Shown: one piece after another, positions 1 to 64,000 of the stretch
How positions within the stretch are numbered: the stretch's first letter is position 1
How the letters are laid out: each line of letters begins with the position of its first letter
Translations under genes and position numbers: made by a program
From: Deltaproteobacteria bacterium
GTDB lineage: Bacteria; Myxococcota_A; UBA9160; SMWR01
DNA: 64,000 nucleotides
Direction of reading: 5' to 3'
NCBI GenBank assembly: GCA_024638705.1
Contig: JAHEJV010000001.1
Coordinates: 9 to 64,008 of the forward strand
The notes under the pieces: generated by a model
Database searches by the model: none
Told to the model about the DNA's origin: nothing
The model's input: the letters and a program-made list of their open reading frames with translations, nothing else

Positions 1-1935
1 GACCACCTCGGCCGGGATATCCGCGAGGAAGCGCGACGGTACGCCGTAGGTGCGCGACCCGAAGCGCAGGCGCTCGGCGGCGCTCGTGATGGTGAGGCGC
101 TCCATGGCACGCGTCATGCCGACATAACAAAGCCGCCGCTCCTCCTCGATGCCGCTCTCGTCGCGCAGGGCGCCCGAGTGCGGGAAGATGCCCTCCTCCA
201 TCCCGACGAGGTACACGATCGGGTACTCGAGCCCCTTAGCCGAGTGCACCGTCATCATCGACACGTGGTCGTCGCGGCGGTCGTACTGGTCGACGTCGGA
301 GACGAGCGCGACCTGGTCGAGGAAGAGCTCGAGGGGCGTGCGCTCGTCGTCTTGCGCCTCGGCGTTGGCGCGCTGGAAGTCTTCGGCGGCAGCGATCAGC
401 TCGCGGAGATTCTCGAGACGGCTCTCGGCATCCGGACCGCCCTCTTTCTCGAGGGCCGCGAGATACCCCGAGCGATCGAGGACGAGCGCGATCGCGCGCG
501 CCGGCGCGGCCTCGGGAACCTGCTCCTGGAGGCTCTCGTAGAGCGCGAAGAACTTGCGGATCTTCGCCGCGGCGCGGGTGCCCTCGGGCGTCTCAGCATA
601 GCGCCGCAGCCCGTCCAAGGACGAGAGCCCCTCGCGGATCGCGAGCGCCTCGGCGCGCTCGAGTGTCGTCTTGCCGATGCCGCGAGCCGGCTTGTTCACG
701 ATGCGACGCAACGCAGCGCCGTCAGCCGGGTTGAGCACGAGACGCACGTAGGCGAGCGCGTCCTTCACCTCGGCGCGGTCGTAGAAGCGCGTGCCGCCCA
801 CCACGACGTAGGGCACGTCGTACTTGAGCATCTCCTCTTCGAAGATCCGCGACTGCGCGTTGGTGCGGTAGAAGATCGCGCAGTCGCCGTAGGCGCGGCC
901 GTCGCCGCGCGCGTGATCGAGGATCTCGCGCACGACGAGCTGCGCCTCCTCGCGGTCGTCGTCGGTCTCGACGACGCGGATCGCGTCGCCGCCTTCGCGC
1001 TCGGTGAAGAGGTCCTTGGAGCGTCGCGTGACGTTGTTCGCGACGACGGCGCTCGCGCCGGACAGGATCGGCTGGGTCGAGCGGTAGTTGCGCTCGAGCT
1101 TCACGACGACGGCGCCCGGGTGGTCGCGCTCGAAGTCGAGGATGTTGTGGATGTCGGCGCCGCGCCACGCGTAGATCGACTGGTCGGGGTCGCCGACGAC
1201 GCACAGGTTGCCGTGCTCGGAGACGAGCTGCTTCACGAGCCGATACTGGACGCGGTTGGTGTCCTGGTACTCGTCGACCAGCACGTACTGCCAGCGGCGC
1301 CGGTAGTAGCCGAGCACCTGGGGGAAGCGGTCGAAGAGCTCGACGGTCTTCATCAGGAGGTCGCCGAAGTCGAGCGCCTCTGCGTCGGCGAGCAGACGCT
1401 GGTAGGTGGCGTAGAGCTCGGCGGCGCGCTGGGCGTCGGAGTCGAAGGCGTCGCGCGCGGCGGCGGCCGGGTCGACGGCCGCGTTCTTCCACTGGTCGAT
1501 CTGCCAGCGGATGCGGCGCGGGTCGACCTCCTTCGGGTCGAGGTGGTGGCGCGCCAGCGCCTGCTTGATCACCGAGAGGCTGTCGGCCTCGTCGTAGATC
1601 GCGAAGCCGCGCGCGTGGCCGAGGTGCCCGATGTCGCGGCGCAGGATGCGCACGCACAGCGAGTGGAAGGTGGAGAGCCACACGCCGTCGGCGTTGGCGC
1701 CGAGCACCTTCTCGACGCGCTCGCGCATCTCGGCCGCGGCCTTGTTCGTGAAGGTGACGGCGAGGATGCCTTCGGGCGCGATCCCGCAGACGCCGATCAG
1801 ATAGGCGATGCGCTGGGTGAGGACGCGCGTCTTGCCACTGCCCGCCCCGGCGAGCACGAGGAGCGGCCCCTCCGTGGTCGTGACCGCGGTGCACTGTTCG
1901 GGGTTCATCCCCTCGAGAATCGTTTCGGCCTGCAA
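1..1935 (-). CDS. ATP-dependent DNA helicase, UvrD/PcrA/Rep family (C-terminus lies beyond the left window edge)
   Basis: The reverse frame is open to the window edge. Translation gives LQAETILEGMNPEQCTAV, LVLAGAGSGKTRVLTQRIAYL (Walker A), VTFTNKAAAEM, VDEYQDTN, VVGDPDQSIYAWRGA, MTVHSAKGLEYP and LCYVGMTRA. Probable TTG start at 1935, alternative ATG at 1908. Confidence 0.9.
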   Translation of the reverse strand, partial: MQAETILEGMNPEQCTAVTTTEGPLLVLAGAGSGKTRVLTQRIAYLIGVCGIAPEGILAVTFTNKAAAEMRERVEKVLGANADGVWLSTFHSLCVRILRRDIGHLGHARGFAIYDEADSLSVIKQALARHHLDPKEVDPRRIRWQIDQWKNAAVDPAAAARDAFDSDAQRAAELYATYQRLLADAEALDFGDLLMKTVELFDRFPQVLGYYRRRWQYVLVDEYQDTNRVQYRLVKQLVSEHGNLCVVGDPDQSIYAWRGADIHNILDFERDHPGAVVVKLERNYRSTQPILSGASAVVANNVTRRSKDLFTEREGGDAIRVVETDDDREEAQLVVREILDHARGDGRAYGDCAIFYRTNAQSRIFEEEMLKYDVPYVVVGGTRFYDRAEVKDALAYVRLVLNPADGAALRRIVNKPARGIGKTTLERAEALAIREGLSSLDGLRRYAETPEGTRAAAKIRKFFALYESLQEQVPEAAPARAIALVLDRSGYLAALEKEGGPDAESRLENLRELIAAAEDFQRANAEAQDDERTPLELFLDQVALVSDVDQYDRRDDHVSMMTVHSAKGLEYPIVYLVGMEEGIFPHSGALRDESGIEEERRLCYVGMTRAMERLTITSAAERLRFGSRTYGVPSRFLADIPAEVV

Positions 1936-2034
1936 AAGGGGGAATCTCCGTCGGAGGACGGGGAGAGGGGGACCGCAGGGTACTCGGTCGGCGACGTGGG
2001 CTCAACGCGAAACGACGCGCACCGTCGGCGCGCG

Positions 2035-3204
2035 TCAGATCATCGCCGGCGGCGTCTCGATGCCGAGCTGGATGCGGCCGTAGGTCTCGAGGCGCGCGTC
2101 GAGGTCGAAGACGGCGTGACAGGAGAGCATGTTGACGTCGCGCAGCGCGCGTTGCAGCGGGCTGTCCGCGAAGTGGGCGTGTGCGCCGCTCGCGTCGCAC
2201 ACCGTCTGGACGATGCGCTTGCTGCGATCGACGATCGACGCGAAGCCCGCCGCCCAGCGCGCGCGGTCTTCGAGGCTGGCGGCTTCGCGCACCGCCATCA
2301 CTTCGGCGACCTGCGCGCGGATCGCGCGCTCGACGTCGCGCAGCTCGAGATCGACGCGCGCGAGACGCACCTGGGCCGCGGGCTTCTCCGCCTGCTTCGA
2401 CTGGGTGTAGAGCAGCGTGCGCTCCTGCATGCGCTCGCGGAAGATTCGCACCGCCGCGCGCGCCTGGCCGACGGCTGGCATGCACGCCGCCTGCGCGAGG
2501 ATCGGGATCATCGGCGTGCGGTAGAGGGGTGCCTCGTGCAGCTTCGCGCCGGGGCCGCGCGCGTTCGAGAGATCGATGAGCGAGGTGCAGCGGTCGGCGG
2601 GCACGAAGACGCCATCGGCGCGGATGTCGTGGCTGCCGGTTGCGCACATGCCGTCGACGTGCCAGGTGTCCTCGACCGAAACCTCCGACACGGGCATCGC
2701 GAAGAAGCGCAGGTCGGGCGCCGGACTGCCGTCCTCGCGTTCGACGAGTCCGCCGAGCATCACCCACTCGGCGTGCATCACTCCCGTGCCCCAGGGCCAG
2801 GTGCCGGTGAGGCGATAGCCATCGCCCTCGCGCGCGGCGGTGCCGCTCGGCGACAGCGCGGCTGGCGCGAGCACACCACGGCGTGCCGCAAAGATCTCGC
2901 GCTGGAACGACTCGGGAAACTGGCTGAAGATCCACACGTGCTCGATGTAGAAGCACGCCACCCAGCCCATCGACGCGTCGCCCTCCGAGAGCGCGAGACC
3001 GACTTCGAGGAAGGTGTCGAGATCGAGCTCGAGCCCGCCGTAGGCGCGCGGCAGCATCAGGTCGAAGATGCGCGCGTCGCGCAGCGCGTCGATCACGGCG
3101 TCCGAGGGCTTGCGCAGCCGCTCGGCCTCGGCGGCGTGTTCGGCGAGCAGGGGCGTGAGCGCGCGGGCGCGTTCGACGAGGGCGGTGGCTTCGGGGGACG
3201 TCAC
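2035..3204 (-). CDS. Acyl-CoA dehydrogenase-fold flavoprotein (type-2 ACAD / two-component flavin monooxygenase-like)
   Basis: 389-aa ORF with GTG start. Its pattern is typical of the ACAD-fold oxygenase/dehydrogenase group: N-terminal LTPLLAEHAAEAERLRKPSDAVIDALRDARIFDLMLPRAYGG, mid GTWPWGTG, C-terminal helical domain. Confidence 0.75.
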   Translation of the reverse strand: MTSPEATALVERARALTPLLAEHAAEAERLRKPSDAVIDALRDARIFDLMLPRAYGGLELDLDTFLEVGLALSEGDASMGWVACFYIEHVWIFSQFPESFQREIFAARRGVLAPAALSPSGTAAREGDGYRLTGTWPWGTGVMHAEWVMLGGLVEREDGSPAPDLRFFAMPVSEVSVEDTWHVDGMCATGSHDIRADGVFVPADRCTSLIDLSNARGPGAKLHEAPLYRTPMIPILAQAACMPAVGQARAAVRIFRERMQERTLLYTQSKQAEKPAAQVRLARVDLELRDVERAIRAQVAEVMAVREAASLEDRARWAAGFASIVDRSKRIVQTVCDASGAHAHFADSPLQRALRDVNMLSCHAVFDLDARLETYGRIQLGIETPPAMI

Positions 3205-3444
3205 GACGACACCCCCACCTGCCCCGAGTCCGAGGACGCCCCGTCCACCCGGGCGAGCTCATCCCTGAAGTCGCCACACCACTTGTAACGCGCGATCACG
3301 TCGCGGATTTCGGCGCGCGCTCGGCGCTGTCGTTTCCACATCATCGGGTCTCCTCGAGGTGGCCGGCGGGTTCCGCGGCGGGGTCAATCTAACAGGGTCC
3401 TGTGATAGATTTCCGCCTTCCTGAGCCCCACGAGGAGACCCCCC

Positions 3445-3840
3445 TTGGCCGACCAGATCCCCTTCGTCGAATACCTCGTCCTCGGTGACGACCCGCATCT
3501 CGTCGCGAACGAGTGCACGAGCTGCAGCGCGCGCTTCTTCGACCGTCGCAGCGCCTGCGGCAACTGCTCCGGCACCGACTTCAAGCAGGTCGCCATCCCC
3601 ACCGAGGGCGAGCTGCGCACCTTCACCATCGTCGCCTTCGCGGCGCCCGGCATCCCGGTGCCGTTCGTGTCCGGCATCGTCGACTGCGGCGGCACCAGCG
3701 TGCGCGGCAACGTCGTCAACGTCCCGGCCGACCCCGAGCACGTGAAGCTCGGCATGAAGCTGCGCCTCACCACCTTCCCGATCGGCGAAGACAAGCAGGG
3801 CACGGAAGCGATCAACTTCGGGTTCGAACCCGTCGCCTGA
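3445..3840 (+). CDS. DUF35 family OB-fold / zinc-ribbon protein (thiolase partner)
   Basis: 131 aa with TTG start. GAGGAG lies 7 nt upstream. Zn-ribbon CTSC...CGNC is followed by an OB-fold-like C-terminus. It sits directly upstream of a thiolase-like gene, the classic DUF35-thiolase pairing. Confidence 0.85.
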   Translation: MADQIPFVEYLVLGDDPHLVANECTSCSARFFDRRSACGNCSGTDFKQVAIPTEGELRTFTIVAFAAPGIPVPFVSGIVDCGGTSVRGNVVNVPADPEHVKLGMKLRLTTFPIGEDKQGTEAINFGFEPVA

Positions 3841-3896
3841 CGGCGTCGCGAACCTCTCCCCCATTCCAAAGAATCCAAGAAGCGAAGGAGCCCACC

Positions 3897-5102
3897 ATGG
3901 CTGGCGAAGACGTCTGGATCCTCGGCATCAAGATGACCAAGTTCGGCAAGCACAAGGACAAGGACGTCCTCGACCTCGCCACCGAGGCGACGCTCGCCGC
4001 GCTCGAAGACGGCGGCGTCGAGATGAAGGACATGGGCGTCCTCGCCGCCGGCAACCTGATGGGCGGCGCCGCACCGACGGCGCAGCTGATCCAGAAGCAG
4101 GTCGGCCAGACCGGCATCCCCGCCTACAACGTGTCGAACGCCTGCGCGACGGGCGCCACCGCACTGCGCGTGGCGTACATGAGCGTGAAGGCCGGCGAGA
4201 GCGACTTCGGTCTCGCCGTCGGCGTCGAGAAGCTCGCCGGCGCGGGCCTGCTCGCGGGCGGGTCGCGCAAGGGCGACGGCGAAGCCTGGGAGCGCTCGGG
4301 CCGCTACGGCGCCGTCGCCGCGGTGGACGGACGCATCGGCACCGAGACGATGCCCGGCGTCTTCGCCCAGATCGGCATGGAGTACGGCCACAAGTACGGC
4401 GGCGCCAGCTTCGAGCTCTTCGCGCAGATCTCCGAGAAGAATCACGCGCACTCGACGCTGAACCCGCTCGCGGCCTACACGAAGAAGATGACCCTCGAGG
4501 AGATCATGGGCGACATCATGATCGCCTACCCGAACACGCGTCCGATGTGTTCGGCGAACTGCGACGGCGCCGCCGCCGCGGTGGTGGTCAGCGAGAGCAA
4601 GCTGCGCACGCTCTCCCTCGAGCAGCAGAAGCGCGCGGTGAAGATCTCGGCATCCATCCTCACGAGCGATCCCTACCAGGAAGCCTGCCAGGTGCTGCCC
4701 GACGTCAACACGCTGACGCGCCAGGCCGCGAACCAGGCCTACGAGAAGGCGGGTGTCGGCCCCGAGGATCTCGATCTCGTCGAGCTGCACGACTGCTTCG
4801 CGACGGCCGAGCTGGTGCATTACGACAACCTCAAGCTCTGCCCCGAAGGCGAAGCGGTCGACTTCTTCAAGTCGGGCGCGACGTGGCGCACGGGGAAGAC
4901 GCCGGTGAACGTGTCGGGCGGCCTCGAGAGCAAGGGCCACCCGATCGCAGCGACCGGCATCGCCAACATCTGGGAGGTGTGCCACCACCTGCGCGGCGAG
5001 GCCGGCGAGCGCCAGATCGAGGGTGCCAAGGTGGGCCTGGCCCACGTGATCGGCCTCGGCTCGGCGTGTGGCGTGCACATCCTCGAGAAGAGCGGGCTCT
5101 AG
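3897..5102 (+). CDS. Thiolase-like protein, SCP-x / lipid-transfer (Ltp) type
   Basis: ATG at 3897 follows GAAGGAG. Motifs seen: NVSNACATGATAL (active-site Cys region), NHAHSTLNP, ELHDCFA and VNVSGGLESKGHPIAATG. Confidence 0.9.
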   Translation: MAGEDVWILGIKMTKFGKHKDKDVLDLATEATLAALEDGGVEMKDMGVLAAGNLMGGAAPTAQLIQKQVGQTGIPAYNVSNACATGATALRVAYMSVKAGESDFGLAVGVEKLAGAGLLAGGSRKGDGEAWERSGRYGAVAAVDGRIGTETMPGVFAQIGMEYGHKYGGASFELFAQISEKNHAHSTLNPLAAYTKKMTLEEIMGDIMIAYPNTRPMCSANCDGAAAAVVVSESKLRTLSLEQQKRAVKISASILTSDPYQEACQVLPDVNTLTRQAANQAYEKAGVGPEDLDLVELHDCFATAELVHYDNLKLCPEGEAVDFFKSGATWRTGKTPVNVSGGLESKGHPIAATGIANIWEVCHHLRGEAGERQIEGAKVGLAHVIGLGSACGVHILEKSGL

Positions 5103-5307
5103 TTCGCGGCCTCGAGATGGCACCCCGCGTCCGGCGCCAGGGGTTCCTCCGCTGAATGGCTCGGCTTCGCCGCCCGGATTCCGGGCGTGCGGCGCACATG
5201 CTCGTGTGTTTCGCGCAGCTCGAATCTGGCGGCTCGCACTGCGCTGAGTTCAGCTGCGGAACCCCTGGCCCCGGACGCTCGTTCGAGATCGAGCGCTCGT
5301 GGCGGGG

Positions 5308-7143
5308 TCATTCGACCGTGACGCTCTTCGCGAGGTTCCGCGGCTGATCGACGTCGGTGCCCTTGAGGACGGCGACGTGATAGGCGAGGAGCTGGAGGGG
5401 AACGGTCACGAGGATCGCAGTGAGGTATTCGCCGAGGTCGGGGACGTAGACGACGTCGTCGGCCTTCTCGTCGATCGTGTCGTCGCCCTCGCTGGCGATT
5501 GCGATGACCTGGCCGTCGCGGGCGCGCACCTGCTCCAGGTTGGAGATCACCTTGTCGTAGGTCGGGCTCTGCGTCGCGATGACGACGACGGGCAGTTGCT
5601 CGTCGATCAGCGCGATCGGGCCGTGCTTCATCTCGCCGGCGGCGTACGCCTCGGCGTGGATGTAGGAGATCTCCTTCAGCTTGAGCGCGCCTTCCTGGGC
5701 GATCGGCACCATCACGCCGCGACCGAGATAGAGGAAGTCGCTGGCGTGGAAGTAGCGCTGGGCGATCGCGTGCACTTCTTCGTCGAGGAGCAGCGCGCGC
5801 TCGACGAGGCGCGGCAGGCGCAGCAGCTCGGCCACCCGATCGCGGGTCTGCGAATCGCTGAGCTTTCCGGTCGCACGTCCGAGCTTCACCGCGAGCATGT
5901 AGAGCGCCACCACCTGGGTGGTGAACGCCTTCGTGCTCGCGACGCCGATCTCCGGGCCCGCGTGGGTGTAGAAGACGTCGTCGCTCTCGCGCGCGATGGT
6001 GGCGTCGAGCACGTTGCACACGGCGAGCACGCGCGAGCCCTGACGCTTCCCCTCGCGCAGAGCGGCCAGCGTGTCCGCGGTCTCCCCGGACTGGGAGACG
6101 GGGATGACGATCACGTCCTCGCCGAGAATCGGGCTCCGGTAGCGGAACTCGCTCGCGAGATCGACTTCGCAGGGGATCCCCGACATCTGCTCGATCATGT
6201 ACTTCCCGACCAGACACGCGTGCCACGCCGTGCCGCACGCGACGAGCGCGATGCGCCGCACGCCGGCCAGGCGCTCGGGCGAGAGGTCGATGCCGTCGAG
6301 GTCGAGGTCGCCCTCGTTCTCGAGAACGCGCGTGCCGATCGTGTCGGTGATGGCGCGCGGCTGCTCGAAGATCTCCTTCTGCATGAAGCGGTCGTAGCCG
6401 CCCTTCTCCGCCGAAACCGGATCCCACTGGATCGCCTTCGGCTCGCGGTCGAGCGGCGAGCCGTCGCCGTCGAGCACCTGCACACCGTCGGCGGAGAGGA
6501 CGGCGAACTCGCCGTCCTCGAGGAAGAGCATCTGTCGCGTGTAGGGAAGGATGGCGGGGATGTCGCTGGCGAGGAAGTTCTGCTTCTCCCCGAGACCGAG
6601 CACGATCGGGCTGCCGCCGTGCTTCGCGACGACGATGTGGTCGGGATCGGTCTCCGAGAGCACACCGAACGCATAGCTCCCGACGACGCGAGCGCACGCC
6701 TCGCGCACCGCCGTGACGAGGTCGGCGCCCTCGCGCAGGCGCGCGTCGATCAGGTGCGCGATCAGCTCGGTGTCGGTCTCGGACTCGATCGTGCGACCGG
6801 CGGCTTCCAGCTCGCCGCGCAGCTCGCGGTAGTTCTCCATGATGCCGTTGTGCACCACGACGACCGAGCCCGCCTTGTGGGGATGGGCGTTGGTCTCCGA
6901 GGGCTTCCCGTGCGTGGCCCAGCGCGTGTGGCCGACGCCGACGTTGCCGGTGAGCGGCGCGTCGCGCAGCGTGGCCTCGAGATTCGTCAGCTTGCCGACG
7001 GCGCGGCGGATCGCGATCTCCCCGCTCTCGAAGGTGGCGATGCCCGCGGAGTCGTAGCCGCGATACTCGAGACGGCGCAGGCCGTCGACGATCACGTCCT
7101 GGGCGCTGTTCCCGCGCCCGATGTAGCCGACGATTCCGCACAT
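5308..7143 (-). CDS. glmS: Glutamine--fructose-6-phosphate aminotransferase
   Basis: Starts MCGIVGYIGR (Ntn Cys2), has two SIS domains, and ends with the typical NLAKSVTVE. Confidence 0.97.
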   Translation of the reverse strand: MCGIVGYIGRGNSAQDVIVDGLRRLEYRGYDSAGIATFESGEIAIRRAVGKLTNLEATLRDAPLTGNVGVGHTRWATHGKPSETNAHPHKAGSVVVVHNGIMENYRELRGELEAAGRTIESETDTELIAHLIDARLREGADLVTAVREACARVVGSYAFGVLSETDPDHIVVAKHGGSPIVLGLGEKQNFLASDIPAILPYTRQMLFLEDGEFAVLSADGVQVLDGDGSPLDREPKAIQWDPVSAEKGGYDRFMQKEIFEQPRAITDTIGTRVLENEGDLDLDGIDLSPERLAGVRRIALVACGTAWHACLVGKYMIEQMSGIPCEVDLASEFRYRSPILGEDVIVIPVSQSGETADTLAALREGKRQGSRVLAVCNVLDATIARESDDVFYTHAGPEIGVASTKAFTTQVVALYMLAVKLGRATGKLSDSQTRDRVAELLRLPRLVERALLLDEEVHAIAQRYFHASDFLYLGRGVMVPIAQEGALKLKEISYIHAEAYAAGEMKHGPIALIDEQLPVVVIATQSPTYDKVISNLEQVRARDGQVIAIASEGDDTIDEKADDVVYVPDLGEYLTAILVTVPLQLLAYHVAVLKGTDVDQPRNLAKSVTVE

Positions 7144-7160
7144 GCCTCGTTCCCCCCGGG

Positions 7161-8486
7161 CTAGTCGCGCCGGCGACGGCGCGCGACCCATCCCTCGACG
7201 TTGCGCTGACGCGCGCGGCCGACGGCCAGCGCAAAGCCCGGCACGCGGTTGGTGATGGTGGATCCGGCCGCGACGAAGGCGTCGGGCTCGACGACGATCG
7301 GCGCCACCAGGTTCACGTTGCAGCCGATGAAGGCGCGCTCGCCCACCTCGCTGCGGTGCTTCTGCTGTCCGTCGTAGTTCACGACGATCGATCCACAGCC
7401 GAAGGAGGCCCCCGCGCCCACGTCGGCGTCGCCGATGTAGGAGAGGTGGTCGGCCTTCACGCCGTCGCCGAGGATGCTGTTCTTCACCTCGACGAAGTTC
7501 CCGATGCGGACGTCGTCGCCGAACACGCAGTCGGGACGGATGTGCGCGTTGGGACCGAGCACCACGTCGGCGCCGATGCGGCTCGACTCGATCATGCAGC
7601 CGGGCTTGAGATGCGCGCGCGGTCCGATGACGGTGTCTCCCTGGATCGTGCATCCGGGCTCGATCGTGCTGTCCTCGCCGATTTCGACACCCACGTCGAT
7701 CCAGGTGGCGGCGGGGTCGACGATGGTGACACCGGCGGACATCAGGCGGTTCAGCGTGCGCTGGCGCATCTGCTGTCCGGCGGCCGCCAGCTCGGCGCGG
7801 GTGTTCACGCCGAGCGCCTCTTCGCCGTCCTCGAGCGCGAGCGCCTCGACGCGCAGCCCGTCGCCGACGGCCAGCTCGACGATGGTGGTGAGATAGACCT
7901 CGCCCTGGGCGTTGTCGTCGCCGACGCGCGCGAGCAGCTTCCAGAGGAGCGCCGCGTCGACGAGGTAGACGCCGGTGTTGCGCTCGGGGATGGCCAGCTC
8001 TTCGGGTGTCGCGTCGGTCGCCTCGACGACCTTCGCGACGCGACCGGTGGCGTCGCGCACGACGATGCCAGGCACCTCGACCGGCGCGGAGAGCAGCACG
8101 AGGTCGGCGCCCGTCTCGGCCTTGTGCTCGGCCATGCGGCGGAGCGTCTCGGCGCGGAGGAGCGGGGTGTCGCCGTAGAGGATCAGCACGTCCCCGCTGA
8201 AATCGCCGAGTGGCGCCTGACACAGGGAGACGGCGTGGCCGGTGCCCCGCTGCTCGTCCTGGCGGACGAACTCGGCGCTCCCCTCGAAGCGCGCCTCCAC
8301 GTCTTCCGACCCGAACCCGGTCACCACCAGGCAGCGCTCGGCGCCGAGCGCGCGCGCCGCGTCGAGGGGGAAGGAGAGCATCGGACGCCCGCCCACCTCG
8401 TGGAGCACCTTGGGCCGGCTCGACTTCATGCGCGTGCCCTTCCCGGCGGCGAGGATCAGGGCGGCGAGTTCGCGTGTGGCGGCCAT
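7161..8486 (-). CDS. glmU: Bifunctional UDP-N-acetylglucosamine pyrophosphorylase / glucosamine-1-phosphate N-acetyltransferase
   Basis: 441 aa. N-terminal LILAAGKGTRMKS nucleotidyltransferase motif and C-terminal left-handed beta-helix hexapeptide repeats. Lies 17 nt upstream of glmS. Confidence 0.97.
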   Translation of the reverse strand: MAATRELAALILAAGKGTRMKSSRPKVLHEVGGRPMLSFPLDAARALGAERCLVVTGFGSEDVEARFEGSAEFVRQDEQRGTGHAVSLCQAPLGDFSGDVLILYGDTPLLRAETLRRMAEHKAETGADLVLLSAPVEVPGIVVRDATGRVAKVVEATDATPEELAIPERNTGVYLVDAALLWKLLARVGDDNAQGEVYLTTIVELAVGDGLRVEALALEDGEEALGVNTRAELAAAGQQMRQRTLNRLMSAGVTIVDPAATWIDVGVEIGEDSTIEPGCTIQGDTVIGPRAHLKPGCMIESSRIGADVVLGPNAHIRPDCVFGDDVRIGNFVEVKNSILGDGVKADHLSYIGDADVGAGASFGCGSIVVNYDGQQKHRSEVGERAFIGCNVNLVAPIVVEPDAFVAAGSTITNRVPGFALAVGRARQRNVEGWVARRRRRD

Positions 8487-8769
8487 GCTGCCTCCTGTCT
8501 TCGGCGGGTCCGAGGCGTGGCTGGACGGACGATCGTTAGCGGATCAGACGCCGGGCCGGCAGGGCCTCGGCGAGACGCCGCCTCGGCCTCGCCCCAGGGG
8601 GAACAGGGTACACCCCGCAATACCCTGCGGTCGGACGTCCCGCGCGCGCTAGCTTTGCGGAGCGACGGGAACCACGCCGTCGGGGGGTTTCGAGATCCAC
8701 GTCACCGGCAATACGCACGGCCTGAAGGCCAGTCAGACCCGTCAGCTCGAGCGCCTCGCGCAGCGTCGT

Positions 8770-10368
8770 TTGCCCCCCGAACGCCTGGTCACCCAGGAAT
8801 TCGCGCGGCAGCTCTGCGCGTTCACCGGCGAGACCGGCCGCCAGGTCGGAGTGCTGATCGATCGGCGCGGCAAGGTCACCCACGTCATGGTGGGGACGCC
8901 AGAGGGCATCGAGATGCCCGATTGGGGACGTCTGCGCGCGGGCCGCGGACGCCTGCGCGGTCTGCGCTGCGTGCACACCCATGTCGGCGACGTCCCGATC
9001 GACCGCGACGACGAGACCGACCTCGCCGGCCTGCGGCTCGACGCGATCGTCGCGATCGGCACCGACCGCGAGGGCATGCCCGGCCTCGCCTACACCGCGG
9101 CGTTGCGCCCCACCCAGGATGTGGGCGCCGGCATCGAACACCTCGAACCGACCCCACCCGCGCAGCTCGACCTCGACTTCCGCGACTGGATCCGCGCGCG
9201 CGAAGAAGAGCTCGCGCGCCAGGACCAGACGCGCGACGTCGGCGACGGCGAGCGCGCCATCCTGGTGTCGGTGACGGCGGGACGGAAGCCGGAGGACTTC
9301 GAGGCGCAGCTCGAAGAGCTGAAGGAGCTCGCGCGGTCGGCGGGCGTGGACGTGGTGGACACCGTCACCCAGCACCGCCCGCGCATCGACCGCAAGTTCC
9401 TGATGGGCACCGGGCGTCTCCAGGACCTCGTGATCCGCGCCTTCCAGAGCGACGTGGATCTCGTGATCTTCGACCAGAACCTCACGGCCACCCAGGCGCG
9501 CAACCTGGGCGAACGCCTCGAGCTGCGTGTCATCGATCGCACGCAGCTCATCCTCGACATCTTCGCCCAGCGCGCGCGCACCGCCGACGGCAAGCTCCAG
9601 GTCGAGCTGGCGCAGCTCAAGTACCTGCTCCCGCGCCTGGCGCAGCGCGCCGACGTCTCGCTTTCGCGGCTGGCCGGCGGAATCGGCGGCCGCGGTCCGG
9701 GTGAAACGAAGCTCGAAGTGGATCGCCGCCGCGTCCGCGACCGCATCGCGCGGCTCGAGCGCCAGCTCAAGCAGCTGCGCGGGCAGCGCGAATCGCGCCG
9801 CAAGCGGCGTGCTCGACGCGAAGTGCCGACGCTGTCGATCGTCGGCTACACGAACGCCGGCAAGAGCACGCTCTTGCGGGCCCTCACGAAGACCGACGTG
9901 CACGTCGCGGACCAGATGTTCGCGACGCTCGACCCGACGTCGCGACGGCTGCGCTTCCCCCAGGATCGCGAAGTGATCATCACCGACACGGTGGGATTCA
10001 TCCGCGACCTCCCGCCCGACCTGGTCGCCGCGTTCCGCGCGACGCTCGAAGAGCTCGAAGACGCCGACCTGCTGCTCCACGTCGTCGACGCGGCGACGCC
10101 CGACTTCGAGCGCCGCATCGAGGCCGTCCGCGAGGTGCTGCGCGACATCGGCCTCGGAGACACGCCCGAGCTGCTGGTGTTCAATCAGATCGATCGGCTG
10201 CCCCCGACGACGGGCGAATCGATCGCGGTGCGCCACGGCGGCGTCGCGGTCTCGGCCGTCACACGCAGCGGCCTCGCGGACCTGATCGAGCGGGCCGAGG
10301 ACGTGCTGTGGAGCAGCCGACAGGACATCGGTGCGCCTTCGCGTGCCGCGGATGGGGGGCGGAGATGA
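8770..10368 (+). CDS. hflX: GTPase HflX, long form. The true start is probably upstream of the first canonical start codon.
   Basis: Motifs seen: RVIDRTQLILDIFAQRARTADGKLQVELAQL, GGRGPGETKLE, GYTNAGKSTLL (G1) and DTVGFI (G3). The frame stays open and looks protein-like back to 8653. Confidence 0.88.
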   Translation: MPPERLVTQEFARQLCAFTGETGRQVGVLIDRRGKVTHVMVGTPEGIEMPDWGRLRAGRGRLRGLRCVHTHVGDVPIDRDDETDLAGLRLDAIVAIGTDREGMPGLAYTAALRPTQDVGAGIEHLEPTPPAQLDLDFRDWIRAREEELARQDQTRDVGDGERAILVSVTAGRKPEDFEAQLEELKELARSAGVDVVDTVTQHRPRIDRKFLMGTGRLQDLVIRAFQSDVDLVIFDQNLTATQARNLGERLELRVIDRTQLILDIFAQRARTADGKLQVELAQLKYLLPRLAQRADVSLSRLAGGIGGRGPGETKLEVDRRRVRDRIARLERQLKQLRGQRESRRKRRARREVPTLSIVGYTNAGKSTLLRALTKTDVHVADQMFATLDPTSRRLRFPQDREVIITDTVGFIRDLPPDLVAAFRATLEELEDADLLLHVVDAATPDFERRIEAVREVLRDIGLGDTPELLVFNQIDRLPPTTGESIAVRHGGVAVSAVTRSGLADLIERAEDVLWSSRQDIGAPSRAADGGRR

Positions 10369-11372
10369 CACTGCGAGCCAAACTGACCGGAACCGGGATG
10401 TGCGTGCCCGACAACGTCGTCACCAATCACGACCTGGCGAAATTGATGGACACGAGCGACGAGTGGATCCGACAGCGCTCGGGCATCGTCGAGCGTCGTC
10501 ACGTCGTGCCGCCGCAGCGCCCTTCGGAGCTGGCGGAAGTGGCGGCGCAGCGCGCACTCGAATCCGCCGGCATCGACGCAGGCGATCTCGACCTGATCAT
10601 CCTCGCGACGCTCTCCGCCGAAGCCGACTTCCCCGGCACGTCGTTCTTCCTGCAAGACCGACTCGGGCTCAGCGAAACGCCCTGCTTCGACCTGCGTGCC
10701 CAGTGCAGCGGCTTCGTCTACTCGCTGTCGGTGGCGAACGCCTTCGTGAAGAGCGGCCAGTATCGCCGCGTCCTGGTCGTGGGCTGCGAGGTGCATTCGA
10801 CCGGACTCGACTTCTCCGACGACGGTCGCGACGTCACCGTGCTCTTCGGCGACGGCGCCGGCGCCGTCATCGTCGAGGCGAACGACGATCCGGACGATGC
10901 GGGCGAGATCCTCGAAGTGCGCATCCACGCCGAGGGATCGTTCGCGGACAAGCTCTGGGTGGAAGCGCCCGGCTCGGGACTGCACCCGCGCATGACCCAG
11001 GAGATCCTGGACGAAAAGCGTCACTACCCGCGGATGCAGGGACGCTTCGTGTTCAAGCACGCGACGCGTCGCATGCCCGAGGTATTGCTGCAGACGCTTT
11101 CCGCCGCGAGCCTGAAGCTCGAGGACGTCGACCACTTCCTCTTCCATCAGGCGAACCTGCGGATCAACGAGTACGTGGCGACGCAGCTCGAGATCCCGCC
11201 CGAGAAGTGCCCCTCGAACATCGAGCGCTACGGCAACTGCTCGGCCGCGTCGATCCCGATGCTCCTCGACGAGAACGTCCGCGAGGGCCGGATCGAGCCC
11301 GGCGACCTGGTCGCGATGGCGAGCTTCGGGGCCGGGTTCTCGTGGACCAGCGCGGTCCTGCGCTGGAGCTGA
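10365..11372 (+). CDS. fabH: 3-oxoacyl-ACP synthase III
   Basis: ATG at 10365 overlaps the hflX stop (ATGA). Motifs seen: TSDEWIRQRSGI, AQCSGFVY (active-site Cys), FHQANLRI and GNCSAASIP. Confidence 0.93.
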   Translation: MTLRAKLTGTGMCVPDNVVTNHDLAKLMDTSDEWIRQRSGIVERRHVVPPQRPSELAEVAAQRALESAGIDAGDLDLIILATLSAEADFPGTSFFLQDRLGLSETPCFDLRAQCSGFVYSLSVANAFVKSGQYRRVLVVGCEVHSTGLDFSDDGRDVTVLFGDGAGAVIVEANDDPDDAGEILEVRIHAEGSFADKLWVEAPGSGLHPRMTQEILDEKRHYPRMQGRFVFKHATRRMPEVLLQTLSAASLKLEDVDHFLFHQANLRINEYVATQLEIPPEKCPSNIERYGNCSAASIPMLLDENVREGRIEPGDLVAMASFGAGFSWTSAVLRWS

Positions 11373-11474
11373 TCGACGCACCGCGTTGAAGCCCTGCGGC
11401 ATGGCCGCGGGTGGGCAGATTTTCCCTCAACTGGCTGTTTTCAAAGAAAACTCCCAGGCCTTCGCCCGGCGAAC

Positions 11475-11502
11475 TTGACGCATTGACGCGCCGTGTTATA
11501 CT
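11475..11502 (+). promoter_or_regulatory. Sigma-70-type promoter candidate for the phasin-like gene
   Basis: TTGACG (11475-11480), a 16-nt spacer, then TATACT (11497-11502), in the fabH-phasin intergenic region. Confidence 0.5.
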
Positions 11503-11635
11503 GCGCTGCGTCGTGACGGAAAGCCGCCTCCGGCGATCGCCGGGCTCCGCGGACCCCTCCGACGAAAGCCCCTCATCCTCCGCCTGGACGGTCACCCCGC
11601 CGGCGAATCGAGAAAGCGAAGAAGGAAAGATCCCC

Positions 11636-12100
11636 ATGCCCGAGACCACCATTCTCCAGGAAAGTGCCGACCGATTCCGCGAGGCCTTCGGCTCGATCGA
11701 AGACGAATTCGAGAAGGTCCAGAAGGACCTGCGCAAGCGCGGCAAGACGTTCGAGAAGCGGCTCGACACCCAGCGCAAGGACCTCGAGAAGCGCGCCAAG
11801 AAGCTGCGCACCCAGATCGAGAAGAGCGCTCCGGTGAAGCGGCTCGAAGCCCAGCGCAAGGACCTCGAGAAGCGCACCAAGAAGCTGCGCACCCGGATCG
11901 AGAAGAACCCGACCGTGAAGCGCATGGAGAAGGCCCGCAAGGACGCCTCCAAGCAGATCGAGAAGAACCTGAACGAGGTGCTGGGCGCGCTCCAGATCGC
12001 CTCGAAGAACGACGTGCAGCGCATCGACCGGAAGATCTCCCAGATCAATCGCAAGATCTCGGAGATGTCGAGCAAGAAGCGCGCGAACGGCAAGGCCTAG
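11636..12100 (+). CDS. Phasin-like / PHA granule-associated coiled-coil protein
   Basis: ATG at 11636 follows GAAGGAAAG. The protein is highly charged and helical. Its C-terminal segment LGALQIASKNDVQRIDRKISQINRKI resembles the conserved end of PHA granule-associated proteins. Confidence 0.55.
   Translation: MPETTILQESADRFREAFGSIEDEFEKVQKDLRKRGKTFEKRLDTQRKDLEKRAKKLRTQIEKSAPVKRLEAQRKDLEKRTKKLRTRIEKNPTVKRMEKARKDASKQIEKNLNEVLGALQIASKNDVQRIDRKISQINRKISEMSSKKRANGKA
11759..11920 (+). repeat. In-frame tandem duplication, 2 x 81 bp (27 aa), inside the phasin-like gene
   Basis: Unit 1 (11759-11839) encodes RLDTQRKDLEKRAKKLRTQIEKSAPVK. Unit 2 (11840-11920) encodes RLEAQRKDLEKRTKKLRTRIEKNPTVK. The two units are near-identical at the nucleotide level. 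Confidence 0.9.
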
Positions 12101-12180
12101 CCGACCGGCCTGTCCGTCGCTGCGCCGGCAGCTCCACCCTGCGCGGCCCTGCGCGCAGTCCCACCACCCGGTCGATCCAA

Positions 12181-12209
12181 AGCCCGGAGGCGTCCCACGC
12201 CTCCGGGCT
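12181..12209 (+). terminator. Hairpin downstream of the phasin-like gene (weak U-tract)
   Basis: AGCCCGGAGGCG-tccca-CGCCTCCGGGCT forms a 12-bp perfect stem. It is followed only by a weak T-containing tail. Confidence 0.4.
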
Positions 12210-12268
12210 ACCGTCCTTCAGGGCCCGGAGATGATTTCCAAGTGCGCGAAAGACCCTAGAATCGCGCC

Positions 12269-13435
12269 ATGCCCGAATTCCAAGGTCTCGACTTCCTCCG
12301 GCTCGATTCGATCCTCTCCGACGAAGAACGCCTCGCACGCGACACCGTCCGCGATTGGGTCAGCAACGAATTCCTCCCCGTCATCCAGGAGCACGTCCGC
12401 CGGGACGGCTCCTTCCCGATGGATCTGGTGCCCGCGATCGCCGAGCTCGGCCTCTTCGGCGCGAACCTCTCCGGGTACGGCTGCGCGGGCATGAACAACA
12501 TCGCCTACGGGCTCGTGATGCAGGAGCTCGAACGCGGCGACTCGGGCCTGCGCTCGTTCGCGTCGGTGCAGGGCTCGCTGGTGATGTACCCGATCCACTC
12601 CTACGGGTCGGACGAGCAGAAGGAGCGCTGGCTCCCCGAGCTGGCCGCCGGTCGCGCGATCGGCTGCTTCGGCCTCACCGAGCCCGACGCCGGCAGCCAC
12701 GTCGGCGCGATGCGCACGACGGCGGTGCGCCGCGGCTCGGGCTGGGTGCTCAACGGCACGAAGCGCTGGATCACCAACGGCACGCTCTCCGACGTCGCGG
12801 TCGTGTGGGCGAAGGACGGCGACACCGTGCGCGGCTTCCTCGTCGAGAAGGATCGCCAGGGCTTCGAGTCGCGCGACATCAAGGGGAAGTTCTCGCTGCG
12901 CGGCTCGGTGACGTCGGAGCTCTTCCTCACCGACGTCGAGGTGCCCGAAGAGAACCGCCTGCCGAAGGTCGAAGGCCTGCGCGGCCCGCTCTCGTGTCTC
13001 ACCCAGGCGCGCTACGGCATCGCCTGGGGCGCGATCGGTGCGGCGATGGCGTGTTACGAGGAAGCCCTCCATTACAGCCAGGAGCGCGACGTGCAGGGCG
13101 GCAAGCTCGCGGCGAAGCAGATCACGCAGGAGAAGCTCGTGTTCATGCTCACCGAGATCACGAAGAGCCAGCTGCTCGCCTATCGCGTCGCACAGATCAA
13201 GGACCAGGGCGAGCTCGATCACACGATGGTCTCGCTGATCAAGCGCAACAACGTCGACACCGCGCTCCAGATCGCGCGCATCGCCCGCGACCTGCTCGGC
13301 GCCAACGGCATCGTCGACGACTACCAGGCCATGCGTCACATGGTGAATCTCGAAACGGTGCGCACCTACGAAGGCACCCACGACGTGCACACGCTGATCC
13401 TCGGCGAGGCGATCACCGGACACCGGGCGCTCTAG
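12269..13435 (+). CDS. gcdH: Glutaryl-CoA dehydrogenase-like acyl-CoA dehydrogenase
   Basis: 388 aa. Motifs seen: CFGLTEPDAGS, KRWITNG and RTYEGTHDVHTLILG, the last typical of the GCDH C-terminus. TAGAAT lies 6 nt before the ATG, so the mRNA may be leaderless. Confidence 0.88.
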   Translation: MPEFQGLDFLRLDSILSDEERLARDTVRDWVSNEFLPVIQEHVRRDGSFPMDLVPAIAELGLFGANLSGYGCAGMNNIAYGLVMQELERGDSGLRSFASVQGSLVMYPIHSYGSDEQKERWLPELAAGRAIGCFGLTEPDAGSHVGAMRTTAVRRGSGWVLNGTKRWITNGTLSDVAVVWAKDGDTVRGFLVEKDRQGFESRDIKGKFSLRGSVTSELFLTDVEVPEENRLPKVEGLRGPLSCLTQARYGIAWGAIGAAMACYEEALHYSQERDVQGGKLAAKQITQEKLVFMLTEITKSQLLAYRVAQIKDQGELDHTMVSLIKRNNVDTALQIARIARDLLGANGIVDDYQAMRHMVNLETVRTYEGTHDVHTLILGEAITGHRAL

Positions 13436-13437
13436 AG

Positions 13438-13977
13438 GTGACGCGAACGGGGGTCGGGGGGCCGCTGTTCAAAGCGCTGGTCGGAGCCGCCCTGCTCGTC
13501 GTCCCGTTCGGACTGCGCCTCCTGAGCCCGCATCTCGAGCCCTACCCGGCGGTGTTGTTGCCGTCGGGCGCGGGCGTGATCCCGGTGGACGGCGACGTCG
13601 TCTCCTTCGAGCGGCTCGCACTCGTCGGCGTCGATGCCGCGAGTGGCGAGGAGAAGGAGCTCGCTCCGGACGCCTTCCTCGCGCCCGCCCCGCTCCAATA
13701 TCTGCGCGCGATCACCGGAAACCACTTCGGCCTCGAAACGGAGCGCGAGCGGGAAGTGGCCTTGCGCGGCCTTCCGTTCGCGATCGTGTTCGAGCGGCCG
13801 GAGATCACCGACGCGGAGCGCGACGAGGCGCGCGCCTGGCTGCGTGCGAGGCTGCGCGATGCGGGCTGCGACGACGCCCTGCTGCGCGTGCGTCGCTACC
13901 GGACGCACTACGACGTCGCCGTCCGGGAAGCGAAGAACGAGGAGCTCGTCGTTGAGCAGCGCTATCGCCTCCGCTGA
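13438..13977 (+). CDS. Hypothetical membrane-anchored protein (possible SdpA-like partner of the HTTM protein)
   Basis: GTG start 3 nt after the gcdH stop. N-terminal hydrophobic helix LFKALVGAALLVVPFGL. About 179 aa with GC-rich third codon positions. Its 3' end overlaps the next gene. Confidence 0.5.
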   Translation: MTRTGVGGPLFKALVGAALLVVPFGLRLLSPHLEPYPAVLLPSGAGVIPVDGDVVSFERLALVGVDAASGEEKELAPDAFLAPAPLQYLRAITGNHFGLETEREREVALRGLPFAIVFERPEITDAERDEARAWLRARLRDAGCDDALLRVRRYRTHYDVAVREAKNEELVVEQRYRLR

Positions 13978-15061
13978 CGAGATCGTGTCGCGGGGGTGGC
14001 GCCGGATCGTCGACCACACGGCGCGCTCCGCGATCGATCTCGCGGCCTTCCGCGTGTTCTTCGGCGTCTATCTGCTCGTCGCGATCACCCCGCGCTTCGG
14101 CTGGATCGCGGCGATGCCCGACGCCTTCTTCGCGCCGCCCTTCCTGAGCCACGCGAACGCGTTCAGCGGATTTCCTCCCGACGCGCTGCTGGTCGCGGCC
14201 GATGTCGCGATCCCGATCCTCGCCGCCGGCGTCGCGCTCGGCGTGCGCGCGCGGTGGTGCGGCTACGCGCTCGTCGCCCTGTGTCTGTTCCTCTTCGGCT
14301 TCCGCTTCAGCTTCGGAAAGATCGACCACAACATCCTGGTGTGGGTGGCGCTGGCACTCTTCTCGGCGTCGAACTGGGGCACGCGTCTGGCCCTCGTTCC
14401 CGACCCGGAGGCGCCGCGCGAACGCCACGACGCCGCGCTCGCCACCCTCGCCGTCTGCCTCTGCGCCGGGATGTTCACCGCGGGCTTCGGAAAAGGGATC
14501 ACGTGGGTCGACTTCGACCTCGGCACGAGCGGTTTCCTGTCGTGGTTCTACGCGTCCTACTTCTCGATGGGCCGCCAGGCGCTGCTCGCCGACATGCTCT
14601 TCTCCGTGCCGCCGGCGCTCTTCGAAGCCGCCGACTACACCGCCGTGTTGTTCGAGCTGTCGCCCTTCGCCTTCCTGCTGGCGGGCGCCGTCGCCTGGCG
14701 CGCGTGGGTGGTCGCGGCCTGCCTCTTCCACCTCGCCAACACCCTGACCCTGAACATCCCGTTCCACGCGCACGTGGTCGTGTACGGCGCCTTCGTGCTG
14801 CTGCCCGCGCCTCGGGACGCGTCCGCGACGGATGCGGAGCCCTCGTCCTCGCTTCCGCTCGCACTCGCGATCGCCGTCGCCCTCCTCGCGATCGCGCGCG
14901 TGGTGCAGAGCCTCACCGCGGACGCGAGCGCCGCGCCCCTGATCCCACCCGACGCGCGCCTCGCCTTCGCGCTCGTGGTCTGGGGCGGACTCGCCGCGGT
15001 CGGCGCCTTTCGGATCGCCGAAGCCCTCCGCCGCAACGGAGCCGGCGTCCCGCGCGACTAA
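13952..15061 (+). CDS. HTTM domain (vitamin-K-dependent gamma-carboxylase-like / SdpB-like) polytopic membrane protein
   Basis: N-terminal signature SAIDLAAFRVFFGVYLLV followed by multiple TM helices. The start is uncertain (TTG 13952 or GTG 13985). Confidence 0.7.
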   Translation: MSSAIASADEIVSRGWRRIVDHTARSAIDLAAFRVFFGVYLLVAITPRFGWIAAMPDAFFAPPFLSHANAFSGFPPDALLVAADVAIPILAAGVALGVRARWCGYALVALCLFLFGFRFSFGKIDHNILVWVALALFSASNWGTRLALVPDPEAPRERHDAALATLAVCLCAGMFTAGFGKGITWVDFDLGTSGFLSWFYASYFSMGRQALLADMLFSVPPALFEAADYTAVLFELSPFAFLLAGAVAWRAWVVAACLFHLANTLTLNIPFHAHVVVYGAFVLLPAPRDASATDAEPSSSLPLALAIAVALLAIARVVQSLTADASAAPLIPPDARLAFALVVWGGLAAVGAFRIAEALRRNGAGVPRD

Positions 15062-15882
15062 CGCCGGCCGCGCACCCGTCGCGTCGCTTCGGCGAGGTCG
15101 CCCTCGCAGTCGGCGAGGAGCTTCTCGGCCTCCTCGCGCCCGACGCCGCCCACTTCCATCAAGATGCGCAGGCTGCGGTCGCGGAGCTTCTCGGAGGCGG
15201 GGAGCATGTGGGTCATCAGGTTCCCCTGCACATGCCCCAGACGCACCATCACGGCGGTGCTCAGCATGTTGCACACCATCTTCTGGGCGAGTCCGCCCTT
15301 CATGCGCGTGCTGCCGGCGATCACTTCCGGGCCGACGACGGGGACGATCGCGATCTCGGCGGCTTCGGCGAGGGGCGAACCGGGATTGCAGGTGATGCCG
15401 ATCGTGCGCGCGTCGGCTTCGTGCGCGGCTTCGAGGCTGCTCAACGTGAACGGCGTCGTGCCGCTCGCCGAGATCGCCACGACCACGTCGCCGGGCGAGA
15501 GACCGCGCTCCTGGAGGGCGAAGATCGCGCGCTCGGGATGGTCCTCGGCGCCTTCGATCGCGCGGACGAGCGCGGCCTCGCCCCCCGCGACGACCGCCTG
15601 CACGCGATTGCGCGGCACCCCGAAGGTGGGCGGAAGCTCCGCCGCGTCGAGCGCGCCGATGCGACCACTCGTGCCCGCGCCGACGTAGAACCAACGACCG
15701 CCGCCGCCGAGCGCGACGACCAGCACCTCGGCCGCCTCGGCGATCTGCGGCATCACCGCGCCCACGGCCTCCCAGGCGTTGCGATCCTCGGCGTGGATCG
15801 CCTGGAGGATGCGCTCGGTGCTCCAGCGATCGAGATCACGCGTCGCTTCGAGGATCGCTTCGGTGGGGGACGAGTCGGCCAT
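15058..15882 (-). CDS. murQ: N-acetylmuramic acid 6-phosphate etherase
   Basis: ATG at 15882. SIS domain motifs GAGTSGRIG, ISASGTTPF and GSTRMKGGLAQKMVCNMLST. Confidence 0.9.
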   Translation of the reverse strand: MADSSPTEAILEATRDLDRWSTERILQAIHAEDRNAWEAVGAVMPQIAEAAEVLVVALGGGGRWFYVGAGTSGRIGALDAAELPPTFGVPRNRVQAVVAGGEAALVRAIEGAEDHPERAIFALQERGLSPGDVVVAISASGTTPFTLSSLEAAHEADARTIGITCNPGSPLAEAAEIAIVPVVGPEVIAGSTRMKGGLAQKMVCNMLSTAVMVRLGHVQGNLMTHMLPASEKLRDRSLRILMEVGGVGREEAEKLLADCEGDLAEATRRVRGRR

Positions 15883-16114
15883 CACTCTGCCTTTCGGTCG
15901 GGCTCGCGCTCGACGCAAGCGTCGCACAGCCCTCCCGCGCTCCGGGCATATGGAGGAGTGCCCCGGCAGGCCGTCGAAGATACCTCTGGTTTCGCTCACG
16001 AGCGCGCAGGCGGGGGTCGCAACGTGCCGGGCGCCGTGCGCTTCCGGAAACCGCACCGGGCGGCCGCGAAAGCGCGCGTGATAGAGTTCCCGCCCGCCGC
16101 TCGCGAGGATCGCC

Positions 16115-16351
16115 ATGCCCGACACCGCCGCACGCTTCCTCGACGCCTGGCATCCGGGCGTCGCGGCGCGAGACGCCGCCGCCCTCGGACCCCTCTTCAC
16201 CGACGACCTCACGCTCGGCGCCCCCTCCGCCCTCGACGGCGACCGCCGCATCGCGAACCTCGACGTGTCGATCCGGCCAGCGGACGCCCTCCAGGCCGCG
16301 ATCGCACGCGTCGCGCCGCGCACGCCGCGAAAACTCGCCGAGAAGCGTTAG
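16115..16351 (+). pseudogene. Possible truncated NTF2/SnoaL-like fragment
   Basis: The 78-aa ORF starts like a SnoaL-type protein (ARFLDAWHPGVAARDAAALGPLFTDDL) but is about half the normal length. No clear RBS. Confidence 0.25.
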
Positions 16352-16359
16352 GCAAGCCC

Positions 16360-18750
16360 GTGCCCTTCCGAGTCTCGCAGAAGACCCTCGAACGCCTCGA
16401 CTGGCCCGAGATCCAGCAACGTCTCGCCGAGCGCGCGCGCAGCCCGCGCGGCGCGGCGATGCTCGCTGAGGGCGGCGTCGACCCCGTGGCGCTCTTCGCG
16501 ACGAGCGCCGACGAGGTGCGCACGCGGATGGCGCTCACCGCCGAGGCGCGCGCGATCCTCGAGACGGGCGACGCGCCGGCGCTCGGCGGCGGCGCCGATC
16601 CGAGCGAAGCACTCGAGCGCGCCCAGCGCGGCGGTGTGCTGACGGGCGAGGAGCTGATCGCCGTCGGCGCGGTGCTCGCCGCCCTGCGCCACACGCGCCG
16701 CTTCCTACGCGCGCGCGAAGAAACGGCACCGGGCCTCGCCGACCTCGCCTCGCTGCTTCCCGAACGCGCCCATCTCGAGGACGAGATCGAGCGCTGCCTC
16801 GACCCGGCCGGCGAAGTGCGCGATGAAGCCTCCCCCGCCCTCGCCGCCGCGCGGCGCGAGGCGCGCGATCTCGCCTCCCGCCTCCAGGAGCGGCTCGCCC
16901 GCATCCTCCGCGACAGCGACACGAAAGCAGCGCTCTCCGACGACTACTTCACCGTGCGCGGCGATCGCTACGTGTTGCCGGTGCGCGCCGACGCCCGCAG
17001 CCAGGTGCCCGGCATCGTGCACGACGCGTCGGGGTCCGGGACCACGCTCTTCATCGAGCCCCAGGCCCTCGTCGAGCTGAACAACCGCCACAAGAACGCC
17101 GAGCTCGAAGCCGAACGCGAATGTGCGCGGGTGCTGCGCGAGCTCTCGGATGATGCGGCAGCCGCCGCTCCGGACATCGAGGCCGGCCTCGACACGCTCG
17201 CGCTCCTCGACCTCGCCTTCGCCCGCGCCGACCTCTCGATCGCCCTCGACGCCAATCCCCCGGAGATCGGCGACGAAGGCGTGCTGCGTCTGCCCCAGCT
17301 GCGACACCCGTGCCTGCCCGCAGGCGTTGCCGTGCCCAACGACGTCCGTCTCGACGACGCACTCCAGGTGCTCGTGATCTCGGGCCCGAACGCGGGCGGC
17401 AAGACGGTGACGATGAAGGCGGTCGCCCTCGCCGTGCTCTTCGTGCGCGCCGGGCTCCAGGTGCCGGCGGCGGCGGGCGCGCGCGTCGATCTCTTCGATG
17501 CAGTGCTCGCCGACATCGGTGACGAGCAGTCGATCGGCCGCAGTCTCTCCACCTTCTCCGCGCACATGGCGAATCTCGCCGAGATCGTCGGCGCGGCGAC
17601 GGCGCGATCGCTCGTCGTGCTCGACGAGCTCGGCGTCGGCACCGACCCGGGTGAAGGCGCCGCCCTCGCCCAGGCGATCCTCGAGACCCTCGCCGACACG
17701 GGTGCGCGCGTGATCGCGACCACCCACTACGGGCTGCTCAAGGAGATGGCCGACGTCGATCCGCGCTTCGCGAACGCGAGCGTCGACCACGACCCGGACA
17801 CGCTCGCCCCCACCTATCGCCTGCGCGTCGGCTTCCCCGGCAGCTCGTCGGCGACGGCGGTCGCGGCGCGGATGGGCGTTCCCGGCCATGTCCTCGACCG
17901 CGCCCACTCCTTTCTCGAGCGCGAAGACCGGGTCCTCGATCGCATGCTGCACGAGTTGCAGACGAGCCGGGCCGCGCTCGAAGCCGAGAAGAACGAAGCC
18001 GCGCGGTTGCGCGAGGAGAGCGAGGCCGCGCGCGGCGATTACCGCCGCAAGCTCGAGAAGCTCCAGGAGCGTCGCGACCAGCTCTACCGCACGATGCGCG
18101 ACGATCTCGATTCCCAGTTCCAGAACGCGCACGCCCAGGTGGCGGCGGTGATCCGCGAGCTGCAACGCGGCGGCGCGTCGGCGCAGGACGCCGCGCGCGC
18201 GCGCGAGCGCCTGCTGAACCTCGAAGAGCGCCAGCGCGAGGTGGAGGAGGAGACCGGCCTCACGCCCGACCCGGAGGAATCGCCCTTCGAGCCGGTCGAC
18301 TGGCCGCGCGCGAAGCCCGGCGATCTCGTGATGATCGTCGGCGGCGGGACGGGCGCGATCGAGAGCCTCCCCGACTCGCGGGGACGCGTCGCGCTGCGCG
18401 TCGGGTCGGCGCGGATGGTCGTGCCCGCCGACCGCGTCGGCCGCGCCGAAACGGGTGCGGCGAAGAAGCCGCCGACGCCGCGACCGCGCCCGACGCTTCC
18501 CGAGGGCGGCACCGAGCGCTGCGACCTGCGCGGGCAGCGCGTCGACGAAGCGCTCGACGCCCTCGCAGAAGCCCTCGACCGCGCGCTCAACGCGGGCCGC
18601 GATCGCCTCGTCGTCGTGCACGGCGTCGGAACCGGCGCGCTGCGCCGCGCCGTCCGCGAGGCGCTCTCGGCGTCGCGCTACGTGGCGAAGCTCGAGTCCG
18701 CCTCGCGCGACGAGGGCGGCGACGGCACGTCGGTGGCGCTGCTCGGCTGA
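16360..18750 (+). CDS. mutS2: Endonuclease MutS2 (MutS domain plus C-terminal Smr)
   Basis: GTG at 16360. Motifs seen: ISGPNAGGKTVTMK (Walker A), STFSAHM and VLDELGVGTDP. C-terminal Smr domain: CDLRGQRVDEALDALAEALDRA...VVHGVGTGALR. Confidence 0.92.
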   Translation: MPFRVSQKTLERLDWPEIQQRLAERARSPRGAAMLAEGGVDPVALFATSADEVRTRMALTAEARAILETGDAPALGGGADPSEALERAQRGGVLTGEELIAVGAVLAALRHTRRFLRAREETAPGLADLASLLPERAHLEDEIERCLDPAGEVRDEASPALAAARREARDLASRLQERLARILRDSDTKAALSDDYFTVRGDRYVLPVRADARSQVPGIVHDASGSGTTLFIEPQALVELNNRHKNAELEAERECARVLRELSDDAAAAAPDIEAGLDTLALLDLAFARADLSIALDANPPEIGDEGVLRLPQLRHPCLPAGVAVPNDVRLDDALQVLVISGPNAGGKTVTMKAVALAVLFVRAGLQVPAAAGARVDLFDAVLADIGDEQSIGRSLSTFSAHMANLAEIVGAATARSLVVLDELGVGTDPGEGAALAQAILETLADTGARVIATTHYGLLKEMADVDPRFANASVDHDPDTLAPTYRLRVGFPGSSSATAVAARMGVPGHVLDRAHSFLEREDRVLDRMLHELQTSRAALEAEKNEAARLREESEAARGDYRRKLEKLQERRDQLYRTMRDDLDSQFQNAHAQVAAVIRELQRGGASAQDAARARERLLNLEERQREVEEETGLTPDPEESPFEPVDWPRAKPGDLVMIVGGGTGAIESLPDSRGRVALRVGSARMVVPADRVGRAETGAAKKPPTPRPRPTLPEGGTERCDLRGQRVDEALDALAEALDRALNAGRDRLVVVHGVGTGALRRAVREALSASRYVAKLESASRDEGGDGTSVALLG

Positions 18751-18819
18751 TTCCACCTGAACTCGCGGCGACGACGTTCTAGGATGGACCGCGCCCGTCG
18801 CCACGAAAGGAATCGCCCG

Positions 18820-19248
18820 ATGTCCGTCCCGACCTTCGCAGAGCTCAAGCAGTGGGCCGACAACTACGTCGCGCTCTGGAATGCGGGCGACCGCGAGGGC
18901 TGGGAGCGCAACTGGCGCAAGGTCGGCCCCGGCGAGTTCCGCATGCTCGATCCTGTGGGCACGCCCGAGAAGAAGGGCTTCGAGCACTGCTGCCGCGACT
19001 CCTGGGATCTCTTCCAGGAGCGCGTGAAGTTCCGGATCCTGCCGGGCACGCTCTTCATCTGCGGCAACGAAGTCGCCTGGACGCTCGAGAACACGATCAC
19101 CGCCGATGGCAAGACGTCGACGGCCTACTCGATCGAGACCTATCGCTTCGAAGAAGACGGCTCGGTGGCGATCCGCACCTACTACCAGGTGCCCGAGCGC
19201 ACGAAGGACGAACTCGGGCAGATGTTCCAGACCTACCTTCCCGAGTAG
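18820..19248 (+). CDS. SnoaL-like / NTF2-fold protein
   Basis: About 142 aa. ADNYVALWNAGDREGWERNW is a typical SnoaL-type N-terminus. Confidence 0.65.
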   Translation: MSVPTFAELKQWADNYVALWNAGDREGWERNWRKVGPGEFRMLDPVGTPEKKGFEHCCRDSWDLFQERVKFRILPGTLFICGNEVAWTLENTITADGKTSTAYSIETYRFEEDGSVAIRTYYQVPERTKDELGQMFQTYLPE

Positions 19249-19264
19249 CGAGGCCGCTCACGCC

Positions 19265-19744
19265 ATGTGGCTGCGCCTCGTCGTCAGCGCTTCCCTCGCC
19301 ATCGTGCTCGTCGTCGTCGCGATCAACTTCGGCATGCGCACGCTGCGCGGGGTCGGTCCGATCGACGGCGTGGAGATGTCGGAGCCGGAGCCGGCGCCCG
19401 AACCCGTCGGCATCCCGCTGCGCCAGACCCACGACCTCGCGCTCGCCCGCTTCACCCAGCGCGACGTCGACGCGCTGCGGGAGTACCTCACCACGAGCCC
19501 GCGCGACCGTCTCGCGGCGGCGCTGGCCGAAGAGGACACCCGCTTCCTGGGCGTGCGCGGACTGTCGACGGACGTCCCCAGCGTCGACGACGCGTCGCGC
19601 GCCGTGCGGGAAGGGCGCGTCCAGACGATCCCCGGCACGACGGACGCCGCGATCAACGAAGAGCACGCCGAGCTGATCGCGCGCGCACGGCGTTATGCGG
19701 CCGCCTACAACGCGCTGCTGCTCTCCCGCTCGGGAGCGCGCTAG
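19265..19744 (+). CDS. Hypothetical protein with N-terminal TM anchor
   Basis: Begins MWLRLVVSASLAIVLVVVAINFG. GC-rich third codon positions. No recognisable domain. Confidence 0.45.
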   Translation: MWLRLVVSASLAIVLVVVAINFGMRTLRGVGPIDGVEMSEPEPAPEPVGIPLRQTHDLALARFTQRDVDALREYLTTSPRDRLAAALAEEDTRFLGVRGLSTDVPSVDDASRAVREGRVQTIPGTTDAAINEEHAELIARARRYAAAYNALLLSRSGAR

Positions 19745-21069
19745 GCGAGCAGCTCTTCGGCGGCGCGCTCGCCCGAGCGGACGGCGCCTTCGGCCGATGG
19801 ATGCATCAGGTAGTCGCCGGCGAAGGCGAGGCGACGGCCGACGCCGCGCCGATCGGACTGTACGCGGCGGAAACGCGCGAGTGCGCGATAGGCGCCCACG
19901 TCGAAGCGCGGAGATCCGTAGCGGTGCCGGAACACGCGGGTGAACTCGACGCTGCTCGCGAAGCCCGACCAGAGGCGGTCGAGCTCGCCGATCAGCTCCT
20001 TCTCGAGGCTCTCGTCCGGCGTCTCCGGGTGCGCGGCGGCGAAGGCGCCGGTGGCCTCGAGCGTCGCGATCCCGCAGCCCGCCGGGACGCGGCTGCCGCG
20101 GAACCCGGGCTCGACGACCGCGCTGGCGAGCGGCGCCGTCGCCTCGGCGCGCAACAACACGCGACGAGCGCGCGCCGTCAGCGGACGGCACAGCGCCGCG
20201 GCCACGCTGAACGACGGCGCGTATCGCACCGCGTCCAGGAACTTCCGCTCCGGGGTCGTGAGGAGCGGGTCGGCGATCACGGCGGCGAGCGGCGCGGGCG
20301 TGGCCAGCACCACGGCGTCGCCGGCGTAGCTGCCGCCGTCGGCGGCGATGGCGCGGAAGCCGCCGTCGGATCCGGGCTCGACCTGCTCCACGCGACAGCC
20401 CGTCACGACGTCGACTCGCTCGGCCGCGCGCTCGATCAGGTCTTCCCAGGGTCCGCGCAACACGCCCGGCCGGGCGAGGCCGTGGGCGCGGAAGTGCTGG
20501 AGGAACTGCACGCGGCTCATCTCCGCGGGGTCGCCGAGCGAGCCGGCACACGCCACCGGCGCCATCCAGCGCTCGAGCACCGTCCTGCCGAAGTAGAGGC
20601 GCGCGAAATCGGCGAGGCTGCGGTCGTCGTATCGATCGGCTTCCTCGGCGGCGCCCAGTTCGAGCGCGGGCCCGTAGCGCGCGAGCAGGCGCGGCAGCCG
20701 CACGAGCCGCGCGGCGTGCAGGCGCCGCACTCCGGGAATGCGCGCGACGTCGCGCAGCGCGCGCAGCTCGACGTCGCGCAGGCTGTTGCGGTCGGCGAAC
20801 GCCGTCGTCACCGGCTTCGGCGGAAGCAGCTCGTCGCGCAGACCGAGCTCGTCGATCCACGCCTGCAGTGCGCGATCGCCGGCGCCGATCAGCGCGTGGA
20901 CCGGCTCGAGCGCGTAACCGTCGACCCGCTCGCCGGCGAGGCGCCCGCCCGGGCGGTCCTCGCGTTCGAGCACGCTGACGCGCGAGCCGTTTCGGGCCAG
21001 CCGCGAGGCGGCTGCGAGACCGGCGAGACCGGCGCCGATCACCAGGACGTGTCGCGGAGGAGTGGGCAC
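19741..21069 (-). CDS. FAD-dependent oxidoreductase (amine oxidase / protoporphyrinogen oxidase / phytoene desaturase superfamily)
   Basis: N-terminal dinucleotide fold VLVIGAGLAGLAAASRLARNGSRVSVLEREDRPGGR. C-terminal FAGDY... motif. Confidence 0.8.
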   Translation of the reverse strand: MPTPPRHVLVIGAGLAGLAAASRLARNGSRVSVLEREDRPGGRLAGERVDGYALEPVHALIGAGDRALQAWIDELGLRDELLPPKPVTTAFADRNSLRDVELRALRDVARIPGVRRLHAARLVRLPRLLARYGPALELGAAEEADRYDDRSLADFARLYFGRTVLERWMAPVACAGSLGDPAEMSRVQFLQHFRAHGLARPGVLRGPWEDLIERAAERVDVVTGCRVEQVEPGSDGGFRAIAADGGSYAGDAVVLATPAPLAAVIADPLLTTPERKFLDAVRYAPSFSVAAALCRPLTARARRVLLRAEATAPLASAVVEPGFRGSRVPAGCGIATLEATGAFAAAHPETPDESLEKELIGELDRLWSGFASSVEFTRVFRHRYGSPRFDVGAYRALARFRRVQSDRRGVGRRLAFAGDYLMHPSAEGAVRSGERAAEELLA

Positions 21070-21102
21070 GGCGGGACGGTAACGGGTCGTTCGTCGGCGG
21101 CG

Positions 21103-21786
21103 CTACCGGCCGTCTGCCGCCCCCGCGAGCACCTTCTCGAGGTGCGGGATCACGTCGTAGAGCGTCTCGAATTGCACGAACGCCTCGCCCCGCTTCTCGA
21201 GCGATTCGGCCAGCGAGTCCTTCGCGAAGGCCGTGTCCGCCGCGAGCGCGCCGCAGGTGTCGGACACGCGGCCGTTGCCGATGTGGACGAGATGCGCCGA
21301 CGGCAGCGCCGCCCGGCACGCGCGCAGCTGCGACGCCTTGCACACGCCCGTGCCACAGCCGCAGCTCGGGTCGGGCGCGCCGGCGCGGATCCGCCAGCGG
21401 CCGTTCTCGAGGTGCAGGTGGTTCGCGGTGTAGTCGAAGCAGACGCCGTGGATCTCCTGGAGCCGGTCGAGGTTCCAGTCGAAGCCGTCGGAGAGGATGC
21501 GGAAGGGCACGCCGCGCGCCTTGCACCAGGCGAGCAGGGCTTCCGCTCCGGGGTCGAGCTCGACGGTGCGGAGGAAGGCGTCGAGCATCTCCTCGTCGAC
21601 CGGGAGATCGTGGAGGATCTCGAGGTTGTACTCCCAGGGCGTGATCTCGCCGCGCTCGTAGCGCGCCCACTGGGTCGGGCGACGCTCGGGCGCGTGACGC
21701 TGCGCGAGCGTCGCGCCGACGTCCTGCACCGAGAACGTGCCGTCGAAATCACAGAAGACGGCGAGCGGGGCGGGCGGGTGGGGCAT
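21103..21786 (-). CDS. HAD-superfamily phosphatase, MtnX-like
   Basis: ATG at 21786. HAD motif I is FCDFDGTF. A Cys cluster (CGCGTGVCK) and GNGRVSD (motif IV region) are present. Architecture resembles 2-hydroxy-3-keto-5-methylthiopentenyl-1-phosphate phosphatase. Confidence 0.7.
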   Translation of the reverse strand: MPHPPAPLAVFCDFDGTFSVQDVGATLAQRHAPERRPTQWARYERGEITPWEYNLEILHDLPVDEEMLDAFLRTVELDPGAEALLAWCKARGVPFRILSDGFDWNLDRLQEIHGVCFDYTANHLHLENGRWRIRAGAPDPSCGCGTGVCKASQLRACRAALPSAHLVHIGNGRVSDTCGALAADTAFAKDSLAESLEKRGEAFVQFETLYDVIPHLEKVLAGAADGR

Positions 21787-21807
21787 CGGACGCGCGAGTA
21801 TAGGCAG

Positions 21808-22686
21808 ATGCCGCTCTCCCGAAAGGAACTCGCGGATCGGCTGCGATCCGCGCGCCCCCTCGTCCTCGACGGCGCCACCGGCACCGAGCTCGAGCGACGT
21901 GGGGTCGCGACGCGGCTTCCGCTCTGGTCGGCCGCTGCGCTCGACACGAATCCCGAGACGATCGTCCGAATTCACGCCGATTACGTCGCCGCCGGCGTCG
22001 ACGCGCTGACCGCCAACACGTTCCGCACCCAGCGGCGCACGCTGGCCCATGCCGGGCAGGGACAGCGGGCGGCCGAGCTCACCGAACGCGCCGTCGCGCT
22101 CGCGCGGCGCGCGGCTGGCGACGCCGTCCGGGTCTTCGGCTCGAGTCCGACCCTCGAAGATTGCTACCACCCCGAACGCGTGCCCGACGATGCCGCGCTC
22201 GCCTCGGAGCACGACGAACACGCGCGGCACCTGGCTGCAGCCGGCGTGGACGCGGTGCTCGTCGAGACGATGAACACGATCCGCGAAGCGCACGCCGCGC
22301 TGCGCGCCGCGAGCGACGCTCGCCTTCCCGCCCTCGCCTCCTTCGTGTGCTGGGACGGCGCGCGTCTGCTCTCGGGCGAAGCGCTCGCCGACGCCGTCAC
22401 CGCCGCGCGCGACTCGGGCGCCTGCGCCGTGCTCGTCAACTGCCTGCCCCCTTCGAACGTCGACGCCTGCCTCGACGTCCTCGCGGACGCCCCGCTGCCC
22501 TTCGGCGTCTACCCCAACCTCGGCGAGCCCGAGGACACCCAGGGCTTCCGCCGCAGCGAAGACCTCTCCCCCGAAGCCTTCGGCCAGCTCGCCGCCGGCT
22601 GGCGCGACCGCGGCGCGAGCGTGCTAGGCGGCTGCTGTGGCACCACCCCCGCCCACCTCGCCGAAGTCGTCCGCCGCTGCAACTGA
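21808..22686 (+). CDS. Homocysteine S-methyltransferase family protein
   Basis: LVLDGATGTELERRG N-terminal motif, NCLPP, and C-terminal GGCCGTTPAHL (zinc-binding Cys pair). Confidence 0.85.
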   Translation: MPLSRKELADRLRSARPLVLDGATGTELERRGVATRLPLWSAAALDTNPETIVRIHADYVAAGVDALTANTFRTQRRTLAHAGQGQRAAELTERAVALARRAAGDAVRVFGSSPTLEDCYHPERVPDDAALASEHDEHARHLAAAGVDAVLVETMNTIREAHAALRAASDARLPALASFVCWDGARLLSGEALADAVTAARDSGACAVLVNCLPPSNVDACLDVLADAPLPFGVYPNLGEPEDTQGFRRSEDLSPEAFGQLAAGWRDRGASVLGGCCGTTPAHLAEVVRRCN

Positions 22687-22703
22687 TCGAGAGGCGCACC
22701 GCG

Positions 22704-22813
22704 CGGGTCGGGTGCGGGGAGGGACGTCCCCGATGTTCAGCGCGCCATGCGCCCGGAAGAACAGAAGACGCCCGCCGGCCAGGTAGGGGACGTCCCTCCC
22801 CGCACCCGACCCG
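22704..22813. repeat. Perfect inverted repeat (28-29 bp) with a 54-nt spacer. Each arm contains the palindrome GGGGACGTCCCC.
   Basis: Left arm 22704-22731 is CGGGTCGGGTGCGGGGAGGGACGTCCCC. Right arm 22786-22813 is its exact reverse complement. One further pair (22703/22814) extends the match. Confidence 0.95.
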
Positions 22814-22996
22814 CACCCACGCCATTCCCGACGAGCGCGCAACTCCGACCGCGCGGCGTCGCGCAAGTGACGCGAATTGTGTCACTGGCCACACAGCCGC
22901 TGCCGGCCCGATGCCGCATCGCCGATGCGCAGCCAATCCCGAATCCCTCACGAGGACGCGGGCTTGAAAGCACCCCCCGCATGCGCAACCGGGAGC

Positions 22997-23012
22997 TGGC
23001 ACACGCCTTGCT
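22997..23012 (+). promoter_or_regulatory. Sigma-54 (-24/-12) promoter consensus match with no downstream CDS
   Basis: TGGCAC-acgcc-TTGCT, with GG and GC exactly 12 nt apart. It lies in the 527-bp gap between convergent genes. Confidence 0.5.
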
Positions 23013-23050
23013 CTAGGAAAGGCTCGTAACGAGTCCGATTGTCCGCTGTG

Positions 23051-23100
23051 CCCGGGCCGGCAGCCCCTCCCCTCGCAGAGATGCGAGGTGCCGGCCCGGG
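23051..23100 (+). other. Strong compound hairpin downstream of the orphan sigma-54 promoter
   Basis: CCCGGGCCGGCA ... TGCCGGCCCGGG forms a 12-bp outer stem. It encloses the 7-bp inner stem CCTCGCA-gaga-TGCGAGG. Confidence 0.85.
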
Positions 23101-23213
23101 CCGACTCGCTTCAGGGGCCGGATCGAGCCGGCGACGCGGCGATCACCCGTGCACGGGCCCCCGTCGCTCGCCCTCCGGCTCGCTTCGCGTCGGCCGACCC
23201 TCGAGTCGGCCTG

Positions 23214-24500
23214 CTAGCGCCGACGCGGCTCCTTCACGCCGATACACACCAATGTGAACGCGATCGCCTGGCAGGCGACGGCGGCCCAGATCACCGGCAC
23301 CTGTCCCACGGCAACCGCGAGCAAGCCGCCCGCCAGCGAACCGATCGCGGCGACCAGCTCCGAGGCCGAGTTCGCGACGGCGATGCGCATGGGCAGGTTC
23401 TGTCGCGAGCCGAACTCGAGCACCAGGCTCTGGGCCGACATCTGGAAGCCGCCGAGCCCGAGACCGATCGCCGCGAACACGGCTAGCAGCACCGCGTACT
23501 GGGTGGTGTAGATCAGCGCGACGGCGGCGAGCATCCACACGCCGAGCGCCGCGAGAAAGACGATGCGGAATCCGCGATGGTCGGCGATCGCGCCCCAACC
23601 GAGGTTTCCGACGCTCTGGGCGAAGACGAAGGCGCCGGTCAGCTGACCCAGCTCGGCGCCGCCGATCTCCATCCGCGTGGCGGCGTAGATGACGTAGAGC
23701 GGCACGGCCATCCGACCCATCACCGCGAGCGCGCGCGCTGCGAAGTAGCGCGTGAAGTCGTGGTCGGAGCGCAGGAGCGTGGGCAGGTCGCGCAGCCGAT
23801 CGAAGACGCCGGTCGGTTCGCGCACGTGCGGCGTCTCGGGCTCGCGCACGAAGAGCAGCATCAAGAGGCCGACGCTCGTCAAGGCGAAGGCGAGCAGGAA
23901 GGCCGCGGCGTAGCCGTTGCCGAACACGTCGCGCTCGATCAGGACCTCGCCGGCGAAGATCGCGACGCCGGTGGCCGTCAGTCCCGAGAGCGCGTTGCGC
24001 AGTCCCATCAGACGACCGCGCACGCGCACCGGCACCACCTTCGAAACCAGGAAGTTGAAGACGACGCCCTGGATGCCGAGGAACACGCCGAACAGACCGA
24101 GGAAGACCCACGCGCTCACCAGCGGACCGGGCGGAGCGAGCAGCAGCCCCCCGAGCGCGAGCCCGAGGATCATCACGCGCATCATCGCGCCGACGAAGAA
24201 GCCCACGGGCAGCACGCGCCGGCGGTGCTCGATCCACGTCGCGCCGACCACCGGCGAGAGGAACATCCCCAGGTATTGGAGCGCGCGCGCCAGGCCGACC
24301 GCCCACTCGGCGCCGGCGAGGCCGAAGATGTAGGGCGGGATGAACGTGGGCGCGTTGATCAGGCGCATGCCGGTCTGCCCGAGCAGACCATGCGCGAGGT
24401 GCGCCAGATAGTTGCGACGCAGGTTCGCGTCGACCTCGCTCTGGAAGGCGGCTTCGCGCGCCGCGACGACGGACTCCTCGCTGGCGCCGGCGGCGCTCAT
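23214..24500 (-). CDS. MFS transporter
   Basis: 428 aa, about 12 predicted TM helices with MFS-like loop motifs. The ATG overlaps the folC stop (ATGA). Confidence 0.85.
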   Translation of the reverse strand: MSAAGASEESVVAAREAAFQSEVDANLRRNYLAHLAHGLLGQTGMRLINAPTFIPPYIFGLAGAEWAVGLARALQYLGMFLSPVVGATWIEHRRRVLPVGFFVGAMMRVMILGLALGGLLLAPPGPLVSAWVFLGLFGVFLGIQGVVFNFLVSKVVPVRVRGRLMGLRNALSGLTATGVAIFAGEVLIERDVFGNGYAAAFLLAFALTSVGLLMLLFVREPETPHVREPTGVFDRLRDLPTLLRSDHDFTRYFAARALAVMGRMAVPLYVIYAATRMEIGGAELGQLTGAFVFAQSVGNLGWGAIADHRGFRIVFLAALGVWMLAAVALIYTTQYAVLLAVFAAIGLGLGGFQMSAQSLVLEFGSRQNLPMRIAVANSASELVAAIGSLAGGLLAVAVGQVPVIWAAVACQAIAFTLVCIGVKEPRRR

Positions 24501-25888
24501 GGCCGCGTCCGTGTGACCGCGACGCGATCGCCGGCCGGTTCACGCAGCACGCGGCGCGCGATTCCCGCGAGATACACCGAGCCCGTGGCGCACAGCGCCG
24601 CGTCGGGGCCCTGCGCCTCCTGCGCCGCGCGCAGGGCGAGGTGCGGGTTGGGAACGACGCGCATCTCGAGATCCGGACGCGCGGCCCGCGCCGCGGCGGC
24701 GACCTCCGCGGGATCGAGGGAGCGCACCGGCTCGGCGCGGGTGAGCGTGAGCGACCGCGCGTGCGGCAGCAGCGCCGCGAGGATCGTGGCGATGTCCTTC
24801 CCCGACGAGACGGAGAGCACGAAGTCGACCGGCTGCGCGATCCGCGCGAGCACCGACGCAAGCGCGCGCGCCGACGCCGCCGTGTGTGCCGCGTCGACGA
24901 TCACCCAGGGCTCGCGCGAGATCACCTCCACGCGTCCGGGAAGTCGCGCCGTCGCCAGGCCCTCTGCGAAGCGACTTCGCATCTCGGTGTCGGAGATCGT
25001 GTCGCCGAGCAGGCGGCGCACGGCGGCGACGGCGAGCGCCGCGTTCGCCGCCTGGTGTTCGCCAAGCGTGGCGAGCGCGCCGCGGACGTCGAAGTCGCCG
25101 TCCCTGATCGCGACCCGGGCGCCCTCGAGCAGATCTCCTTGGACGCGGACGTCCAGCTCGACGCCGAGCCGCGTCAGCGGGCAGCCGAGCTCGGCCGCGC
25201 GGCGCTCCACGACGGCGAGCGCTTCCGGCGCGAGCGCGCCGCACACCGCGGGCACACCCGGCTTCAGGATCCCGGCCTTCTCCCCGGCGATCGCGGCGAG
25301 GTCGTCCCCGAGAATCTCGGTGTGCTCGAGCTCGATGCTCGTGATGCAACAGACCGCGGGCGACACGGCGTTGGTCGAATCGAGGCGACCGCCGAGGCCG
25401 ACCTCGAGCACGACGTGGTCGACGCCGGCGTCGCGGAAGAGCGCGAGCGCGGTGGCCGTCGTGGCGTCGAAGAAGGTCGGGACGGTGTCGCCCCCCGCAA
25501 AGCGCAATGCCTCGACGTGGGGACGCAGCCGCGCCACCGCGTCGGCGAGCCGCTCGGGCGCGACCTCCTCGCCGTCGATGCGGAAGCGCTCGGTCCAGCG
25601 CTCGAGATGCGGCGACGTGAACACGCCCGTCCGCAATCCCGTCGCGCGCAGCAGCGACTCGGCGAAGAGCGCCGTCGAGCCCTTCCCCTTCGATCCCGCG
25701 ACGTGCAGCACGGAGAGGCCGCTTTCGGGCGCACCCATCCGATCGAGCAGCGCGCGGATCGCGGCGAGCGAGAACTTCGAACGCGCATAGCTCTCGCGTT
25801 TCTCGAAGTCGATCAGACCTTCGAGATAGGCGCCGGCCTCTTCGAGGGCGCGTCGCTTCGCGGTGTCGCGATCTTCGGACATTCGCAT
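24497..25888 (-). CDS. folC: Bifunctional folylpolyglutamate synthase / dihydrofolate synthase
   Basis: Mur-ligase motifs VAGSKGKGST (P-loop), TSPHL and LEVGLGGRLDSTN. Confidence 0.9.
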   Translation of the reverse strand: MRMSEDRDTAKRRALEEAGAYLEGLIDFEKRESYARSKFSLAAIRALLDRMGAPESGLSVLHVAGSKGKGSTALFAESLLRATGLRTGVFTSPHLERWTERFRIDGEEVAPERLADAVARLRPHVEALRFAGGDTVPTFFDATTATALALFRDAGVDHVVLEVGLGGRLDSTNAVSPAVCCITSIELEHTEILGDDLAAIAGEKAGILKPGVPAVCGALAPEALAVVERRAAELGCPLTRLGVELDVRVQGDLLEGARVAIRDGDFDVRGALATLGEHQAANAALAVAAVRRLLGDTISDTEMRSRFAEGLATARLPGRVEVISREPWVIVDAAHTAASARALASVLARIAQPVDFVLSVSSGKDIATILAALLPHARSLTLTRAEPVRSLDPAEVAAAARAARPDLEMRVVPNPHLALRAAQEAQGPDAALCATGSVYLAGIARRVLREPAGDRVAVTRTRP

Positions 25889-25920
25889 TTCCGGGGGACG
25901 GACCCGACGCGGGCCCGCCG

Positions 25921-25957
25921 AAAAAGAAAGGACGGGGTGGCCAGAGCCACCCCGTCC
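25921..25957 (-). terminator. Rho-independent terminator for the small Cys-rich gene
   Basis: GGACGGGGTGGC-caga-GCCACCCCGTCC forms a 12-bp stem. On the minus strand it is followed by TTTCTTTTT. Confidence 0.7.
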
Positions 25958-25989
25958 CGATTTCTTCGAGAACGGCTCGCTTCAGGCCG

Positions 25990-26316
25990 TCACTGGACCA
26001 TGTAGCGCTTCCACTGGCGGTATTCCTTGACCGCTTCGCTCGTGGAGCCCGCTGCCGGGAAGAAGAACTTCACGGCATGACCGCACTTCGTGCAGATCTT
26101 GTAGCAGAACTTGAACCCGTCGATCTCGCGGTTCGCGCCCACCATCTCGCGATTCTCGTCGCTGCAACACGCCGAAGCGTTCACCGGCGAGACGATCTTC
26201 TTCGGATAGTCGTTCCGCGCCTTCTCGTCGTCGGTGTACTTGATGATGTTGCGGACGATGCGGTTGGCCTTGGCGTCCGAATTCTGTCTGCGAATGTTGC
26301 TGCCGATTCTTCTCAA
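25990..26316 (-). CDS. Small Cys-rich hypothetical protein (possible zinc-binding), compositionally atypical
   Basis: 108 aa with TTG start 5 nt after GAGGAAG. Cys pattern is CC...C...CxxC (FCYKICTKCGH). Visibly more A/T-rich than its neighbours, with its own terminator. Confidence 0.55.
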   Translation of the reverse strand: MRRIGSNIRRQNSDAKANRIVRNIIKYTDDEKARNDYPKKIVSPVNASACCSDENREMVGANREIDGFKFCYKICTKCGHAVKFFFPAAGSTSEAVKEYRQWKRYMVQ

Positions 26317-26326
26317 CTTTTCTTCC

Positions 26327-27154
26327 TCACGCTTGTACCCCCTCCCACGACGGGGCGATTCCCAGGTCGTGGAGGAGCGGGGTCAAATCTCGATAGGGCG
26401 TTTCGCACGGCGCGCCGTCGGCGTAGAGCAGCGACGGGCGATCGCCTAGCCGTAGCAGGGTGCTACTGCGTGTTCCGTAGGCGCCGGCATGGACACAGGT
26501 GGATTCGAGCGGGCCGGCCGTCGCGTGGGTGCGACAGATCTCGGCGAGACCGTCGAAATCCGCGTCCGCGAACTCCGCATCCGAGCGGGCGCCGTCCGCC
26601 ATCTCCGAGCGGATGCGCGCCAGCTTCGGGGACGCGTCGTCGGGATGGACGTTGCCGACCACGTGGGCGCCCGGCGCCAGGTCGCGACGCTCGGGGACGT
26701 CGGCGTAGGTGACCAGGTGAGCGGACGCGGCGTCGGCGACGAGGAGATTGAACGGGTTGTAGGCCGCCTCGGGGAGGTTCTCGAGCCGGGCGGCAGCGCT
26801 CTTCGCGTCGGCCTCCTCCAGCGCCTCCATCACGAGCCAGCCGCGGGAGCGGCGCGAGGCGTCGGGATGTTCACAGCGTCGGTTCGTCACGGCGGCGAAG
26901 AGTCCTTCGGAGTTGAGGCCGAGCCAGGTCCCGCCTGCGCGCAGATCGCGGGGCGCGACGACGCGCCGAGCCCCGGTCGTCCCGGGCGACTCCTCTCCGC
27001 CGGATCCGAACGCGGGGGAGGCACCGGGAGCTTCGATCGATGTGTCGCGCAGTGCCGGTCCCTCCGTCGGACGCTCGTGGAATTCGTCCCGGTTGGCTGC
27101 CACCACCAGCGGAGCGCCCGGAAAACATCGATGGAGGACGAGGAGAGTGCACAT
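26327..27154 (-). CDS. NRDE family protein (TANGO2-like, DUF833)
   Basis: Starts MCTLLVL (Cys2) and carries the family signature AANRDEF. 275 aa. Confidence 0.85.
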   Translation of the reverse strand: MCTLLVLHRCFPGAPLVVAANRDEFHERPTEGPALRDTSIEAPGASPAFGSGGEESPGTTGARRVVAPRDLRAGGTWLGLNSEGLFAAVTNRRCEHPDASRRSRGWLVMEALEEADAKSAAARLENLPEAAYNPFNLLVADAASAHLVTYADVPERRDLAPGAHVVGNVHPDDASPKLARIRSEMADGARSDAEFADADFDGLAEICRTHATAGPLESTCVHAGAYGTRSSTLLRLGDRPSLLYADGAPCETPYRDLTPLLHDLGIAPSWEGVQA

Positions 27155-27340
27155 CCAGTCAATCGCGTGATCGACCCGTCGATGATTTCGAGGAACTGCG
27201 ACGCCGGGGGGAGGCTCCGGGGGGCTGGAGCGCGGAGCGCCGGCCCTGGCAGATCGGCAAAGTAGCGAAATCGTGAAGGTTTCGCCACTCGACCTGACTA
27301 TTTCACCCCGAGGGGCGCCTGGGAGCGCCGGGAGTGTGGG

Positions 27341-28699
27341 TCAGGAACCCACCAGACGCAGGCCCTCGCCGGCTTCCTCCGACGATTCTTCCTCGTTCGC
27401 CGGCGCCTCGGCCCAGCCCTGGGCGACGCGCGCCCGCGCGGCGCGACGGCGCGCCGCCTCGCGGTCGAGGGCGATGCCATAGCGGGCGAAGACGGTCTCG
27501 AGCTGATCGAAGTTCTGCTCGATCGTGCCGCGCACCGAGTCGAAGCCCTGCTTCACCGCATGCGAGCGCTTCCAGAAGGCGATCGGATTCACGCCGAAGT
27601 AGTCGGCGTCGTTCTCGCGCGGCTCGATCAGGACGATGTCGCCCTGGAAGCGGTCGTCGGCGAGGTAGCGCTGGATGCCGAGCTTGAGCCGCGAGTGGAG
27701 CAGCGTGCGGAACACCTGATTGATGATCGCCTTCATCCCGCGATCGGCGATATAGCGGCCCTCGGCGAAGTAGGAGAGATCGGCATCCTCGTCGTCGATC
27801 CGGTTCAGGAACGGACGGAACGGGTTGTAACAGATGATGAGGTCAGCGCCCTTCTCGATCGCGATGTCGATGTTTGCCGTATGGCGCACGCCGCCGTCCA
27901 CGTAGTCGACGCCGTTGATGCGAGCGGGCTTGTAGAAGATCGGCAGCGCGCTCGAAGCCTGCACGGCCTGGGAGATGGTGAGCTCGCTGCTCTCGTCGGG
28001 GCCGAAGATCACGCGCTCGGCGGTGTCGAGGTCGCAGGCGGTGATGTAGAGGCCCTTGCCCGTCTTGCGTCGGAAGGCGCGGAAGTCGTTCGGGATCTTG
28101 ATGCGCTCGAGGCTGCGACGCGACCAGCGCTCGAGGCTCTCGTTGTCGAAGAAGCCGCCGGGGATGTGATTCATCGGCGACGGGACTTCGCGTTTCGGCG
28201 CGATGTGCTCGATCAATCGCAGCGCCACGCTCTCGAACTGCGTGTAGCTCGGACGCCGGAAGAACTCGCGCAGCGGCCCGCGCACCGCGCTGGGGAGGCC
28301 GGGCACGCCCCGCGCGAAGTCGTAGGCGATGCTCGGCAGATAGGTGGCGAGGTCGTAGGAGAAGCGCGCCGGGCGCGTCAGGAACTCGCGGGTGTTCGGG
28401 TTGTAGAAGTCGGTGGGCTTGAGCTGGTCGAGACGGGTGCTGCTGCCGTCGAGCACCTTCACCATCTCGTCGGGCGTGACCCCCGAGGCGAGCGACGACC
28501 CGAGGATCGCGCCGGCGGAGAGACCGACGTAGAGATCCATGTCGGTGATCTTGCGGTCGACGAGGAAGTCGTTGAGCGCCTTGAGCCCTCCGACCTTGAA
28601 GGCCCCACCCGTCACTGCGCCGCCGGCCAACACCAGCGCCACCTTCGGGTTGGAGACGGGACGCGTCCCGTCGCTCTTGCGGATCAACGTCAATCCCAC
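27341..28699 (-). CDS. Patatin-like phospholipase
   Basis: Oxyanion LAGGAVTGGAF, nucleophile elbow GLSAG (GxSxG), and catalytic Asp in DYVDGGV. Confidence 0.88.
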   Translation of the reverse strand: MGLTLIRKSDGTRPVSNPKVALVLAGGAVTGGAFKVGGLKALNDFLVDRKITDMDLYVGLSAGAILGSSLASGVTPDEMVKVLDGSSTRLDQLKPTDFYNPNTREFLTRPARFSYDLATYLPSIAYDFARGVPGLPSAVRGPLREFFRRPSYTQFESVALRLIEHIAPKREVPSPMNHIPGGFFDNESLERWSRRSLERIKIPNDFRAFRRKTGKGLYITACDLDTAERVIFGPDESSELTISQAVQASSALPIFYKPARINGVDYVDGGVRHTANIDIAIEKGADLIICYNPFRPFLNRIDDEDADLSYFAEGRYIADRGMKAIINQVFRTLLHSRLKLGIQRYLADDRFQGDIVLIEPRENDADYFGVNPIAFWKRSHAVKQGFDSVRGTIEQNFDQLETVFARYGIALDREAARRRAARARVAQGWAEAPANEEESSEEAGEGLRLVGS

Positions 28700-29083
28700 A
28701 GGCTGGATCTCCTACCGGGTGACTCTAACCGTGCTCCCTCTCGTCTCTCCGATCGACCGAATGGGTCCGGGACCGGAGCATTGGCGAGCGCACGAGCGCC
28801 GCCCCAATGCACTGCGTTAGCGCAGATTCGCCCTCGCAGCGAGTCGGCGAGGCGTTCGCGACCCGGCCGAGGCCGGCGTCGAGATAGATTTTGCTAATCA
28901 CCTCGAATATTTGAAAGACTCGCTTGCGGGTCGGCGGGGGATCGGAGGGAGGTCGGATCCCGCGCGGGCGTAATGGCGCAGCGCGTCAGCAAACACGTAG
29001 GGGTTTGAACACATGACCGGGTCCGTGGTAGAAGAGTCTCCCGCCGCGGCGAAGTCGCCGGCCACCTCGGGGGTGGGTCATTC

Positions 29084-30451
29084 ATGAAGAGAGTTCTCAC
29101 GCTCGTGTTGGTCGTGGCACTGGCCGCCCTGCCCGTGCTTTCCGGCTGCGCCACGGGGTCGGGCCCGGCGGACGTTCCCGGACCGGTCGCCGACGAACCC
29201 GCGCCGCGCGCCGACGCCGACCCGTCCGCGGGCGTCGAGGAAGCCGAGGCCGACGCGCGCACCGCCGACCGCGAGCCGCGCGACGCCCCGCCCGGCATCG
29301 ACGTCGTCGATCGGGCCCAGAGCGCCGTCGAGGGCATGCTGTTAGGCGCGGTCATCGGCGCGCAGGCCGGCCCGATCGGGGCGGCCGTCGGCGCGGGCAC
29401 CCTGATGCTCTACGCCGCCGCCACCGGACACGTGCCGCTCTCTGGCGGTGCGGCACCCGCGCCCCGCGACCGTCGCGACGACGAGGAGATCCGCGAGGAA
29501 GAGCTCGAGGAAGAGCTCGACCGCGAGCTGGGCCGCGAGCTCGAGCGCAGCGACGCCCTCGAGCGACAGATCGAGGCCGAGCTCGAGCGCCAGGAAGCGC
29601 TCCTCGACCAGATGGCCTCCGAGCGCGAAGCCGGCATGCGCTCCCCCGACGCCCCGGCCGACGACCGCGACCTCGCAAGCCGCGCCGACCCGCGCAGCGC
29701 CCCGGCCGCGCCGAAGGATCGCGCGCTTCCTCTCGCCATCTTCGAGAAGGAGGAGCGCAGCATCGAGGCGGGAGCCTGGGGCGACCACCCCGACCTGCTC
29801 GTGATCGCGCGCAGCCTCGACGCCGACGAGGACGGAAACCCCGAGCAGATCCGCTATTTCGACGCGCAGACCGGCGCCTTCCTGCGCAAGGAGCAGGACC
29901 GCGACTACGACGGCCAGCTCGACGCCTGGAACACCTACGACGAAGGCGAACTCGTCCGGCGCGAGCTCGACGAGGACGGGGACGGCCGACCCGACGCCGT
30001 CGAGAAGTACGCCGCCGGCCTGATGACGTCGCGCGAGGTCGACCGCAACCTCGATGGCACGCGCGACGCCTTCTACACCTACGAGGGCGACTCGCTCACG
30101 CTCCAGCAGCACGACTCGGACGACGACGGCTCGATCGACCTGGTCGTGCGCTTCGAGAACCGCGTCCGCGCCCGCCTCGACGAGGACCGCGACCGCGACG
30201 GCCGCTTCGACCAGTGGACGCAGTACCTCGTCGTCGGCGACGACGAGGTCGTCTCGCGGGTCGAGCGCGACAGCAGCGGCGACGGCAAGCCGGACGTCTT
30301 CGAGACCTACGAGACGGTCGACCGCGAGACCCTGCTCGCGAAGCGCGAAGAGGACAAGAACGGCGACGGCACGATCGACATCACCTCGATCTACCGCGCC
30401 GGCAAGCTCGTGCGCCGCGAGATCAACGACCCGGATCTCGTCCCGCTCTAG
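29084..30451 (+). CDS. Lipoprotein with an acidic coiled-coil region and eight DxDxDG-type (integrin/EF-hand-like) repeats
   Basis: Signal peptide plus lipobox LPVLSGC. Repeats include DRDYDGQLDAW, DEDGDGRPDAV, DRNLDGTRDAF, DSDDDGSIDLV, DRDRDGRFDQW, DSSGDGKPDVF and DKNGDGTIDIT, spaced about 22-24 aa apart. Confidence 0.75.
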   Translation: MKRVLTLVLVVALAALPVLSGCATGSGPADVPGPVADEPAPRADADPSAGVEEAEADARTADREPRDAPPGIDVVDRAQSAVEGMLLGAVIGAQAGPIGAAVGAGTLMLYAAATGHVPLSGGAAPAPRDRRDDEEIREEELEEELDRELGRELERSDALERQIEAELERQEALLDQMASEREAGMRSPDAPADDRDLASRADPRSAPAAPKDRALPLAIFEKEERSIEAGAWGDHPDLLVIARSLDADEDGNPEQIRYFDAQTGAFLRKEQDRDYDGQLDAWNTYDEGELVRRELDEDGDGRPDAVEKYAAGLMTSREVDRNLDGTRDAFYTYEGDSLTLQQHDSDDDGSIDLVVRFENRVRARLDEDRDRDGRFDQWTQYLVVGDDEVVSRVERDSSGDGKPDVFETYETVDRETLLAKREEDKNGDGTIDITSIYRAGKLVRREINDPDLVPL

Positions 30452-30460
30452 AGAGCAAGC

Positions 30461-31765
30461 CTAGGGCGCCTCGGGCGGCGGCTCTTCCAGCTCGAACTCG
30501 ATCTCCTTGCGCTGGCGCTCGCGGAAGCGCTGGATGCGATCGCGCTCGATCAGGAGCATCAGCTCCTTGTTGCGATTGCGGATGCGCTCGAGCTCGAGGG
30601 ACAGCTCGCGTCCGTCGACGCCCGACGTCTCGAAGTCGACGTCCACCTCGACACTCGCACTGATGCCGTCGGAGGTGAGCGCCGTGACGCGCACACGGTT
30701 GTGACCCTCGCGCACCGGCACGAACCCGGAGAAGCTCCCGTCCGGCAGCAGGCTCACGTCGTAGGAGACTTCCTTCGTCGTCAGGTTCGAGAGCACGACG
30801 TCGTCGACGTCCGAGAAGGACGCGCCCTGGAGGAAGGCGACGATGTCGCCGGGGTTCTGCACGGGCAAGAAGGTGCCGCCGGTGATGCGCGAAACCTCGG
30901 TGGCGGCGACGGGGTTCGTGAGCGCCGAGGGCCCGAGCGCATAGGTGTTCACCCGGATGCCGGCGCGTCGGGCGAGGCGCGCGGCGGTGATCGCCGCCTC
31001 GACGTCGCCCGGGTCGGACTCGGAGCCGAGGCCCGCCGGAAAGGTCGGCAGGCCGTCGGTGAGGAAGAGCACGAGCTTCTTGGCGTCGGGGCGTGGCGCG
31101 CTGTATGCGCCACTGAGTCCGGCGAGCTCGGTGATGGCGAGACGCAGACCGGCGGCGAAGTTGGTGCCGCCGTGCGGACCGCGCCGCAGGATGTCGGGCA
31201 GCCGAGCGCGCACGACCGAGAAGTTCTCGGTGAGCGGCACTTCGAGCCAGGCGTCCTGCTGGTCGTAGCGCGCGCGCAGGCCGGTGTCGGGATTCATCTC
31301 CCCGGAGAAGCTGATCACGCCGACGCGGGTGCGGCGGCTGCCGGCGAGCGTCGTCAGCAGTGCCTCGGCGGCGCGAATCTCCGCCGCGAGGATCGTGTCG
31401 TCGGGATCGGTGGAGAGCGTTCCCTCCGGAAACGTGCCCGGCGGCACGAGTTCGAGTCGGGGGTTGACGCCGACGTGACCGTCGCGATCGACGTCGACGC
31501 CGCTCGCGTTCTTCGTCGAGCCCGAAACGTCGATCACGACCATCACGTCGAAGTCGACCGGCCGTTCGCCGAACGCGATCGCAGTCCCGCGGATCGGCGC
31601 CTGGTGCACGTCGTTCTTCACCGTGTCGCCGGGCACGGGCGACTCGACGAGGATCTTGAGCGGCGCGTGGCTCGGCTGGGCCCCAGCGACCGTGCCGATG
31701 GCGAAGAGCGCGCCGAGCCCGACGGCGCAGGCGAGCGCGCGACACGAACTAACGCGCAGCGGCAT
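30461..31765 (-). CDS. Secreted von Willebrand factor A (VWA) domain protein
   Basis: Signal peptide, MIDAS motif DVSGST, TDG motif FLTDGLP, and a C-terminal charged coiled tail. Start is ATG 31765 or GTG 31768. Confidence 0.85.
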   Translation of the reverse strand: MPLRVSSCRALACAVGLGALFAIGTVAGAQPSHAPLKILVESPVPGDTVKNDVHQAPIRGTAIAFGERPVDFDVMVVIDVSGSTKNASGVDVDRDGHVGVNPRLELVPPGTFPEGTLSTDPDDTILAAEIRAAEALLTTLAGSRRTRVGVISFSGEMNPDTGLRARYDQQDAWLEVPLTENFSVVRARLPDILRRGPHGGTNFAAGLRLAITELAGLSGAYSAPRPDAKKLVLFLTDGLPTFPAGLGSESDPGDVEAAITAARLARRAGIRVNTYALGPSALTNPVAATEVSRITGGTFLPVQNPGDIVAFLQGASFSDVDDVVLSNLTTKEVSYDVSLLPDGSFSGFVPVREGHNRVRVTALTSDGISASVEVDVDFETSGVDGRELSLELERIRNRNKELMLLIERDRIQRFRERQRKEIEFELEEPPPEAP

Positions 31766-32918
31766 CACTCGCGGGCTCTTCGGCGCCGGGCTCCGCGGTC
31801 GGCGGTGCTTCGGCTTCGGGGGCGGGTTCGTCCGGTGCGACGGATCCGTCGGCCGGCTCCCCGGCTGAGGGTTCCGGCGTCGCCGGCTCCGGCGCCGGCG
31901 GCTCCTCCTCGGGATCCGCCGTCGGGGTGCGCGCGAAGCGATCGATCTTCGCGAGGCGTCGGCCGATCGTCTCCAGCGCTTCGATCGCGACGACGCCGAC
32001 CGACTCGAGACTCCCCTTCGCGCAGTGCTCGATCGCGTCGCCCTCGCCGGCGTAGCGGCCCGGCGGCTCGTCGCCTCCGAAGGCGGTGTCCTCGATCGCC
32101 ACGACGCGTCGCACGCCGAGCTCTTCGAAGGCGGAGTGACTCGCCTCGAAGCTCTCGTAGTGGGCGTCGGGCGGGAACACCGAAGATCGCCCGAGCCGAC
32201 GCGCGGAGCGCCAGAACTCCTCGCGGTGGGCGCGATGGGAGCCGAGGTCGCGCGCGATGCGGAGCTCGGCGTCGCACACCCGGTTGAAGGTCACGAGCAG
32301 CCGGATGTTCTCGAGCCGGCCTGCTTCCTTCCATTCGTTCGCGAGCGAAGTGCTGCCGAGCCAGCGGATGTCGTTGTCGGGGCCGAGCGCGCGCCCCAGC
32401 CGGCCTTCGCCGGCGAGCCAGACGAGTTCGATCGTGTAGGGAAGCTCGCGTCCGGCGAGCACCCGCGCGATCTCGACGAGCAGCGCGGCGCCCGAGGCAC
32501 CGTCGTTCACGCCGCGGAAGGCGAAGCCGTCGTACGACCCGCTGTCGTAGGGCGCCACGAGGACGAGGCGATCGCCGGAGCGACCGGGGAGCGTGGCGAC
32601 GAGGTGTTCGAGCACGACTTTCGTGTCGCGCCCCTCGTTTTCCAGCTCGGTGGTGACGTCGCGGACCTCGATGCCCCAGCCCTCGAGGCGATCGCGCAGA
32701 TGGCGGCGCGCACCGACGGCGGCGTCCGATCCGGGTGGCCGCGGTCCGAGCGCCGCGAGGAATTCGAGGTCGCCCCAAGCGAGATCCTTCGAGAAGACGT
32801 CGCCCGGCTCGACGATCTCGGCCGGCGGCGGCTCGGGCGCGACGGGCGGAGACCCGCCGCAAGCGAGGACGAGAAGAACGGGCGAGAGGCGTCGAAACGT
32901 CCGGAAAGCGTGGATCAC
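31749..32918 (-). CDS. M28-family peptidase-like lipoprotein with a Pro/Glu/Ala-rich C-terminal tail
   Basis: Lipobox LVLACGG. The APYDS...GVNDGASGAALLVEIAR motif is typical of M28 / glutaminyl-cyclase-like folds. Its 3' end overlaps the VWA gene start. Confidence 0.7.
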   Translation of the reverse strand: MIHAFRTFRRLSPVLLVLACGGSPPVAPEPPPAEIVEPGDVFSKDLAWGDLEFLAALGPRPPGSDAAVGARRHLRDRLEGWGIEVRDVTTELENEGRDTKVVLEHLVATLPGRSGDRLVLVAPYDSGSYDGFAFRGVNDGASGAALLVEIARVLAGRELPYTIELVWLAGEGRLGRALGPDNDIRWLGSTSLANEWKEAGRLENIRLLVTFNRVCDAELRIARDLGSHRAHREEFWRSARRLGRSSVFPPDAHYESFEASHSAFEELGVRRVVAIEDTAFGGDEPPGRYAGEGDAIEHCAKGSLESVGVVAIEALETIGRRLAKIDRFARTPTADPEEEPPAPEPATPEPSAGEPADGSVAPDEPAPEAEAPPTAEPGAEEPASDAAAR

Positions 32919-33098
32919 GAGCGGCGGAATCCTTCGGGGGCGGGTCGAGACTCTAACGCTTCCGAGGCCTTGTGGATGTTACGTCAGACGCCGAGACGAC
33001 GGTTCCAGGATTCCCCGAATCTTCCGTGACACGTGGAGCGGCTCATGGCCACTTCCTCTCTGTGGGCCCCTCCTCGGTGTTGGGGCTTCTCAAGAGTA

Positions 33099-33131
33099 GA
33101 AGGCAGGATCCCGCCCCGGGATCCTGCCTTC
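33099..33131. other. Strong 14-bp hairpin in a divergent intergenic region
   Basis: GAAGGCAGGATCCC-gcccc-GGGATCCTGCCTTC. It lies between the M28 gene start (32918) and the comM start (33231). Confidence 0.85.
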
Positions 33132-33230
33132 GTCTCTAGGAGTTCCGGGCTCCCAGGTCGAAGCCCGGGGCCCGCAATCCGGCTTCCCGGCGTCCACCCC
33201 CGCCGCCCTCCGGTCCCGACGAGCTCGAAG

Positions 33231-34742
33231 ATGTCGCGTGTCCGGACGGCCGCGCTCTCCGGCGTCGACGGTGTGCCCGTCGAGGTCGAGGTGCGGATCA
33301 GCTCCCAGCTGCCGCGTGTGGAGATCGTGGGCCTGCCCGAGGCCGCTGTACGCGAGAGCGCAGCGCGCGTGCGTGCGGCGTTGGCCGCGGCGGGCGAGAA
33401 GTTTCCCGATCGACGCGTCACGATCCATCTCGCGCCGGCCGAGCTGCGCAAGAGTGGAGCGGCCCTCGATCTGCCGATCGCCGTCGCGCTGCTCGCCGCC
33501 GAGGGCCAGCTCGAAGCTGCCGTGATCGAGGGGGTGGCGCTCGCGGGGGAGCTCGCGCTCGACGGTCGCGTGCGGCCGGTCCGCGGCGCGTTGGCGCTGG
33601 CGCTCGCCGTGCGCGACGCCGGCTGTCACACGCTGATCGCTCCCGATGCGAGCGCGGCCGAGGCCGCACTGGCCCAGGGGCTCGAGGTGCGCGCGGCGAG
33701 CGACCTCGCCAGCGCGCTCGAACACCTGCGAGGAGGAGAGCCGTTGCCGGTTGCGGTCGAGGCGCCGCCGGCTCCCGCGCCGAGCGACGCGCCCGACCTC
33801 GCGGACGTGCGCGGTCAGGAGCTCGCGAAACGCGGGCTCGAGGTGGCGGCGGCGGGTGGGCACGGTGCGCTGCTTGTCGGCGCACCCGGCGCGGGAAAGA
33901 CGATGCTCGCCCGGCGCATGCCCGGCTTCCTGCCCCCGCTGTCCTGGGACGAGGCCCTCGACGTGACGCGCATCCACGGCGCCGTCGCGCCGCTCGGCGC
34001 GGCGATCGTCTCCCAGCGTCCTTTCCGCGCGCCGCATCACACCGCGAGCGCGGCGGGCCTGGTCGGGGGCGGGCGACCGCCGCGCCCCGGCGAGGTGTCA
34101 CTCGCCCACCGCGGCGTGCTCTTCCTCGACGAGCTCCCCGAGTTCGAGCGGCGCGCCCTCGAGTCGCTGCGTCAGGTGCTCGAAGACCGGCGCGTGGTGC
34201 TGGTGCGCGCCGGCGGCCACGTCAGCTTCCCGGCCGACTTCCAGCTCGTCGCGGCGATGAACCCCTGCCCGTGCGGCTGGCTGGGGAGTGGTCTGCGCGA
34301 CTGCCGCTGCGACGACGGTCAGGTGGCGCGCTACCGCGCGCGCATCTCGGGCCCGCTGCTCGATCGCATCGATCTGCACCTGCGCGTCCAGCCGCTCGCC
34401 TGGGCCGAGCTCGACGCCCCGCCGGCGTCGCAGACCGGGAGCCGGGCCGTGCGCGAGCGGGTCGTGGCCGCGCGCGAGCGGCAGGCCGTCCGCGGCGTCG
34501 CCTCCAACGCGCGACTCCCGGACCACTCCCTCGACGCGCAGGTCGACGCCACGCCCGAGGCCCGCGCACTCCTCGGGCGGGCCGTCGACGGCTTCGGTCT
34601 CTCGGCCCGGGCGGCGCGGCGCGTGCTGCGGGTGGCGCGCACGATCGCCGATCTCGCCGACGAGGAGCGCACCGGACCGGAGGCGATCGCCGAAGCCCTC
34701 GCCTACCGCCAGGACGCCGGCCCCGCCGCGAGCGCCCGGTGA
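33231..34742 (+). CDS. comM: Mg-chelatase-like AAA+ protein YifB/ComM
   Basis: N-terminal Lon-protease-like domain (VEVEVRIS...LPRVEIVGLPEAAVRES). Walker A is GAPGAGKTMLA and Walker B is VLFLDELPEF. Zn-binding CPCGW...CRC. Confidence 0.92.
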   Translation: MSRVRTAALSGVDGVPVEVEVRISSQLPRVEIVGLPEAAVRESAARVRAALAAAGEKFPDRRVTIHLAPAELRKSGAALDLPIAVALLAAEGQLEAAVIEGVALAGELALDGRVRPVRGALALALAVRDAGCHTLIAPDASAAEAALAQGLEVRAASDLASALEHLRGGEPLPVAVEAPPAPAPSDAPDLADVRGQELAKRGLEVAAAGGHGALLVGAPGAGKTMLARRMPGFLPPLSWDEALDVTRIHGAVAPLGAAIVSQRPFRAPHHTASAAGLVGGGRPPRPGEVSLAHRGVLFLDELPEFERRALESLRQVLEDRRVVLVRAGGHVSFPADFQLVAAMNPCPCGWLGSGLRDCRCDDGQVARYRARISGPLLDRIDLHLRVQPLAWAELDAPPASQTGSRAVRERVVAARERQAVRGVASNARLPDHSLDAQVDATPEARALLGRAVDGFGLSARAARRVLRVARTIADLADEERTGPEAIAEALAYRQDAGPAASAR

Positions 34743-34930
34743 AGCCCGATCTCCGCCCGGCACCCCGCGCGCAACGTCCGAAAATTGACAGTCGGGGGAC
34801 GCAAGTCGTCACCCCGACGTGCATCCGCAGCGCAGCCGCCGCGCGCGTCCCGCGCGGCGGCCTCCACAACCCATTGGAATTCCTGGGATTGCCTCGTTTC
34901 TCGCGCGAAGGCCCGGCATCGACTAAGAGA

Positions 34931-34946
34931 TGGCACGGTTGATGCT
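34931..34946 (+). promoter_or_regulatory. Sigma-54 (-24/-12) promoter candidate upstream of the small ORF and Topo VI genes
   Basis: TGGCACG-gttg-ATGCT with GG/GC spacing of 12 nt. The RBS-like GGAAGGAAGG and the ATG at 34973 follow within 27 nt. Confidence 0.5.
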
Positions 34947-34972
34947 TCTCACCGGGGTATGGAAGGAAGGTC

Positions 34973-35176
34973 ATGAGCGCTGCAGCGACGACGATCGCCC
35001 GATCCGGGGCGGCTACGAAGCCCCGGGCCACGACGCTGCTCGCCCTCGTCCGCGCCATCGGCGAGGTGACCGACGACGAGAGCGAAGTGGTCGCGACGGT
35101 CCTCCACATGCTGCGCAGCGGGGAAGTCCGCCTCTGCGGCAACTTCCGCGGCCACGACCCCGAAGACCTCGCGTAG
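34973..35176 (+). CDS. Small hypothetical protein (67 aa) preceding Topo VI
   Basis: ATG preceded by GGAAGGAAGG. Third codon positions are strongly G/C, like genuine genes here. No recognisable domain. Confidence 0.45.
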   Translation: MSAAATTIARSGAATKPRATTLLALVRAIGEVTDDESEVVATVLHMLRSGEVRLCGNFRGHDPEDLA

Positions 35177-35310
35177 CGGCCGCCCGACGCGATCCGTCCA
35201 CCCGCCGGGCGAGCCCCGGGCGATCTCCTCCCGCTGAGCGCTTGACCGCCCCGCGACGGGGAAGGAACATCCCACCCGACGGCGCAGCCCGGAGCGCCGC
35301 ACGGGGGTGA

Positions 35311-37077
35311 ATGTCGATGGCCGAAGGGGACAGGTCCGTCCCGCGGGTGGCGTCTGCCCGCGATGCGTCGGACGATGCGACGCAGGGGAGCAAGGTGACG
35401 ACCGGCGGCAGGAAAACCGGCAGCAAGAAGCGCGCGCGCAAGCCCGCGTCGAGCCAGAAGCGGGCGAAGAAGAAGACCGCGAAGAAGGCTTCGGCGAAGA
35501 AGGTGCCCGAGAACCGCAGCCGCTCTGCGGCCGAGCTCGGCGCCCAGGCGCGCGACATCTCGGTCTCCGAGTTCTTCGCGAAGAACCGTCACCTGCTCGG
35601 CTTCGACAATCCGTCGAAGGCGCTGCTCACGACGGTGAAGGAAGGCGTCGACAATTCGCTCGACGCCTGCGAGGAGGCCGGGATCCTCCCGGACATCCGC
35701 GTCGAGATCAAACAGGTTTCCGAGACGCGCTTCCGCATCGCGATCCAGGACAACGGCCCCGGTATCGTGCGCAAGCAGGTGCCGAAGATCTTCGGCTCGC
35801 TGCTCTACGGATCGAAGTTCCACCGCTTGAAGCAGAGCCGCGGCCAGCAGGGCATCGGCATCAGCGCCGCCGGCATGTACGGCCTGCTCACGACGGGCAA
35901 GCCGATCGAGATCACGACGCGCACCGGCAAGGGCAAGGAAGCGCACTACTTCGAGCTCGTGATCGACACGAAGAAGAACGAGCCGAAGGTGAAGAAGGAC
36001 GAGGTCGTCGAGTGGGACATCGACCACGGAACGCGCGTGGAAATCGAGCTCGAGGGCGCCTATCGCGGCGGCCAGCACTCGGTGGACGCCTACATCCGCC
36101 AGATCTCGCTCGCGAACCCGCACGCCGAGATCACCTTCGTGCCGCCGAAGGCCGAGGAGCACGGCGCCAGCCACACCTTCCCGCGCGTCACGAAGGACCT
36201 CCCGCCGGAGACGGCGGAGATCCAGCCGCATCCCTACGGCGTCGAGCTCGGCGTGTTGATGCAGATGTTCCGCGACACGAAGGCGCGCAACGTTCGGTCG
36301 TGTCTGTCGTCGGACTTCTCGCGCGTGTCGTCGAAGACGGCGCTCGACATCTGCCAGAAAGCGGGCGTGAAGGAGAACCGGCGTCCGTCGGAGATCACCC
36401 GCGAAGAGGCCGAGAAGATCCACGACGCGATCCAGAAGACGAAGATCATGTCGCCGCCCACCGATTGCATCGCGCCGATCGGCGAGGAGCTGATCGAGGC
36501 CGCCCTGAAAGCGGAGGTGGACGCCGAGTTCTACGCGTCGGTGACGCGCAAGGCGACGGTCTACCGCGGCAACCCCTTCCTCATCGAGGTGGCGCTCGCC
36601 TACGGCGGCGAGCTGTCCGCCGAGGATTCGGTGACGGTCTTCCGCTATGCGAACCGGGTCCCGCTGCAATACCAGCAGGGCGCCTGCGCGATCACGAAGG
36701 GCGTGACCGGGACGGACTGGAAGTCCTACCAGCTCCAGCAGCCGCGCGGCGCGCTGCCCGTCGGGCCCATGCTCCTGATGGTGCACATCGCGAGCGTCTG
36801 GGTGCCGTTCACGAGCGAGAGCAAGGAAGCGATCGCGCACTATCCGGAAATCATCAAGGAGATGCGCCTCGCCTTGCAGGAGTGCGGACGCCGCGTCGCC
36901 ACCTTCATCCGCAAGCGCAAGCGCGAAGCCGACGAGGCGAAGAAGCGCGCCTACATCGAGAAGTACATCCCACAGGTGTCGATCGGGCTCCAGAGGATCC
37001 TGGAGCTCTCGGACAAGCAGCGCGACCAGGTCACGTCGAATCTCACCGACGTCCTCGAGCGCAGCCGAAAGATGTAA
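35311..37077 (+). CDS. top6B: DNA topoisomerase VI subunit B (GHKL ATPase plus transducer) with a Lys-rich N-terminal tail
   Basis: Bergerat-fold motifs EGVDNSLDACEE (N box), IQDNGPGI (G1) and SRGQQGIGISAAGMY (G2). H2TH-like and transducer regions follow (YANRVPLQYQQGACA). About 70 aa of K/R/A-rich N-terminus. Confidence 0.92.
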   Translation: MSMAEGDRSVPRVASARDASDDATQGSKVTTGGRKTGSKKRARKPASSQKRAKKKTAKKASAKKVPENRSRSAAELGAQARDISVSEFFAKNRHLLGFDNPSKALLTTVKEGVDNSLDACEEAGILPDIRVEIKQVSETRFRIAIQDNGPGIVRKQVPKIFGSLLYGSKFHRLKQSRGQQGIGISAAGMYGLLTTGKPIEITTRTGKGKEAHYFELVIDTKKNEPKVKKDEVVEWDIDHGTRVEIELEGAYRGGQHSVDAYIRQISLANPHAEITFVPPKAEEHGASHTFPRVTKDLPPETAEIQPHPYGVELGVLMQMFRDTKARNVRSCLSSDFSRVSSKTALDICQKAGVKENRRPSEITREEAEKIHDAIQKTKIMSPPTDCIAPIGEELIEAALKAEVDAEFYASVTRKATVYRGNPFLIEVALAYGGELSAEDSVTVFRYANRVPLQYQQGACAITKGVTGTDWKSYQLQQPRGALPVGPMLLMVHIASVWVPFTSESKEAIAHYPEIIKEMRLALQECGRRVATFIRKRKREADEAKKRAYIEKYIPQVSIGLQRILELSDKQRDQVTSNLTDVLERSRKM

Positions 37078-37088
37078 CGAGAGGAACC

Positions 37089-38435
37089 ATGGCGGCCCGG
37101 AAGAAGACGACGAAGAAGAAGACGACGCGGAGGAAGGCGCCCGCGGCGAAGCCGAAGGCGAAGCCCGCGGCGAAGGACGGCCAGACGGCGATGCACTTCG
37201 GTCCGAAGCGCACGCCGGCGAAGACCGCCGCCGCGAAGAAGAAGGCGCCGCGTCGCAAGTCGGGAGGCAAGTCCGGCGGCAAGAAGGGTGCGCGTGCGGC
37301 CAGCGCCCACGCCGACGAGGTGGCGAAGATCAACGCGGCGAAGGACGACGTCGTGTTGCAGCAGATCCAGAACGCGGCCACGGACGTGCACAAGGACATC
37401 CTCAAGCGCAGCAAGCCCGACCTCGCCTTCCCCGTGCGCTCGCTGAAGAACGTCTCCTACTCGACCGGGAAGGGCTATTTCGAGATCGGCAAGGCGAAGA
37501 AGGTGCGCACCCTCACGGTGAACACCGTGAAGAGCTTCGCCCAGACGCTGCGCATGATGGGCCTCTCGAAGGAGCTGGTGGAGACGAACGACTTCGCCAC
37601 GAAGCGAGACGCCTACTACCAGAGCAAGAACTGGGACGCGGCGAAGTTCGACGAGCAGAGCGAATCGGACGCGGTGATGGACGACATCGAGGCGCTCTTC
37701 TCGATTCGTGGGTCGTCGCGCGAGCAGCTGCGCTTCGTCCCCGACGAGCACGGTGGCGCCGTGGCCGGGCGCCTCGTCGTGCTCGACCCCGACCGCGAGA
37801 CGGGCGAGGTGGAGCGCATCGACTGCACGCGCTTCGGGTCGGGCGCCTACTCCATCCCGTCGACGGTCGAGCACCTCTCCTTCGAGACCGACGCGAAGTT
37901 CATCCTCGCGATCGAGACGGGCGGCATCTTCCAGCGCCTGCAGAGCCACAAGTTCTGGCAGACCTCCGATTGCATCCTCGTGTCGATGGCCGGCGTGCCG
38001 ACGCGCGCGACGCGCCGCTTCATCCGCAAGCTCTCGGACGAGTGCCGCATTCCCGTCTACGCCTTCGTCGACTGTGATCCGTACGGCATCTCGAACATCT
38101 ACCGGACGCTCAAGGTCGGGTCGGGAAACGCCGCTCATCTCTCCCAGTTCTTCTGTGTGCCCCAGGCGCGCTACCTCGGAGTGACCCCGCAGGACGTGAT
38201 CGACTACGACCTCCCGACCCACCCGCTCCAGGACGTCGACATCAAGCGCGCGAAGGACGCCCTCAAGAACGACCCTTTCTTCAAGGCGCACAAGCCGTGG
38301 CAGAAGGCGATCGAGCAGCTCCTCAAGATGGGCGTGCGCGCCGAGCAGCAGGCGCTGGCGAAGTGGGGGCTCAACTACGTGATCGACGAATACCTGCCGG
38401 CGAAGCTCGCCAACCCGGGGCGCTTCCTGCCGTGA
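37089..38435 (+). CDS. top6A: DNA topoisomerase VI subunit A (Spo11 family) with a Lys/Ala/Pro-rich N-terminal tail
   Basis: Catalytic Tyr motif TKRDAYYQS, Toprim Glu in ILAIETGG, and DxD in FVDCDPYG. Starts 11 nt after the top6B stop. The first 75-85 aa are [28 protein letters not shown]-like. Confidence 0.92.
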
Positions 38436-38451
38436 CACGGCGAGCGCGCGC

Positions 38452-39327
38452 ATGAAGGGCATCGTCCTCGCAGGCGGTTCGGGCACGCGCCTGCACCCGA
38501 TCACGCGCGGCGTCAGCAAGCAGCTGCTGCCGATCTACGACAAGCCGATGATCTACTATCCGGTGTCGAGCCTGATGCTCGCCGGCATCCGGGAGATCCT
38601 GCTGATCTCGACACCCGAGGATCTGCCCTCCTATCGGCGGCTGTTCGGCGACGGTCGCGCGATGGGTCTGGCGGTCTCCTACGCCGAGCAACCGAAGCCC
38701 GAAGGCCTGGCCCAGGCGTTCCTGATCGGACGCGACTTCGTCGGCGACGATCACGTCGCCCTCGCGCTCGGCGACAACGTCTTCTACGGCCACGGCTTCA
38801 CCGAGGTGATCCAGCGCGCCGCCGCGCGCGAGTCGGGCGCGACCGTGTTCGGCTATCACGTGCACGACCCGGAGCGCTACGGCGTCGTCGAGTTCGACGC
38901 GCAGGGCGTGGCGATCGGCATCGAGGAGAAGCCGGCGAAGCCGCGCAGCCACTATGCGGTGACGGGCCTCTACTTCTACGACAACCGCGTGCTCGACATC
39001 GCGGCGGGCCTGAAGCCCTCGGCGCGCGGCGAGCTCGAGATCACCGACGTCAACCGCGCCTATCTCGAGGCGGGCGATCTCTACGTCGAGCTGCTCGGAC
39101 GCGGCGTCGCGTGGCTCGACACCGGCACCAACGAGTCGCTGCTCCAGGCGCAGACCTTCGTCGAGACGATCCAGGAGCGACAGGGGCTGCGGATCGCGTG
39201 TCTCGAGGAGATCGCGTTCCGCAACGGCTGGATCTCGCGCGACGACCTCGCCCGGCTCGGCGACGAGATGGGGAAGTCGAGCTACGGCGCCTATCTCCGT
39301 CAGGTCGCCGCCGGCGAGACGGCCTAG
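38452..39327 (+). CDS. rfbA: Glucose-1-phosphate thymidylyltransferase
   Basis: [18 protein letters not shown], and YDKPMIYYP. Confidence 0.95.
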
Positions 39328-39331
39328 CGCA

Positions 39332-39889
39332 GTGGCGCTCGAATTCGTACCGACCGCGATCCCGGGCGTCGTGCTCGTCGAGCCCCAGGTACACCGCGAC
39401 GCGCGCGGCTTCTTCCTCGAGAGCTACCACGCGCAGAAGTACCGCGAGGGCGGCATCCCCGGCCCGTTCGTCCAGGACAACCACTCGCACAGCGCGCGCG
39501 GCACCCTGCGCGGGCTGCACGCGCAGAACCCGAATCCGCAGGGAAAGCTCCTGCGCGTGATCGAGGGCGAGGTGTTCGACGTCGCAGTCGACGCGCGGCG
39601 CGGCTCGCCCACCTACGGCCAGCACGTGAGCGTCGTGCTATCGGCCGAGAACATGAAGCAGATCTACGTCCCGCCCGGCCTGCTCCACGGCTTCGTCGTC
39701 ACGAGCGACATCGCGCAGGTCGAGTACAAGTGCACCGCCTTCTACGACCCCAAAGGCGAGTTCTCCGTCGCCTGGAACGACCCGGATCTCGCCATCCCGT
39801 GGCCCGTCGATGCGCCGGTCCTCTCGGAGAAGGACGCGAAGGCGCCGCGCCTGGCGGAATCGACGGAGCGTCTGGTCGACTTCGCGTAG
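39332..39889 (+). CDS. rfbC: dTDP-4-dehydrorhamnose 3,5-epimerase
   Basis: GTG start. Motifs seen: [16 protein letters not shown], and [10 protein letters not shown]. Confidence 0.93.
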
Positions 39890-39895
39890 GTCGGC

Positions 39896-40054
39896 CTAGA
39901 AGTCCTCTTCGACTTCCAGCTCCTCGTCGTCCTTCTTCTGGATCACGCCGGGGGAGCCGCAGCAGGAGCAGTAGAACTCGTCGCCGGGGCGCTCGTCGCC
40001 GGACATGGGCATGTCGGCCTGGCAGATCGGACAGGTGAGTTCCTGCTGGCGCAT
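39896..40054 (-). CDS. Small zinc-ribbon protein with acidic C-terminal tail (52 aa)
   Basis: Full sequence is MRQQELTCPICQADMPMSGDERPGDEFYCSCCGSPGVIQKKDDEELEVEEDF, with a CPxC...CxxC pattern. No obvious RBS. Overlaps the 3' end of the apbE ORF in another frame. Confidence 0.4.
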   Translation of the reverse strand: MRQQELTCPICQADMPMSGDERPGDEFYCSCCGSPGVIQKKDDEELEVEEDF

Positions 40055-41124
40055 CTCGAGAAGATCGGAGCGCCGCAGGCCCGGCTTGAGTCGGCGGGAA
40101 CGGGCTCCGCGGGGGGGCCGTCCAGCTCCTCGAAACGCGTTTCCGCGTCCCAGCCTTCGGTGCGCCAGCTGCGTCCGTCGGCGTCGAGGAGCAGCGCCTC
40201 GGCGTCGGGCCAGGACTCGACCAGCGCGATGCCCTCTTCCGGGGCGAGCACGAGCAGCGCCTTCGAGAGCGCCTCGGCGTCGGTGGCGTCGCCGCCCACG
40301 ACGAGCGCCTGACGACGCGCGATGAGCGGATTCCCGGTGCGTGGGTCGAGGATGTGGCCGTACCGCCGACCGGCGATCTCGCGCGACGAGCCGAGATTCG
40401 CCGAAACCGAGAGCGCGCGGTCGCGCAGGGTGAGGACACCGGCGAAGCCGCCGTCCGGCGCGCGCGCGAGCAGGCGCCAACCCGCGGCGTTCGGCGGCTT
40501 GCCGATCGCCCAGGCGCTGCTCTGACCGAACGAGAGCAGCCCCGCGACGACCCGCCCCGGCAGCTTCGCGCGCACGCGATCGAGCGCATACCCCTTCGCG
40601 ATGCCGCCCAGATCGATCGCGCTGCCCGCGTCGAGCGCGATCCGCGCGCGGGTCCCGTCCGTCTCGATGTCCAGATGAGCCGGCCCCACCCGCGCGCGCG
40701 CGGCCGCGAGCTCGGCGCGCGACGGCCGGCGTCCGCGCTCCTCGGCTTCGCGCCACAGCGCGACGAGCGGACCGACCGTCACGTCGAAGGCGCCGGACGT
40801 CTTCTCCGTGAGCTCGGAGGTGTGGGTGAGCAGAGCGGCGACTTCGCCGTCGACGAGGACGGGCTCCCCGCCCGCCGCGGCGTTGATCCGGCTCACGTCG
40901 CTCGAGGGGCGCCAGGTCGAGACGAGCGACTCGATGCGCTCCACTTCATCGAAGGCGTCCTCGATCGCGCGCTCGAGCGCGAGCACGTCGGTGCCGAGCA
41001 GCGTCACCTCGAGCGCCGTGCCCATCGCGTAGTCGCCGGCGGAGCGCTCGATCGGTGCAGGCGGCGGTGCGGTCGCGCAGCCGAGCGCGATGCCCAGGAG
41101 CGGGAGCGCGGCCCGCGGCGTCAC
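39943..41124 (-). CDS. apbE: FAD:protein FMN transferase (ApbE family) lipoprotein
   Basis: GTG at 41124 overlaps the upstream gene's stop (GTGA). Lipobox LGIALGC. Motifs seen: GAFDVTVGPL, IDLGGIAKGYA and GHILDPRTG. The last 60 aa or so are low-complexity and overlap the Zn-ribbon ORF. Confidence 0.85.
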   Translation of the reverse strand: MTPRAALPLLGIALGCATAPPPAPIERSAGDYAMGTALEVTLLGTDVLALERAIEDAFDEVERIESLVSTWRPSSDVSRINAAAGGEPVLVDGEVAALLTHTSELTEKTSGAFDVTVGPLVALWREAEERGRRPSRAELAAARARVGPAHLDIETDGTRARIALDAGSAIDLGGIAKGYALDRVRAKLPGRVVAGLLSFGQSSAWAIGKPPNAAGWRLLARAPDGGFAGVLTLRDRALSVSANLGSSREIAGRRYGHILDPRTGNPLIARRQALVVGGDATDAEALSKALLVLAPEEGIALVESWPDAEALLLDADGRSWRTEGWDAETRFEELDGPPAEPVPADSSRACGAPIFSRCASRNSPVRSARPTCPCPATSAPATSSTAPAAAPPA

Positions 41125-41624
41125 CGCTCGCCGCTGGCGTAGTTGCGCTGCGACCCGGCGAACACGCTCCACAGCGAGAGCCCGACCAGCGCGGCGAGGC
41201 TTCCCTGCAAGAGCAGGAAGCCGGCGATCTTCACCCAGGCGAAGCCCGGGTGTCCGAAGCGCACCAGCCAGCCACCGCCCTCGTCGAGCAGCGCCGAGAC
41301 GAAGGGCAACACGATCAGCCACGCCTTCGTCGTGTTCTTGAGCGGCACGAAGAGCATCAGGTGGGTGAGCACGAGCAGCAGCATGCCCATCGCGAACAGG
41401 TGGAAGTGCGCCACCTCGAGCATCCCCTGATAGGAGCGCGGCGAGAGGAAGGCCTCCTCGTTCCCGAGGTAGTAGCTCACCACCGAGCTGGGCGTGAGAC
41501 CCATCTTCTCGAAGTAGAGCAGCGCGTTGGTGAGCCAGAGGCCCGACACGTACACGCTGTAGAGCACGACGATCGTCTGGAGCAGCCGGTTGCGGCTCCA
41601 CTCGCCGGTGATGACGAAGCGCAA
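41121..41624 (-). CDS. Hypothetical integral membrane protein (about 4 TM, conserved-looking His pair AHFHLF)
   Basis: 167 aa with TTG start, hydrophobic helices and good codon bias. It is translationally coupled to apbE. Confidence 0.6.
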   Translation of the reverse strand: MRFVITGEWSRNRLLQTIVVLYSVYVSGLWLTNALLYFEKMGLTPSSVVSYYLGNEEAFLSPRSYQGMLEVAHFHLFAMGMLLLVLTHLMLFVPLKNTTKAWLIVLPFVSALLDEGGGWLVRFGHPGFAWVKIAGFLLLQGSLAALVGLSLWSVFAGSQRNYASGER

Positions 41625-41626
41625 CT

Positions 41627-41820
41627 AGTGTCCTGTCCCAGAAATTCGGCGTCGAATCGAGACAGCCGAAGCGTGGCTCGGTGTGCACCGAGGGCGTGTC
41701 TGCGGACCGCTGGCAAGGCGCGCGACTGAGGCATGGCCGAAGTCACGCCGCAGGCAGCGCAACGCAGCCAGCGGTCCGCAGACACGTCCGAATGCAGCCG
41801 AACTTCTGGGACAGGACACT
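41627..41820. mobile_element. MITE-like 194-bp palindromic element filling an intra-operon gap
   Basis: 24-bp terminal inverted repeats match 23/24 (AGTGTCCTGTCCCAGAAATTCGGC versus the reverse complement of GCCGAACTTCTGGGACAGGACACT). An internal perfect 19-bp inverted repeat lies at 41696-41714 / 41767-41785. Confidence 0.5.
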
Positions 41821-41822
41821 CG

Positions 41823-42380
41823 CTACTCGTCGTCCCGCATCACCACCACCTGATAGAGCGCCAGCGCGCGTCGCACGCCGTTGGTGGTGGCGCGGGCCGA
41901 GAGGGTGGCGCCGACGATGCCGTGCACGTCGCCGCCGAGGCGCAGCGGCTCGGCGAGGCTCTTCTCCTCGAACTGGCGATACCAGCGCTCCGTCGGCATG
42001 TATTCGAGCGGTTCGTGGAAGGCGAGGACACGCAGCGTGCGGACCTCCCCCTCCGGCGACAACACGACGAGGAAGGCCTCGGGCAGCGTGCGGACGTTGT
42101 GCACGTCGATGAACGCGTAGCCGAGCAGCTCGTTTTCGCGGAAGCCGCGATACACGCGCACCACGCGCGACTCGAGCGGGCTCTTCGCGAGCGTCTCGAT
42201 CGCGCGGGCCTGATCGTCGCCGAGCAGGATCGATTCGTCCTCGATGCGGTCGGCGTCGGGAAACGCCAGCTCCAGCGCCTCGCTGCGGCTGAAGAACACC
42301 TTCGCCTCGGCGCTCGTCGCACCGAGGAATCCCAGGGCGAGCGCGCAGAGCGCCGCCGCGATCGTCGTTCTAGAACACAA
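41823..42380 (-). CDS. Periplasmic FMN-binding domain protein (FMN_bind; candidate ApbE substrate)
   Basis: Signal peptide ALALGFLGATSAEA. Contains DVHGIVGATLSARATTNGV, i.e. the GAT(L)S flavinylation-type motif found in NqrC/RnfG/NosR-like domains. Confidence 0.78.
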   Translation of the reverse strand: MCSRTTIAAALCALALGFLGATSAEAKVFFSRSEALELAFPDADRIEDESILLGDDQARAIETLAKSPLESRVVRVYRGFRENELLGYAFIDVHNVRTLPEAFLVVLSPEGEVRTLRVLAFHEPLEYMPTERWYRQFEEKSLAEPLRLGGDVHGIVGATLSARATTNGVRRALALYQVVVMRDDE

Positions 42381-43722
42381 GTCCGAACCCCGCGTTGATT
42401 TCGTCGGCCAGAGCCCCGCGTCGCGGGTTCCGATTGCGATAGTCGACCTTGAGCACGACGTTGGGGATCGGCTTCGCCGACACGCCCGTCGTGAAGATCG
42501 TTTCCATGCGATTGCGATTCGCCGCGAAGCCGGTCGGCACGTCCTTCTGCGTGTTGACCTGCTCGAAGCGGACGAAGGGCTCGACGGTCCAGCCGCTCTG
42601 CGGCGCGAGCCACTGCATGATCTCGTAGGCGAGCTCGCCGTAGTAGCCTTCCATCTGTTCGGCGATCACTTCGTTCGGGGCGATGTCGCCGGTGAGGCGC
42701 AGCGCGTTGGTGAGGTCGCGCGCGCCGTCGAGCAGCGCCTGGGTGTAGAGGGCGCGAGCGTGCAGGCCAAAGCGCTGGAACTGGGCGTGCGCCTCCCAGA
42801 CCGCGAGCCGCGCCTGGGGTAGCACGAGCGATCCGCCCCCGAATGCCGGCAGCACGGTGATGCGCTGGTCGTGGCCGGTATTGCCGATCATCCCCGAGCC
42901 GCCCACTTGGAGGCCCGGCAACGGCTCGACGTCGAGTGAGCCGACGAAGGAGAGATCGTCGGCGTTGGCGCGGTTGCCGCGCATGCGTCCGCCGCGCAGG
43001 CCCGAGTCCGAGAAGCCCGCGCCGTTCAGGCTCGTGATCACGTAGGCCTTGTATTCGACGATCTCGGCGACGCGACCGAACACGCCGACACCGTTCTCGC
43101 GGAACGTGGAGGGAATGATGTTCGTCTCGGAAAGCGGACGGTTGTTCCCGAAGAAGAAGGGCGGCTCGTGCAGCTCGTTCAAGAAGCCCATCGGCACGAG
43201 CATCAGGCCAGCGCGCAGATTCGCCTCGTCGCGCCAGAGGTAGTCGAGGGTGGCGAACTCGACCGACACCGATCCGCCGCTCGACCCTTCGTGGCTGCTG
43301 GTCGAGGCGTGCTCGAACTCGAACTCGGCGTTGAAGACGATCTCATCGGTGAACTTGTAGCCGGTGTAGAGGACGGTGCGGACGAAGTCGAAGGTGTCTT
43401 CCTGGTTGCTCTTGCGCTTGTCGGCGATGACGTCGGTGTAGCGGGCTTCCGCGTAGCCCCCGATCGAGAGACCCTTGCTGACCGAGTAGACCTTCGAGGC
43501 CGCTGGCCCGAGGCCCCATTCGCTCTCGAGCTCGATGTCCTCGGGCACGCCCATGTCCTGACGCGTGCGCGCCAGCTCGTCGGTGAGGATCTCCACCTTG
43601 CGCTCGAGCTCGCGCATGCGGTCTTCGGTGGCGAGCGCCTCGTCCTCGGTCTGGGCGAAGGCCGGGACGGCGAGCGCGCCGGCCAGGAGAATGGCAACAG
43701 CGATCGATTCGATGCGGATCAC
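42370..43722 (-). CDS. Outer-membrane beta-barrel porin-like protein with N-terminal coiled coil
   Basis: Signal peptide ending AFAQ and coiled coil RMRELERKVEILTDELARTRQ. Amphipathic beta-strand pattern alternates, with a C-terminal ...GFGLVF (terminal Phe). Confidence 0.72.
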   Translation of the reverse strand: MIRIESIAVAILLAGALAVPAFAQTEDEALATEDRMRELERKVEILTDELARTRQDMGVPEDIELESEWGLGPAASKVYSVSKGLSIGGYAEARYTDVIADKRKSNQEDTFDFVRTVLYTGYKFTDEIVFNAEFEFEHASTSSHEGSSGGSVSVEFATLDYLWRDEANLRAGLMLVPMGFLNELHEPPFFFGNNRPLSETNIIPSTFRENGVGVFGRVAEIVEYKAYVITSLNGAGFSDSGLRGGRMRGNRANADDLSFVGSLDVEPLPGLQVGGSGMIGNTGHDQRITVLPAFGGGSLVLPQARLAVWEAHAQFQRFGLHARALYTQALLDGARDLTNALRLTGDIAPNEVIAEQMEGYYGELAYEIMQWLAPQSGWTVEPFVRFEQVNTQKDVPTGFAANRNRMETIFTTGVSAKPIPNVVLKVDYRNRNPRRGALADEINAGFGLVF

Positions 43723-43804
43723 GGGCTCGGCTCCGGGCTCACGAAGAGCCGGTGGGGCTCGGGGCGATCGACCGCTGGCCTCAGGATCGAGAACGGGTTT
43801 CGGA

Positions 43805-43993
43805 TCACGGAAGGGCCTCGACGGCGACTTCGCCGCTTTCCGGCTCGAGGGCGACCACCAGACGGCGCTTGCAGCGGCGGCACTTCAGCTCGACGCCGCC
43901 GGGCACCCGGCGCGCGACGAGGCTGCCGCACAGGCAGCGGCAATCGTCCACGTCGCGTCGTCGAACGAGGGCGTTGGTTTCCGCGCGCGGCAC
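43805..43993 (-). CDS. Com-like zinc-finger small protein (62 aa)
   Basis: CRCLCGSLVAR...ELKCRRCKRRLVV resembles the Mu Com-type CxxC...CxxC finger. GTG start. First ORF after the Fur-box-like palindrome. Confidence 0.4.
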   Translation of the reverse strand: MPRAETNALVRRRDVDDCRCLCGSLVARRVPGGVELKCRRCKRRLVVALEPESGEVAVEALP

Positions 43994-44077
43994 CGGGGGC
44001 TTCCTCCGCCGCGCTCCCCACCCCGATCTCAGGCCCGGGAGCCGGGTCTGTCAGATCGTCGGTTTGGGGGCGCGAAT

Positions 44078-44102
44078 GAAATTGAAAATCACATTCAATT
44101 TC
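44078..44102 (-). promoter_or_regulatory. Fur-box-like AT-rich palindromic operator
   Basis: GAAATTGAA-aatcaca-TTCAATTTC is a perfect 9-bp inverted repeat. It sits in the only AT-rich patch between fur and the downstream operon, about 85-110 nt upstream of the first ORF. Confidence 0.55.
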
Positions 44103-44289
44103 AGGATCGGCACGGTACGCCGGGCCCCGAGACGTGTCAAGCGCCCGGAGCGGCCCTCTGGCGGGGGTTTCGGGTCGATCCGGCGGCAGTGCGCGCCCGA
44201 CGCGGGGCGTCGAGGCGAGAAGCCGCCGCTCGGGCAAGCCCGGAGGCCGCGGCCCGGATCCGCTCGGTGACGACCGCGCTCCGCGCGAC

Positions 44290-44727
44290 CTACGTGGCCA
44301 GCTCTTCCTGGCACTTCCCGCAGTGGCCGTAGAGCTCGTGGCGGTGGCGCAGGACGCGGAAGTCGTAGCGCGCCGCGATCTTCTCCTGGGCGGACTCGAT
44401 CATCTCGCACTCGAACTCGATGATCTTCCCGCAGCGCGTGCACACGAGGTGGTCGTGGTGCTCGTGGGCGATCTCGTAGCGCGTGGTGCCATCGAAGTTG
44501 TGCTCGTGGGCGAGCCCGGCCTCGCATAGCAGCTTCATCGTGCGGTACACCGTCGTGTGACCGATCTGCGGGTGGCTGTCGCGCACGCGCTGATAGAGGT
44601 CTTCGCTCGTGATGTGGCCCGACACCTCGAGGAAGACATCCAGGATCGCCTCACGTTGCTTCGTGTGCTTGAGCTGGTTGTCTTCGAGGTAGCGTGCGAG
44701 CGTGCGGTGTTCGACCTCGTGCGCCAT
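44290..44727 (-). CDS. fur: Ferric uptake regulator family protein
   Basis: ATG at 44727. Motifs seen: KHTKQREAILDVF, TTVYRTMKLL, HEHHDHLVCTRCGKIIEF and HCGKC (CxxC pairs). Confidence 0.9.
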   Translation of the reverse strand: MAHEVEHRTLARYLEDNQLKHTKQREAILDVFLEVSGHITSEDLYQRVRDSHPQIGHTTVYRTMKLLCEAGLAHEHNFDGTTRYEIAHEHHDHLVCTRCGKIIEFECEMIESAQEKIAARYDFRVLRHRHELYGHCGKCQEELAT

Positions 44728-44773
44728 CGCACCGACGGTAATCGAGGGCGGGAGGCCGGGCAAACAGCGACGC

Positions 44774-45124
44774 TCAGCGGGGCGGCGCAGCCGCGCGCAT
44801 CCCCCGCAGATTGCGCTGCGCGGCCTCGTTGTCGCAGTCGAGCGCGACGGCGCGCTCGAAGGCGCCCCGCGCATCGTCGCGTCGCTCCGCGGCGAGATAG
44901 GCCAGGCCGAGGTGGTTCTGCACCTCCGACGCCTGCGGCGCGAGCACGGCGGCCTCTTCGAGCGCGGCGATCGCGGCGATCGGATCGCCGGCGTCGAGCG
45001 CGCGGGTGCCGTCGCGATAGAGGATGGCGCCCTGAAACGTGTTGCAGCCGAGGGCGCTCACGAGGAAGGCGAGTAGCCCGACGAGGATCCAATCGGGACG
45101 CGTGCAGACACCGCGGCGTGACAC
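44774..45124 (-). CDS. TPR-repeat lipoprotein
   Basis: Lipobox LVSALGC. TPR-like helices: AIAALEEAAVLAPQASEVQNHLGLAYLAAERRDDARGAFERAVALD. Confidence 0.7.
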   Translation of the reverse strand: MSRRGVCTRPDWILVGLLAFLVSALGCNTFQGAILYRDGTRALDAGDPIAAIAALEEAAVLAPQASEVQNHLGLAYLAAERRDDARGAFERAVALDCDNEAAQRNLRGMRAAAPPR

Positions 45125-45274
45125 GGCTCGTTTCTACCGGCAGCCGCGGGCCCGGGCAAGCCGTCTCCCTGGGGGCGGAACTCGGGGACGGGAGGCTGCC
45201 GCCGCGTGCAGCGCTCGGCGCGGCGTCCGGGCGCGCACCTCGGACCCATCGGTTCTGACGAATCTTCACCCCTG

Positions 45275-45313
45275 CATTTCCTATTTTTCGAATCGGCTCG
45301 GCCAGCCGATACT
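45275..45313 (+). promoter_or_regulatory. Copy A of the shared bipartite promoter-like motif (upstream of HPF-like gene 45345)
   Basis: CATTTCCTATTTTTCG-N15-CCGATACT. It sits 32 nt before a GTG start preceded by GGGAGG. Confidence 0.35.
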
Positions 45314-45344
45314 CACGTCGTTCGATGCAACGGGAGGAATCATC

Positions 45345-45674
45345 GTGAGACTGGCAATCGAAACGCAGCGCTGTGAGATCGACCCCTGGCTCGACGAGTA
45401 CGTCGGGACGACCGTCGCGTTCGCCACCTGGTGGGCCGACCGAAGCGTCGAGCGCGTCGACGTCCGGATCGAGCGATCGAGCGGAGCCGCCGGCGAGCCG
45501 TTCTTCCTGTGCAGACTTCGCGCGACCACGGCGGGTCTCGGCATCGTTTCGGCCGAGGCGGGAGCCCGCGATTGCTGCGAGGCGATCCAGGAGGCGGCCG
45601 ACCGGCTCGAGGTGGCCCTGTCCGGCGCGATGACCGTGTTGGTGGCGGCGGCGACGCGGCGCCTCGCCGCCTGA
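45345..45674 (+). CDS. Divergent HPF/RaiA-like (ribosome hibernation factor fold) protein
   Basis: GTG after GGGAGG. The pattern RLAIETQRCEIDPWLDEYV...VDVRIE...AIQEAADRLEVAL follows the HPF/YfiA layout, but weakly. Confidence 0.45.
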   Translation: MRLAIETQRCEIDPWLDEYVGTTVAFATWWADRSVERVDVRIERSSGAAGEPFFLCRLRATTAGLGIVSAEAGARDCCEAIQEAADRLEVALSGAMTVLVAAATRRLAA

Positions 45675-45689
45675 ACCGGACCACGCGCC

Positions 45690-46039
45690 TCACGAATCCC
45701 CGACCGGCGAGACGGAACCGTCGGGCTTCACCGCGACGATCGAGGTCTCGAGACGGTTGATGATCTCCTCGGCCTCTTCGCGGATCACGAACGCGGCGCC
45801 GCCACTCGGGAGTGTCGTCCCGATCACGACCAGATCCGCTCCCTGATTCGCCATCTCGACGGTCTCGAGGAAGGGCACGCCGTCGCGCACATGCACGCGC
45901 GCCGGGTCGATCGCGTCGCCGAAAGGATCGATCGCGCGATCGAGTCCTTCCTCGGCCCGGCATCTAGCTCTCTCGACGTAGTCGCGGAACGGGTCCTCGG
46001 CCGACCGTCCGAGAAAGCGAGCACGTTCTCGAACTTCAT
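45690..46039 (-). pseudogene. Universal stress protein-like gene, apparently frameshifted or degenerate
   Basis: ATG at 46039 after GGGAGG gives MKFENVLAFSDGR, a typical USP start, then runs into Arg/Ser-rich nonsense. A frame offset by one nucleotide is open from 46076 to 45690. That frame gives SAEDPFRDYVERA...DGVPFLETVEMANQGADLVVIGT...IVAVKP but has no start before GTG 45896. Confidence 0.45.
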
Positions 46040-46109
46040 TCGCAGTCCTCCCGAGGCCGAACCTACGGGGGACTGATCAATCCACAATCAGAAACTTCAC
46101 CCGGTTCCC

Positions 46110-46157
46110 ATCGTCTTTTTCGCTGGTTTGGAGCTCTCCCCGGAATCGTCTTTTTCG
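46110..46157. repeat. 13-bp perfect direct repeat (ATCGTCTTTTTCG x2) in the USP/sbtA divergent region
   Basis: Copies lie at 46110-46122 and 46145-46157. The second copy shares TTTTTCGAATC with the motif-A region (45284-45294). Confidence 0.85.
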
Positions 46158-46171
46158 AATCAATTTTCTTA

Positions 46172-46210
46172 ACTTTTCTACTTGTTGAATGAAAGGGACA
46201 ACCCTAAACC
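46172..46210 (+). promoter_or_regulatory. Copy D of the shared bipartite promoter-like motif (upstream of sbtA)
   Basis: ACTTTTCTACTTGTTG-N15-CCTAAACC. It sits 35 nt before GTG 46245, which is preceded by AGGAAG. Confidence 0.35.
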
Positions 46211-46244
46211 TCGCTCCGGGCTCGATCGACCTAGGAAGACGCAC

Positions 46245-47201
46245 GTGGAACTCATCCAGAGCAATGTCCTGACTCCGATGGTCCTGGCGTTCGCTCTCGG
46301 GGTCGTCGGCGCGCGGATCGGGAGCGACCTGAGGCTCCCCGACGCGATCTACTCGGGTCTCTCGATCTATCTGATCTTTGCGATCGGACTCAAGGGCGGA
46401 TCGGCGCTCTCCGAAGCCTCGCTGCTCGAGGTCTCGGGGCCGGCGCTCGTTGCCCTCGGGATCGGCGCCATGACGCCCGTCTGGTGCTTCGCGATCCTGC
46501 GCACGCTCGGCGGCTTCACCGTCGTGGACTCCGCCGCCGTCGCAGCGCACTACGGTTCGATCTCGATCGTGACGTTCATCGCGGGCGTCACCTACCTCGA
46601 CTCGCTGTCGGTTCCCTACGAAGGCTTCATGCCGGCGTTCGCCGCGCTCCTCGAGATTCCCGGCATCGTCGTCGCGCTGCTGCTGGCCCACCGCGCGAGT
46701 GATTCGGAGAGCGGCATGATGGAAGGTCTGCGCGAGACCCTCACCGGTCGCAGCGTCGTCCTGCTGGTCGGCGGTCTCGTCATCGGCATCCTGAGTGGAC
46801 CTCCCGGCCTCGCGAAGGTGGCGCCCTTCTTCGTCGAACCGTTCCAGGGAGCCCTGGCTCTCTTCATGCTCGAAATGGGACGCCTCGCCGCGAGTCGCCT
46901 GCAGGATCTGCGCAGCTCCGGCGCCTTCCTCCTGGCCTTCGCCATCGTCATTCCGATCCTCCAGGGTTTGCTGGGCGTCGTTGCCGGATCGTGGGCTGGG
47001 CTCTCGGAGGGCGGCGCCTTCGCGCTCGGACTCCTCGCAGCCAGCGGCTCGTACATCGCCGCTCCCGCGGCCGTCCGGCTCTCGCTGCCCGAAGCGAACC
47101 CCAGCCTCTATCTCACGCCGGTCCTCGCCATCACCTTCCCATTCAACCTGACGGTGGGGATCCCGCTCTTCCACACGTTCGCCCGATGGTGGCAGGGATG
47201 A
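46245..47201 (+). CDS. sbtA: Sodium-dependent bicarbonate transporter family permease (SbtA-like, DUF897)
   Basis: About 10 TM helices. Motifs seen: ELIQSNVLTPMVLAFALG, LSIYLIFAIGLKGG, AAHYGSISIVTF and ASGSYIAAPAA. Preferred start is GTG 46245; the longest ORF starts at TTG 46182. Confidence 0.82.
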   Translation: MELIQSNVLTPMVLAFALGVVGARIGSDLRLPDAIYSGLSIYLIFAIGLKGGSALSEASLLEVSGPALVALGIGAMTPVWCFAILRTLGGFTVVDSAAVAAHYGSISIVTFIAGVTYLDSLSVPYEGFMPAFAALLEIPGIVVALLLAHRASDSESGMMEGLRETLTGRSVVLLVGGLVIGILSGPPGLAKVAPFFVEPFQGALALFMLEMGRLAASRLQDLRSSGAFLLAFAIVIPILQGLLGVVAGSWAGLSEGGAFALGLLAASGSYIAAPAAVRLSLPEANPSLYLTPVLAITFPFNLTVGIPLFHTFARWWQG

Positions 47202-47211
47202 GGGAGCTCCG

Positions 47212-47514
47212 ATGAAGATGACGCGTGTCAAGCTCGTGACGATCGTCGCCGAGTCCGTTCTCGAGGCGCGATTGATCCGGGAGATCAAGGAACTCGGCGC
47301 CCGCGGCTTCACCCGGAGTGAAGTGCGCGGCGAGGGATCGCGTGGACGCCGCGTCAGCGACGTCGAAGGCGCGAACGTCCGGCTCGAATGTCTCGTTTCG
47401 GACGAGACGGCCGAGCGGATCACGAGCGCACTCGCGGATCACTACTTCGAGAACTACGCGGTCGTCGCTTTCGTAGAAGACGTCTCCGTCGTCCGCGGAG
47501 AGAAGTACGTCTGA
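47212..47514 (+). CDS. sbtB: PII-like signalling protein (SbtB-like)
   Basis: 100 aa, starting after GAGGGAG. Has a beta-alpha-beta PII-like pattern ([29 protein letters not shown]...) with a T-loop-like GEGSRGRR. Sits immediately after the sbtA-like gene. Confidence 0.75.
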
Positions 47515-47517
47515 TCG

Positions 47518-49830
47518 ATGGAATGGATCGTCCCCATCGTGTTGGCGACGGCGCTCGCCGCGCCCGGCTTGTCGGTGCGCCTTCGAGAGCGCGCGGGCTT
47601 CGTGCTCGCACTCGTGCCGACAGGTGTGGCGCTTCACGCGCTCTTCGCGCAGAGCGCGATCGCGCGGGGGGAGTACGCGACGACGCGTCTCGCGTGGGTG
47701 CCCAGCCTCGGCATCGAGTGGGCCTTCCGGGTCGATGGGTTGTCGAACCTCTTCGTCCTGTTGATCGCGGGCATCGGCGCGTTGATCGTCCTCTACGCGA
47801 GCGCCTATCTGCGCGGGCATCCGAGGATCGGGCGCTTCTACGCGTTCCTCTTCCTCTTCATGGCGGCGATGCTCGGCATCGCGACCTCGGACGATCTGAT
47901 CCTGCTCTTCGTCTTCTGGGAGCTGACGACGGTCTCGTCCTTCCTGCTGATCGGATTCCAGCAGGAGAAGGAGGCCGCCCGCAACGCGGCGCGTCGATCG
48001 CTGCTGGTGACCGCGTCCGGGGGGCTCGCGCTCCTCGCGGGATTCATCCTGTTGGCCGCCGCGGCGGGGACGACGTCGATCTCGGCGCTGGCGCAACAGG
48101 GAGAGGCGCTCCGCGGCCACGCGCACTACCCCTGGATCGTCGGCCTCGTGCTCGCGGGAGCCTTCACGAAATCGGCCCAGGTGCCCTTCCATTTCTGGCT
48201 CCCGGACGCCATGCAGGCGCCCACTCCCGTGAGTGCCTACCTGCACTCGTCGACGATGGTGAAAGCAGGCGTCTTCCTCCTGGCGCGGCTCTCCCCGTCC
48301 CTCGGCGGAACCGACTTCTGGCTCGTCGCGTTGGGAGGCTTCGGCGCGGTCACGATGATGCTCGGCGCCGTCCTCGCGCTCGGTCAGGACGACCTCAAGC
48401 GCCTGCTCGCCTACTCGACGATCAGCGTGCTGGGCCTGCTCACGATGCTGCTCGGATTGGGGACCCCCATCGCGGCGCGCGCTTTCGCCGTCACGCTCTT
48501 CGCGCACGCGCTCTACAAGGGAACGCTCTTCCTCGTGGCCGGCAACGTCGACCATGCGACGGGAACGCGTTCGCTGCGCGAACTGCGCGGGCTGCGCGGC
48601 GCGATGCCCTGGACCGCCGGCGCCGCGCTGGTGGCGGGCATCTCGATGGCGGGAGCGCCGCCGCTCTTCGGGTTCCTCGCGAAGGAGACCGCCTACGAAG
48701 CCGCACTCGAGGCGCCGCGCTGGGCCGCGTTCTTCGGACCGGCCACGGTGCTGACGGGCGTCTGTCTCGTCTTCGCCGCCCTTCGCGTGGGCTGGTCGGC
48801 GTTCGCCGGTTCGCCCGGCGAGCCCGCTCGCGCCGCGCACGACCCGGAGCCCGCGATGCGTTTCGGGCCCTCCGTTCTCGCGACGATCGGTCTGCTCGGC
48901 GGAATGCTGGTCGGCGGGGCGGAGCGTTGGCTCATCGCGCCCGCCGCCACGGCGATCCTCCAGGAGCAGGCCCCCACCGGGCTCGCGCTCTGGCACGGCT
49001 TCACGCCGATCCTCGCATTGAGTGTTCTCACCCTCGTGCTGGGCTTCGGCGTGTATCGCGCCCGCTCGCTCGTGCTCGAAACCGCTTCTTCCGCGGGCGC
49101 GCTCGCGCTCCCCGGAGCGGGTCGCGTCTGGGACGCCGCGTGGGACGGCCTCCTCCGCGCGGGCGCGTGGCAGTCGCGGATGCTCCAGAATGGTTCGCTG
49201 CGCCGCTACCTCGCCGTCACCCTCTCGGCGGGCTTTGCCGCCGTGCTATGGGGGCTCCTCGATGCGGGCCCCATGCCGTCGGCGCCCTTCGGCCCTCCCG
49301 TGTCGAGCATCGGGATCGCCTCGGGTCTCCTGATCCTGGGCGGCGCGGTGCTCCTGCTCGTCGCATCGACGCCACTCGTGGCCGTCGCGGCGCTCGGGTC
49401 CGTCGGGTTGGGCGTCGCCCTCCTCTTTCTCGTCTACAGCGCGCCCGACCTCGCACTCACCCAGCTCGTGATCGAGGTGCTGACGGTCGTGCTCTTCGTG
49501 TTCATCCTGCGTCGCCTACCGCGATCGCAGTCGTTCCGCAGCTCGGGCCACACACCCGGCGCCATCGCACTCGCGGCGATCGCGGGCACGACCATGGCCG
49601 CGCTCACCTGGCTCGCGTTCGAAGTGCAGCTCGCGGAGCCGATCTCGGTCTACTTCGACGAACAGAGCGTCCCGATGGCGCAAGGCCGGAACGTGGTGAA
49701 CGTGATCCTCGTCGACTTCCGCGCACTCGACACGCTCGGCGAGATCACCGTGCTGGCCGTCGCCGCACTCGGCGTCCTGGCGCTGCTCGCGAGGAGACGA
49801 CTCGCTCCGGGCGCGGGAGCAGAGACATGA
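47518..49830 (+). CDS. mrpA: Mrp/Mnh-type cation:proton antiporter subunit A (NuoL-like, with C-terminal MrpB-like extension)
   Basis: 770 aa. Motifs seen: [49 protein letters not shown]. The ATG lies 3 nt after the sbtB stop. Confidence 0.93.
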
Positions 49831-50240
49831 GCACCCTCATCCTGCGCACCGCGACGCGCTACCTGGTTCCCGTGTTGTTGCTCTTCTCCGTCTTCCTGCT
49901 CTGGCGAGGACACCACGAACCGGGCGGTGGCTTCGTCGGAGGGTTGGTCGCCGCCGCGGCGCTGGTGTTGATTGCGCTGGCCGAGGGGTCGGAGACCGCG
50001 CGGCGCGTGCTGCGCGTGCAACCGACGACGCTGGTGCCGATCGGCCTCGCCACGAGCGCCGGCGCCGGGAGTCTCGCCTTCCTCGAAGGTCGGCCGTTCC
50101 TGACGGGTCTCTGGTCGAAGTCGGAGGAGGCGGGCGCACTCGCGATCGGATCGCCCCTGCTCTTCGACGTCGGCGTCTTCCTCACCGTCGTCGGCGTCGT
50201 GCTGACGATCCTGCTGGCGCTGATCGAGGAGACGTCATGA
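49827..50240 (+). CDS. mrpB: Mrp antiporter subunit B
   Basis: ATGA overlap with mrpA. Contains [17 protein letters not shown], the typical MnhB signature. Confidence 0.85.
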
Positions 50241-50584
50241 CGCTGCTCGTCGCAATCGCCGTCGGCGGCATCTACGCGGTGTCGGTGCTGCTGCTCCTGC
50301 GCCGCAGCCTCGTTCAGCTCCTGCTCGGGCTGGCGCTGCTCAGCCACGGCGCGCATCTGTTGATCTTCGCAGGCGGGGGCATGGTGCTGGGCAGCCCCCC
50401 GCTGGTTTCCGAGGGAAGTCTCGCGCCGCTCGCGGGCAGCGCGGATCCCCTTCCGCAGGCGCTCGTCCTGACGGCGATCGTCATCGCGTTCGCGGTGCTC
50501 GCGTTCGCGCTGGTGCTCGGGTTGTGCGCCGGTGAAGCCGCCGGCACCGACGAGATCGACGCCTACGGGGGCGATTCCGGATGA
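50237..50584 (+). CDS. mrpC: Mrp antiporter subunit C (NuoK-like)
   Basis: ATGA overlap. 115 aa, 3 TM. Contains [17 protein letters not shown]. Confidence 0.88.
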
Positions 50585-52074
50585 CCGACGCACTCCTCGT
50601 TGCTCCCATCCTGATTCCGCTCCTCACGGCGATCGCCGGTGCGTTCGGCTGGGGAAACGCTCGCTTCCAGCGTTCCATCGGCGTGTTCGGAACGGGCGCG
50701 TTGCTCGTCGCGGTCGTCGCCCTGTTCGTCGAAGTGAATCGCGCGGGCGTGGTCGCCATCCAGCTGGGAAGCTGGCCGGCCCCCTACGGCATCACCCTGG
50801 TGGCCGATCTCCTGGCGGCGCTGATGGTGCTCGTCACGGCGGTCGTCGCATTCGCAGTCGCGATCTACGCCACGACCGACGTGGACGACGCCGCGCTCGA
50901 GATCGGCTTCTTCCCGTTCTTCCACGTGTTGCTGATGGGCGTCTGCGGCGCCTTTCTCACGGGCGACCTCTTCAATCTCTACGTGTGGTTCGAGGTGATG
51001 CTGCTCGCCTCGTTCGTCCTCCTCGTCTCGGGCCCCGGCCGGCTCGCGCTGCGCAGCGGCGTCGCCTACGTCACGCTGAACCTGCTCGCCTCCGCCTTCT
51101 TCCTCGTGGCGGTCGGCATCCTCTACGGAAAGGCGGGTTCGCTGAACCTCGCGGATCTCGCGATCAAGTTGAGCGCATCCGACGGGCCGGAGGCCGCTCG
51201 ACCGGTCGCGTTGCTGCTCCTCGTGGCGTTCGGCATCAAGGCGGGCCTCTTCCCGGTCTTCTTCTGGCTCCCTGCCGCCTACCCCCGCGCGGGCTTCGCG
51301 GTGTCCGCGCTCTTCGCGGGCCTGCTCACCAAGGTCGGCGTGTATGCCCTGATCCGCGTCTTCACCCTGCTCTTCCCGGTCGCCGAACACGGCATCGCAG
51401 ACCTGTTGCTCGCGTTGTCCGCAGCGACGATGGCGAGCGGCGTGCTCGCGGCGGCGTCGCAGTCGCATGTCCGCCGCATCCTGTCGTTCCATATCATCAG
51501 CCAGATCGGATACATGGTGCTCGGCCTCGCTTTGCTGACGCCGCTCGCCCTGGCCGCGGCGATCTTCTACGTCGTCCACCACATCGTGACCAAGACCAAT
51601 CTCTTCCTCGTGGGAGGTCTGATCGCGCGCGCCGGCGGAAGCGAGGAGCTCGGCCGCCTCGGCGGCCTCAGCGTGCGTCGCGTCGGTCTCTCCGTGTTGT
51701 TCGCCGTGCCCGCGCTGTCGCTCGCAGGCGTGCCGCCCCTGTCGGGGTTCTTCGCGAAGCTTCTCCTGCTCCGAGCGGCGCTGGATGCCGAGGCGTTCGT
51801 GGCCGCCGCGATCGCAACGGCGGTCGGTCTGCTCACCCTGTACTCGATGACGAAGATCTGGAACGAGGCGTTCTGGAAACCGGCTCGGGAGGACGAGCGC
51901 CCCGGCGACGGCACCTTGCCGTGGTCCGCGCTCGTCGCCAGCGGAGCGCTCGCGACGGTGACCATCGCGCTCGGGCTCGGGGCCGAGGCCCTCTGGTCGA
52001 TCGCCGTCGATGCGGCGGATCAGCTGTCCGGACACGACGACTATCTCCGCGTCGTGCTGGGGTCGCGGACGTGA
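50581..52074 (+). CDS. mrpD: Mrp antiporter subunit D (NuoM/N-like)
   Basis: ATGA overlap. 497 aa. Motifs seen: [31 protein letters not shown] and [11 protein letters not shown]. Confidence 0.93.
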
Positions 52075-52544
52075 AGCTTTTCGCCTGGAACGTCGGTCTC
52101 GCCCTGCTCTGGGCCGCCGTGCTCGGCGCCTTCTCCCTCGCCAACCTGGCGGCGGGATTCGTGCTGGGCTTCGCGATTCTCGCGCTGGTCGGCGGCTGGA
52201 TCGGATCGACACGCTATTTCGCGAAGGCCGTCCGCTTCGTCGAGTTCGTCGGCTTCTTCCTCGCTCAGCTCGTGCTCTCGAGCGTTCGCGTCGCGACCGA
52301 CGTCCTGACGCCGCGTCTGCGAGCAGAGCCCGCGATCGTGTCGATCCCCCTCGATGCGCGAACCGACGGCGAGATCACGCTCCTCGCAAACCTCATCAGC
52401 CTGACTCCGGGAAGCCTGAGCCTCGACGTCTCCGAGGATCGCCGCACCCTCTTCGTGCACGTGATGTTCCTCGAGGACGCCGAGACGTGTCGACGCGAGA
52501 TCAAGGACGGCTTCGAGCGCCGCGTCCTGGAGCTGCTCCGATGA
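52071..52544 (+). CDS. mrpE: Mrp antiporter subunit E
   Basis: GTGA overlap with mrpD. The pattern LLANLISLTPGSLSLDVSEDRRTLFVHVM is typical of MnhE. Confidence 0.8.
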   Translation: MKLFAWNVGLALLWAAVLGAFSLANLAAGFVLGFAILALVGGWIGSTRYFAKAVRFVEFVGFFLAQLVLSSVRVATDVLTPRLRAEPAIVSIPLDARTDGEITLLANLISLTPGSLSLDVSEDRRTLFVHVMFLEDAETCRREIKDGFERRVLELLR

Positions 52545-52822
52545 CGTCCGAGCTGGTCACCGGCGCGGTCGACGTCGCGCTCGTCCTGCTGGCGATCGCG
52601 ATCGCGATCGCATTCGCGCGCCTGGCACGGGGTCCGAGTCTCGCCGATCGGGTCGTCGCGCTCGATGTGATCGCCGCGACGATCGTGGCCGCGGCCGTGT
52701 TGTTCGCGATCCGGACCGGTCTCGCGGTCTTCGTGGACGTCGCACTGGCGATCGCACTCGTCATGTTCCTCGGCACCGTCGCACTGGCCCATGCCATCGA
52801 ATCCGGAGGAGGAAAGGAATGA
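52541..52822 (+). CDS. mrpF: Mrp antiporter subunit F
   Basis: ATGA overlap. 93 aa, 3 TM. Contains RLARGPSLADRVVALDV, an MnhF signature. Confidence 0.8.
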   Translation: MTSELVTGAVDVALVLLAIAIAIAFARLARGPSLADRVVALDVIAATIVAAAVLFAIRTGLAVFVDVALAIALVMFLGTVALAHAIESGGGKE

Positions 52823-53157
52823 GCGACCTCCTCGTCGCCGCGCTCGTGCTCCTCGGCTCCCTGCTCGTCGTGGTCGCCTGCATCGGGCTGCTGCGACTTC
52901 CCGATCTCTACACGCGCATGCATGCGAGCACCAAGCCAGCCACGTTGGGCGTGAGCCTGATCGTCGGAGCGCTCGGCCTTCACGCGGGCGACCTCGGGAT
53001 CGCGGTGCGCGCGCTCCTGATCGTTCTCTTCTTCCTCGCGACGGCGCCGGTCGCGGCGCACCGGCTGGGACACGCGGCCTATTGGGCCGGTGTACCGCGC
53101 TGGTCGGGAACGGTCCGCGACGACCTCGCGAAGCACCGCTCGGAAGCGTCTCGGTAG
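52819..53157 (+). CDS. mrpG: Mrp antiporter subunit G
   Basis: ATGA overlap. Contains GLLRLPDLYTRMHASTKPATLG, an MnhG signature. Confidence 0.87.
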   Translation: MSDLLVAALVLLGSLLVVVACIGLLRLPDLYTRMHASTKPATLGVSLIVGALGLHAGDLGIAVRALLIVLFFLATAPVAAHRLGHAAYWAGVPRWSGTVRDDLAKHRSEASR

Positions 53158-53207
53158 CGCTTGCCGCTTCTGCCTCGAGGATTGGTTTTCTCGATGGATC
53201 ATCCACA

Positions 53208-53247
53208 GATTTTCTATTTTTCAACATCGCCGACGCTTCCTAGCCTT
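53208..53247 (+). promoter_or_regulatory. Copy C of the shared bipartite promoter-like motif (upstream of the TerB-like gene)
   Basis: GATTTTCTATTTTTCA-N15-CCTAGCCT. It sits 23 nt before ATG 53269, which is preceded by AAGGAGG. Confidence 0.35.
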
Positions 53248-53268
53248 CCATTCAGCAAGGAGGCCGCG

Positions 53269-53835
53269 ATGGATGCGAACCCGTTCCACAACGACGAGAT
53301 CGCGTCCGAGTGCGCCTACCGCCGCCAGGTCGAGGCCGAGCAGGAGCGGCTCGAACGATCGGAGGTCGGAATGGATCGATTGCGCGCCGACCTCGCAGCC
53401 GAGCTCGGCATCGAAGCGGGCCCCCTCGTCGACGACCTGCTCGATCTGGGGGTCAGCCCCAACACGGCGTCGGCCTTCGAATCCCTTCCCCTCGTCGAGG
53501 TGGCGTGGGCCGACGGCAGCGTCGATCCCGAGGAGCGCTGGCGCGTCCTGCGCGAGGCGACGGCGTTCGGGCTCGAGCTGGGCCGCAGCGCGCACGCCCT
53601 GCTCGAGCTCTGGCTGACCCAGCCGCCGGAGCCGGAGATCTTCGACGCCTGGTGCCGCTTCGCCTCGCTGCCGGAGTCCTCGTCTCGCGCCCCGCGCGTT
53701 CTCGCGGGATGTGAAGCGGTCGCGTTCGCGGCGGGCGGGGTGCTCGGTTTCGGCGCCGCTTCCGCGAGCGAACGTGAAGTGATCGGGAGGATCCGACGGG
53801 TCTTCGCCAGCGCCCTCGCGACGGAGGCGGCCTAG
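53269..53835 (+). CDS. TerB-like (tellurite-resistance / DjlA N-domain fold) protein
   Basis: LPLVEVAWADGSVDPEERWRVLREA is typical of TerB-type helical bundles. 188 aa. Confidence 0.55.
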   Translation: MDANPFHNDEIASECAYRRQVEAEQERLERSEVGMDRLRADLAAELGIEAGPLVDDLLDLGVSPNTASAFESLPLVEVAWADGSVDPEERWRVLREATAFGLELGRSAHALLELWLTQPPEPEIFDAWCRFASLPESSSRAPRVLAGCEAVAFAAGGVLGFGAASASEREVIGRIRRVFASALATEAA

Positions 53836-53877
53836 ATTCGACCGGTCGCGGCAGAAGTCGGTAGCGATCGATCAGCG

Positions 53878-54777
53878 CTAGTCCAGAAACCCATCGCGTG
53901 CGGCATCGGCGATCGCGGCCACTGCCGGATGCGTGATCCGCCTCTCGACGGTGATGGCGAAGAACTCCTCTCGCACCTCTTCGGTGCTCCCGACCAGATG
54001 GACGCCATGGCTCTTGCGGATCTCGTCGGCCACGACGATCGGCGCCGCGAAGATGCCCGTGCCGTGTTGGCCGAACACCTTCATCAACGCGGTGTCCTCG
54101 ATCTCGGCGACCGGATTCGGCCGCACTCCGACCGATTCGAACCAGCGATCGAGCGAATGGCGCAGGGTCGTATTGGACGTGGGAAGGAGCATCGGCGCGT
54201 CGTCGAGACCCTCGGGAAAACTCCGACGGTGACGCTTGGCGAGGGCGGGCTCCCCGAAGAAGCCGATCCCGCATCCTCCCAGCGAGTGATTGAACGCCTT
54301 GACCCGCAACGGCGGACCGAGCGGCGCATCCGTGAGCACCATGTCGTACTCCTGGACGGCGAGCGCCGCGAGCAGGCCGTTGGTCTTGCCCTCGTGGAGG
54401 ACCAGCTCCACCGGGTCTTCCAGATCGAGAGCCGTCTTCAACAGGCGGTGGCAGACGATCTTCGGGACGGCATCGGAGATCCCGACGAGCAGCTTCGCCG
54501 GGCGATTCGTCGGGCGACCGCGCAAGGCGTCCTGCATCTCGCGGCCGAGCGTGAAGATCTCCTCGGCGTAGCGGTACACCATCCGCCCCACCTCGGTGAG
54601 CGCGAGATTGCGCCCCTCCCGGACGAACAGCTTCTCCGCGAGGGAGTCCTCGAGCTTGCGGATCTGGCCCGAGAGCGTCGGTTGCGCCAGGCGCAACACC
54701 TCGGACGCCTTGGTCACGCTGCCCTCGCGCGCCACCGTGTAGAAGTAGAGGAGATGGTGGTAGTTGAGCCATTCCAC
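53878..54777 (-). CDS. nhaR: LysR-family transcriptional activator, NhaR-like
   Basis: N-terminus (V)EWLNYHHLLYFYTVAREGSVTKASEVLRLAQPTLSGQIRKLE closely follows the NhaR-type HTH. Preferred start is GTG 54777 (299 aa); the longest ORF starts at ATG 54819. Confidence 0.85.
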   Translation of the reverse strand: MEWLNYHHLLYFYTVAREGSVTKASEVLRLAQPTLSGQIRKLEDSLAEKLFVREGRNLALTEVGRMVYRYAEEIFTLGREMQDALRGRPTNRPAKLLVGISDAVPKIVCHRLLKTALDLEDPVELVLHEGKTNGLLAALAVQEYDMVLTDAPLGPPLRVKAFNHSLGGCGIGFFGEPALAKRHRRSFPEGLDDAPMLLPTSNTTLRHSLDRWFESVGVRPNPVAEIEDTALMKVFGQHGTGIFAAPIVVADEIRKSHGVHLVGSTEEVREEFFAITVERRITHPAVAAIADAARDGFLD

Positions 54778-54816
54778 GGGATTCGTCCTTTCGGTTTTTC
54801 CGAAGAGTATCGAAAA

Positions 54817-54855
54817 CATTTCCTATTTGTAGATAGGTCGACGGCTCCCTAGCTT
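54817..54855 (+). promoter_or_regulatory. Copy B of the shared bipartite promoter-like motif (nhaR-like / HPF-like divergent region)
   Basis: CATTTCCTATTTGTAG-N15-CCTAGCTT. It contains the palindrome CCTAT-ttgtag-ATAGG and sits 24 nt before ATG 54879, which is preceded by AGGAG. Confidence 0.35.
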
Positions 54856-54878
54856 CGTTCTCGAACACAGGAGTGACG

Positions 54879-55217
54879 ATGCAGCTGCGAATCCAGTTCC
54901 GACATCTCGAGATCTCGCAAGAGGCGAAGAACGCGATCGAGCGCGGCGTGCGTCTCGACCTGGGTCGTTACTCGGCGATCATCGCGGAGGCCCGCGTCGC
55001 ACTGTCTCCGTCCCGCCGTTGCGATTTCGGCGAGAAGCAGTCCCGCATCCGCATCCGTCTGCGCAACGGCGAGGCGCTCCTCGGCGAGGGGTGCGGCGCA
55101 GATCCGAAGGAGGCACTCGACGCCGCCATGTGGCGGATCGAGCATCGCCTCGCGAGGCGTCGCCTCGCGCAATCCGACGATCGCCGCGCGATCGGTCCGA
55201 CGATCGCAGGCTACTAG
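54879..55217 (+). CDS. HPF/RaiA family ribosome-associated protein-like
   Basis: MQLRIQFRHLEISQEAKNAIERGVRLDLGRY...ARVAL...DPKEALDAAMWRIEHRLARRR follows the HPF/YfiA fold pattern. Confidence 0.62.
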   Translation: MQLRIQFRHLEISQEAKNAIERGVRLDLGRYSAIIAEARVALSPSRRCDFGEKQSRIRIRLRNGEALLGEGCGADPKEALDAAMWRIEHRLARRRLAQSDDRRAIGPTIAGY

Positions 55218-55381
55218 CCCCGCGACCAACGTCGCACGACGCATCGCGCACGTACCGCGTTGCTGGATGTCGACGCGACCGCGGGCATCGTTTCCCCATC
55301 GACCGCAGTTCCCGACCCGCCTTCGCAGAAGGAGCGCACGACGCGCTCCGGGCGCAGGCTCCAACCCAGAAGGAGTTCTTC

Positions 55382-56074
55382 ATGAGCACGGATCGCATTC
55401 TCTCTCAGCTTCTCGGAAGTGGCGCCGCATCCGGATTCGCCGGCGGTCTCGCCGGCGGACTGGCGAGTGGCCTCCTCACCAGCAAGTCCGGGCGCAAGTT
55501 CGGCAAGAAGGCGCTCAAGGTCGGAGGAATCGCCGCGATCGGCGGGCTCGCCTACGCCGCATTCAGCCGGTATCGCGATAATCAGGAGCTCGCCGGGGCC
55601 ACCGCCGTCTCGCGTACCGAGCCCGTCACGCCGGATCGCTTCGTTCCCGCGCCTCATCGCGCCGCCGAAGCGGACGCTCTCGCCCTGACGCTGCTCCGGG
55701 CGATGATCGCCGCGGCGCAGGCCGACGGCCGTCTCGACGGAGCCGAGCGCGCTGCGATCTACGAGCGTGTCGGGTCCCTCGATCTCTCCGATGCGGAGAA
55801 GGCGAACCTGCTGGCCCAGCTCGACGACCCGGTCGACATGAGCTCACTCGTGGCGGCCGCCTCGACCCCGGAGATCGCCGCGGAGATCTACACCGCGTCC
55901 CTGCTCGCGATCGAGCTGGACACGGCGGCGGAGCGCGCCTACCTCGCGATGCTCGCCGCGCGTCTGGGCCTTCCGGACGACCTCGTCGCAGCGATCCACA
56001 ATCAGATCGAGGTCGCCGGTTCCGCCGGAGACGCCGGGCCGCCGCAGCCGACCCTCCAGGCGGCAGCGACGTGA
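55382..56074 (+). CDS. DUF533 (YebE-like, TerB-fold) inner-membrane protein
   Basis: Gly-rich N-terminus with a TM segment (GLAGGLASGLL, VGGIAAIGGLAY), then a C-terminal TerB-like domain (LLRAMIAAAQADGRLDGAERAAI). Confidence 0.8.
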   Translation: MSTDRILSQLLGSGAASGFAGGLAGGLASGLLTSKSGRKFGKKALKVGGIAAIGGLAYAAFSRYRDNQELAGATAVSRTEPVTPDRFVPAPHRAAEADALALTLLRAMIAAAQADGRLDGAERAAIYERVGSLDLSDAEKANLLAQLDDPVDMSSLVAAASTPEIAAEIYTASLLAIELDTAAERAYLAMLAARLGLPDDLVAAIHNQIEVAGSAGDAGPPQPTLQAAAT

Positions 56075-56637
56075 GCAACCTGCGCCTGCGTCAAGCGCCG
56101 GGATGGATCTGCGTCTCGGCCTTCGCGATCGCACTCGTCCTCGCGAGTGCGGTCCAGGGTGAGGAGGCCGTCGGCGAGGACGAAGCCTTGCGCGACCGGA
56201 TCGAAGCGAAGCTCGAGGGATTGCCCGAGCGCGAAGGCGCGGAGATCCGCGTCGCGGTGCGCGACGGGCGAGTGCTCCTGCAAGGGAGCGTCCGCCTGCT
56301 CGAGCAGTCGCTGCGCGCCGAACGAGCGACCTGGAAGACGGACGGAGTGATCGATGTAGAGAACGAGCTTCGCGTCGTGCGCGCTGGACCGATCGACGAC
56401 AGTGCGATCGAGCGCCAGGTGCGCAAGGTCCTGGAAGCCGACGGCCGCTTCGTGGACACGAAGCTCGAGCTCGATGTGGTCGCGGGGCTCGTCCGCCTGC
56501 GGGGACTCTTCGAAGATCCCGCCGATCTGCTGACCCTCAAGCATCGGATCGCATCGATCCCGGGCGTTCTGGGTGTCGAGATCGACGCGATCCTCGTGGC
56601 GCGGCGGACGGCGTCGATCGCAGCTCTCAACTCGTAG
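56071..56637 (+). CDS. Periplasmic BON-domain protein (OsmY-like), two BON repeats
   Basis: GTG start overlapping the previous stop, with a signal peptide. BON-like segments are IRVAVRDGRVLLQGSV and LELDVVAGLVRLRGLF. Confidence 0.78.
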   Translation: MSNLRLRQAPGWICVSAFAIALVLASAVQGEEAVGEDEALRDRIEAKLEGLPEREGAEIRVAVRDGRVLLQGSVRLLEQSLRAERATWKTDGVIDVENELRVVRAGPIDDSAIERQVRKVLEADGRFVDTKLELDVVAGLVRLRGLFEDPADLLTLKHRIASIPGVLGVEIDAILVARRTASIAALNS

Positions 56638-56654
56638 AAAGGAGAACCGGAACC

Positions 56655-56927
56655 ATGCAGACCGAGATCTACGCCAAGCTCCATGACCTGCCCGTGCGGT
56701 CTCACGAGAATGACGGGATGAGTCGCAGCCACGGGCTCCGTGCCTCCACCGAGAAGAGAGCCGGACACGCGATCTCCGTGCCGGGCTTCTACGTCTGGGA
56801 CGAACACCGTCGTGATGCCGAGCAGTGGGCGGCCACCCTGCTCGAAGTGGCGTCATGCGCACCGACGGACGTCGTCGCCGACGGCGTCGATCCCGGCCGG
56901 AGTCGATCCGCCGTCGGATCGAGCTGA
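56655..56927 (+). CDS. Hypothetical protein (90 aa)
   Basis: ATG preceded by AAAGGAG. No recognisable domain and moderate codon bias. Confidence 0.3.
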   Translation: MQTEIYAKLHDLPVRSHENDGMSRSHGLRASTEKRAGHAISVPGFYVWDEHRRDAEQWAATLLEVASCAPTDVVADGVDPGRSRSAVGSS

Positions 56928-57136
56928 TCCCCCAGCGGATCGCTTCGGACGCGCCGAGTACGCCTTGCTCCGTCGGAGCACGGGGGTATTCTGCCGGCCG
57001 AGGATCATCCGGATGAAGCTCGCCATCGACCGCACCGACACCATCGCCCCGTTCCCGGGCGTGCTCGTCGTCGTCGCGCAGGGAGCTCGCGTCCGGCACT
57101 AGCTCGAGAGCCTCGCAAGAGCTCGGAGACCCCGAA

Positions 57137-57175
57137 GAAGGCCACGGACGCGAACGGCGACCGTGGCCTTCGTTT
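57137..57175 (+). terminator. Hairpin plus short T-run upstream of the MATE gene
   Basis: GAAGGCCACGG, a 13-nt loop, then CCGTGGCCTTC, followed by GTTT. Confidence 0.4.
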
Positions 57176-57212
57176 CATCCGGGCCCGCCGGCACCACCGG
57201 AGTCTTCCGATC

Positions 57213-58589
57213 ATGTCTCTCGAAACCCCGCCCGCGCTCGAGGCGTCCGCGATCCCGCGGCACGAGCGCGGCAGCCTGCGCGAGGTGTTCGACCTCGCCT
57301 ACCCGGTCGTCCTCACCACGCTCTCGACGACCCTGATGGGCGTCGTCGACTCGGCGATGGTCGGACGCCTCGGACCGACCGAGCTCGCCGCTGTCGGCTT
57401 CGGCGGCATCTGGCTGTGGACCTTCTTCTCGCTGTTCTACGGCAGCGCCACCGGCGTGCAGACCTTCGTCTCCCAGGCCGACGGCGCCGGAGACGCGCGC
57501 TCGTGCGGAACCTGGGTCTGGCAGAGCCTCTACGCGCTGGTTCCGCCGATGGCGCTCGTGCTCCTCGTCCTCGCGTTCGTGCTGGAGCCGTGGATCGCCT
57601 GGATGGGTCCTTCGGATGCACTGGGCGGAGAAGCCGCGGGCTACATCCGCGCGCGCCTGCCCGGCGAGATCGGCATCGTGGTCGGCATGGCGGCGGCGTC
57701 CTTCTTTCGCGGCCTCGGCGACACGCGCACGCCGCTCTACGCGACGATCGGCGGCAATCTCGTGAACGTCGTCCTCGACTACGGGCTGATCTTCGGCGAG
57801 CTCGGCCTGCCCGCGTGGGGGGTGTTCGGCGCGGGCGTGGCGACGGCGATCGGCCACTGGTGCGCCGCCGTGCTGATGATCGGACTCCTCCTGCGTCGCG
57901 GCGCGCGCGAACGCCACGCGACGACGCCGGTCGCCCCCGACGTCCACGCCATGCGCCGCTTCCTGCGCACCGGCGCACCGATCGGCGGCGAGTGGTTCCT
58001 CGGCATGACCTCCTTCGCCGTGTTCACCACGCTCGTCGCGCAGATGGGCGACATCGAGATGGCGGCGAGCCAGGTGTTCGTCGTGCTGCTCTCGCTCTCG
58101 TTCATGCAGGCGATGGGCATCTCGATGGCGGCGGCCACGCTCGTCGGGCGTTATGTCGGCGCGCGCGACGAGGACGCCGCCGAACGCAGCTTCCGCACGT
58201 CGGTGCAGCTCGGCGTCGTGCTCGGGCTGGGGGTCGCGGTGCTCTATCTCGTCATCCCCGGACCGCTGCTGCGGATCTTCACCGACGACCCGGAAGTGAT
58301 CGCGCTGGGCGCACCGCTGCTCGCGATGGGCGCCCTCTTCCAGCTCTTCGACGCGATCGGCATCATCTCGGAGGGCGCCCTGCGCGGCGCGGGCGACACG
58401 CGCTGGCCCTTCCTGGCGCACACCCTCGCCGGCTGGGGCTTCTTCGTCCCCGGCGCCTACACCCTCGGCATCGTCCTCGACTACGGCCTGTTCGGCGCCT
58501 GGTGCGGCGGGCTCGTATACGTCTTCGTGCTGGCGGCGGTGATGGCGCGGCGGTTCCGTTCGGGCGCGTGGCGCAAGATCACGATCTGA
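57213..58589 (+). CDS. MATE family efflux transporter
   Basis: 458 aa, 12 TM. N-terminal motif LAYPVVLTTLSTTLMGVVDSAMVGRLG, and a second-half repeat GAPIGGEW... Confidence 0.9.
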   Translation: MSLETPPALEASAIPRHERGSLREVFDLAYPVVLTTLSTTLMGVVDSAMVGRLGPTELAAVGFGGIWLWTFFSLFYGSATGVQTFVSQADGAGDARSCGTWVWQSLYALVPPMALVLLVLAFVLEPWIAWMGPSDALGGEAAGYIRARLPGEIGIVVGMAAASFFRGLGDTRTPLYATIGGNLVNVVLDYGLIFGELGLPAWGVFGAGVATAIGHWCAAVLMIGLLLRRGARERHATTPVAPDVHAMRRFLRTGAPIGGEWFLGMTSFAVFTTLVAQMGDIEMAASQVFVVLLSLSFMQAMGISMAAATLVGRYVGARDEDAAERSFRTSVQLGVVLGLGVAVLYLVIPGPLLRIFTDDPEVIALGAPLLAMGALFQLFDAIGIISEGALRGAGDTRWPFLAHTLAGWGFFVPGAYTLGIVLDYGLFGAWCGGLVYVFVLAAVMARRFRSGAWRKITI

Positions 58590-59286
58590 GCGCCGCGTCG
58601 CGCGACCGCTTCGCCTGCGCGACCAGACGGTGGAACCGGCGATGGAACTTCTCCCACAACCCGTCCGGCTTCTCCGCGAAGATCGCGTCGGAGGAGGCCG
58701 AGACGACCAACCACTGGCCGCGCGCGATCTCGCCGTCGAGTTGCTTCGGCTGCCACCCGGCATAACCCGCGTAGACGCGTAGACGCCCCGACTCGAGCTT
58801 CGCCGTCTGCGCGAGCAGCACCTCCCGGTCGGCGCTGATGAAGACGTCGTCCGCGACGGACGACGAGTGCTCGGGCGGCTCGTCGGCGCGCAGCAGCATC
58901 ATCACCTTCGAGGTCTCCACCGGCCCTCCGACGTACAACGTGCCCGACCCCTCGACCGCGCCCTCCACCACTTCGTGGAGCGCGACGTCGATCGGCTTGT
59001 TCACGATCAGCCCGAGCGCGCCGCTCTCGCTGTAGCTCACGAGATAGACCACCGACTCGTGGAAGATCGAGCCACGGATCTTCTCCGTCGCGACGAGGAA
59101 GCGCCCGGCGGCGGGAAGCTCACCCGTGGGCGCGGAGTCGCCCGAAGCCTCCGGCGGCGGAGCTTCCTCCGCGACGACCCGGGCGTCGGAGTTGCAGGCG
59201 CCGACGGTCACGACGACGCACGCGAACCCGAACGCGGCGGCGAATCGTCGCCCGCTCCGCTCCGTCGTGCTCATCGCGCCGCGCAC
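58579..59286 (-). CDS. YqgE/AlgH family protein (UPF0301) with lipoprotein-type signal
   Basis: Motifs seen: GSIFHESVVYLVSYSESGALGLIVNKP, LYVGGPVE and YAGYAGWQPKQLDGEI. Start is GTG 59286 or ATG 59274. Its 3' end overlaps the MATE gene end by 11 nt (convergent). Confidence 0.85.
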   Translation of the reverse strand: MRGAMSTTERSGRRFAAAFGFACVVVTVGACNSDARVVAEEAPPPEASGDSAPTGELPAAGRFLVATEKIRGSIFHESVVYLVSYSESGALGLIVNKPIDVALHEVVEGAVEGSGTLYVGGPVETSKVMMLLRADEPPEHSSSVADDVFISADREVLLAQTAKLESGRLRVYAGYAGWQPKQLDGEIARGQWLVVSASSDAIFAEKPDGLWEKFHRRFHRLVAQAKRSRDAALRS

Positions 59287-59299
59287 CCGGCGCAGGGTA

Positions 59300-60151
59300 T
59301 CACGCGGTGAGCGCGGCCTTCGCGGGCTCGAGCTTCACGCGCGCGACGACGGGCAGGTGGTCGGACGCGCGTCGCGCCGCGCGCGAATCGTGGGCTTCGA
59401 GCTCGATCAGCTCGAGGCCGCGCGCATAGATGCGGTCGAGGGCGAGCATCGGGCTGGCCGACGGAAACGACGCCGGCCACGCGGTGTTGTGGTGCTCCGT
59501 GAGCGCTTCGTCGAGCTCGCGCGTCGCCTTGCACTTCCGCCAGGCGTTCATGTCGCCCATCAGCAGCGTCGGCGTGTGCACCAGACGCGGGTGTTCGAGC
59601 AGCGACCGCACCTGGCGCTGGCGCGTGCGGTCGGCGAGCGCGAGGTGCGTCGCCACGACGTCGACTTCGCCCTGCTCGTCCCGGAGCTGCGCAGCCACGG
59701 CGAGCCGCTTCTCGATGCGGCTGAAGGAGAGGTCCAACATCGAAACGCCGGCGAAGGGCCAGCGCGAGAGGATCGCGTTGCCGATCTTGCCGCGTTTGTG
59801 CACGCGCGTGACGGCGAAGGCGACGTGCAGGCCGAGGGCCTCGGCGAGCGCTTCGAGCGGGTCATCGCCGCGCGAGGGGCGCAACACCTCCTGGAGCGAG
59901 ATCAGGTCGGCGTCCAGCTCCGAGATGACGAAGCCCGCGCGCGCCGGGTCGGGACGGCTGCGGCCGTTCAGGCCCGTCCAGCGGTGGACGTTGTAGGTGG
60001 CCACCCGGAGCTCGCCGGAAAGCGGGACCGGCGCCGCGGGGCGACGGGGCGCGCGCAGCAGGGCGAGGTGCGGCGCGTCACCGCGAGGCTCGTCCTTCCG
60101 GCTTCGCCGACTGCGCCGCTGCGGCGCTGCCTCTTCATCCTCCAGCAACAC
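59300..60151 (-). CDS. Endonuclease/exonuclease/phosphatase (EEP) family protein
   Basis: Motifs seen: VATYNVH, ISLQEV, GNAILSRWP, THLA, MGDMN and SDHLPVVA. Start is GTG 60151 or TTG 60148. The N-terminus is Arg-rich. Confidence 0.8.
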   Translation of the reverse strand: MLLEDEEAAPQRRSRRSRKDEPRGDAPHLALLRAPRRPAAPVPLSGELRVATYNVHRWTGLNGRSRPDPARAGFVISELDADLISLQEVLRPSRGDDPLEALAEALGLHVAFAVTRVHKRGKIGNAILSRWPFAGVSMLDLSFSRIEKRLAVAAQLRDEQGEVDVVATHLALADRTRQRQVRSLLEHPRLVHTPTLLMGDMNAWRKCKATRELDEALTEHHNTAWPASFPSASPMLALDRIYARGLELIELEAHDSRAARRASDHLPVVARVKLEPAKAALTA

Positions 60152-60358
60152 GGTGTCCCAATCCCTCTCTTTCCCGCGGTTCGCGCCTCTCCGGCCCCCG
60201 CCGCCGTGAAGAATAGCGGCTGCCCCGGGCCGGCGAGGTGAAGGTCCTACGTCGGACGCGAGGCGTTCGCGCCCGCTCGCCCGCCTCGGCCGCGTCGTCT
60301 GGCGACGCGGCGAACTTGAGCGCAAGCCGCCTTCCGGGAGGACCGATACGCTCGGGAC

Positions 60359-61729
60359 ATGGCCCGTCCGAAGCAACCGCCTCTCGGATCGCTGCTCGAC
60401 GCGCCCGCCGTGCGGGAAGCCGCCCAGGCGCTCGTCGCGGCCGTCCGCGCCGAAGCCGGTGAGCGGGAGCTCTCGGCGAAGGGCTACGAGCGTGCCCTGC
60501 GCGAGATCGGACGCATGCGCGGTCGCCCGCTGCCGCTCGCGCTGCTCTCCGGCGGCACCGGTCGCGGCGCGCGCGTTCGCCTCGCCGACGGCCGCACGCT
60601 GCTCGACTTCGTGAGCGGCATCGGCACCTACCTCTTCGGGCACGGCGACGACGACCTGCTCGAAACTGCCGTCGTCGCGGCCGCGGGCGACGCGGTCTAC
60701 CAGGGCCACCTGATGCCCGGCGCCGAATACCACGGGATGCTCAAGGCGCTGCTGCGCCACACCGGGCCGCGCATCCAACACGGCTGGCTCTCGGTCTCCG
60801 GCGCGATGGCGAACGAGAACGCGCTGAAGATCGTGCTCCAGAAGAACGCACCAGCGGACATGATCGTGTCCTTCGAGCGCGGCTTCTCCGGACGCACGCT
60901 CGCGCTCGCCGAGATCACCGACAAGGCGGCCTTCCGCGAAGGTCTGCCGCTCTCCGGCCGAGCGCTCTACGTCCCCTTCTACGACCCGGACAATCCGCAT
61001 CGCACGCTCGCCGCGCTCGATGCGCATCTCGAACGCTACAAGGGGCGCATCGCCGCGATGCTCTTCGAGTTGATCCAGGGCGAAGGCGGCTTCCACACCG
61101 CGCCGCCCGAGTTCTTCCGCAGCGTCATGGAACGGTGTCGGGCCGCCGGTGTCGCAGTGTGGGTGGATGAAGTGCAGACCTTCGCGCGCACCGGCGAGCT
61201 CTTCGCCTATCGCACGCTCGGGCTCGAAGACCTCGTCGACGTCGTCACCTGCGGCAAGGCGCTCCAGGGCAGCGCCGTCCTCTTCACCCGCGGCTACAAC
61301 CCGAAGCCCGGGCTGATCGCCGGCACCTACGCCGGATCGACCGTCGGGCTCGCGGTCGGCACGCGCATCATCGAGCGGCTCGAGAGCGAGGGCTATCTCG
61401 GGCACGAGGGACGCGTCGCCCTGCTCGGCACGCGCTTCGAGCGCTGGCTCGAGAGCCTGCGCAAGCGGATGCCCCACGCGATCGGTCCGCGCTCGGGCAC
61501 AGGCGCGATGCAGGCCTTCGTCCCCTTCGACGGCTCGCCCGAAGCGGCCCAGACGACGATCCACGCGGCGTTCGAAGAGGGTCTGCTCGTCTGGAGCGCG
61601 GGCTCGAGGCCGGCGAAGCTGCGCATGCTGCTGCCGGTGAACACGACCGACGAAGAGCTCGAGAGCGGCTTCACGATCCTCGAGAAGGCGCTGCGCCGCG
61701 TCGCGGAAGAGTTCGGTTGGACATGTTGA
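60359..61729 (+). CDS. Class-III PLP-dependent aminotransferase (AstC/ArgD-like, divergent)
   Basis: Motifs seen: SGAMANENALK, FELIQGEGG, WVDEVQTF and TCGKAL (PLP Lys). Confidence 0.85.
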   Translation: MARPKQPPLGSLLDAPAVREAAQALVAAVRAEAGERELSAKGYERALREIGRMRGRPLPLALLSGGTGRGARVRLADGRTLLDFVSGIGTYLFGHGDDDLLETAVVAAAGDAVYQGHLMPGAEYHGMLKALLRHTGPRIQHGWLSVSGAMANENALKIVLQKNAPADMIVSFERGFSGRTLALAEITDKAAFREGLPLSGRALYVPFYDPDNPHRTLAALDAHLERYKGRIAAMLFELIQGEGGFHTAPPEFFRSVMERCRAAGVAVWVDEVQTFARTGELFAYRTLGLEDLVDVVTCGKALQGSAVLFTRGYNPKPGLIAGTYAGSTVGLAVGTRIIERLESEGYLGHEGRVALLGTRFERWLESLRKRMPHAIGPRSGTGAMQAFVPFDGSPEAAQTTIHAAFEEGLLVWSAGSRPAKLRMLLPVNTTDEELESGFTILEKALRRVAEEFGWTC

Positions 61730-62748
61730 TCCTGCGGCCGATCGAGCCCCGCGACGCCGACGCGCTGCTCGGTCTCGCGACGCAACTCGACTCGATGAAC
61801 CTCCCCGCCGAGCCCGCCTTCCTCGCCGAGCGCATCGCGCTCTCCCAGCGCTCCTTCGCCGGCGAGCTCGAAGACTGGCGCGAGGGCATCTACGTGTTCG
61901 TCCTCGAGGACAGCGACGTCGAACGCTGCGTCGGCACCTGCACCATCCTCGCCAAACACGGTCGCCCGGGGCATCCCTACTTCTGGCTCGAAGTGACGAA
62001 CGAAGTGCGCCGCAGCGACGACCTCGGCGTCCGCTTCGAGCACAAGAAGCTGCAGCTGCGCTCGACCGAGGACGGCCCCACCGAGATCGGCGGCATCGTC
62101 CTCGAACCCGCCTACCGTCGTCACAAGGGACGCTGCGGCAAGGCGCTCTCGATCGTGCGCTTCGCCTACATGTCGATGCATCCCGACCGCTTCGAACGCG
62201 AAGTGATCGCCGAGATGCTCTCACCCTTCGAGGAAGGCCGGCGCAACCTGCTCTGGGACGCCTTCGGCAAGCACTTCACCGGCCTCTCCTACCGCGAGGC
62301 CGACCACCTCTCTTCGCGCTCGAAGCAGTTCATCGCCGATCTCTTCCCGGTCGACCCGGTGTACGCGACGCTCTTCCCGCAGCGCGTGCAGGACGTGATC
62401 GGCCAGGCGAACGAGACCGCCGTCGCGGCGCTGCGCATCCTCGAGAAAATCGGCTTCCGCCACCTCTGCCAGGTCGATCCCTTCGACGGCGGGCCCTACG
62501 TCGGCGCGTCGCGCGACGCGATCGCATCGGTGAACCAACGGCGCCAGCTCGTGCTGCCGGGTCTCGCCCGCGAGGCGCCGGCGACCGACGAGGAGACGCT
62601 GGTGTTGATCTCGGCCGAGGGGCGTCACGGCTTCCGCGCGACGGTCGTGCCGATCGACGCGGATGAGTCGCCCTACGTGTGCGAGGCGGCGCGCGAGGCG
62701 CTGGGCGTCGGCGCGGGCGACCGCGTGTCGATCACGCCGCTGCCGTGA
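61723..62748 (+). CDS. astA: Arginine N-succinyltransferase
   Basis: MLILRPIEPRDADALLGLA..., GPTEIGGIVLEPAYRRHKG, and FPVDPVYATLFP. The ATG overlaps the aminotransferase stop. Confidence 0.86.
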   Translation: MLILRPIEPRDADALLGLATQLDSMNLPAEPAFLAERIALSQRSFAGELEDWREGIYVFVLEDSDVERCVGTCTILAKHGRPGHPYFWLEVTNEVRRSDDLGVRFEHKKLQLRSTEDGPTEIGGIVLEPAYRRHKGRCGKALSIVRFAYMSMHPDRFEREVIAEMLSPFEEGRRNLLWDAFGKHFTGLSYREADHLSSRSKQFIADLFPVDPVYATLFPQRVQDVIGQANETAVAALRILEKIGFRHLCQVDPFDGGPYVGASRDAIASVNQRRQLVLPGLAREAPATDEETLVLISAEGRHGFRATVVPIDADESPYVCEAAREALGVGAGDRVSITPLP

Positions 62749-62768
62749 GCCCGCGACGGTGAGTGAGC

Positions 62769-64000
62769 TGGAGAGCGTCTCGCCGTCGGACCCGACCGAC
62801 GTCGTCGGACGCTTTCCGGTCGCGGATGCAGCGGACGTCGACGCGGCGGTGGCGCGCGCCCGCGAAGCCTTTCCGGCCTGGCGCGACGCCGGCCTCGCCG
62901 CGCGCACCGAAGTGCTCGAACGCTTCGCGCGTCTCGCCGGCGAGCGCGTCGACGAGCTCACCCTGTTGATCGCGCGCGAAGTCGGGAAGGCGCGCTGGGA
63001 CGCCGCGGGCGAGGCGCGCCTGCTGGCGCCGAAGGTCGCGGTGACGCTCGGCGACGGGATGGACCTCGTCGCGCCGCTCGAGCCCGCCGCGGGACAGCGC
63101 GCCACCTATCGCCCGCGCGGCGTGCTCGCCGTGTACGGGCCGTTCAACTTCCCGGCACACCTGCCCAACGGCCACATCGTGCCGGCGCTCGCGACCGGCA
63201 ACACCGTCGTGTTCAAGCCGAGTGAGGAGGCGCCCGCGGTGGGCGCGTGGATGGCCGGACTCTGGCGTGAAGCCGGGCTGCCCGAGGGCGTGCTCGAGGT
63301 GGTGCAGGGCGGGCCCGAGACGGGACAGGCGCTGGCGGCGTCGGCGGTGGACGGGATCCTGTTCACCGGGTCGTACGGCACCGGCCGCGCGCTGCGCGCC
63401 GCGACCCTCGACGCGCCGGAGAAGCTCCTCGCCCTCGAGCTCGGCGGCAGCAACGCGATGATCGTGTGCGCCGACGCCGACCTCGATCTCGCCGTCGCCG
63501 AGGCCGCGCTCTCGGTCGCCGCGACGACGGGCCAGCGCTGCACCTGCGCGCGGCGGCTGTTCGTCGCGCGGTCGATCGTCGACGCATTCACCGAGAAGCT
63601 GTGCGCGGTGCTAGGCGGCCTGCGCATCGGGGCCCCGCTCGAAGAGGGCGTGTTCATGGGTCCGCTCGCGTCGCTCGATGCGCACCAGCGCTTCGAGGCG
63701 ATGCGTTCGGGTTGGAAGGAGGCTGGCGGCGAGCGCGTGCTCGACGTACAGCCCGAGCTGCCCGCGCCTTATGTGGGGCCGGGGCTGGTCCGCTTCGCCG
63801 GGCTCGCGCAGACTCACGCCTATCAGCGCGAGGAGATGTTCGGCCCGGAAGCCGCGCTCTACGCGTTCGACACCCTCGACGAGGCGATCGCCGCCGCGAA
63901 CGACTCCGACTACGGGCTCGCGGCCAGCGTGATGACGCGCGACCGCGCGGCCTACGAGCGCTGCGTCGGACGCGTGCGCACCGGCATCCTCAACTGGAAC
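62769..64000 (+). CDS. astD: Succinylglutamate-semialdehyde dehydrogenase-like aldehyde dehydrogenase (3' end beyond the window)
   Basis: GTG at 62769. My translation gives FKPSEEAP, LALELGGSNAMIV and GQRCTCARRL (catalytic Cys), also EEMFGPEAALYAF. The frame is open to the window end. Confidence 0.86.

Follow-up and report, generated by a model that had tools for sequence, protein, structure and literature searches.

The window, a 64-kb stretch of contig JAHEJV010000001.1 (assembly GCA_024638705.1), derives from a Deltaproteobacteria bacterium, an uncultured member of the Myxococcota. It contains two adjacent genes for the subunits of a DNA topoisomerase VI (Topo VI), top6B (35311..37077, 588 aa) and top6A (37089..38435, 448 aa). 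These and the other features of the locus lie on the forward strand. Upstream are a small conserved gene of 67 aa (34973..35176) and comM/yifB (33231..34742), which encodes a Mg-chelatase-like AAA ATPase (TIGR00368, 499 bits) and is a frequent upstream neighbour in related loci. Since this adjacency is not constant, comM/yifB is probably outside the top6 unit. Downstream lie rfbA and rfbC of the dTDP-rhamnose pathway (38452..39889; TIGR01207, TIGR01221), as in most related loci; their linkage to top6 probably reflects inherited gene order and not shared function. The gaps given in a first-pass annotation of this DNA, 11 nt between top6B and top6A (37078-37088) and 16 nt between top6A and rfbA (38436-38451), are correct.

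Both subunits are recognizable members of the type IIB family. Top6B comprises a GHKL ATPase domain, an H2TH domain and a transducer. The three Bergerat-fold boxes which the first-pass annotation had read in it (EGVDNSLDA, DNGPGI and GQQGIGIS) are all found in the translation, as are the catalytic-tyrosine motif, the Toprim glutamate and the DCDPYG motif that it had attributed to Top6A. Profile HMM searches, which it proposed as a check, returned significant family matches in Pfam and NCBIfam. For Top6B, these are HATPase_c (8e-11), PF09239 Topo-VIb_trans (3.6e-61, over the full length of the domain) and the NCBIfam Top6B equivalog NF003218 (705 bits, cutoff 274). Top6A, which consists of a winged-helix/5Y-CAP domain and a Toprim domain, matches PF04406 TP6A_N (2.8e-16), Topo_VI_alpha and PF21180 TOP6A-Spo11_Toprim (1.6e-60); its best NCBIfam model, NF003337, scores 470 bits, under the cutoff of 675, with model positions 5-370 of 370 covered. 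The curated-model match of Top6B sets the enzyme apart from Topo VIII, Mini-A, MksG and Spo11-like proteins.

Comparison with solved archaeal enzymes extends this agreement to the catalytic residues. Top6B scores 512 bits against Methanosarcina mazei Top6B (2Q2E_B). Its E111 and N115 align to E44 and N48 of that enzyme (the catalytic Glu and the Mg-binding Asn), the switch lysine lies in SESKEA, aligned to SESKDA, and the WKxY motif is present as WKSY; E111, N115 and the switch lysine are thus the same as in M. mazei. Top6A aligns to M. jannaschii Top6A (1D3Y) at 373 bits, with RDAYYQS opposite REAYYVS. The catalytic Tyr177 falls at the position of Tyr103 of the M. jannaschii enzyme (residue number after Nichols 1999). 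E276 (AIETGG) and D328/D330 (DCDPYG) align with both 1D3Y and 2Q2E, and R173, Y177, E276 and D328/D330 are invariant in 30 aligned orthologues. On these alignments, the identity of the top6B-top6A product as a Topo VI and the integrity of its catalytic residues are clear. It shares the two-gene A2B2 architecture, the domains and the catalytic residues with the archaeal enzymes (2Q2E, 1D3Y and Sulfolobus shibatae 2ZBK), but it differs in its bacterial host and in about 72 and 78 additional K/R-rich N-terminal residues. In addition, M. mazei Top6B (621 aa) has a C-terminal Ig-like domain, which the Top6B of the window lacks.

The top6B start may be the second ATG at 35317 instead of 35311 because of the spacing of the Shine-Dalgarno-like GGGGGTGA, which favours this codon, and because a 95%-identical orthologue is annotated to start with MAEGD...; the exact 588-aa Top6B product is not on record. 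The top6A ATG is preceded by the ribosome-binding site GAGAGGA. A candidate sigma-70-type promoter for both genes (35242..35270), read from the sequence, consists of TTGACC, a 17-nt spacer and GAACAT. It was not called by a consensus scanner; several related loci likewise have TTGACC or TTGACA with GAACAT, GATTAT or GATCAT between the genes.

Beyond the conserved cores, both subunits carry a basic N-terminal tail. The alignments of the family models and of the solved archaeal structures start at residue 73/74 of Top6B and at residues 79-89 of Top6A (residue 79 for the NCBIfam model), so that the first 72 and 78 residues, respectively, are extra. The Top6B tail (35311..35526, aa 1-72) has a net charge of about +15 and the Top6A tail (37089..37322, aa 1-78) of about +25. 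Lys-rich tails of roughly 70-85 residues had been described in the first-pass annotation, which regarded them as unfamiliar from archaeal enzymes; the K-rich strings that it quoted are present, and neither the family models nor the archaeal enzymes of solved structure have such tails. It had asked whether the tails are conserved among orthologues; their composition is, and their sequence is not, as judged from 72 species-level genomes with tails on both subunits. The median K+R fraction is 0.27 for Top6B and 0.36 for Top6A, with median net charges of +14.5 and +9.5, while the tails evolve fast and with indels (22-126 aa in Top6B orthologues). In Top6A, 119 of the 120 close homologues listed open with MAARKK or MAAKKK and continue into a tail of 17-81 aa rich in K, R, T and A; in the remaining one, the core anchor was unmatched. 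Together with the coding signals considered below, these comparisons show, at the level of sequence, that the tails belong to the translated proteins and that their composition is under constraint. The ‘histone-H1-like’ tethering proposed in the first-pass annotation is plausible.

In the literature searched, we found no description of the basic tails, of the motif discussed below or of the small upstream gene. The main text of the published study of bacterial Topo VI (Allen & Maxwell 2024, PMC11302465) has no match to ‘lysine’ and mentions neither basic tails nor a clamp motif nor an upstream small gene; its single match to ‘extension’ concerns the Ig-like domain at the C-terminus of M. mazei Top6B. 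A close parallel is TopA of Streptomyces and Mycobacterium, likewise a topoisomerase with a lineage-specific Lys-rich disordered extension (PMC5714199). This extension makes the complex of enzyme and DNA more stable and the enzyme highly processive, the processivity of Streptomyces TopA being conferred by the Lys repeats (PMC5714199). However, TopA is a type IA enzyme, a single polypeptide with a C-terminal tail, whereas here each subunit of a type IIB enzyme has an N-terminal tail, and a hydrophobic motif is set within the tails.

This motif, Q-x-x-[LMF]-x-F, is the sole conserved hydrophobic island in the otherwise variable tails. In the window it lies in the Top6A tail (37182..37211, aa 32-41), where QTAMHF is a candidate β-clamp-binding motif. 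Relatives carry QTAMQF, QATLAF, QPALAF or QASLPF, in every case with GPK[RK] immediately after it, which is conserved at this place in Top6A tails. Most relatives have the motif at the Top6B N-terminus, in the form M-x-x-Q-x-S-F-x-F, and some lineages instead carry QLDLF, QGSLF or QLVLGL at the homologous site. Exactly one tail bears the motif in 45 of the 72 species, whereas shuffles yield 0.24 on average and 2 at most, a comparison uncorrected for phylogeny and made over species that are not statistically independent. Of 41 Top6B proteins with the motif, 28 have its glutamine as residue 4 according to independent gene calls; our own choice of Top6B starts in these loci made use of the motif itself, and the independent annotations agree with it. 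Within the subclade of the window, the motif is found in Top6A where it has been lost from Top6B, and vice versa. The N-terminal DRSVPRV of the window's Top6B aligns to DQLVLRL of close relatives and has the look of a degraded version of the motif. Tail charge is about twofold higher without the motif than with it (+38 vs +19, p=3.6e-5, uncorrected for phylogeny and with non-independent species). In a second Topo VI lineage, none of 79 Top6A tails matched the motif, and the lone match in 18 Top6B upstream regions lies 89 residues upstream of the core. The alignments show the motif to be conserved in the lineage of the window. The first-pass annotation, which described the tails, does not mention the island.

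Could this island bind the sliding clamp? Clamp-binding motifs are described as a pentapeptide Q-phi-x-L-F or a hexapeptide Q-phi-x-L-x-L, in which positions 1, 4 and 5/6 are the most important (PMC3919608, bioRxiv 10.64898/2026.05.27.728225). Published examples include QLVLGL of Pol IV, the N-terminal 6-QLSLPL-11 of Hda and QVELEF of Pol III α, with a consensus QL[S/D]LF (PMC3919608, PMC5397184, PMC3716654, bioRxiv 10.64898/2026.05.27.728225). The Top6 island resembles these clients in being a single Q-x-x-Phi-(x)-Phi element of a flexible terminal region; it is set in a low-complexity tail and conserved as an island among orthologues. Q1, M4 and F6 of QTAMHF fit the motif, but position 2 is Thr and not the preferred aliphatic residue. 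The common Top6 variants differ from the clamp clients: their position 2 is Glu, Gly or Thr, positions 4 and 6 are both Phe, and the commonest, QESFAF, is one of those with Glu. In Bacillus subtilis MutL, QEMIVP, which also has Glu at position 2, did not bind as a free peptide. The range among relatives extends from the atypical QESFAF to the canonical QLDLF, QGSLF and QLVLGL, the last of which is literally the motif of Pol IV. The known clamp partners listed in PMC9690074 include no bacterial topoisomerase. Taken together, the island is possibly a β-sliding-clamp-binding motif.

We favour, with a modest degree of confidence, a reading in which the locus encodes a replication-linked decatenase: a working, vertically inherited A2B2 Topo VI, tethered to DNA by its tails and possibly bound to the clamp. 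Published Topo VI-bearing Myxococcota, members of the phylum of the window, are reported to be without topo IV, and the enzyme is expected to act as the decatenase where topo IV is absent (PMC11302465). Here, it would be the dedicated decatenase and relaxase of the cell, in place of topo IV. Relative to the archaeal enzyme, both subunits appear to have gained disordered, strongly cationic N-terminal tails, the predicted charges of which sum to about +40 per AB pair and about +80 per tetramer. The tails would probably serve as non-specific DNA tethers, raising the local affinity for DNA and helping in its capture. The motif, in Top6A in the window and in Top6B in most relatives, would bind the β clamp and so recruit the enzyme to freshly replicated DNA. 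Tethering by the tails, docking on the clamp and the function as a decatenase are all inferred from sequence. A precedent for the concept is the recruitment of Escherichia coli topo IV by MukBEF (PMC3950513), where a partner likewise directs a decatenase to the place of need, although enzyme family, partner and interface all differ.

More tentatively, we propose that Topo VI of the Myxococcota type is in general a sliding-clamp client which clears precatenanes in the wake of the replication fork, with a motif that moves between the A and B subunits and with the 67-aa gene product as a third, lineage-specific accessory subunit. Tails and motif would have been acquired after transfer from archaea, coupling a type IIB enzyme to the bacterial replisome. 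If true, Topo VI would become the first known case of a type II topoisomerase docking on the bacterial clamp, and its function in bacteria would have a concrete explanation.

The main competitor to clamp binding, which we consider rather unlikely, is that the tails are only non-specific polycationic tethers to DNA or the nucleoid, in line with the first-pass annotation. The island would then bind another partner (the 67-aa product, an SMC/ParB-type factor or the enzyme's own core) or none. The K/R-rich composition is universal in the clade while the motif is missing in 27 of the 72 species, the residue at position 2 of the common variants is not aliphatic, and the Lys repeats of actinobacterial TopA provide a precedent. 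Moreover, several basic residues that matter for DNA contact in M. mazei Top6B have been lost: the KGRR loop is RGGQ here, as it is in 118 of the 120 orthologues compared, and neither K399 nor R263 is retained. Because of this loss, the tails might have a compensating function. However, electrostatics leave unexplained why a hydrophobic island is conserved at a fixed N-terminal position, why canonical QLDLF, QGSLF and QLVLGL occur at the homologous site, and why the motif shifts between subunits and is inversely related to charge.

Improbable in our view is a regulatory function, in which the tails would not be simple tethers but auto-inhibitory or partner-gated elements, neutralised by the 67-aa protein, or drivers of partitioning into nucleoid condensates. 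The fast evolution of the tails, with indels, resembles that of regulatory disordered regions, the 67-aa gene is tightly linked to top6B, and its product is mildly acidic with a net negative charge; yet 11 of the 68 species keep the tails without the gene. Furthermore, rfbA and rfbC are also conserved downstream, so a conserved gene order does not necessarily point to a common function in this clade.

The small open reading frame, noted in the first-pass annotation as a possible accessory factor, exists as described there. Between it and its counterpart at locus L001, 21 codon differences are synonymous and 12 non-synonymous (8/6/27 by codon position), and its GC3 is 0.94 in the conserved part; judged by these substitutions, it is a real gene under purifying selection. 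In 57 of 68 species an HMM match to it is the immediate upstream neighbour of top6B, and it stays with top6B where the upstream context differs (locus L085). The core reads TTLLxLVRAIxEVTDDxxEVVATVLHxLRSGxVRLCGNFRG, and the family comprises 169 clusters, every one annotated ‘hypothetical’. The AF2 model (pLDDT 83) predicts a β-α-α-β fold, for which Foldseek gave no PDB match, and Pfam gave none for the sequence. The 67-aa protein might be an accessory factor of Topo VI, as its gene linkage suggests. Plant RHL1 and BIN4, named in PMC11302465, are a precedent for small lineage-specific accessory proteins of Topo VI, but we detected no similarity of sequence or fold to them; the 67-aa gene is linked to Topo VI by gene neighbourhood only.

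It is very improbable that the tails are an annotation artefact, with translation from GTG codons and the K-rich stretches as untranslated leader. Long open frames arise by chance in high-GC genomes, and the window has in-frame GTG codons at V65 of Top6B and V78 of Top6A, which precede the canonical starts by 8 codons and 1 codon, respectively, and could in principle yield tail-less forms. On the other hand, in-frame GC3 of the tails is 0.90 (Top6B) and 0.93 (Top6A), as in the cores, whereas the true intergenic region is without periodicity. The 15 codons around the canonical start are free of any start codon in 62 of 74 species for Top6B and in 51 of 80 for Top6A. MAARKK and MxxQxSFxF are conserved and always in frame at variable distance from the core, AAG-rich composition is confined to top6B and top6A, and the ribosome-binding site of top6A precedes the upstream ATG. 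Downstream true starts, a caveat raised in the first-pass annotation, are largely refuted by the GC3, the absence of alternative starts in most species and the conserved N-termini.

Least probable of all is that the operon came recently from archaea, belongs to a mis-binned chimera or is a functionless relic in decay: the nearest solved relatives are archaeal and the GC of top6B and top6A (0.66) is slightly under the window mean of about 0.70, but bacterial housekeeping genes flank the locus on the same contig, the gene order is shared with dozens of Myxococcota species, codon bias is host-like, the catalytic residues are intact and conserved, and the archaeal origin is ancient and already described (PMC11302465). 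An archaeal or mis-binned contig or a relic, against which the first-pass annotation had cautioned, is refuted by synteny and conservation, and its view of a resident bacterial Topo VI is borne out. The typically bacterial character that it gave the neighbours was confirmed for YifB/ComM, GlmU, Fur and the Mrp antiporter, and HflX, FolC, MurQ and ApbE on the contig are bacterial as well. The order comM-sORF-top6B-top6A-rfbA-rfbC is common to dozens of Myxococcota genomes, with synteny kept across 80 species genomes and orthologue identities of 69-91%. GC3 of the locus genes is 0.94-0.95, as in adjacent genes, and their codon usage is that of the host.

In one respect the first-pass annotation overstated its case: Topo VI, which it called only sporadic in bacteria, is not rare in Myxococcota, and our scan detected relatives in 389 species-representative genomes. 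Its presence here is not new, as PMC11302465 already reports it for Anaeromyxobacteraceae, Vulgatibacteraceae and Polyangiaceae; the Methanococcales affinity seen here agrees with one of that study's two bacterial clusters. Lastly, a scan of the window in six frames for at least 8 Lys per 30 aa yields three places only, two of which are the tails and the third an unrelated K/E-rich helical open reading frame (11390-12100).

The adjacent genes top6B (35311-37077, + strand, 588 aa) and top6A (37089-38435, + strand, 448 aa) encode the two subunits of a topoisomerase VI. The three Bergerat-fold boxes of Top6B (EGVDNSLDA, DNGPGI, GQQGIGIS) and the Top6A motifs, among them DCDPYG, are found in the ORF translations as the first-pass annotation had described them, as are the gap of 11 nt between the genes and the 16 nt separating top6A from rfbA. 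A ribosome-binding site, GAGAGGA, lies just 5′ of the top6A ATG. Profile searches, which that annotation had proposed as a check, are significant for both subunits. In Pfam, Top6B matches HATPase_c and Topo-VIb_trans (3.6e-61), and Top6A matches TP6A_N, Topo_VI_alpha and TOP6A-Spo11_Toprim (1.6e-60). In NCBIfam, Top6B falls in the equivalog NF003218 (705 bits, cutoff 274) and Top6A aligns end-to-end with NF003337 at 470 bits, under the model cutoff of 675. Among solved structures, the closest to Top6A is M. jannaschii 1D3Y (373 bits across 301 aa) and the closest to Top6B is M. mazei 2Q2E_B (512 bits). Compared with solved relatives, Top6A keeps all catalytic positions (R173, the catalytic tyrosine Y177, E276 and D328/D330), which are also invariant in 30 aligned orthologues, and Top6B keeps E111, N115, the glycine boxes and the switch lysine. 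Every hallmark of Topo VI that a sequence can reveal is present, and there is little doubt on these grounds that the enzyme is a functional, resident Topo VI.

The NCBI pipeline labels the Top6A representatives P0040, P0105 and P0107, together with the model NF003337, ‘DNA topoisomerase IV subunit A’, a misnomer that could conceal bacterial topo VI from surveys based on annotation and mimic the presence of topo IV. Other representatives (P0270, P0278, P0284, P0286, P0287, P0291 and others) measure 800-1060 aa with the Top6A core at one end, and may be B-A fusions, multi-domain or eukaryotic forms.

The surroundings of the locus are bacterial. The window has a GC content of ~0.70 and encodes GlmU, HflX, MurQ, FolC, YifB/ComM, RfbA, RfbC, ApbE, Fur, an Mrp antiporter, NhaR, a MATE transporter and YqgE; the third-position GC (GC3) of top6B and top6A, 0.94-0.95, is that of the host coding bias. 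In a genome-collection scan with one genome per species, 389 genomes encode relatives. The best 80 of the 389 are 69-91% identical, all from uncultured Myxococcota/‘Deltaproteobacteria’ metagenome-assembled genomes (a few bin labels are evidently wrong), and the gene order comM - small ORF - top6B - top6A - rfbA - rfbC is repeated across them. A recent transfer or a chimera is ruled out by relatives at this identity with the same gene order across species, and the top6 locus is, as judged by these comparisons, an old resident of the clade. The reading of a resident bacterial enzyme made at first pass is borne out by synteny, GC3 and neighbours, and the archaeal or mis-binned contig that it had considered as a danger did not materialise, the flanking genes being bacterial and their order common to Myxococcota genomes. 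Its remark that Topo VI is only sporadically reported in bacteria has to be corrected. PMC11302465 documents the enzyme in Anaeromyxobacteraceae, Vulgatibacteraceae and Polyangiaceae, within a bacterial cluster beside Methanococcales; its presence in Myxococcota is already known and not new.

Directly 3′ of top6A, the dTDP-rhamnose synthesis genes rfbA-rfbC (38452-39889) are found in most clade genomes and possibly share an operon with top6. Within the 64-kb window no gyrase or topo IV gene is present, and a search of the entire window with Rfam at gathering thresholds and for tRNAs gave no matches.

Both subunits carry K/R-rich N-terminal tails, as reported at first pass. Family models begin at Top6B residue 74 and Top6A residue 79; residue 6 of M. 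mazei Top6B aligns to residue 73, and residue 16 of M. mazei Top6A to residue 89. Because models and structures align only after them, the first 72 (B) and 78 (A) residues are additions to the canonical proteins. Among 120 listed Top6A homologues, 119 have a MAARKK/MAAKKK start followed by a K/R/T/A-rich tail of 17-81 aa (the remaining one has no match to the core anchor), with 6-33 basic residues and nearly no acidic ones; listed full-length Top6B homologues have K/R-rich tails of 30-136 aa. In the 72 species with both tails, the medians are 59.5 aa and a net charge of +14.5 for B, 29 aa and +9.5 for A.

Several lines of evidence bear on whether the true starts lie downstream of these segments. 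In-frame GC3 is 0.90 in the B tail and 0.93 in the A tail, like the cores, and the intergenic region is without codon periodicity. In 62 of 74 species (B) and 51 of 80 (A), the 15 codons preceding the canonical start contain no ATG, GTG or TTG, so that in those species the tail must be translated. The window itself has GTG codons at V65 (B) and V78 (A), which leaves room for tail-less isoforms by the start-codon test alone; all other lines, including the conserved N-termini, favour the long forms. Furthermore, tail sequence and length vary freely, indels are whole codons and non-synonymous changes outnumber synonymous ones, yet the composition is kept, the hallmark of a disordered region under constraint. 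It is thus very likely, on codon-level grounds, that the tails are translated and selected. An AlphaFold2 (AF2) model of full-length Top6A, built from a 30-sequence alignment at 76-94% identity, was unusable (mean pLDDT 36).

Lysine-rich tails as a general habit of this proteome are ruled out. Segments with at least eight lysines per 30 aa, sought in six frames of the 64-kb window, occur only in both tails and in one unrelated K/E-rich helical ORF, and within this stretch such tails belong to Topo VI alone. The ORF in question (11390-12100, + strand) has K/E-rich repeats (…QRKDLEKRAKKLRT… twice) and no NCBIfam match; its product may be a coiled-coil or phasin-like protein.

As the first-pass annotation suggested, tails of this kind are absent from the archaeal representatives examined. 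The Asgard-archaeal Top6A P0293 (Hermod-/Odinarchaeota-labelled, 443 aa) has an N-terminal extension of ~90 aa (…KRLKQLLKIDSGRLRRLLRKLEKDGLIES…) which looks like a winged-helix domain, another kind of addition than the bacterial tails.

The tails are nearly free of hydrophobic residues apart from one short island. In most lineages it stands at the extreme N-terminus of Top6B (e.g. MAEQESFAF, MSKQGSFAF, VSEQQSFVF), with canonical forms in some: MNRQGSLF, EEQLVLGL and, in the related locus L078, GQLDLF. In the window's subclade the island lies inside the Top6A tail (aa 32-41, nt 37182-37211 in the window, where it includes QTAMHF), and relatives carry QTAMQF, QATLAF, QPALAF or QASLPF, each then followed by GPK[RK]. 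Besides the window's island peptide and the QLDLF and QLVLGL variants, a further tail peptide reads MAEQESFAFAAK. At the Top6B N-terminus of this subclade, DRSVPRV in the window aligns with DQLVLRL of close relatives, and QTASAR with QTSFAF; the alignment shows what appears to be a decayed counterpart of the island. In locus L004 the island of the Top6A tail is ELGSLAFAPPRG, with the glutamine replaced, and Top6B is also without the motif; this is possibly a decaying or variant form.

The island pattern resembles the bacterial beta-clamp-binding motif defined in the literature, a pentapeptide Q-phi-x-L-F (QL[S/D]LF) in which positions 1, 4 and 5 are most important, or a hexapeptide Q-phi-x-L-x-L. 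Examples are Pol IV QLVLGL, Pol III alpha QVELEF, Hda 6-QLSLPL-11 near the N-terminus and MutS QLSFF (PMC3919608, PMC5397184, PMC3716654, bioRxiv 10.64898/2026.05.27.728225 for both motif and examples). With the pattern Q..[LMFI]F or Q..[LMFI].[FLY], the 72 species divide into 42 with a match in the B tail, three in the A tail, none in both and 27 in neither. When the tails were shuffled with their composition preserved, 0.24 species matched on average and 2 at most, against 45/72 observed, the species being phylogenetically related and kinship uncorrected. The glutamine is residue 4 in 28 of 41 motif-bearing Top6B proteins from independent gene calls. However, the commonest variants differ from the literature motif in having E, G or T at position 2 instead of an aliphatic residue, and a Glu-2 motif, MutL QEMIVP, did not bind as a peptide. 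Context in a tail and conservation fit a clamp client; in the window's own motif Q1, M4 and F6 agree with the definition, and position 2 is Thr. Binding of the island to the beta clamp is a tentative proposal, for which the chances are somewhat below even. Known clamp partners include no bacterial topoisomerase.

Median net tail charge is +38 without the motif versus +19 with it (Mann-Whitney p=3.6e-5; phylogeny uncorrected). This roughly twofold charge in motif-less species suggests a trade-off in which motif and charge are alternative means of keeping the enzyme on DNA.

A second Topo VI lineage serves as negative control: loci from metagenomes resembling P0285 (L086-L166), with a Top6A ~37% identical to that of the window. 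Their Top6A proteins start MAKKK…, and the basic N-termini are short, with a median of 19 aa; the Top6B extensions are mixed in charge, and a conserved (K/R)RRRATAQSMAA stands ahead of the core. The clamp pattern occurs in none of 79 A tails and in one of 18 B upstream regions, far upstream. Only 24 of the 81 loci of this lineage have top6B as the neighbour on the upstream side, many contigs being short. It follows that the motif and the long polycationic tails are peculiar to the Myxococcota-type lineage.

Upstream of top6B lies the 67-aa ORF (34973-35176, + strand) in which the first-pass annotation saw a possible accessory factor, asking whether it is conserved. Compared with locus L001, it has 21 synonymous and 12 non-synonymous codon differences (8/6/27 by codon position), a purifying-type pattern, and GC3 is 0.94 across the conserved 48 codons; by these codon signatures it is a real gene. 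Among 68 species with enough upstream sequence, a homologue-built profile places it immediately ahead of top6B and in the same orientation in 57, and 11 lack it. It is not part of comM, as it stays with top6B where comM is absent: in L085 unrelated genes replace comM, and at many loci comM is not adjacent. The family's 169 clusters contain ‘hypothetical proteins’ 65-72 aa in length. The protein has no match in Pfam or NCBIfam, and a scan of 40 members at E<=1 produced nothing beyond sub-threshold noise from THDPS_N_2. Its AF2 model (mean pLDDT 83 overall) is confident over residues 18-60, with a beta-alpha-alpha-beta arrangement, and Foldseek against the PDB returned nothing below E=4. Linkage suggests a gene accessory or regulatory to Topo VI; as rfbA and rfbC are also conserved downstream, gene order alone is weak evidence for this role. 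Between the small ORF and top6B, a candidate promoter TTGACC-N17-GAACAT (35242-35270) is semi-conserved and recurs in several related loci, and top6BA may have its own promoter there. A consensus promoter and terminator scan over 34600-40200 yielded no promoter, and its terminators were no more numerous than the background.

How could these features work together? Topo VI would act as the decatenase of the cell, since topo VI-bearing bacteria outside Pseudomonadota and Terrabacteria are described as lacking topo IV (PMC11302465) and topo VI prefers decatenation (PMC8837201). The tails would tether the enzyme to DNA, a role that we regard as rather probable and for which the lysine repeats of Streptomyces TopA are a precedent (PMC5714199). 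By analogy with archaeal holoenzyme structures, the Top6B N-terminus would be situated at the ATP gate, the entrance for the T-segment, and that of Top6A would adjoin the stalk and the G-segment surface. The island would dock on the beta clamp and so place the enzyme on newly replicated DNA. In M. mazei Top6B, a basic KGRR loop (K186/R188/R189) is reported to be essential for strand passage (PMC5922973); it is replaced by RGGQ in the window (residues ~252-257, RGGQHS) and in 118 of 120 orthologues. The clade has also exchanged K399 (WKxY region) for Asp and R263 (H2TH) for Ser; these, like the loop, are basic DNA-contact positions shown to matter in M. mazei. The smaller number of conserved DNA-contact basic residues coincides with the gain of basic tails, which may compensate for this loss in Top6B.

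Lysine-rich topo VI tails, clamp motifs on topoisomerases and the small partner gene were not found in the open-access literature searched. The enzyme is of a known kind in a known host phylum; its architecture is a new, conserved and testable variant. With the conserved tails, a candidate peptide for clamp docking and a small linked gene, the role of bacterial topo VI becomes experimentally approachable; these features also suggest how an enzyme of archaeal origin adapted to a bacterial replisome. If the clamp link is true, it would add a new class of clients to the clamp ‘tool-belt’ and offer a surface for targeting bacteria that depend on topo VI, and them specifically; should it be false, a clean case of composition-conserved cationic tails on both topoisomerase subunits still stands.

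Elsewhere in the window, a 455-aa ORF (27341-28708, − strand) has weak similarity to patatin-like phospholipases, matching a CBASS cGAMP-activated phospholipase model (1.7e-6) and VpdC (6e-9), both far under cutoffs.

Follow-up and report, generated by a model that had tools for sequence, protein, structure and literature searches.

What brings an SbtA-like permease, a PII-like SbtB protein and a Mrp antiporter together? In the window, the whole stretch of 64,000 nucleotides that was analysed, nine co-directional genes at 46245-53157 encode these two proteins and MrpABCDEFG. The preliminary description suggested that the block may be a self-contained machine, in which Mrp would generate the sodium gradient consumed by the permease. 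Here, the products, the distribution and the surroundings of the block are examined for what they say about this reading.

The nine-gene block and its products

The nine genes first described at these coordinates are real: all ORFs are in frame with one stop each, and each product matches its expected Pfam family (E 3e-109 to 2.5e-14).

46245-47201, plus strand: sbtA-like permease, 318 aa, GTG start, TGA stop; Pfam Sbt_1 over the full length, E 3e-109
47212-47514, plus strand: sbtB-like PII-family protein, 100 aa; Pfam P-II, E 6e-21
47518-49830, plus strand: mrpA, 770 aa; Pfam Proton_antipo_N/M+MbhD+MbhE
49827-50240, plus strand: mrpB, 137 aa; Pfam MnhB, E 8e-36; NCBIfam NF009163, 160.7 bits (cut-off 148)
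50237-50584, plus strand: mrpC, 115 aa; Pfam Oxidored_q2; best NCBIfam model Na+/H+ antiporter subunit C, under its cut-off
50581-52074, plus strand: mrpD, 497 aa; Pfam Proton_antipo_M; match to 7QRU_D, E 4e-114
52071-52544, plus strand: mrpE, 157 aa, GTG start; Pfam MNHE, E 2e-42
52541-52822, plus strand: mrpF, 93 aa; Pfam MrpF_PhaF, E 2.5e-14
52819-53157, plus strand: mrpG, 112 aa, final gene of the block; Pfam PhaG_MnhG_YufB, E 2e-25; TIGR01300, 86.5 bits (cut-off 63.1)

The genes sbtA and sbtB are separated by 10 nt, sbtB and mrpA by 3 nt, and six successive 4-nt ATGA/GTGA overlaps run from mrpA to mrpG; these spacings proved exact on recheck. Overlaps of 4 nt are usual for Mrp operons, and the non-trivial feature of the block is the sbtAB-mrpA junction. 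No sigma-70-like promoter was found within the nine genes, and the two terminator-like sites in 10 kb, both weak, compare with 5.5 expected. The layout as a single unit is upheld, and the nine genes are presumably read as a single transcript.

The gene identities also stand: an SbtA fold, a partner of the PII type and an Mrp complete in all seven subunits, its catalytic Glu and Lys conserved. The sbtA product belongs to the Na+-dependent bicarbonate transporter family, of which it is a short variant. It matches Synechocystis SbtA with E 5e-29 (phmmer), and the best fold matches of its AF2 model (pLDDT 85.9) are SbtA structures (8ZOR, 7CYE; TM 0.84-0.87), with ASBT at ~0.6. Synechocystis SbtA/SbtB (Slr1512/Slr1513), a Na+/HCO3- symporter and its PII-like regulator, share Pfam family, fold and gene order with the window pair, and the backbone Na+ ligand positions of cyanobacterial SbtA align with the window protein. 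However, only two of the four HCO3- ligands docked in Synechocystis SbtA (PMC8352866) are kept (S114, S324), Y140 and S327 both being Ala in the window. In addition, the window protein, at 318 vs 374 aa, lacks the ~55-residue cytoplasmic loop that separates the two repeats in cyanobacterial SbtA. Both differences count against the sodium circuit proposed below.

The window SbtB lacks the C-terminal Cys-containing extension of cyanobacterial SbtB and has a shorter T-loop. Among solved structures, Thermus TTHA0516 (2CZ4, E 4e-32), a structural-genomics PII-like protein that aligns with it end to end, comes closest, followed by cyanobacterial SbtB (6MM2, 5O3P; E about 1e-8). TTHA0516 is without described function and, unlike the window, its lineage has no Mrp linkage. 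A Meiothermus genome (L009), related to Thermus, does carry an sbtA-sbtB pair, and about 60 of 80 genomes have sbtB after sbtA.

Judged from its subunits, the predicted Mrp is a genuine group-1 seven-subunit antiporter. MrpA matches MrpA of the solved antiporters 6Z16, 7QRU and 7D3U over its full length (E 1e-114 to 4e-135), and its E135, K218 and H225 align with E140, K223 and H230 of OF4 MrpA. Similarly, MrpD matches its solved counterpart from end to end, and its E138 and K220 are aligned to E137 and K219 of 7QRU_D, so that the TM5 Glu and the TM7 Lys are conserved in both subunits. The NCBIfam equivalog score of MrpA (898) falls just below the cut-off of 937. The group-1 Mrp of Bacillus pseudofirmus OF4, Anoxybacillus flavithermus and Dietzia (7QRU, 6Z16, 7D3U) likewise have seven separate genes A to G and the MbhD/MbhE-like C-terminal part of MrpA, but no sbtAB in front. 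Whether the cation is Na+ or K+ is not readable from the sequence, which is counted against a sodium circuit.

Distribution of the linkage and its inorganic-carbon context

The fused operon is carried by a group of uncultured Myxococcota. Adjacency in relatives, which the preliminary description had made one test of its reading, recurs in at least five further contigs (L002, L003, L082, L168 and L175). Their proteins are 59-74% (MrpA) and 68-78% (SbtA) identical to those of the window, with gaps of 8-13 nt between sbtA and sbtB and 0-3 nt between sbtB and mrpA. The fused SbtA proteins form one clade (99% support). Because the genes upstream of the fused operon are unrelated between contigs, the adjacency goes beyond chance, which suggests that the linkage is under selection.

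This fusion is narrow and patchy in distribution. Mrp was absent from 77 of 80 species-representative SbtA loci of many phyla, and sbtAB from all of 80 other, more distant Mrp loci. The linkage is therefore not obligatory, and most SbtA/SbtB pairs occur without Mrp. Conversely, four close relatives of the Mrp operon (L172, L173, L174 and L171, with MrpA 74, 76, 66 and 67% identical) are without sbtAB while sitting within the same MrpA clade as the fused ones (100% support), which implies that Mrp has no need of SbtA. In L172, the small HPF-like gene described below is followed directly by mrpA; in L171, a Tat-exported beta-carbonic anhydrase occupies the position of sbtAB, with PEP carboxylase nearby. 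Across the MrpA clade, a core of mrp-Usp-LysR-hpf-DUF533 is kept with or without sbtAB.

The context of SbtA homologues was surveyed at 80 species-representative loci. A beta-carbonic anhydrase lies near sbtA in nine of them, PurK in six and PurE in four to five; DabAB adjoins sbtAB in three, all verrucomicrobial, and LysR regulators of one family are found in 23. In L084, sbtA-sbtB-purE-purK are tightly packed, and in L168 Usp-PurE-PurK lie downstream of the fused operon. These neighbours support bicarbonate as the SbtA substrate, a part of the earlier description that is otherwise weakened by the two altered ligands. Moreover, activity on HCO3- has been reported for SbtA-family transporters from autotrophic Proteobacteria (PMC10880623). 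No autotrophy genes were found within the window, and the host appears to be a heterotroph.

A common putative operator motif in a stress island

A pattern search identified four copies of the conserved motif TCG-N7-CG-N16-TTNYCTAYTT, a putative LysR box with promoter, in the window, with 0.01 expected by chance. The motif also occurs at equivalent positions in six relatives.

45249-45286, plus strand: motif copy 1, with a -10-like GATACT about 20 nt downstream
45345-45674, plus strand: small HPF/RaiA-like gene, 109 aa, with gggagga ahead of its GTG start
46110-46122, plus strand: 13-nt direct repeat ATCGTCTTTTTCG, first of two identical copies (spacing 35 nt; repeat search)
46146-46183, plus strand: motif copy 2, ending 62 nt before the sbtA start
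53182-53219, plus strand: motif copy 3, one mismatch, before the TerB-like gene
53269-53835, plus strand: TerB/DUF533-like gene, 188 aa, SD aaggagg; weak DUF533 match, E 0.003
53878-54777, minus strand: NhaR-type LysR-family regulator; NCBIfam NhaR equivalog NF008284, 231.9 bits (cut-off 219)
54791-54828, plus strand: motif copy 4, in the lysR/hpf divergent intergenic region
54873-55217, plus strand: hpf-like gene, 114 aa, heading the unit downstream of lysR; Pfam Ribosomal_S30AE, E 1e-9
55382-56074, plus strand: DUF533/TerB-domain gene; Pfam DUF533, E 1.6e-54; start chosen by start-codon analysis
56071-56637, plus strand: BON-domain (OsmY-like) gene; Pfam BON, E 1e-18; 4-nt overlap with the DUF533 stop

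Copy 2, with equivalents in L002 (9859-9896) and L082 (9858-9895), is probably the LysR-controlled promoter of the sbtAB-mrp operon. The first ATCGTCTTTTTCG copy would add a further T-N11-A box of the LysR type, which lies 35 nt 5' of the box inside this motif. Copy 3 recurs 3' of mrpG in L002, L003, L082, L168, L171 and L172, and from its position it would mark a separate transcription unit past mrpG. The TerB-like gene behind it has counterparts in the corresponding place 3' of mrpG, unnamed or faint-TerB genes of 184-192 aa in L001, L082, L168, L173 and L175. The arrangement around copy 4 is repeated in L002 (20231), L082 (19509) and L172 (15691); a divergent intergenic region next to lysR is the typical place of a LysR autoregulatory site. 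The DUF533/TerB-domain gene at 55382-56074 is syntenic in L082, L172 and L175, and the BON gene in L082 and L175.

Copy 1 precedes the small HPF-like gene, and the motif is likewise found before the orthologous gene in L003, L082, L168 and L172. This gene, which stands before sbtA in relatives, matches a 112-aa product of L168 and a 145-aa product of L082 (tblastn, E 1e-17 and 1e-12); two orthologues give a weak Ribosomal_S30AE match (21.7 bits, cut-off 23.7). A long minus-strand ORF in the same region (45340-45963) was dismissed as spurious, the real gene being the plus-strand one.

The most probable regulator of the motif-headed units is the NhaR-type LysR protein encoded next to them. Its probable start is the GTG at 54777, which gives 299 aa as in relatives, in an ORF reaching 54819; orthologues in L002, L082, L168 and L172 are 77-87% identical. 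In E. coli, NhaR is a Na+-responsive LysR activator of the Na+/H+ antiporter gene nhaA. The window regulator passes the NhaR equivalog cut-off, adjoins an antiporter operon as in E. coli, and T-N11-A boxes lie upstream of its putative target promoters. Unlike the E. coli system, the putative targets are Mrp, SbtAB and stress genes instead of NhaA, and lysR is convergent with the operon. An NhaR-type regulator and a common operator motif fit a Na+/pH link.

The operon lies in a stress island and is one unit of a larger co-regulated set with HPF-like, TerB-like, DUF533 and BON genes, which does not support the idea of a self-contained machine. The Usp, HPF, BON and TerB-like neighbours suggest general stress over carbon acquisition, a point against the sodium circuit.

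A putative sodium circuit and its alternatives

On balance, we consider it probable, by a modest measure, that the block is a single operon uniting two halves of a sodium circuit, Na+ efflux by Mrp and Na+/HCO3- import by SbtA. Substrates (HCO3-, Na+) and flux directions are predictions. Mrp would spend proton-motive force on expelling Na+ and taking up H+, and Na+ would re-enter together with HCO3- through the SbtA-like permease, which the trimeric PII-like SbtB may plug or free according to the nucleotide state of the cell. The net outcome would be a PMF-driven entry of HCO3- and H+. The imported HCO3- could supply bicarbonate-using carboxylases (PurK, PEP carboxylase), and the combined entry would help to buffer the cytoplasm and to hold its pH below that of an alkaline medium that contains Na+ and is poor in CO2. 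The probable start of transcription is the LysR-type operator/promoter 62 nt 5' of sbtA, and the same element heads three neighbouring units: the small HPF-like gene, the TerB-like gene and hpf-DUF533-BON.

A gradient built by Mrp for SbtA is not a new idea, since this functional model has been put forward for cyanobacteria before. In Synechocystis, a LysR-type repressor controls the Mrp-like mnh operon together with sbtA/B, and the operon has been suggested to drive Na+ efflux on behalf of SbtA (PMC4390856); current reviews show Mrp/NhaS as Na+ exporters sustaining SbtA and BicA (PMC13249358, figure 3). This operon (slr2006-slr2013) belongs to the NdhR/CcmR regulon, under an NdhR-type regulator, whereas that of the window is NhaR-type. 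The cyanobacterial genes are unlinked and their role is still called tentative; in the window, they form one translationally coupled operon. The preliminary interpretation is partly supported: it holds for identities, layout and conserved linkage and gains from the bicarbonate context, but is overstated on self-containment, and its gradient proposal has this cyanobacterial precedent. That Mrp-type antiporters energise a sodium-driven uptake of bicarbonate is a 20-year-old idea that is still tentative; the fused operon lends it independent support from genomes and supplies a compact cassette with which to test it.

A physical supercomplex of SbtA/SbtB and Mrp, acting as a private Na+ circuit or as a DAB/CUP-like energy-coupled inorganic-carbon pump on a Mrp scaffold, is very improbable. 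DAB (DabA/DabB) and the cyanobacterial CUP/NDH-1MS CO2-hydrating pumps do acquire inorganic carbon via a NuoL/MrpA-family membrane subunit, NuoL-like subunits energising DabA and CupA (bioRxiv 10.1101/476713). Translational coupling of sbtB to mrpA, and the pairing of one Mrp clade with either SbtAB or a carbonic anhydrase, are indirect pointers in the same direction. However, those pumps use a single NuoL-like subunit, while the window encodes a complete antiporter, no DabA or CupA homologue, and a separate carrier for the carbon species moved, probably HCO3-. The Mrp subunits show no extra domain, insertion or fusion, their lengths and Pfam architecture being those of an ordinary group-1 Mrp, and close relatives do without sbtAB. 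In L171, 180 nt separate the gene of the Tat-exported carbonic anhydrase from mrpA, so the two are not coupled. It is also improbable, if less so, that the short non-cyanobacterial permease moves another substrate, such as a small anion or organic acid, the operon then serving its Na+-coupled uptake or efflux. The permease is only about 28-29% identical to characterised SbtA, its family has invariant residues of its own (H102, Y103, Y270, R278) besides the substituted ligands, no NCBIfam model names it, and carriers of bile acids and auxin belong to the same wider fold class. Against this, the recurrent neighbours (beta-carbonic anhydrase, PurK/PurE, DabAB, PEP carboxylase) make or use bicarbonate, an SbtB-like PII protein is its conserved partner, and the proteobacterial transporters cited above are reported to act on HCO3-.

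Co-regulation without mechanistic coupling is a more serious alternative, which we regard as unlikely while granting it an appreciable chance. The island would be an alkaline/saline stress regulon in which the Mrp core alone performs Na+ extrusion and cytoplasmic acidification, with sbtAB an optional extra that came to lie under the same promoter, bicarbonate uptake being wanted under the same high pH and low CO2; SbtAB and Mrp would act independently via the bulk Na+ gradient. The clade core kept with or without sbtAB, the direct succession of the small HPF-like gene and mrpA in L172, the NhaR-type regulator with its stress-gene neighbours and the absence of the partner at nearly all surveyed SbtA and all other Mrp loci are consistent with it. 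The sodium circuit better accommodates the tight sbtB-mrpA spacing, kept despite the divergence of both proteins, and a single clade of fused SbtAs still attached to Mrp. Moreover, L171 replaces sbtAB with another inorganic-carbon gene, a periplasmic beta-carbonic anhydrase, and not with an unrelated one. The two readings differ in degree, as coupling by a shared Na+ pool is common to both.

Organization of the block and identity of its products

The nine genes at 46245-53157 (plus strand) are packed very closely. The preliminary description had reported a translationally coupled block made of an sbtA-like permease gene, a PII-like sbtB and a complete mrp set, and this observation was confirmed in all its parts: every ORF reads through in frame to one stop codon at its end, sbtA and sbtB are separated by 10 nt, sbtB and mrpA by 3 nt, and the six mrp junctions are 4-nt start/stop overlaps. 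A consensus scan of the block revealed no sigma-70-like promoter and no convincing terminator. According to the Pfam matches and the ORF coordinates, the seven mrp genes follow each other in the order A to G as separate subunit genes. The cassette of nine genes covers 6.9 kb and shows the same third-position GC bias as the surrounding true genes, in a window with a G+C content of ~68%.

The permease matches the Sbt_1 profile over positions 1-307 of 308 (E 3.1e-109) and Synechocystis SbtA by sequence (E 5e-29). Its AlphaFold (AF2) model (pLDDT 85.9, pTM 0.86) was compared to solved structures with Foldseek. The top five matches are all SbtA (TM 0.84-0.87), followed by the ASBT bile-acid/Na+ symporters at ~0.6, and the permease is predicted from this model to have the SbtA fold, with two inverted repeats and with core and gate domains. 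With 318 residues, it is shorter than cyanobacterial SbtA, whose disordered cytoplasmic loop it lacks. For Slr1512, the Synechocystis SbtA, residues S114, Y140, S324 and S327 were proposed as HCO3- ligands from a docking model (PMC8352866). In the alignment, S107 and S269 are kept at the positions of S114 and S324, while A133 and A272 replace Y140 and S327. The Na+ site of Slr1512, at the TM4a/TM9a crossover, is formed by the backbone of F110, G111, A112, A320 and S322 (PMC8352866); Y103, G104, S105, A265 and S267 are aligned with these residues, the ligands being backbone atoms.

The product of the second gene matches the P-II profile (E 6e-21). Among solved structures it is closest to TTHA0516 (E 4e-32), a Thermus protein that is uncharacterised, and then to cyanobacterial SbtB; its PDB matches at E <= 0.01 include no canonical GlnB/GlnK. 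The cyanobacterial C-terminal redox extension, in which C105 and C110 of SbtB form a disulfide (PMC8352866), is absent: the protein ends with ...RGEKYV at residue 100 and has no Cys pair. The full-length Sbt_1 match, the SbtA fold and the P-II profile, with SbtB proteins among the closest solved relatives, uphold the SbtA/SbtB-like identity of the two products.

Among the Mrp subunits, MrpA combines an antiporter-like module (Proton_antipo_N/M) with C-terminal MbhD- and MbhE-like parts, and the remaining ones match MnhB, Oxidored_q2 (MrpC), Proton_antipo_M (MrpD), MNHE, MrpF_PhaF and PhaG_MnhG_YufB. MrpA aligns over its full length with 6Z16_A, 7QRU_A and 7D3U_A, and MrpD likewise aligns end to end with its counterparts in the three solved Mrp antiporters. 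The conserved TM5 Glu and TM7 Lys are found in both: MrpA E135, K218 and H225 align with E140, K223 and H230 of Bacillus pseudofirmus OF4, and MrpD E138 and K220 with its E137 and K219. In mutational work by Morino et al. in 2010, these residues of MrpA and MrpD were reportedly essential. Against the NCBIfam models, MrpB (160.7 against a cut-off of 148) and MrpG (124.9 against 102; TIGR01300, 86.5 against 63.1) score above threshold, MrpA, at 898 bits, narrowly misses the 937-bit cut-off of its best equivalog, and MrpC, MrpD, MrpE and MrpF are somewhat under the cut-offs of their best models. On these comparisons, the block's Mrp is an ordinary, complete group-1 complex with predicted Na+(K+)/H+ antiport, the choice of ion not being readable from sequence. 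A DAB-like reading was rejected, because neither DabA (PF10070) nor CupA/ChpX is encoded in or beside the block. Among the loci examined, DabA occurs only in L043, L052 and L067, three unrelated verrucomicrobial loci.

Distribution and history of the fusion

SbtA belongs to a very large family, with 7,835 matches at E <= 1e-10 among 8,000 candidates scored. With one genome per species, the scan on the SbtA side gave 80 loci at 48-78% identity from many phyla, including Planctomycetota, Chloroflexota, Deinococcota, Verrucomicrobiota, Bacteroidota and Gemmatimonadota. The pairing of sbtA with a following sbtB-like gene is found in ~60 of these 80 genomes. Genes for mrp after sbtAB are present only in the two closest loci, both from Myxococcota MAGs, and individual homologue look-ups added three further fused operons (L082, L168 and L175). 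The next-closest SbtA (L084, 64% identical) is not fused to mrp, and the fused SbtAs form one clade with 99% bootstrap support.

On the Mrp side, background loci were collected from metagenomes with a MrpA alignment; sbtAB lies within 6 kb of mrp in none of the 80 among the matches listed (36-48% MrpA identity). The MrpA homologues at 59-76% identity, analyzed by a neighbor-joining bootstrap in numpy, form a 100%-supported clade that holds all fused operons. It also contains four operons devoid of sbtAB, namely L172 (74%), L173 (76%), L174 (66%) and L171 (67%), and has L170 (63%) as its unfused sister. The sbtAB-mrpA adjacency was found on five other contigs and is absent from the background Mrp loci, from most SbtA loci and from these four close Mrp operons.

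The simplest history is a single fusion near the base of the clade with several later losses; alternatively, the cassette may have spread laterally within the clade. No two of the six fused operons, that of the window included, have related upstream flanks, and the sbtB-mrpA spacing is 0-3 nt throughout, which argues that the junction itself has been maintained. In a Gemmatimonadales MAG (L018), sbtA is preceded at ~7 kb by a distant Mrp cluster (30-33% identical) encoded on the other strand; the two are not fused, and their proximity was considered a coincidence.

The HflX-FabH-phasin-acyl-CoA dehydrogenase run at 8770-13435 is syntenic with positions 1-3454 of L173. It is located ~4.5 kb upstream of the sbtAB-less mrp operon there, against ~33 kb upstream of the block in the window, and this shifted distance indicates rearrangement between close relatives.

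The NhaR-type regulator and a shared upstream element

A LysR gene at 53878-54777 (minus strand) is convergent with the operon. Its product reaches 231.9 bits for the NhaR equivalog NF008284 (cut-off 219) over residues 17-306. The decamer TTTTCTAYTT has exactly two copies in the 64-kb window, for 0.01 expected, one before sbtA and the other before the TerB-like gene that follows mrpG; both places are occupied by the same decamer in the 78% relative. Global alignment of the regions preceding five fused operons was unproductive owing to their divergence (49% column identity), and the motif surfaced only through an anchored search. The composite element derived from ten sites in five genomes consists of an inverted repeat, TCG-N7-CGA (a LysR-type T-N11-A box), followed after 14 nt by A-TTtyCTATTT-tt and, ~20 nt further on, by a -10-like CTAGCC/GATACT. 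Searched as TCG-N7-CG-N16-TTNYCTAYTT with at most one mismatch, it has four matches in the window, all on the plus strand, for 0.01 expected. Equivalent sites are found in six related contigs, both with the fusion (L002, L003, L082 and L168) and without it (L171 and L172).

Copies of the composite motif in the window (coordinates, strand, location)
45249-45286, plus strand: before the small HPF-like gene 45345-45674
46146-46183, plus strand: before sbtA
53182-53219, plus strand: before the TerB-like gene
54791-54828, plus strand: in the divergent region between lysR and hpf

A 13-nt perfect direct repeat, ATCGTCTTTTTCG, is also located upstream of sbtA (46110-46122 and 46145-46157, 35 nt apart). 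Its two copies may be LysR binding boxes, as candidate recognition and activation sites. Based on the distribution of the motif, we infer that the NhaR-type protein controls a putative regulon. Its four units would be the small HPF-like gene, sbtAB-mrpA-G, the TerB-like gene (with Usp in relatives) and hpf-DUF533-BON (54873-56637).

The small plus-strand gene at 45345-45674, not recognised before, is conserved and has a weak HPF/S30AE similarity; in L168 and L003, the unit begins with it. Ahead of sbtA, the only site found in these two contigs precedes this gene, so their operons may extend one gene further upstream. In L172, a small HPF-like gene is directly followed by mrpA. A minus-strand ORF at 45340-45963, considered as the upstream neighbour, was discarded: it has no Pfam match, shows the wrong codon-position GC and is overlapped by the conserved plus-strand gene. 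Likewise, ATG 53270 is out of frame as the start of the TerB-like gene, which begins at 53269. Between the small HPF-like gene and the sbtA motif, ~470 nt (45675-46145) hold only an ORF of 61 amino acids (45891-46076) and no Rfam match. No Rfam family passed its gathering threshold anywhere in the window, nor did 45300-46400 give a match at E <= 5, and a riboswitch or other known RNA in the leader was rejected on this result.

Bicarbonate neighbours and the proposed sodium circuit

The ORFs within 5 kb of sbtA/sbtB were clustered in more than 80 loci, and the recurrent clusters were named by Pfam. LysR regulators of one family are the neighbours at 23 loci, mostly in divergent orientation. A beta-carbonic anhydrase is present at nine, often right after sbtB, and its representative carries an N-terminal signal-like segment. 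TerC (seven loci), PurK (six), PurE (four to five), isocitrate dehydrogenase (five), the HPF-like gene (three) and DabA/DabB (the three verrucomicrobial loci) also recur.

PurK carboxylates AIR with bicarbonate and ATP. In L084, TerC, sbtA, sbtB, purE and purK form a run (9056-13031) with overlapping or near-abutting junctions, and in L168 the fused operon is followed by the TerB-like gene, Usp, PurE and PurK (PurE-PurK at 11584-13265); this location of purE-purK ties the transporter to a bicarbonate-dependent step of purine synthesis. In L171, the position of sbtAB is taken by a beta-carbonic anhydrase (3730-4455) with a twin-arginine (Tat) signal, SRRELL, 180 nt before mrpA, and the bicarbonate user PEP carboxylase and PPDK are encoded just downstream (11363-14110). 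By its neighbours, the Mrp clade of the block thus appears linked to inorganic carbon. Bicarbonate as the permease substrate is supported by a consistent guilt-by-association with carbonic anhydrase, PurK/PurE, DabAB and PEP carboxylase. In a review, the SbtA-family transporters of autotrophic Proteobacteria are stated to be active on HCO3- (PMC10880623).

SbtA/SbtB are common in heterotrophs of many phyla, beside PurK/PurE, carbonic anhydrase, DabAB and LysR, and this context suggests that supplying bicarbonate to ordinary biosynthetic carboxylations is a regulated function. Elsewhere in the window, the genes serve ordinary heterotrophic functions (including fatty-acid oxidation, FabH, phasin, HflX, dTDP-sugar synthesis, the arginine succinyltransferase pathway and a MATE exporter), and none for autotrophy was found.

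The preliminary description had proposed that Mrp may generate the local Na+ gradient consumed by the SbtA-like symporter, an interpretation that is partly supported. A sodium circuit is the best-supported reading of the operon. Drawing on the membrane potential, Mrp would expel Na+ in exchange for H+ from outside, and Na+ would re-enter through SbtA together with HCO3-, under the gating of SbtB. The sum would be an import of HCO3- and H+ driven by the proton motive force. Such a circuit could provide bicarbonate to biosynthetic carboxylases when CO2 is scarce. At high external pH, with bicarbonate as the abundant form of carbon, it could also buffer and acidify the cytoplasm, and a dedicated Na+ re-entry would keep the antiporter running. 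The two ends are inseparable on present data: an alkaline or saline setting is favoured by the stress-related genes of the island (NhaR type, Usp, HPF, BON, TerB-like), and a role in carbon supply by the links to PurEK, carbonic anhydrase and PEP carboxylase.

In the main rival reading, SbtAB and Mrp are merely co-expressed and have only the bulk Na+ gradient in common. The patchy distribution of the fusion backs such co-expression. The difference from the sodium circuit is one of degree, not of kind. That the permease carries a substrate other than bicarbonate is less likely and poorly supported. Also less likely is a physical supercomplex of SbtA/SbtB with Mrp, for which no evidence was found: no domains are added to the Mrp subunits, and close relatives do without sbtAB. 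Direct coupling, by contact or by local ion handover at the membrane surface instead of the bulk Na+ gradient, is part of a broader proposal that we judge very improbable. It regards this Mrp clade as specialised for inorganic carbon, being the energy module of a modular bicarbonate pump that works interchangeably with SbtA/SbtB (the window, L002, L003, L082, L168 and L175) or with a periplasmic beta-carbonic anhydrase (L171). If true, it would represent a third, Mrp-based solution beside DAB and CUP.

The sodium circuit has a precedent in cyanobacteria. A Synechocystis mutant of the LysR-type regulator NdhR shows joint derepression of sbtA/B and the Mrp-like mnh operon; from this microarray co-regulation, mnh was proposed to export Na+ and so energise SbtA, an assignment that "remains tentative" (PMC4390856). 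In a review of 2026, NhaS and Mrp systems are depicted as exporting the Na+ on which SbtA and BicA depend (PMC13249358). With this proposal and this scheme, the concept is already established as a model. The supposed novelty therefore holds for the operon and not for the idea: no description of an sbtAB-mrp operon was found in the full-text collection searched, whose coverage excludes most subscription journals, but only the cyanobacterial co-regulation model. What is new is the fusion of both systems in one operon, in apparently heterotrophic Myxococcota and with an NhaR-type regulator. Not very surprising to a specialist, the result is useful for a long-standing hypothesis, as a fusion outside cyanobacteria, kept over substantial divergence, represents independent comparative evidence for the Mrp-SbtA link. 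The cassette could be moved as a unit into E. coli, which makes this link directly testable. In E. coli devoid of carbonic anhydrase, rescue by cyanobacterial SbtA was noticeably poorer than by DabAB (bioRxiv 10.1101/476713), and SbtA installed alone in heterologous systems failed (bioRxiv 10.1101/2023.08.10.552651). The cassette, which comes with a Na+ exporter and a PII gate, hints at what SbtA engineering may have lacked.

Other arrangements were observed around sbtAB. In the Verrucomicrobiaceae MAGs L043, L052 (12260-16334) and L067, sbtA-sbtB is followed by a LysR gene and then by DabB/DabA, forming a small Ci uptake island. In three Planctomycetota loci (L004, L016 and L053), a LysR protein 48-55% identical to that of the window, the HPF-like gene, TerC, PurE and sbtA recur together, with sbtB after sbtA in L004 and L053 and PurK in L004 and L016; the LysR/HPF-like/SbtA association therefore spans phyla. 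Upstream of the island in the window, 42370-44874 (minus strand) encodes a weak porin-like protein (Porin_O_P at threshold) and a Fur-family regulator, for which no link to the operon was found. The plus-strand gene at 35311-37077 encodes a homologue of the topoisomerase VI B subunit (Topo-VIb_trans, E 4e-61) in this bacterial genome, and Topo VI A and B genes are also located near sbtAB in L084.
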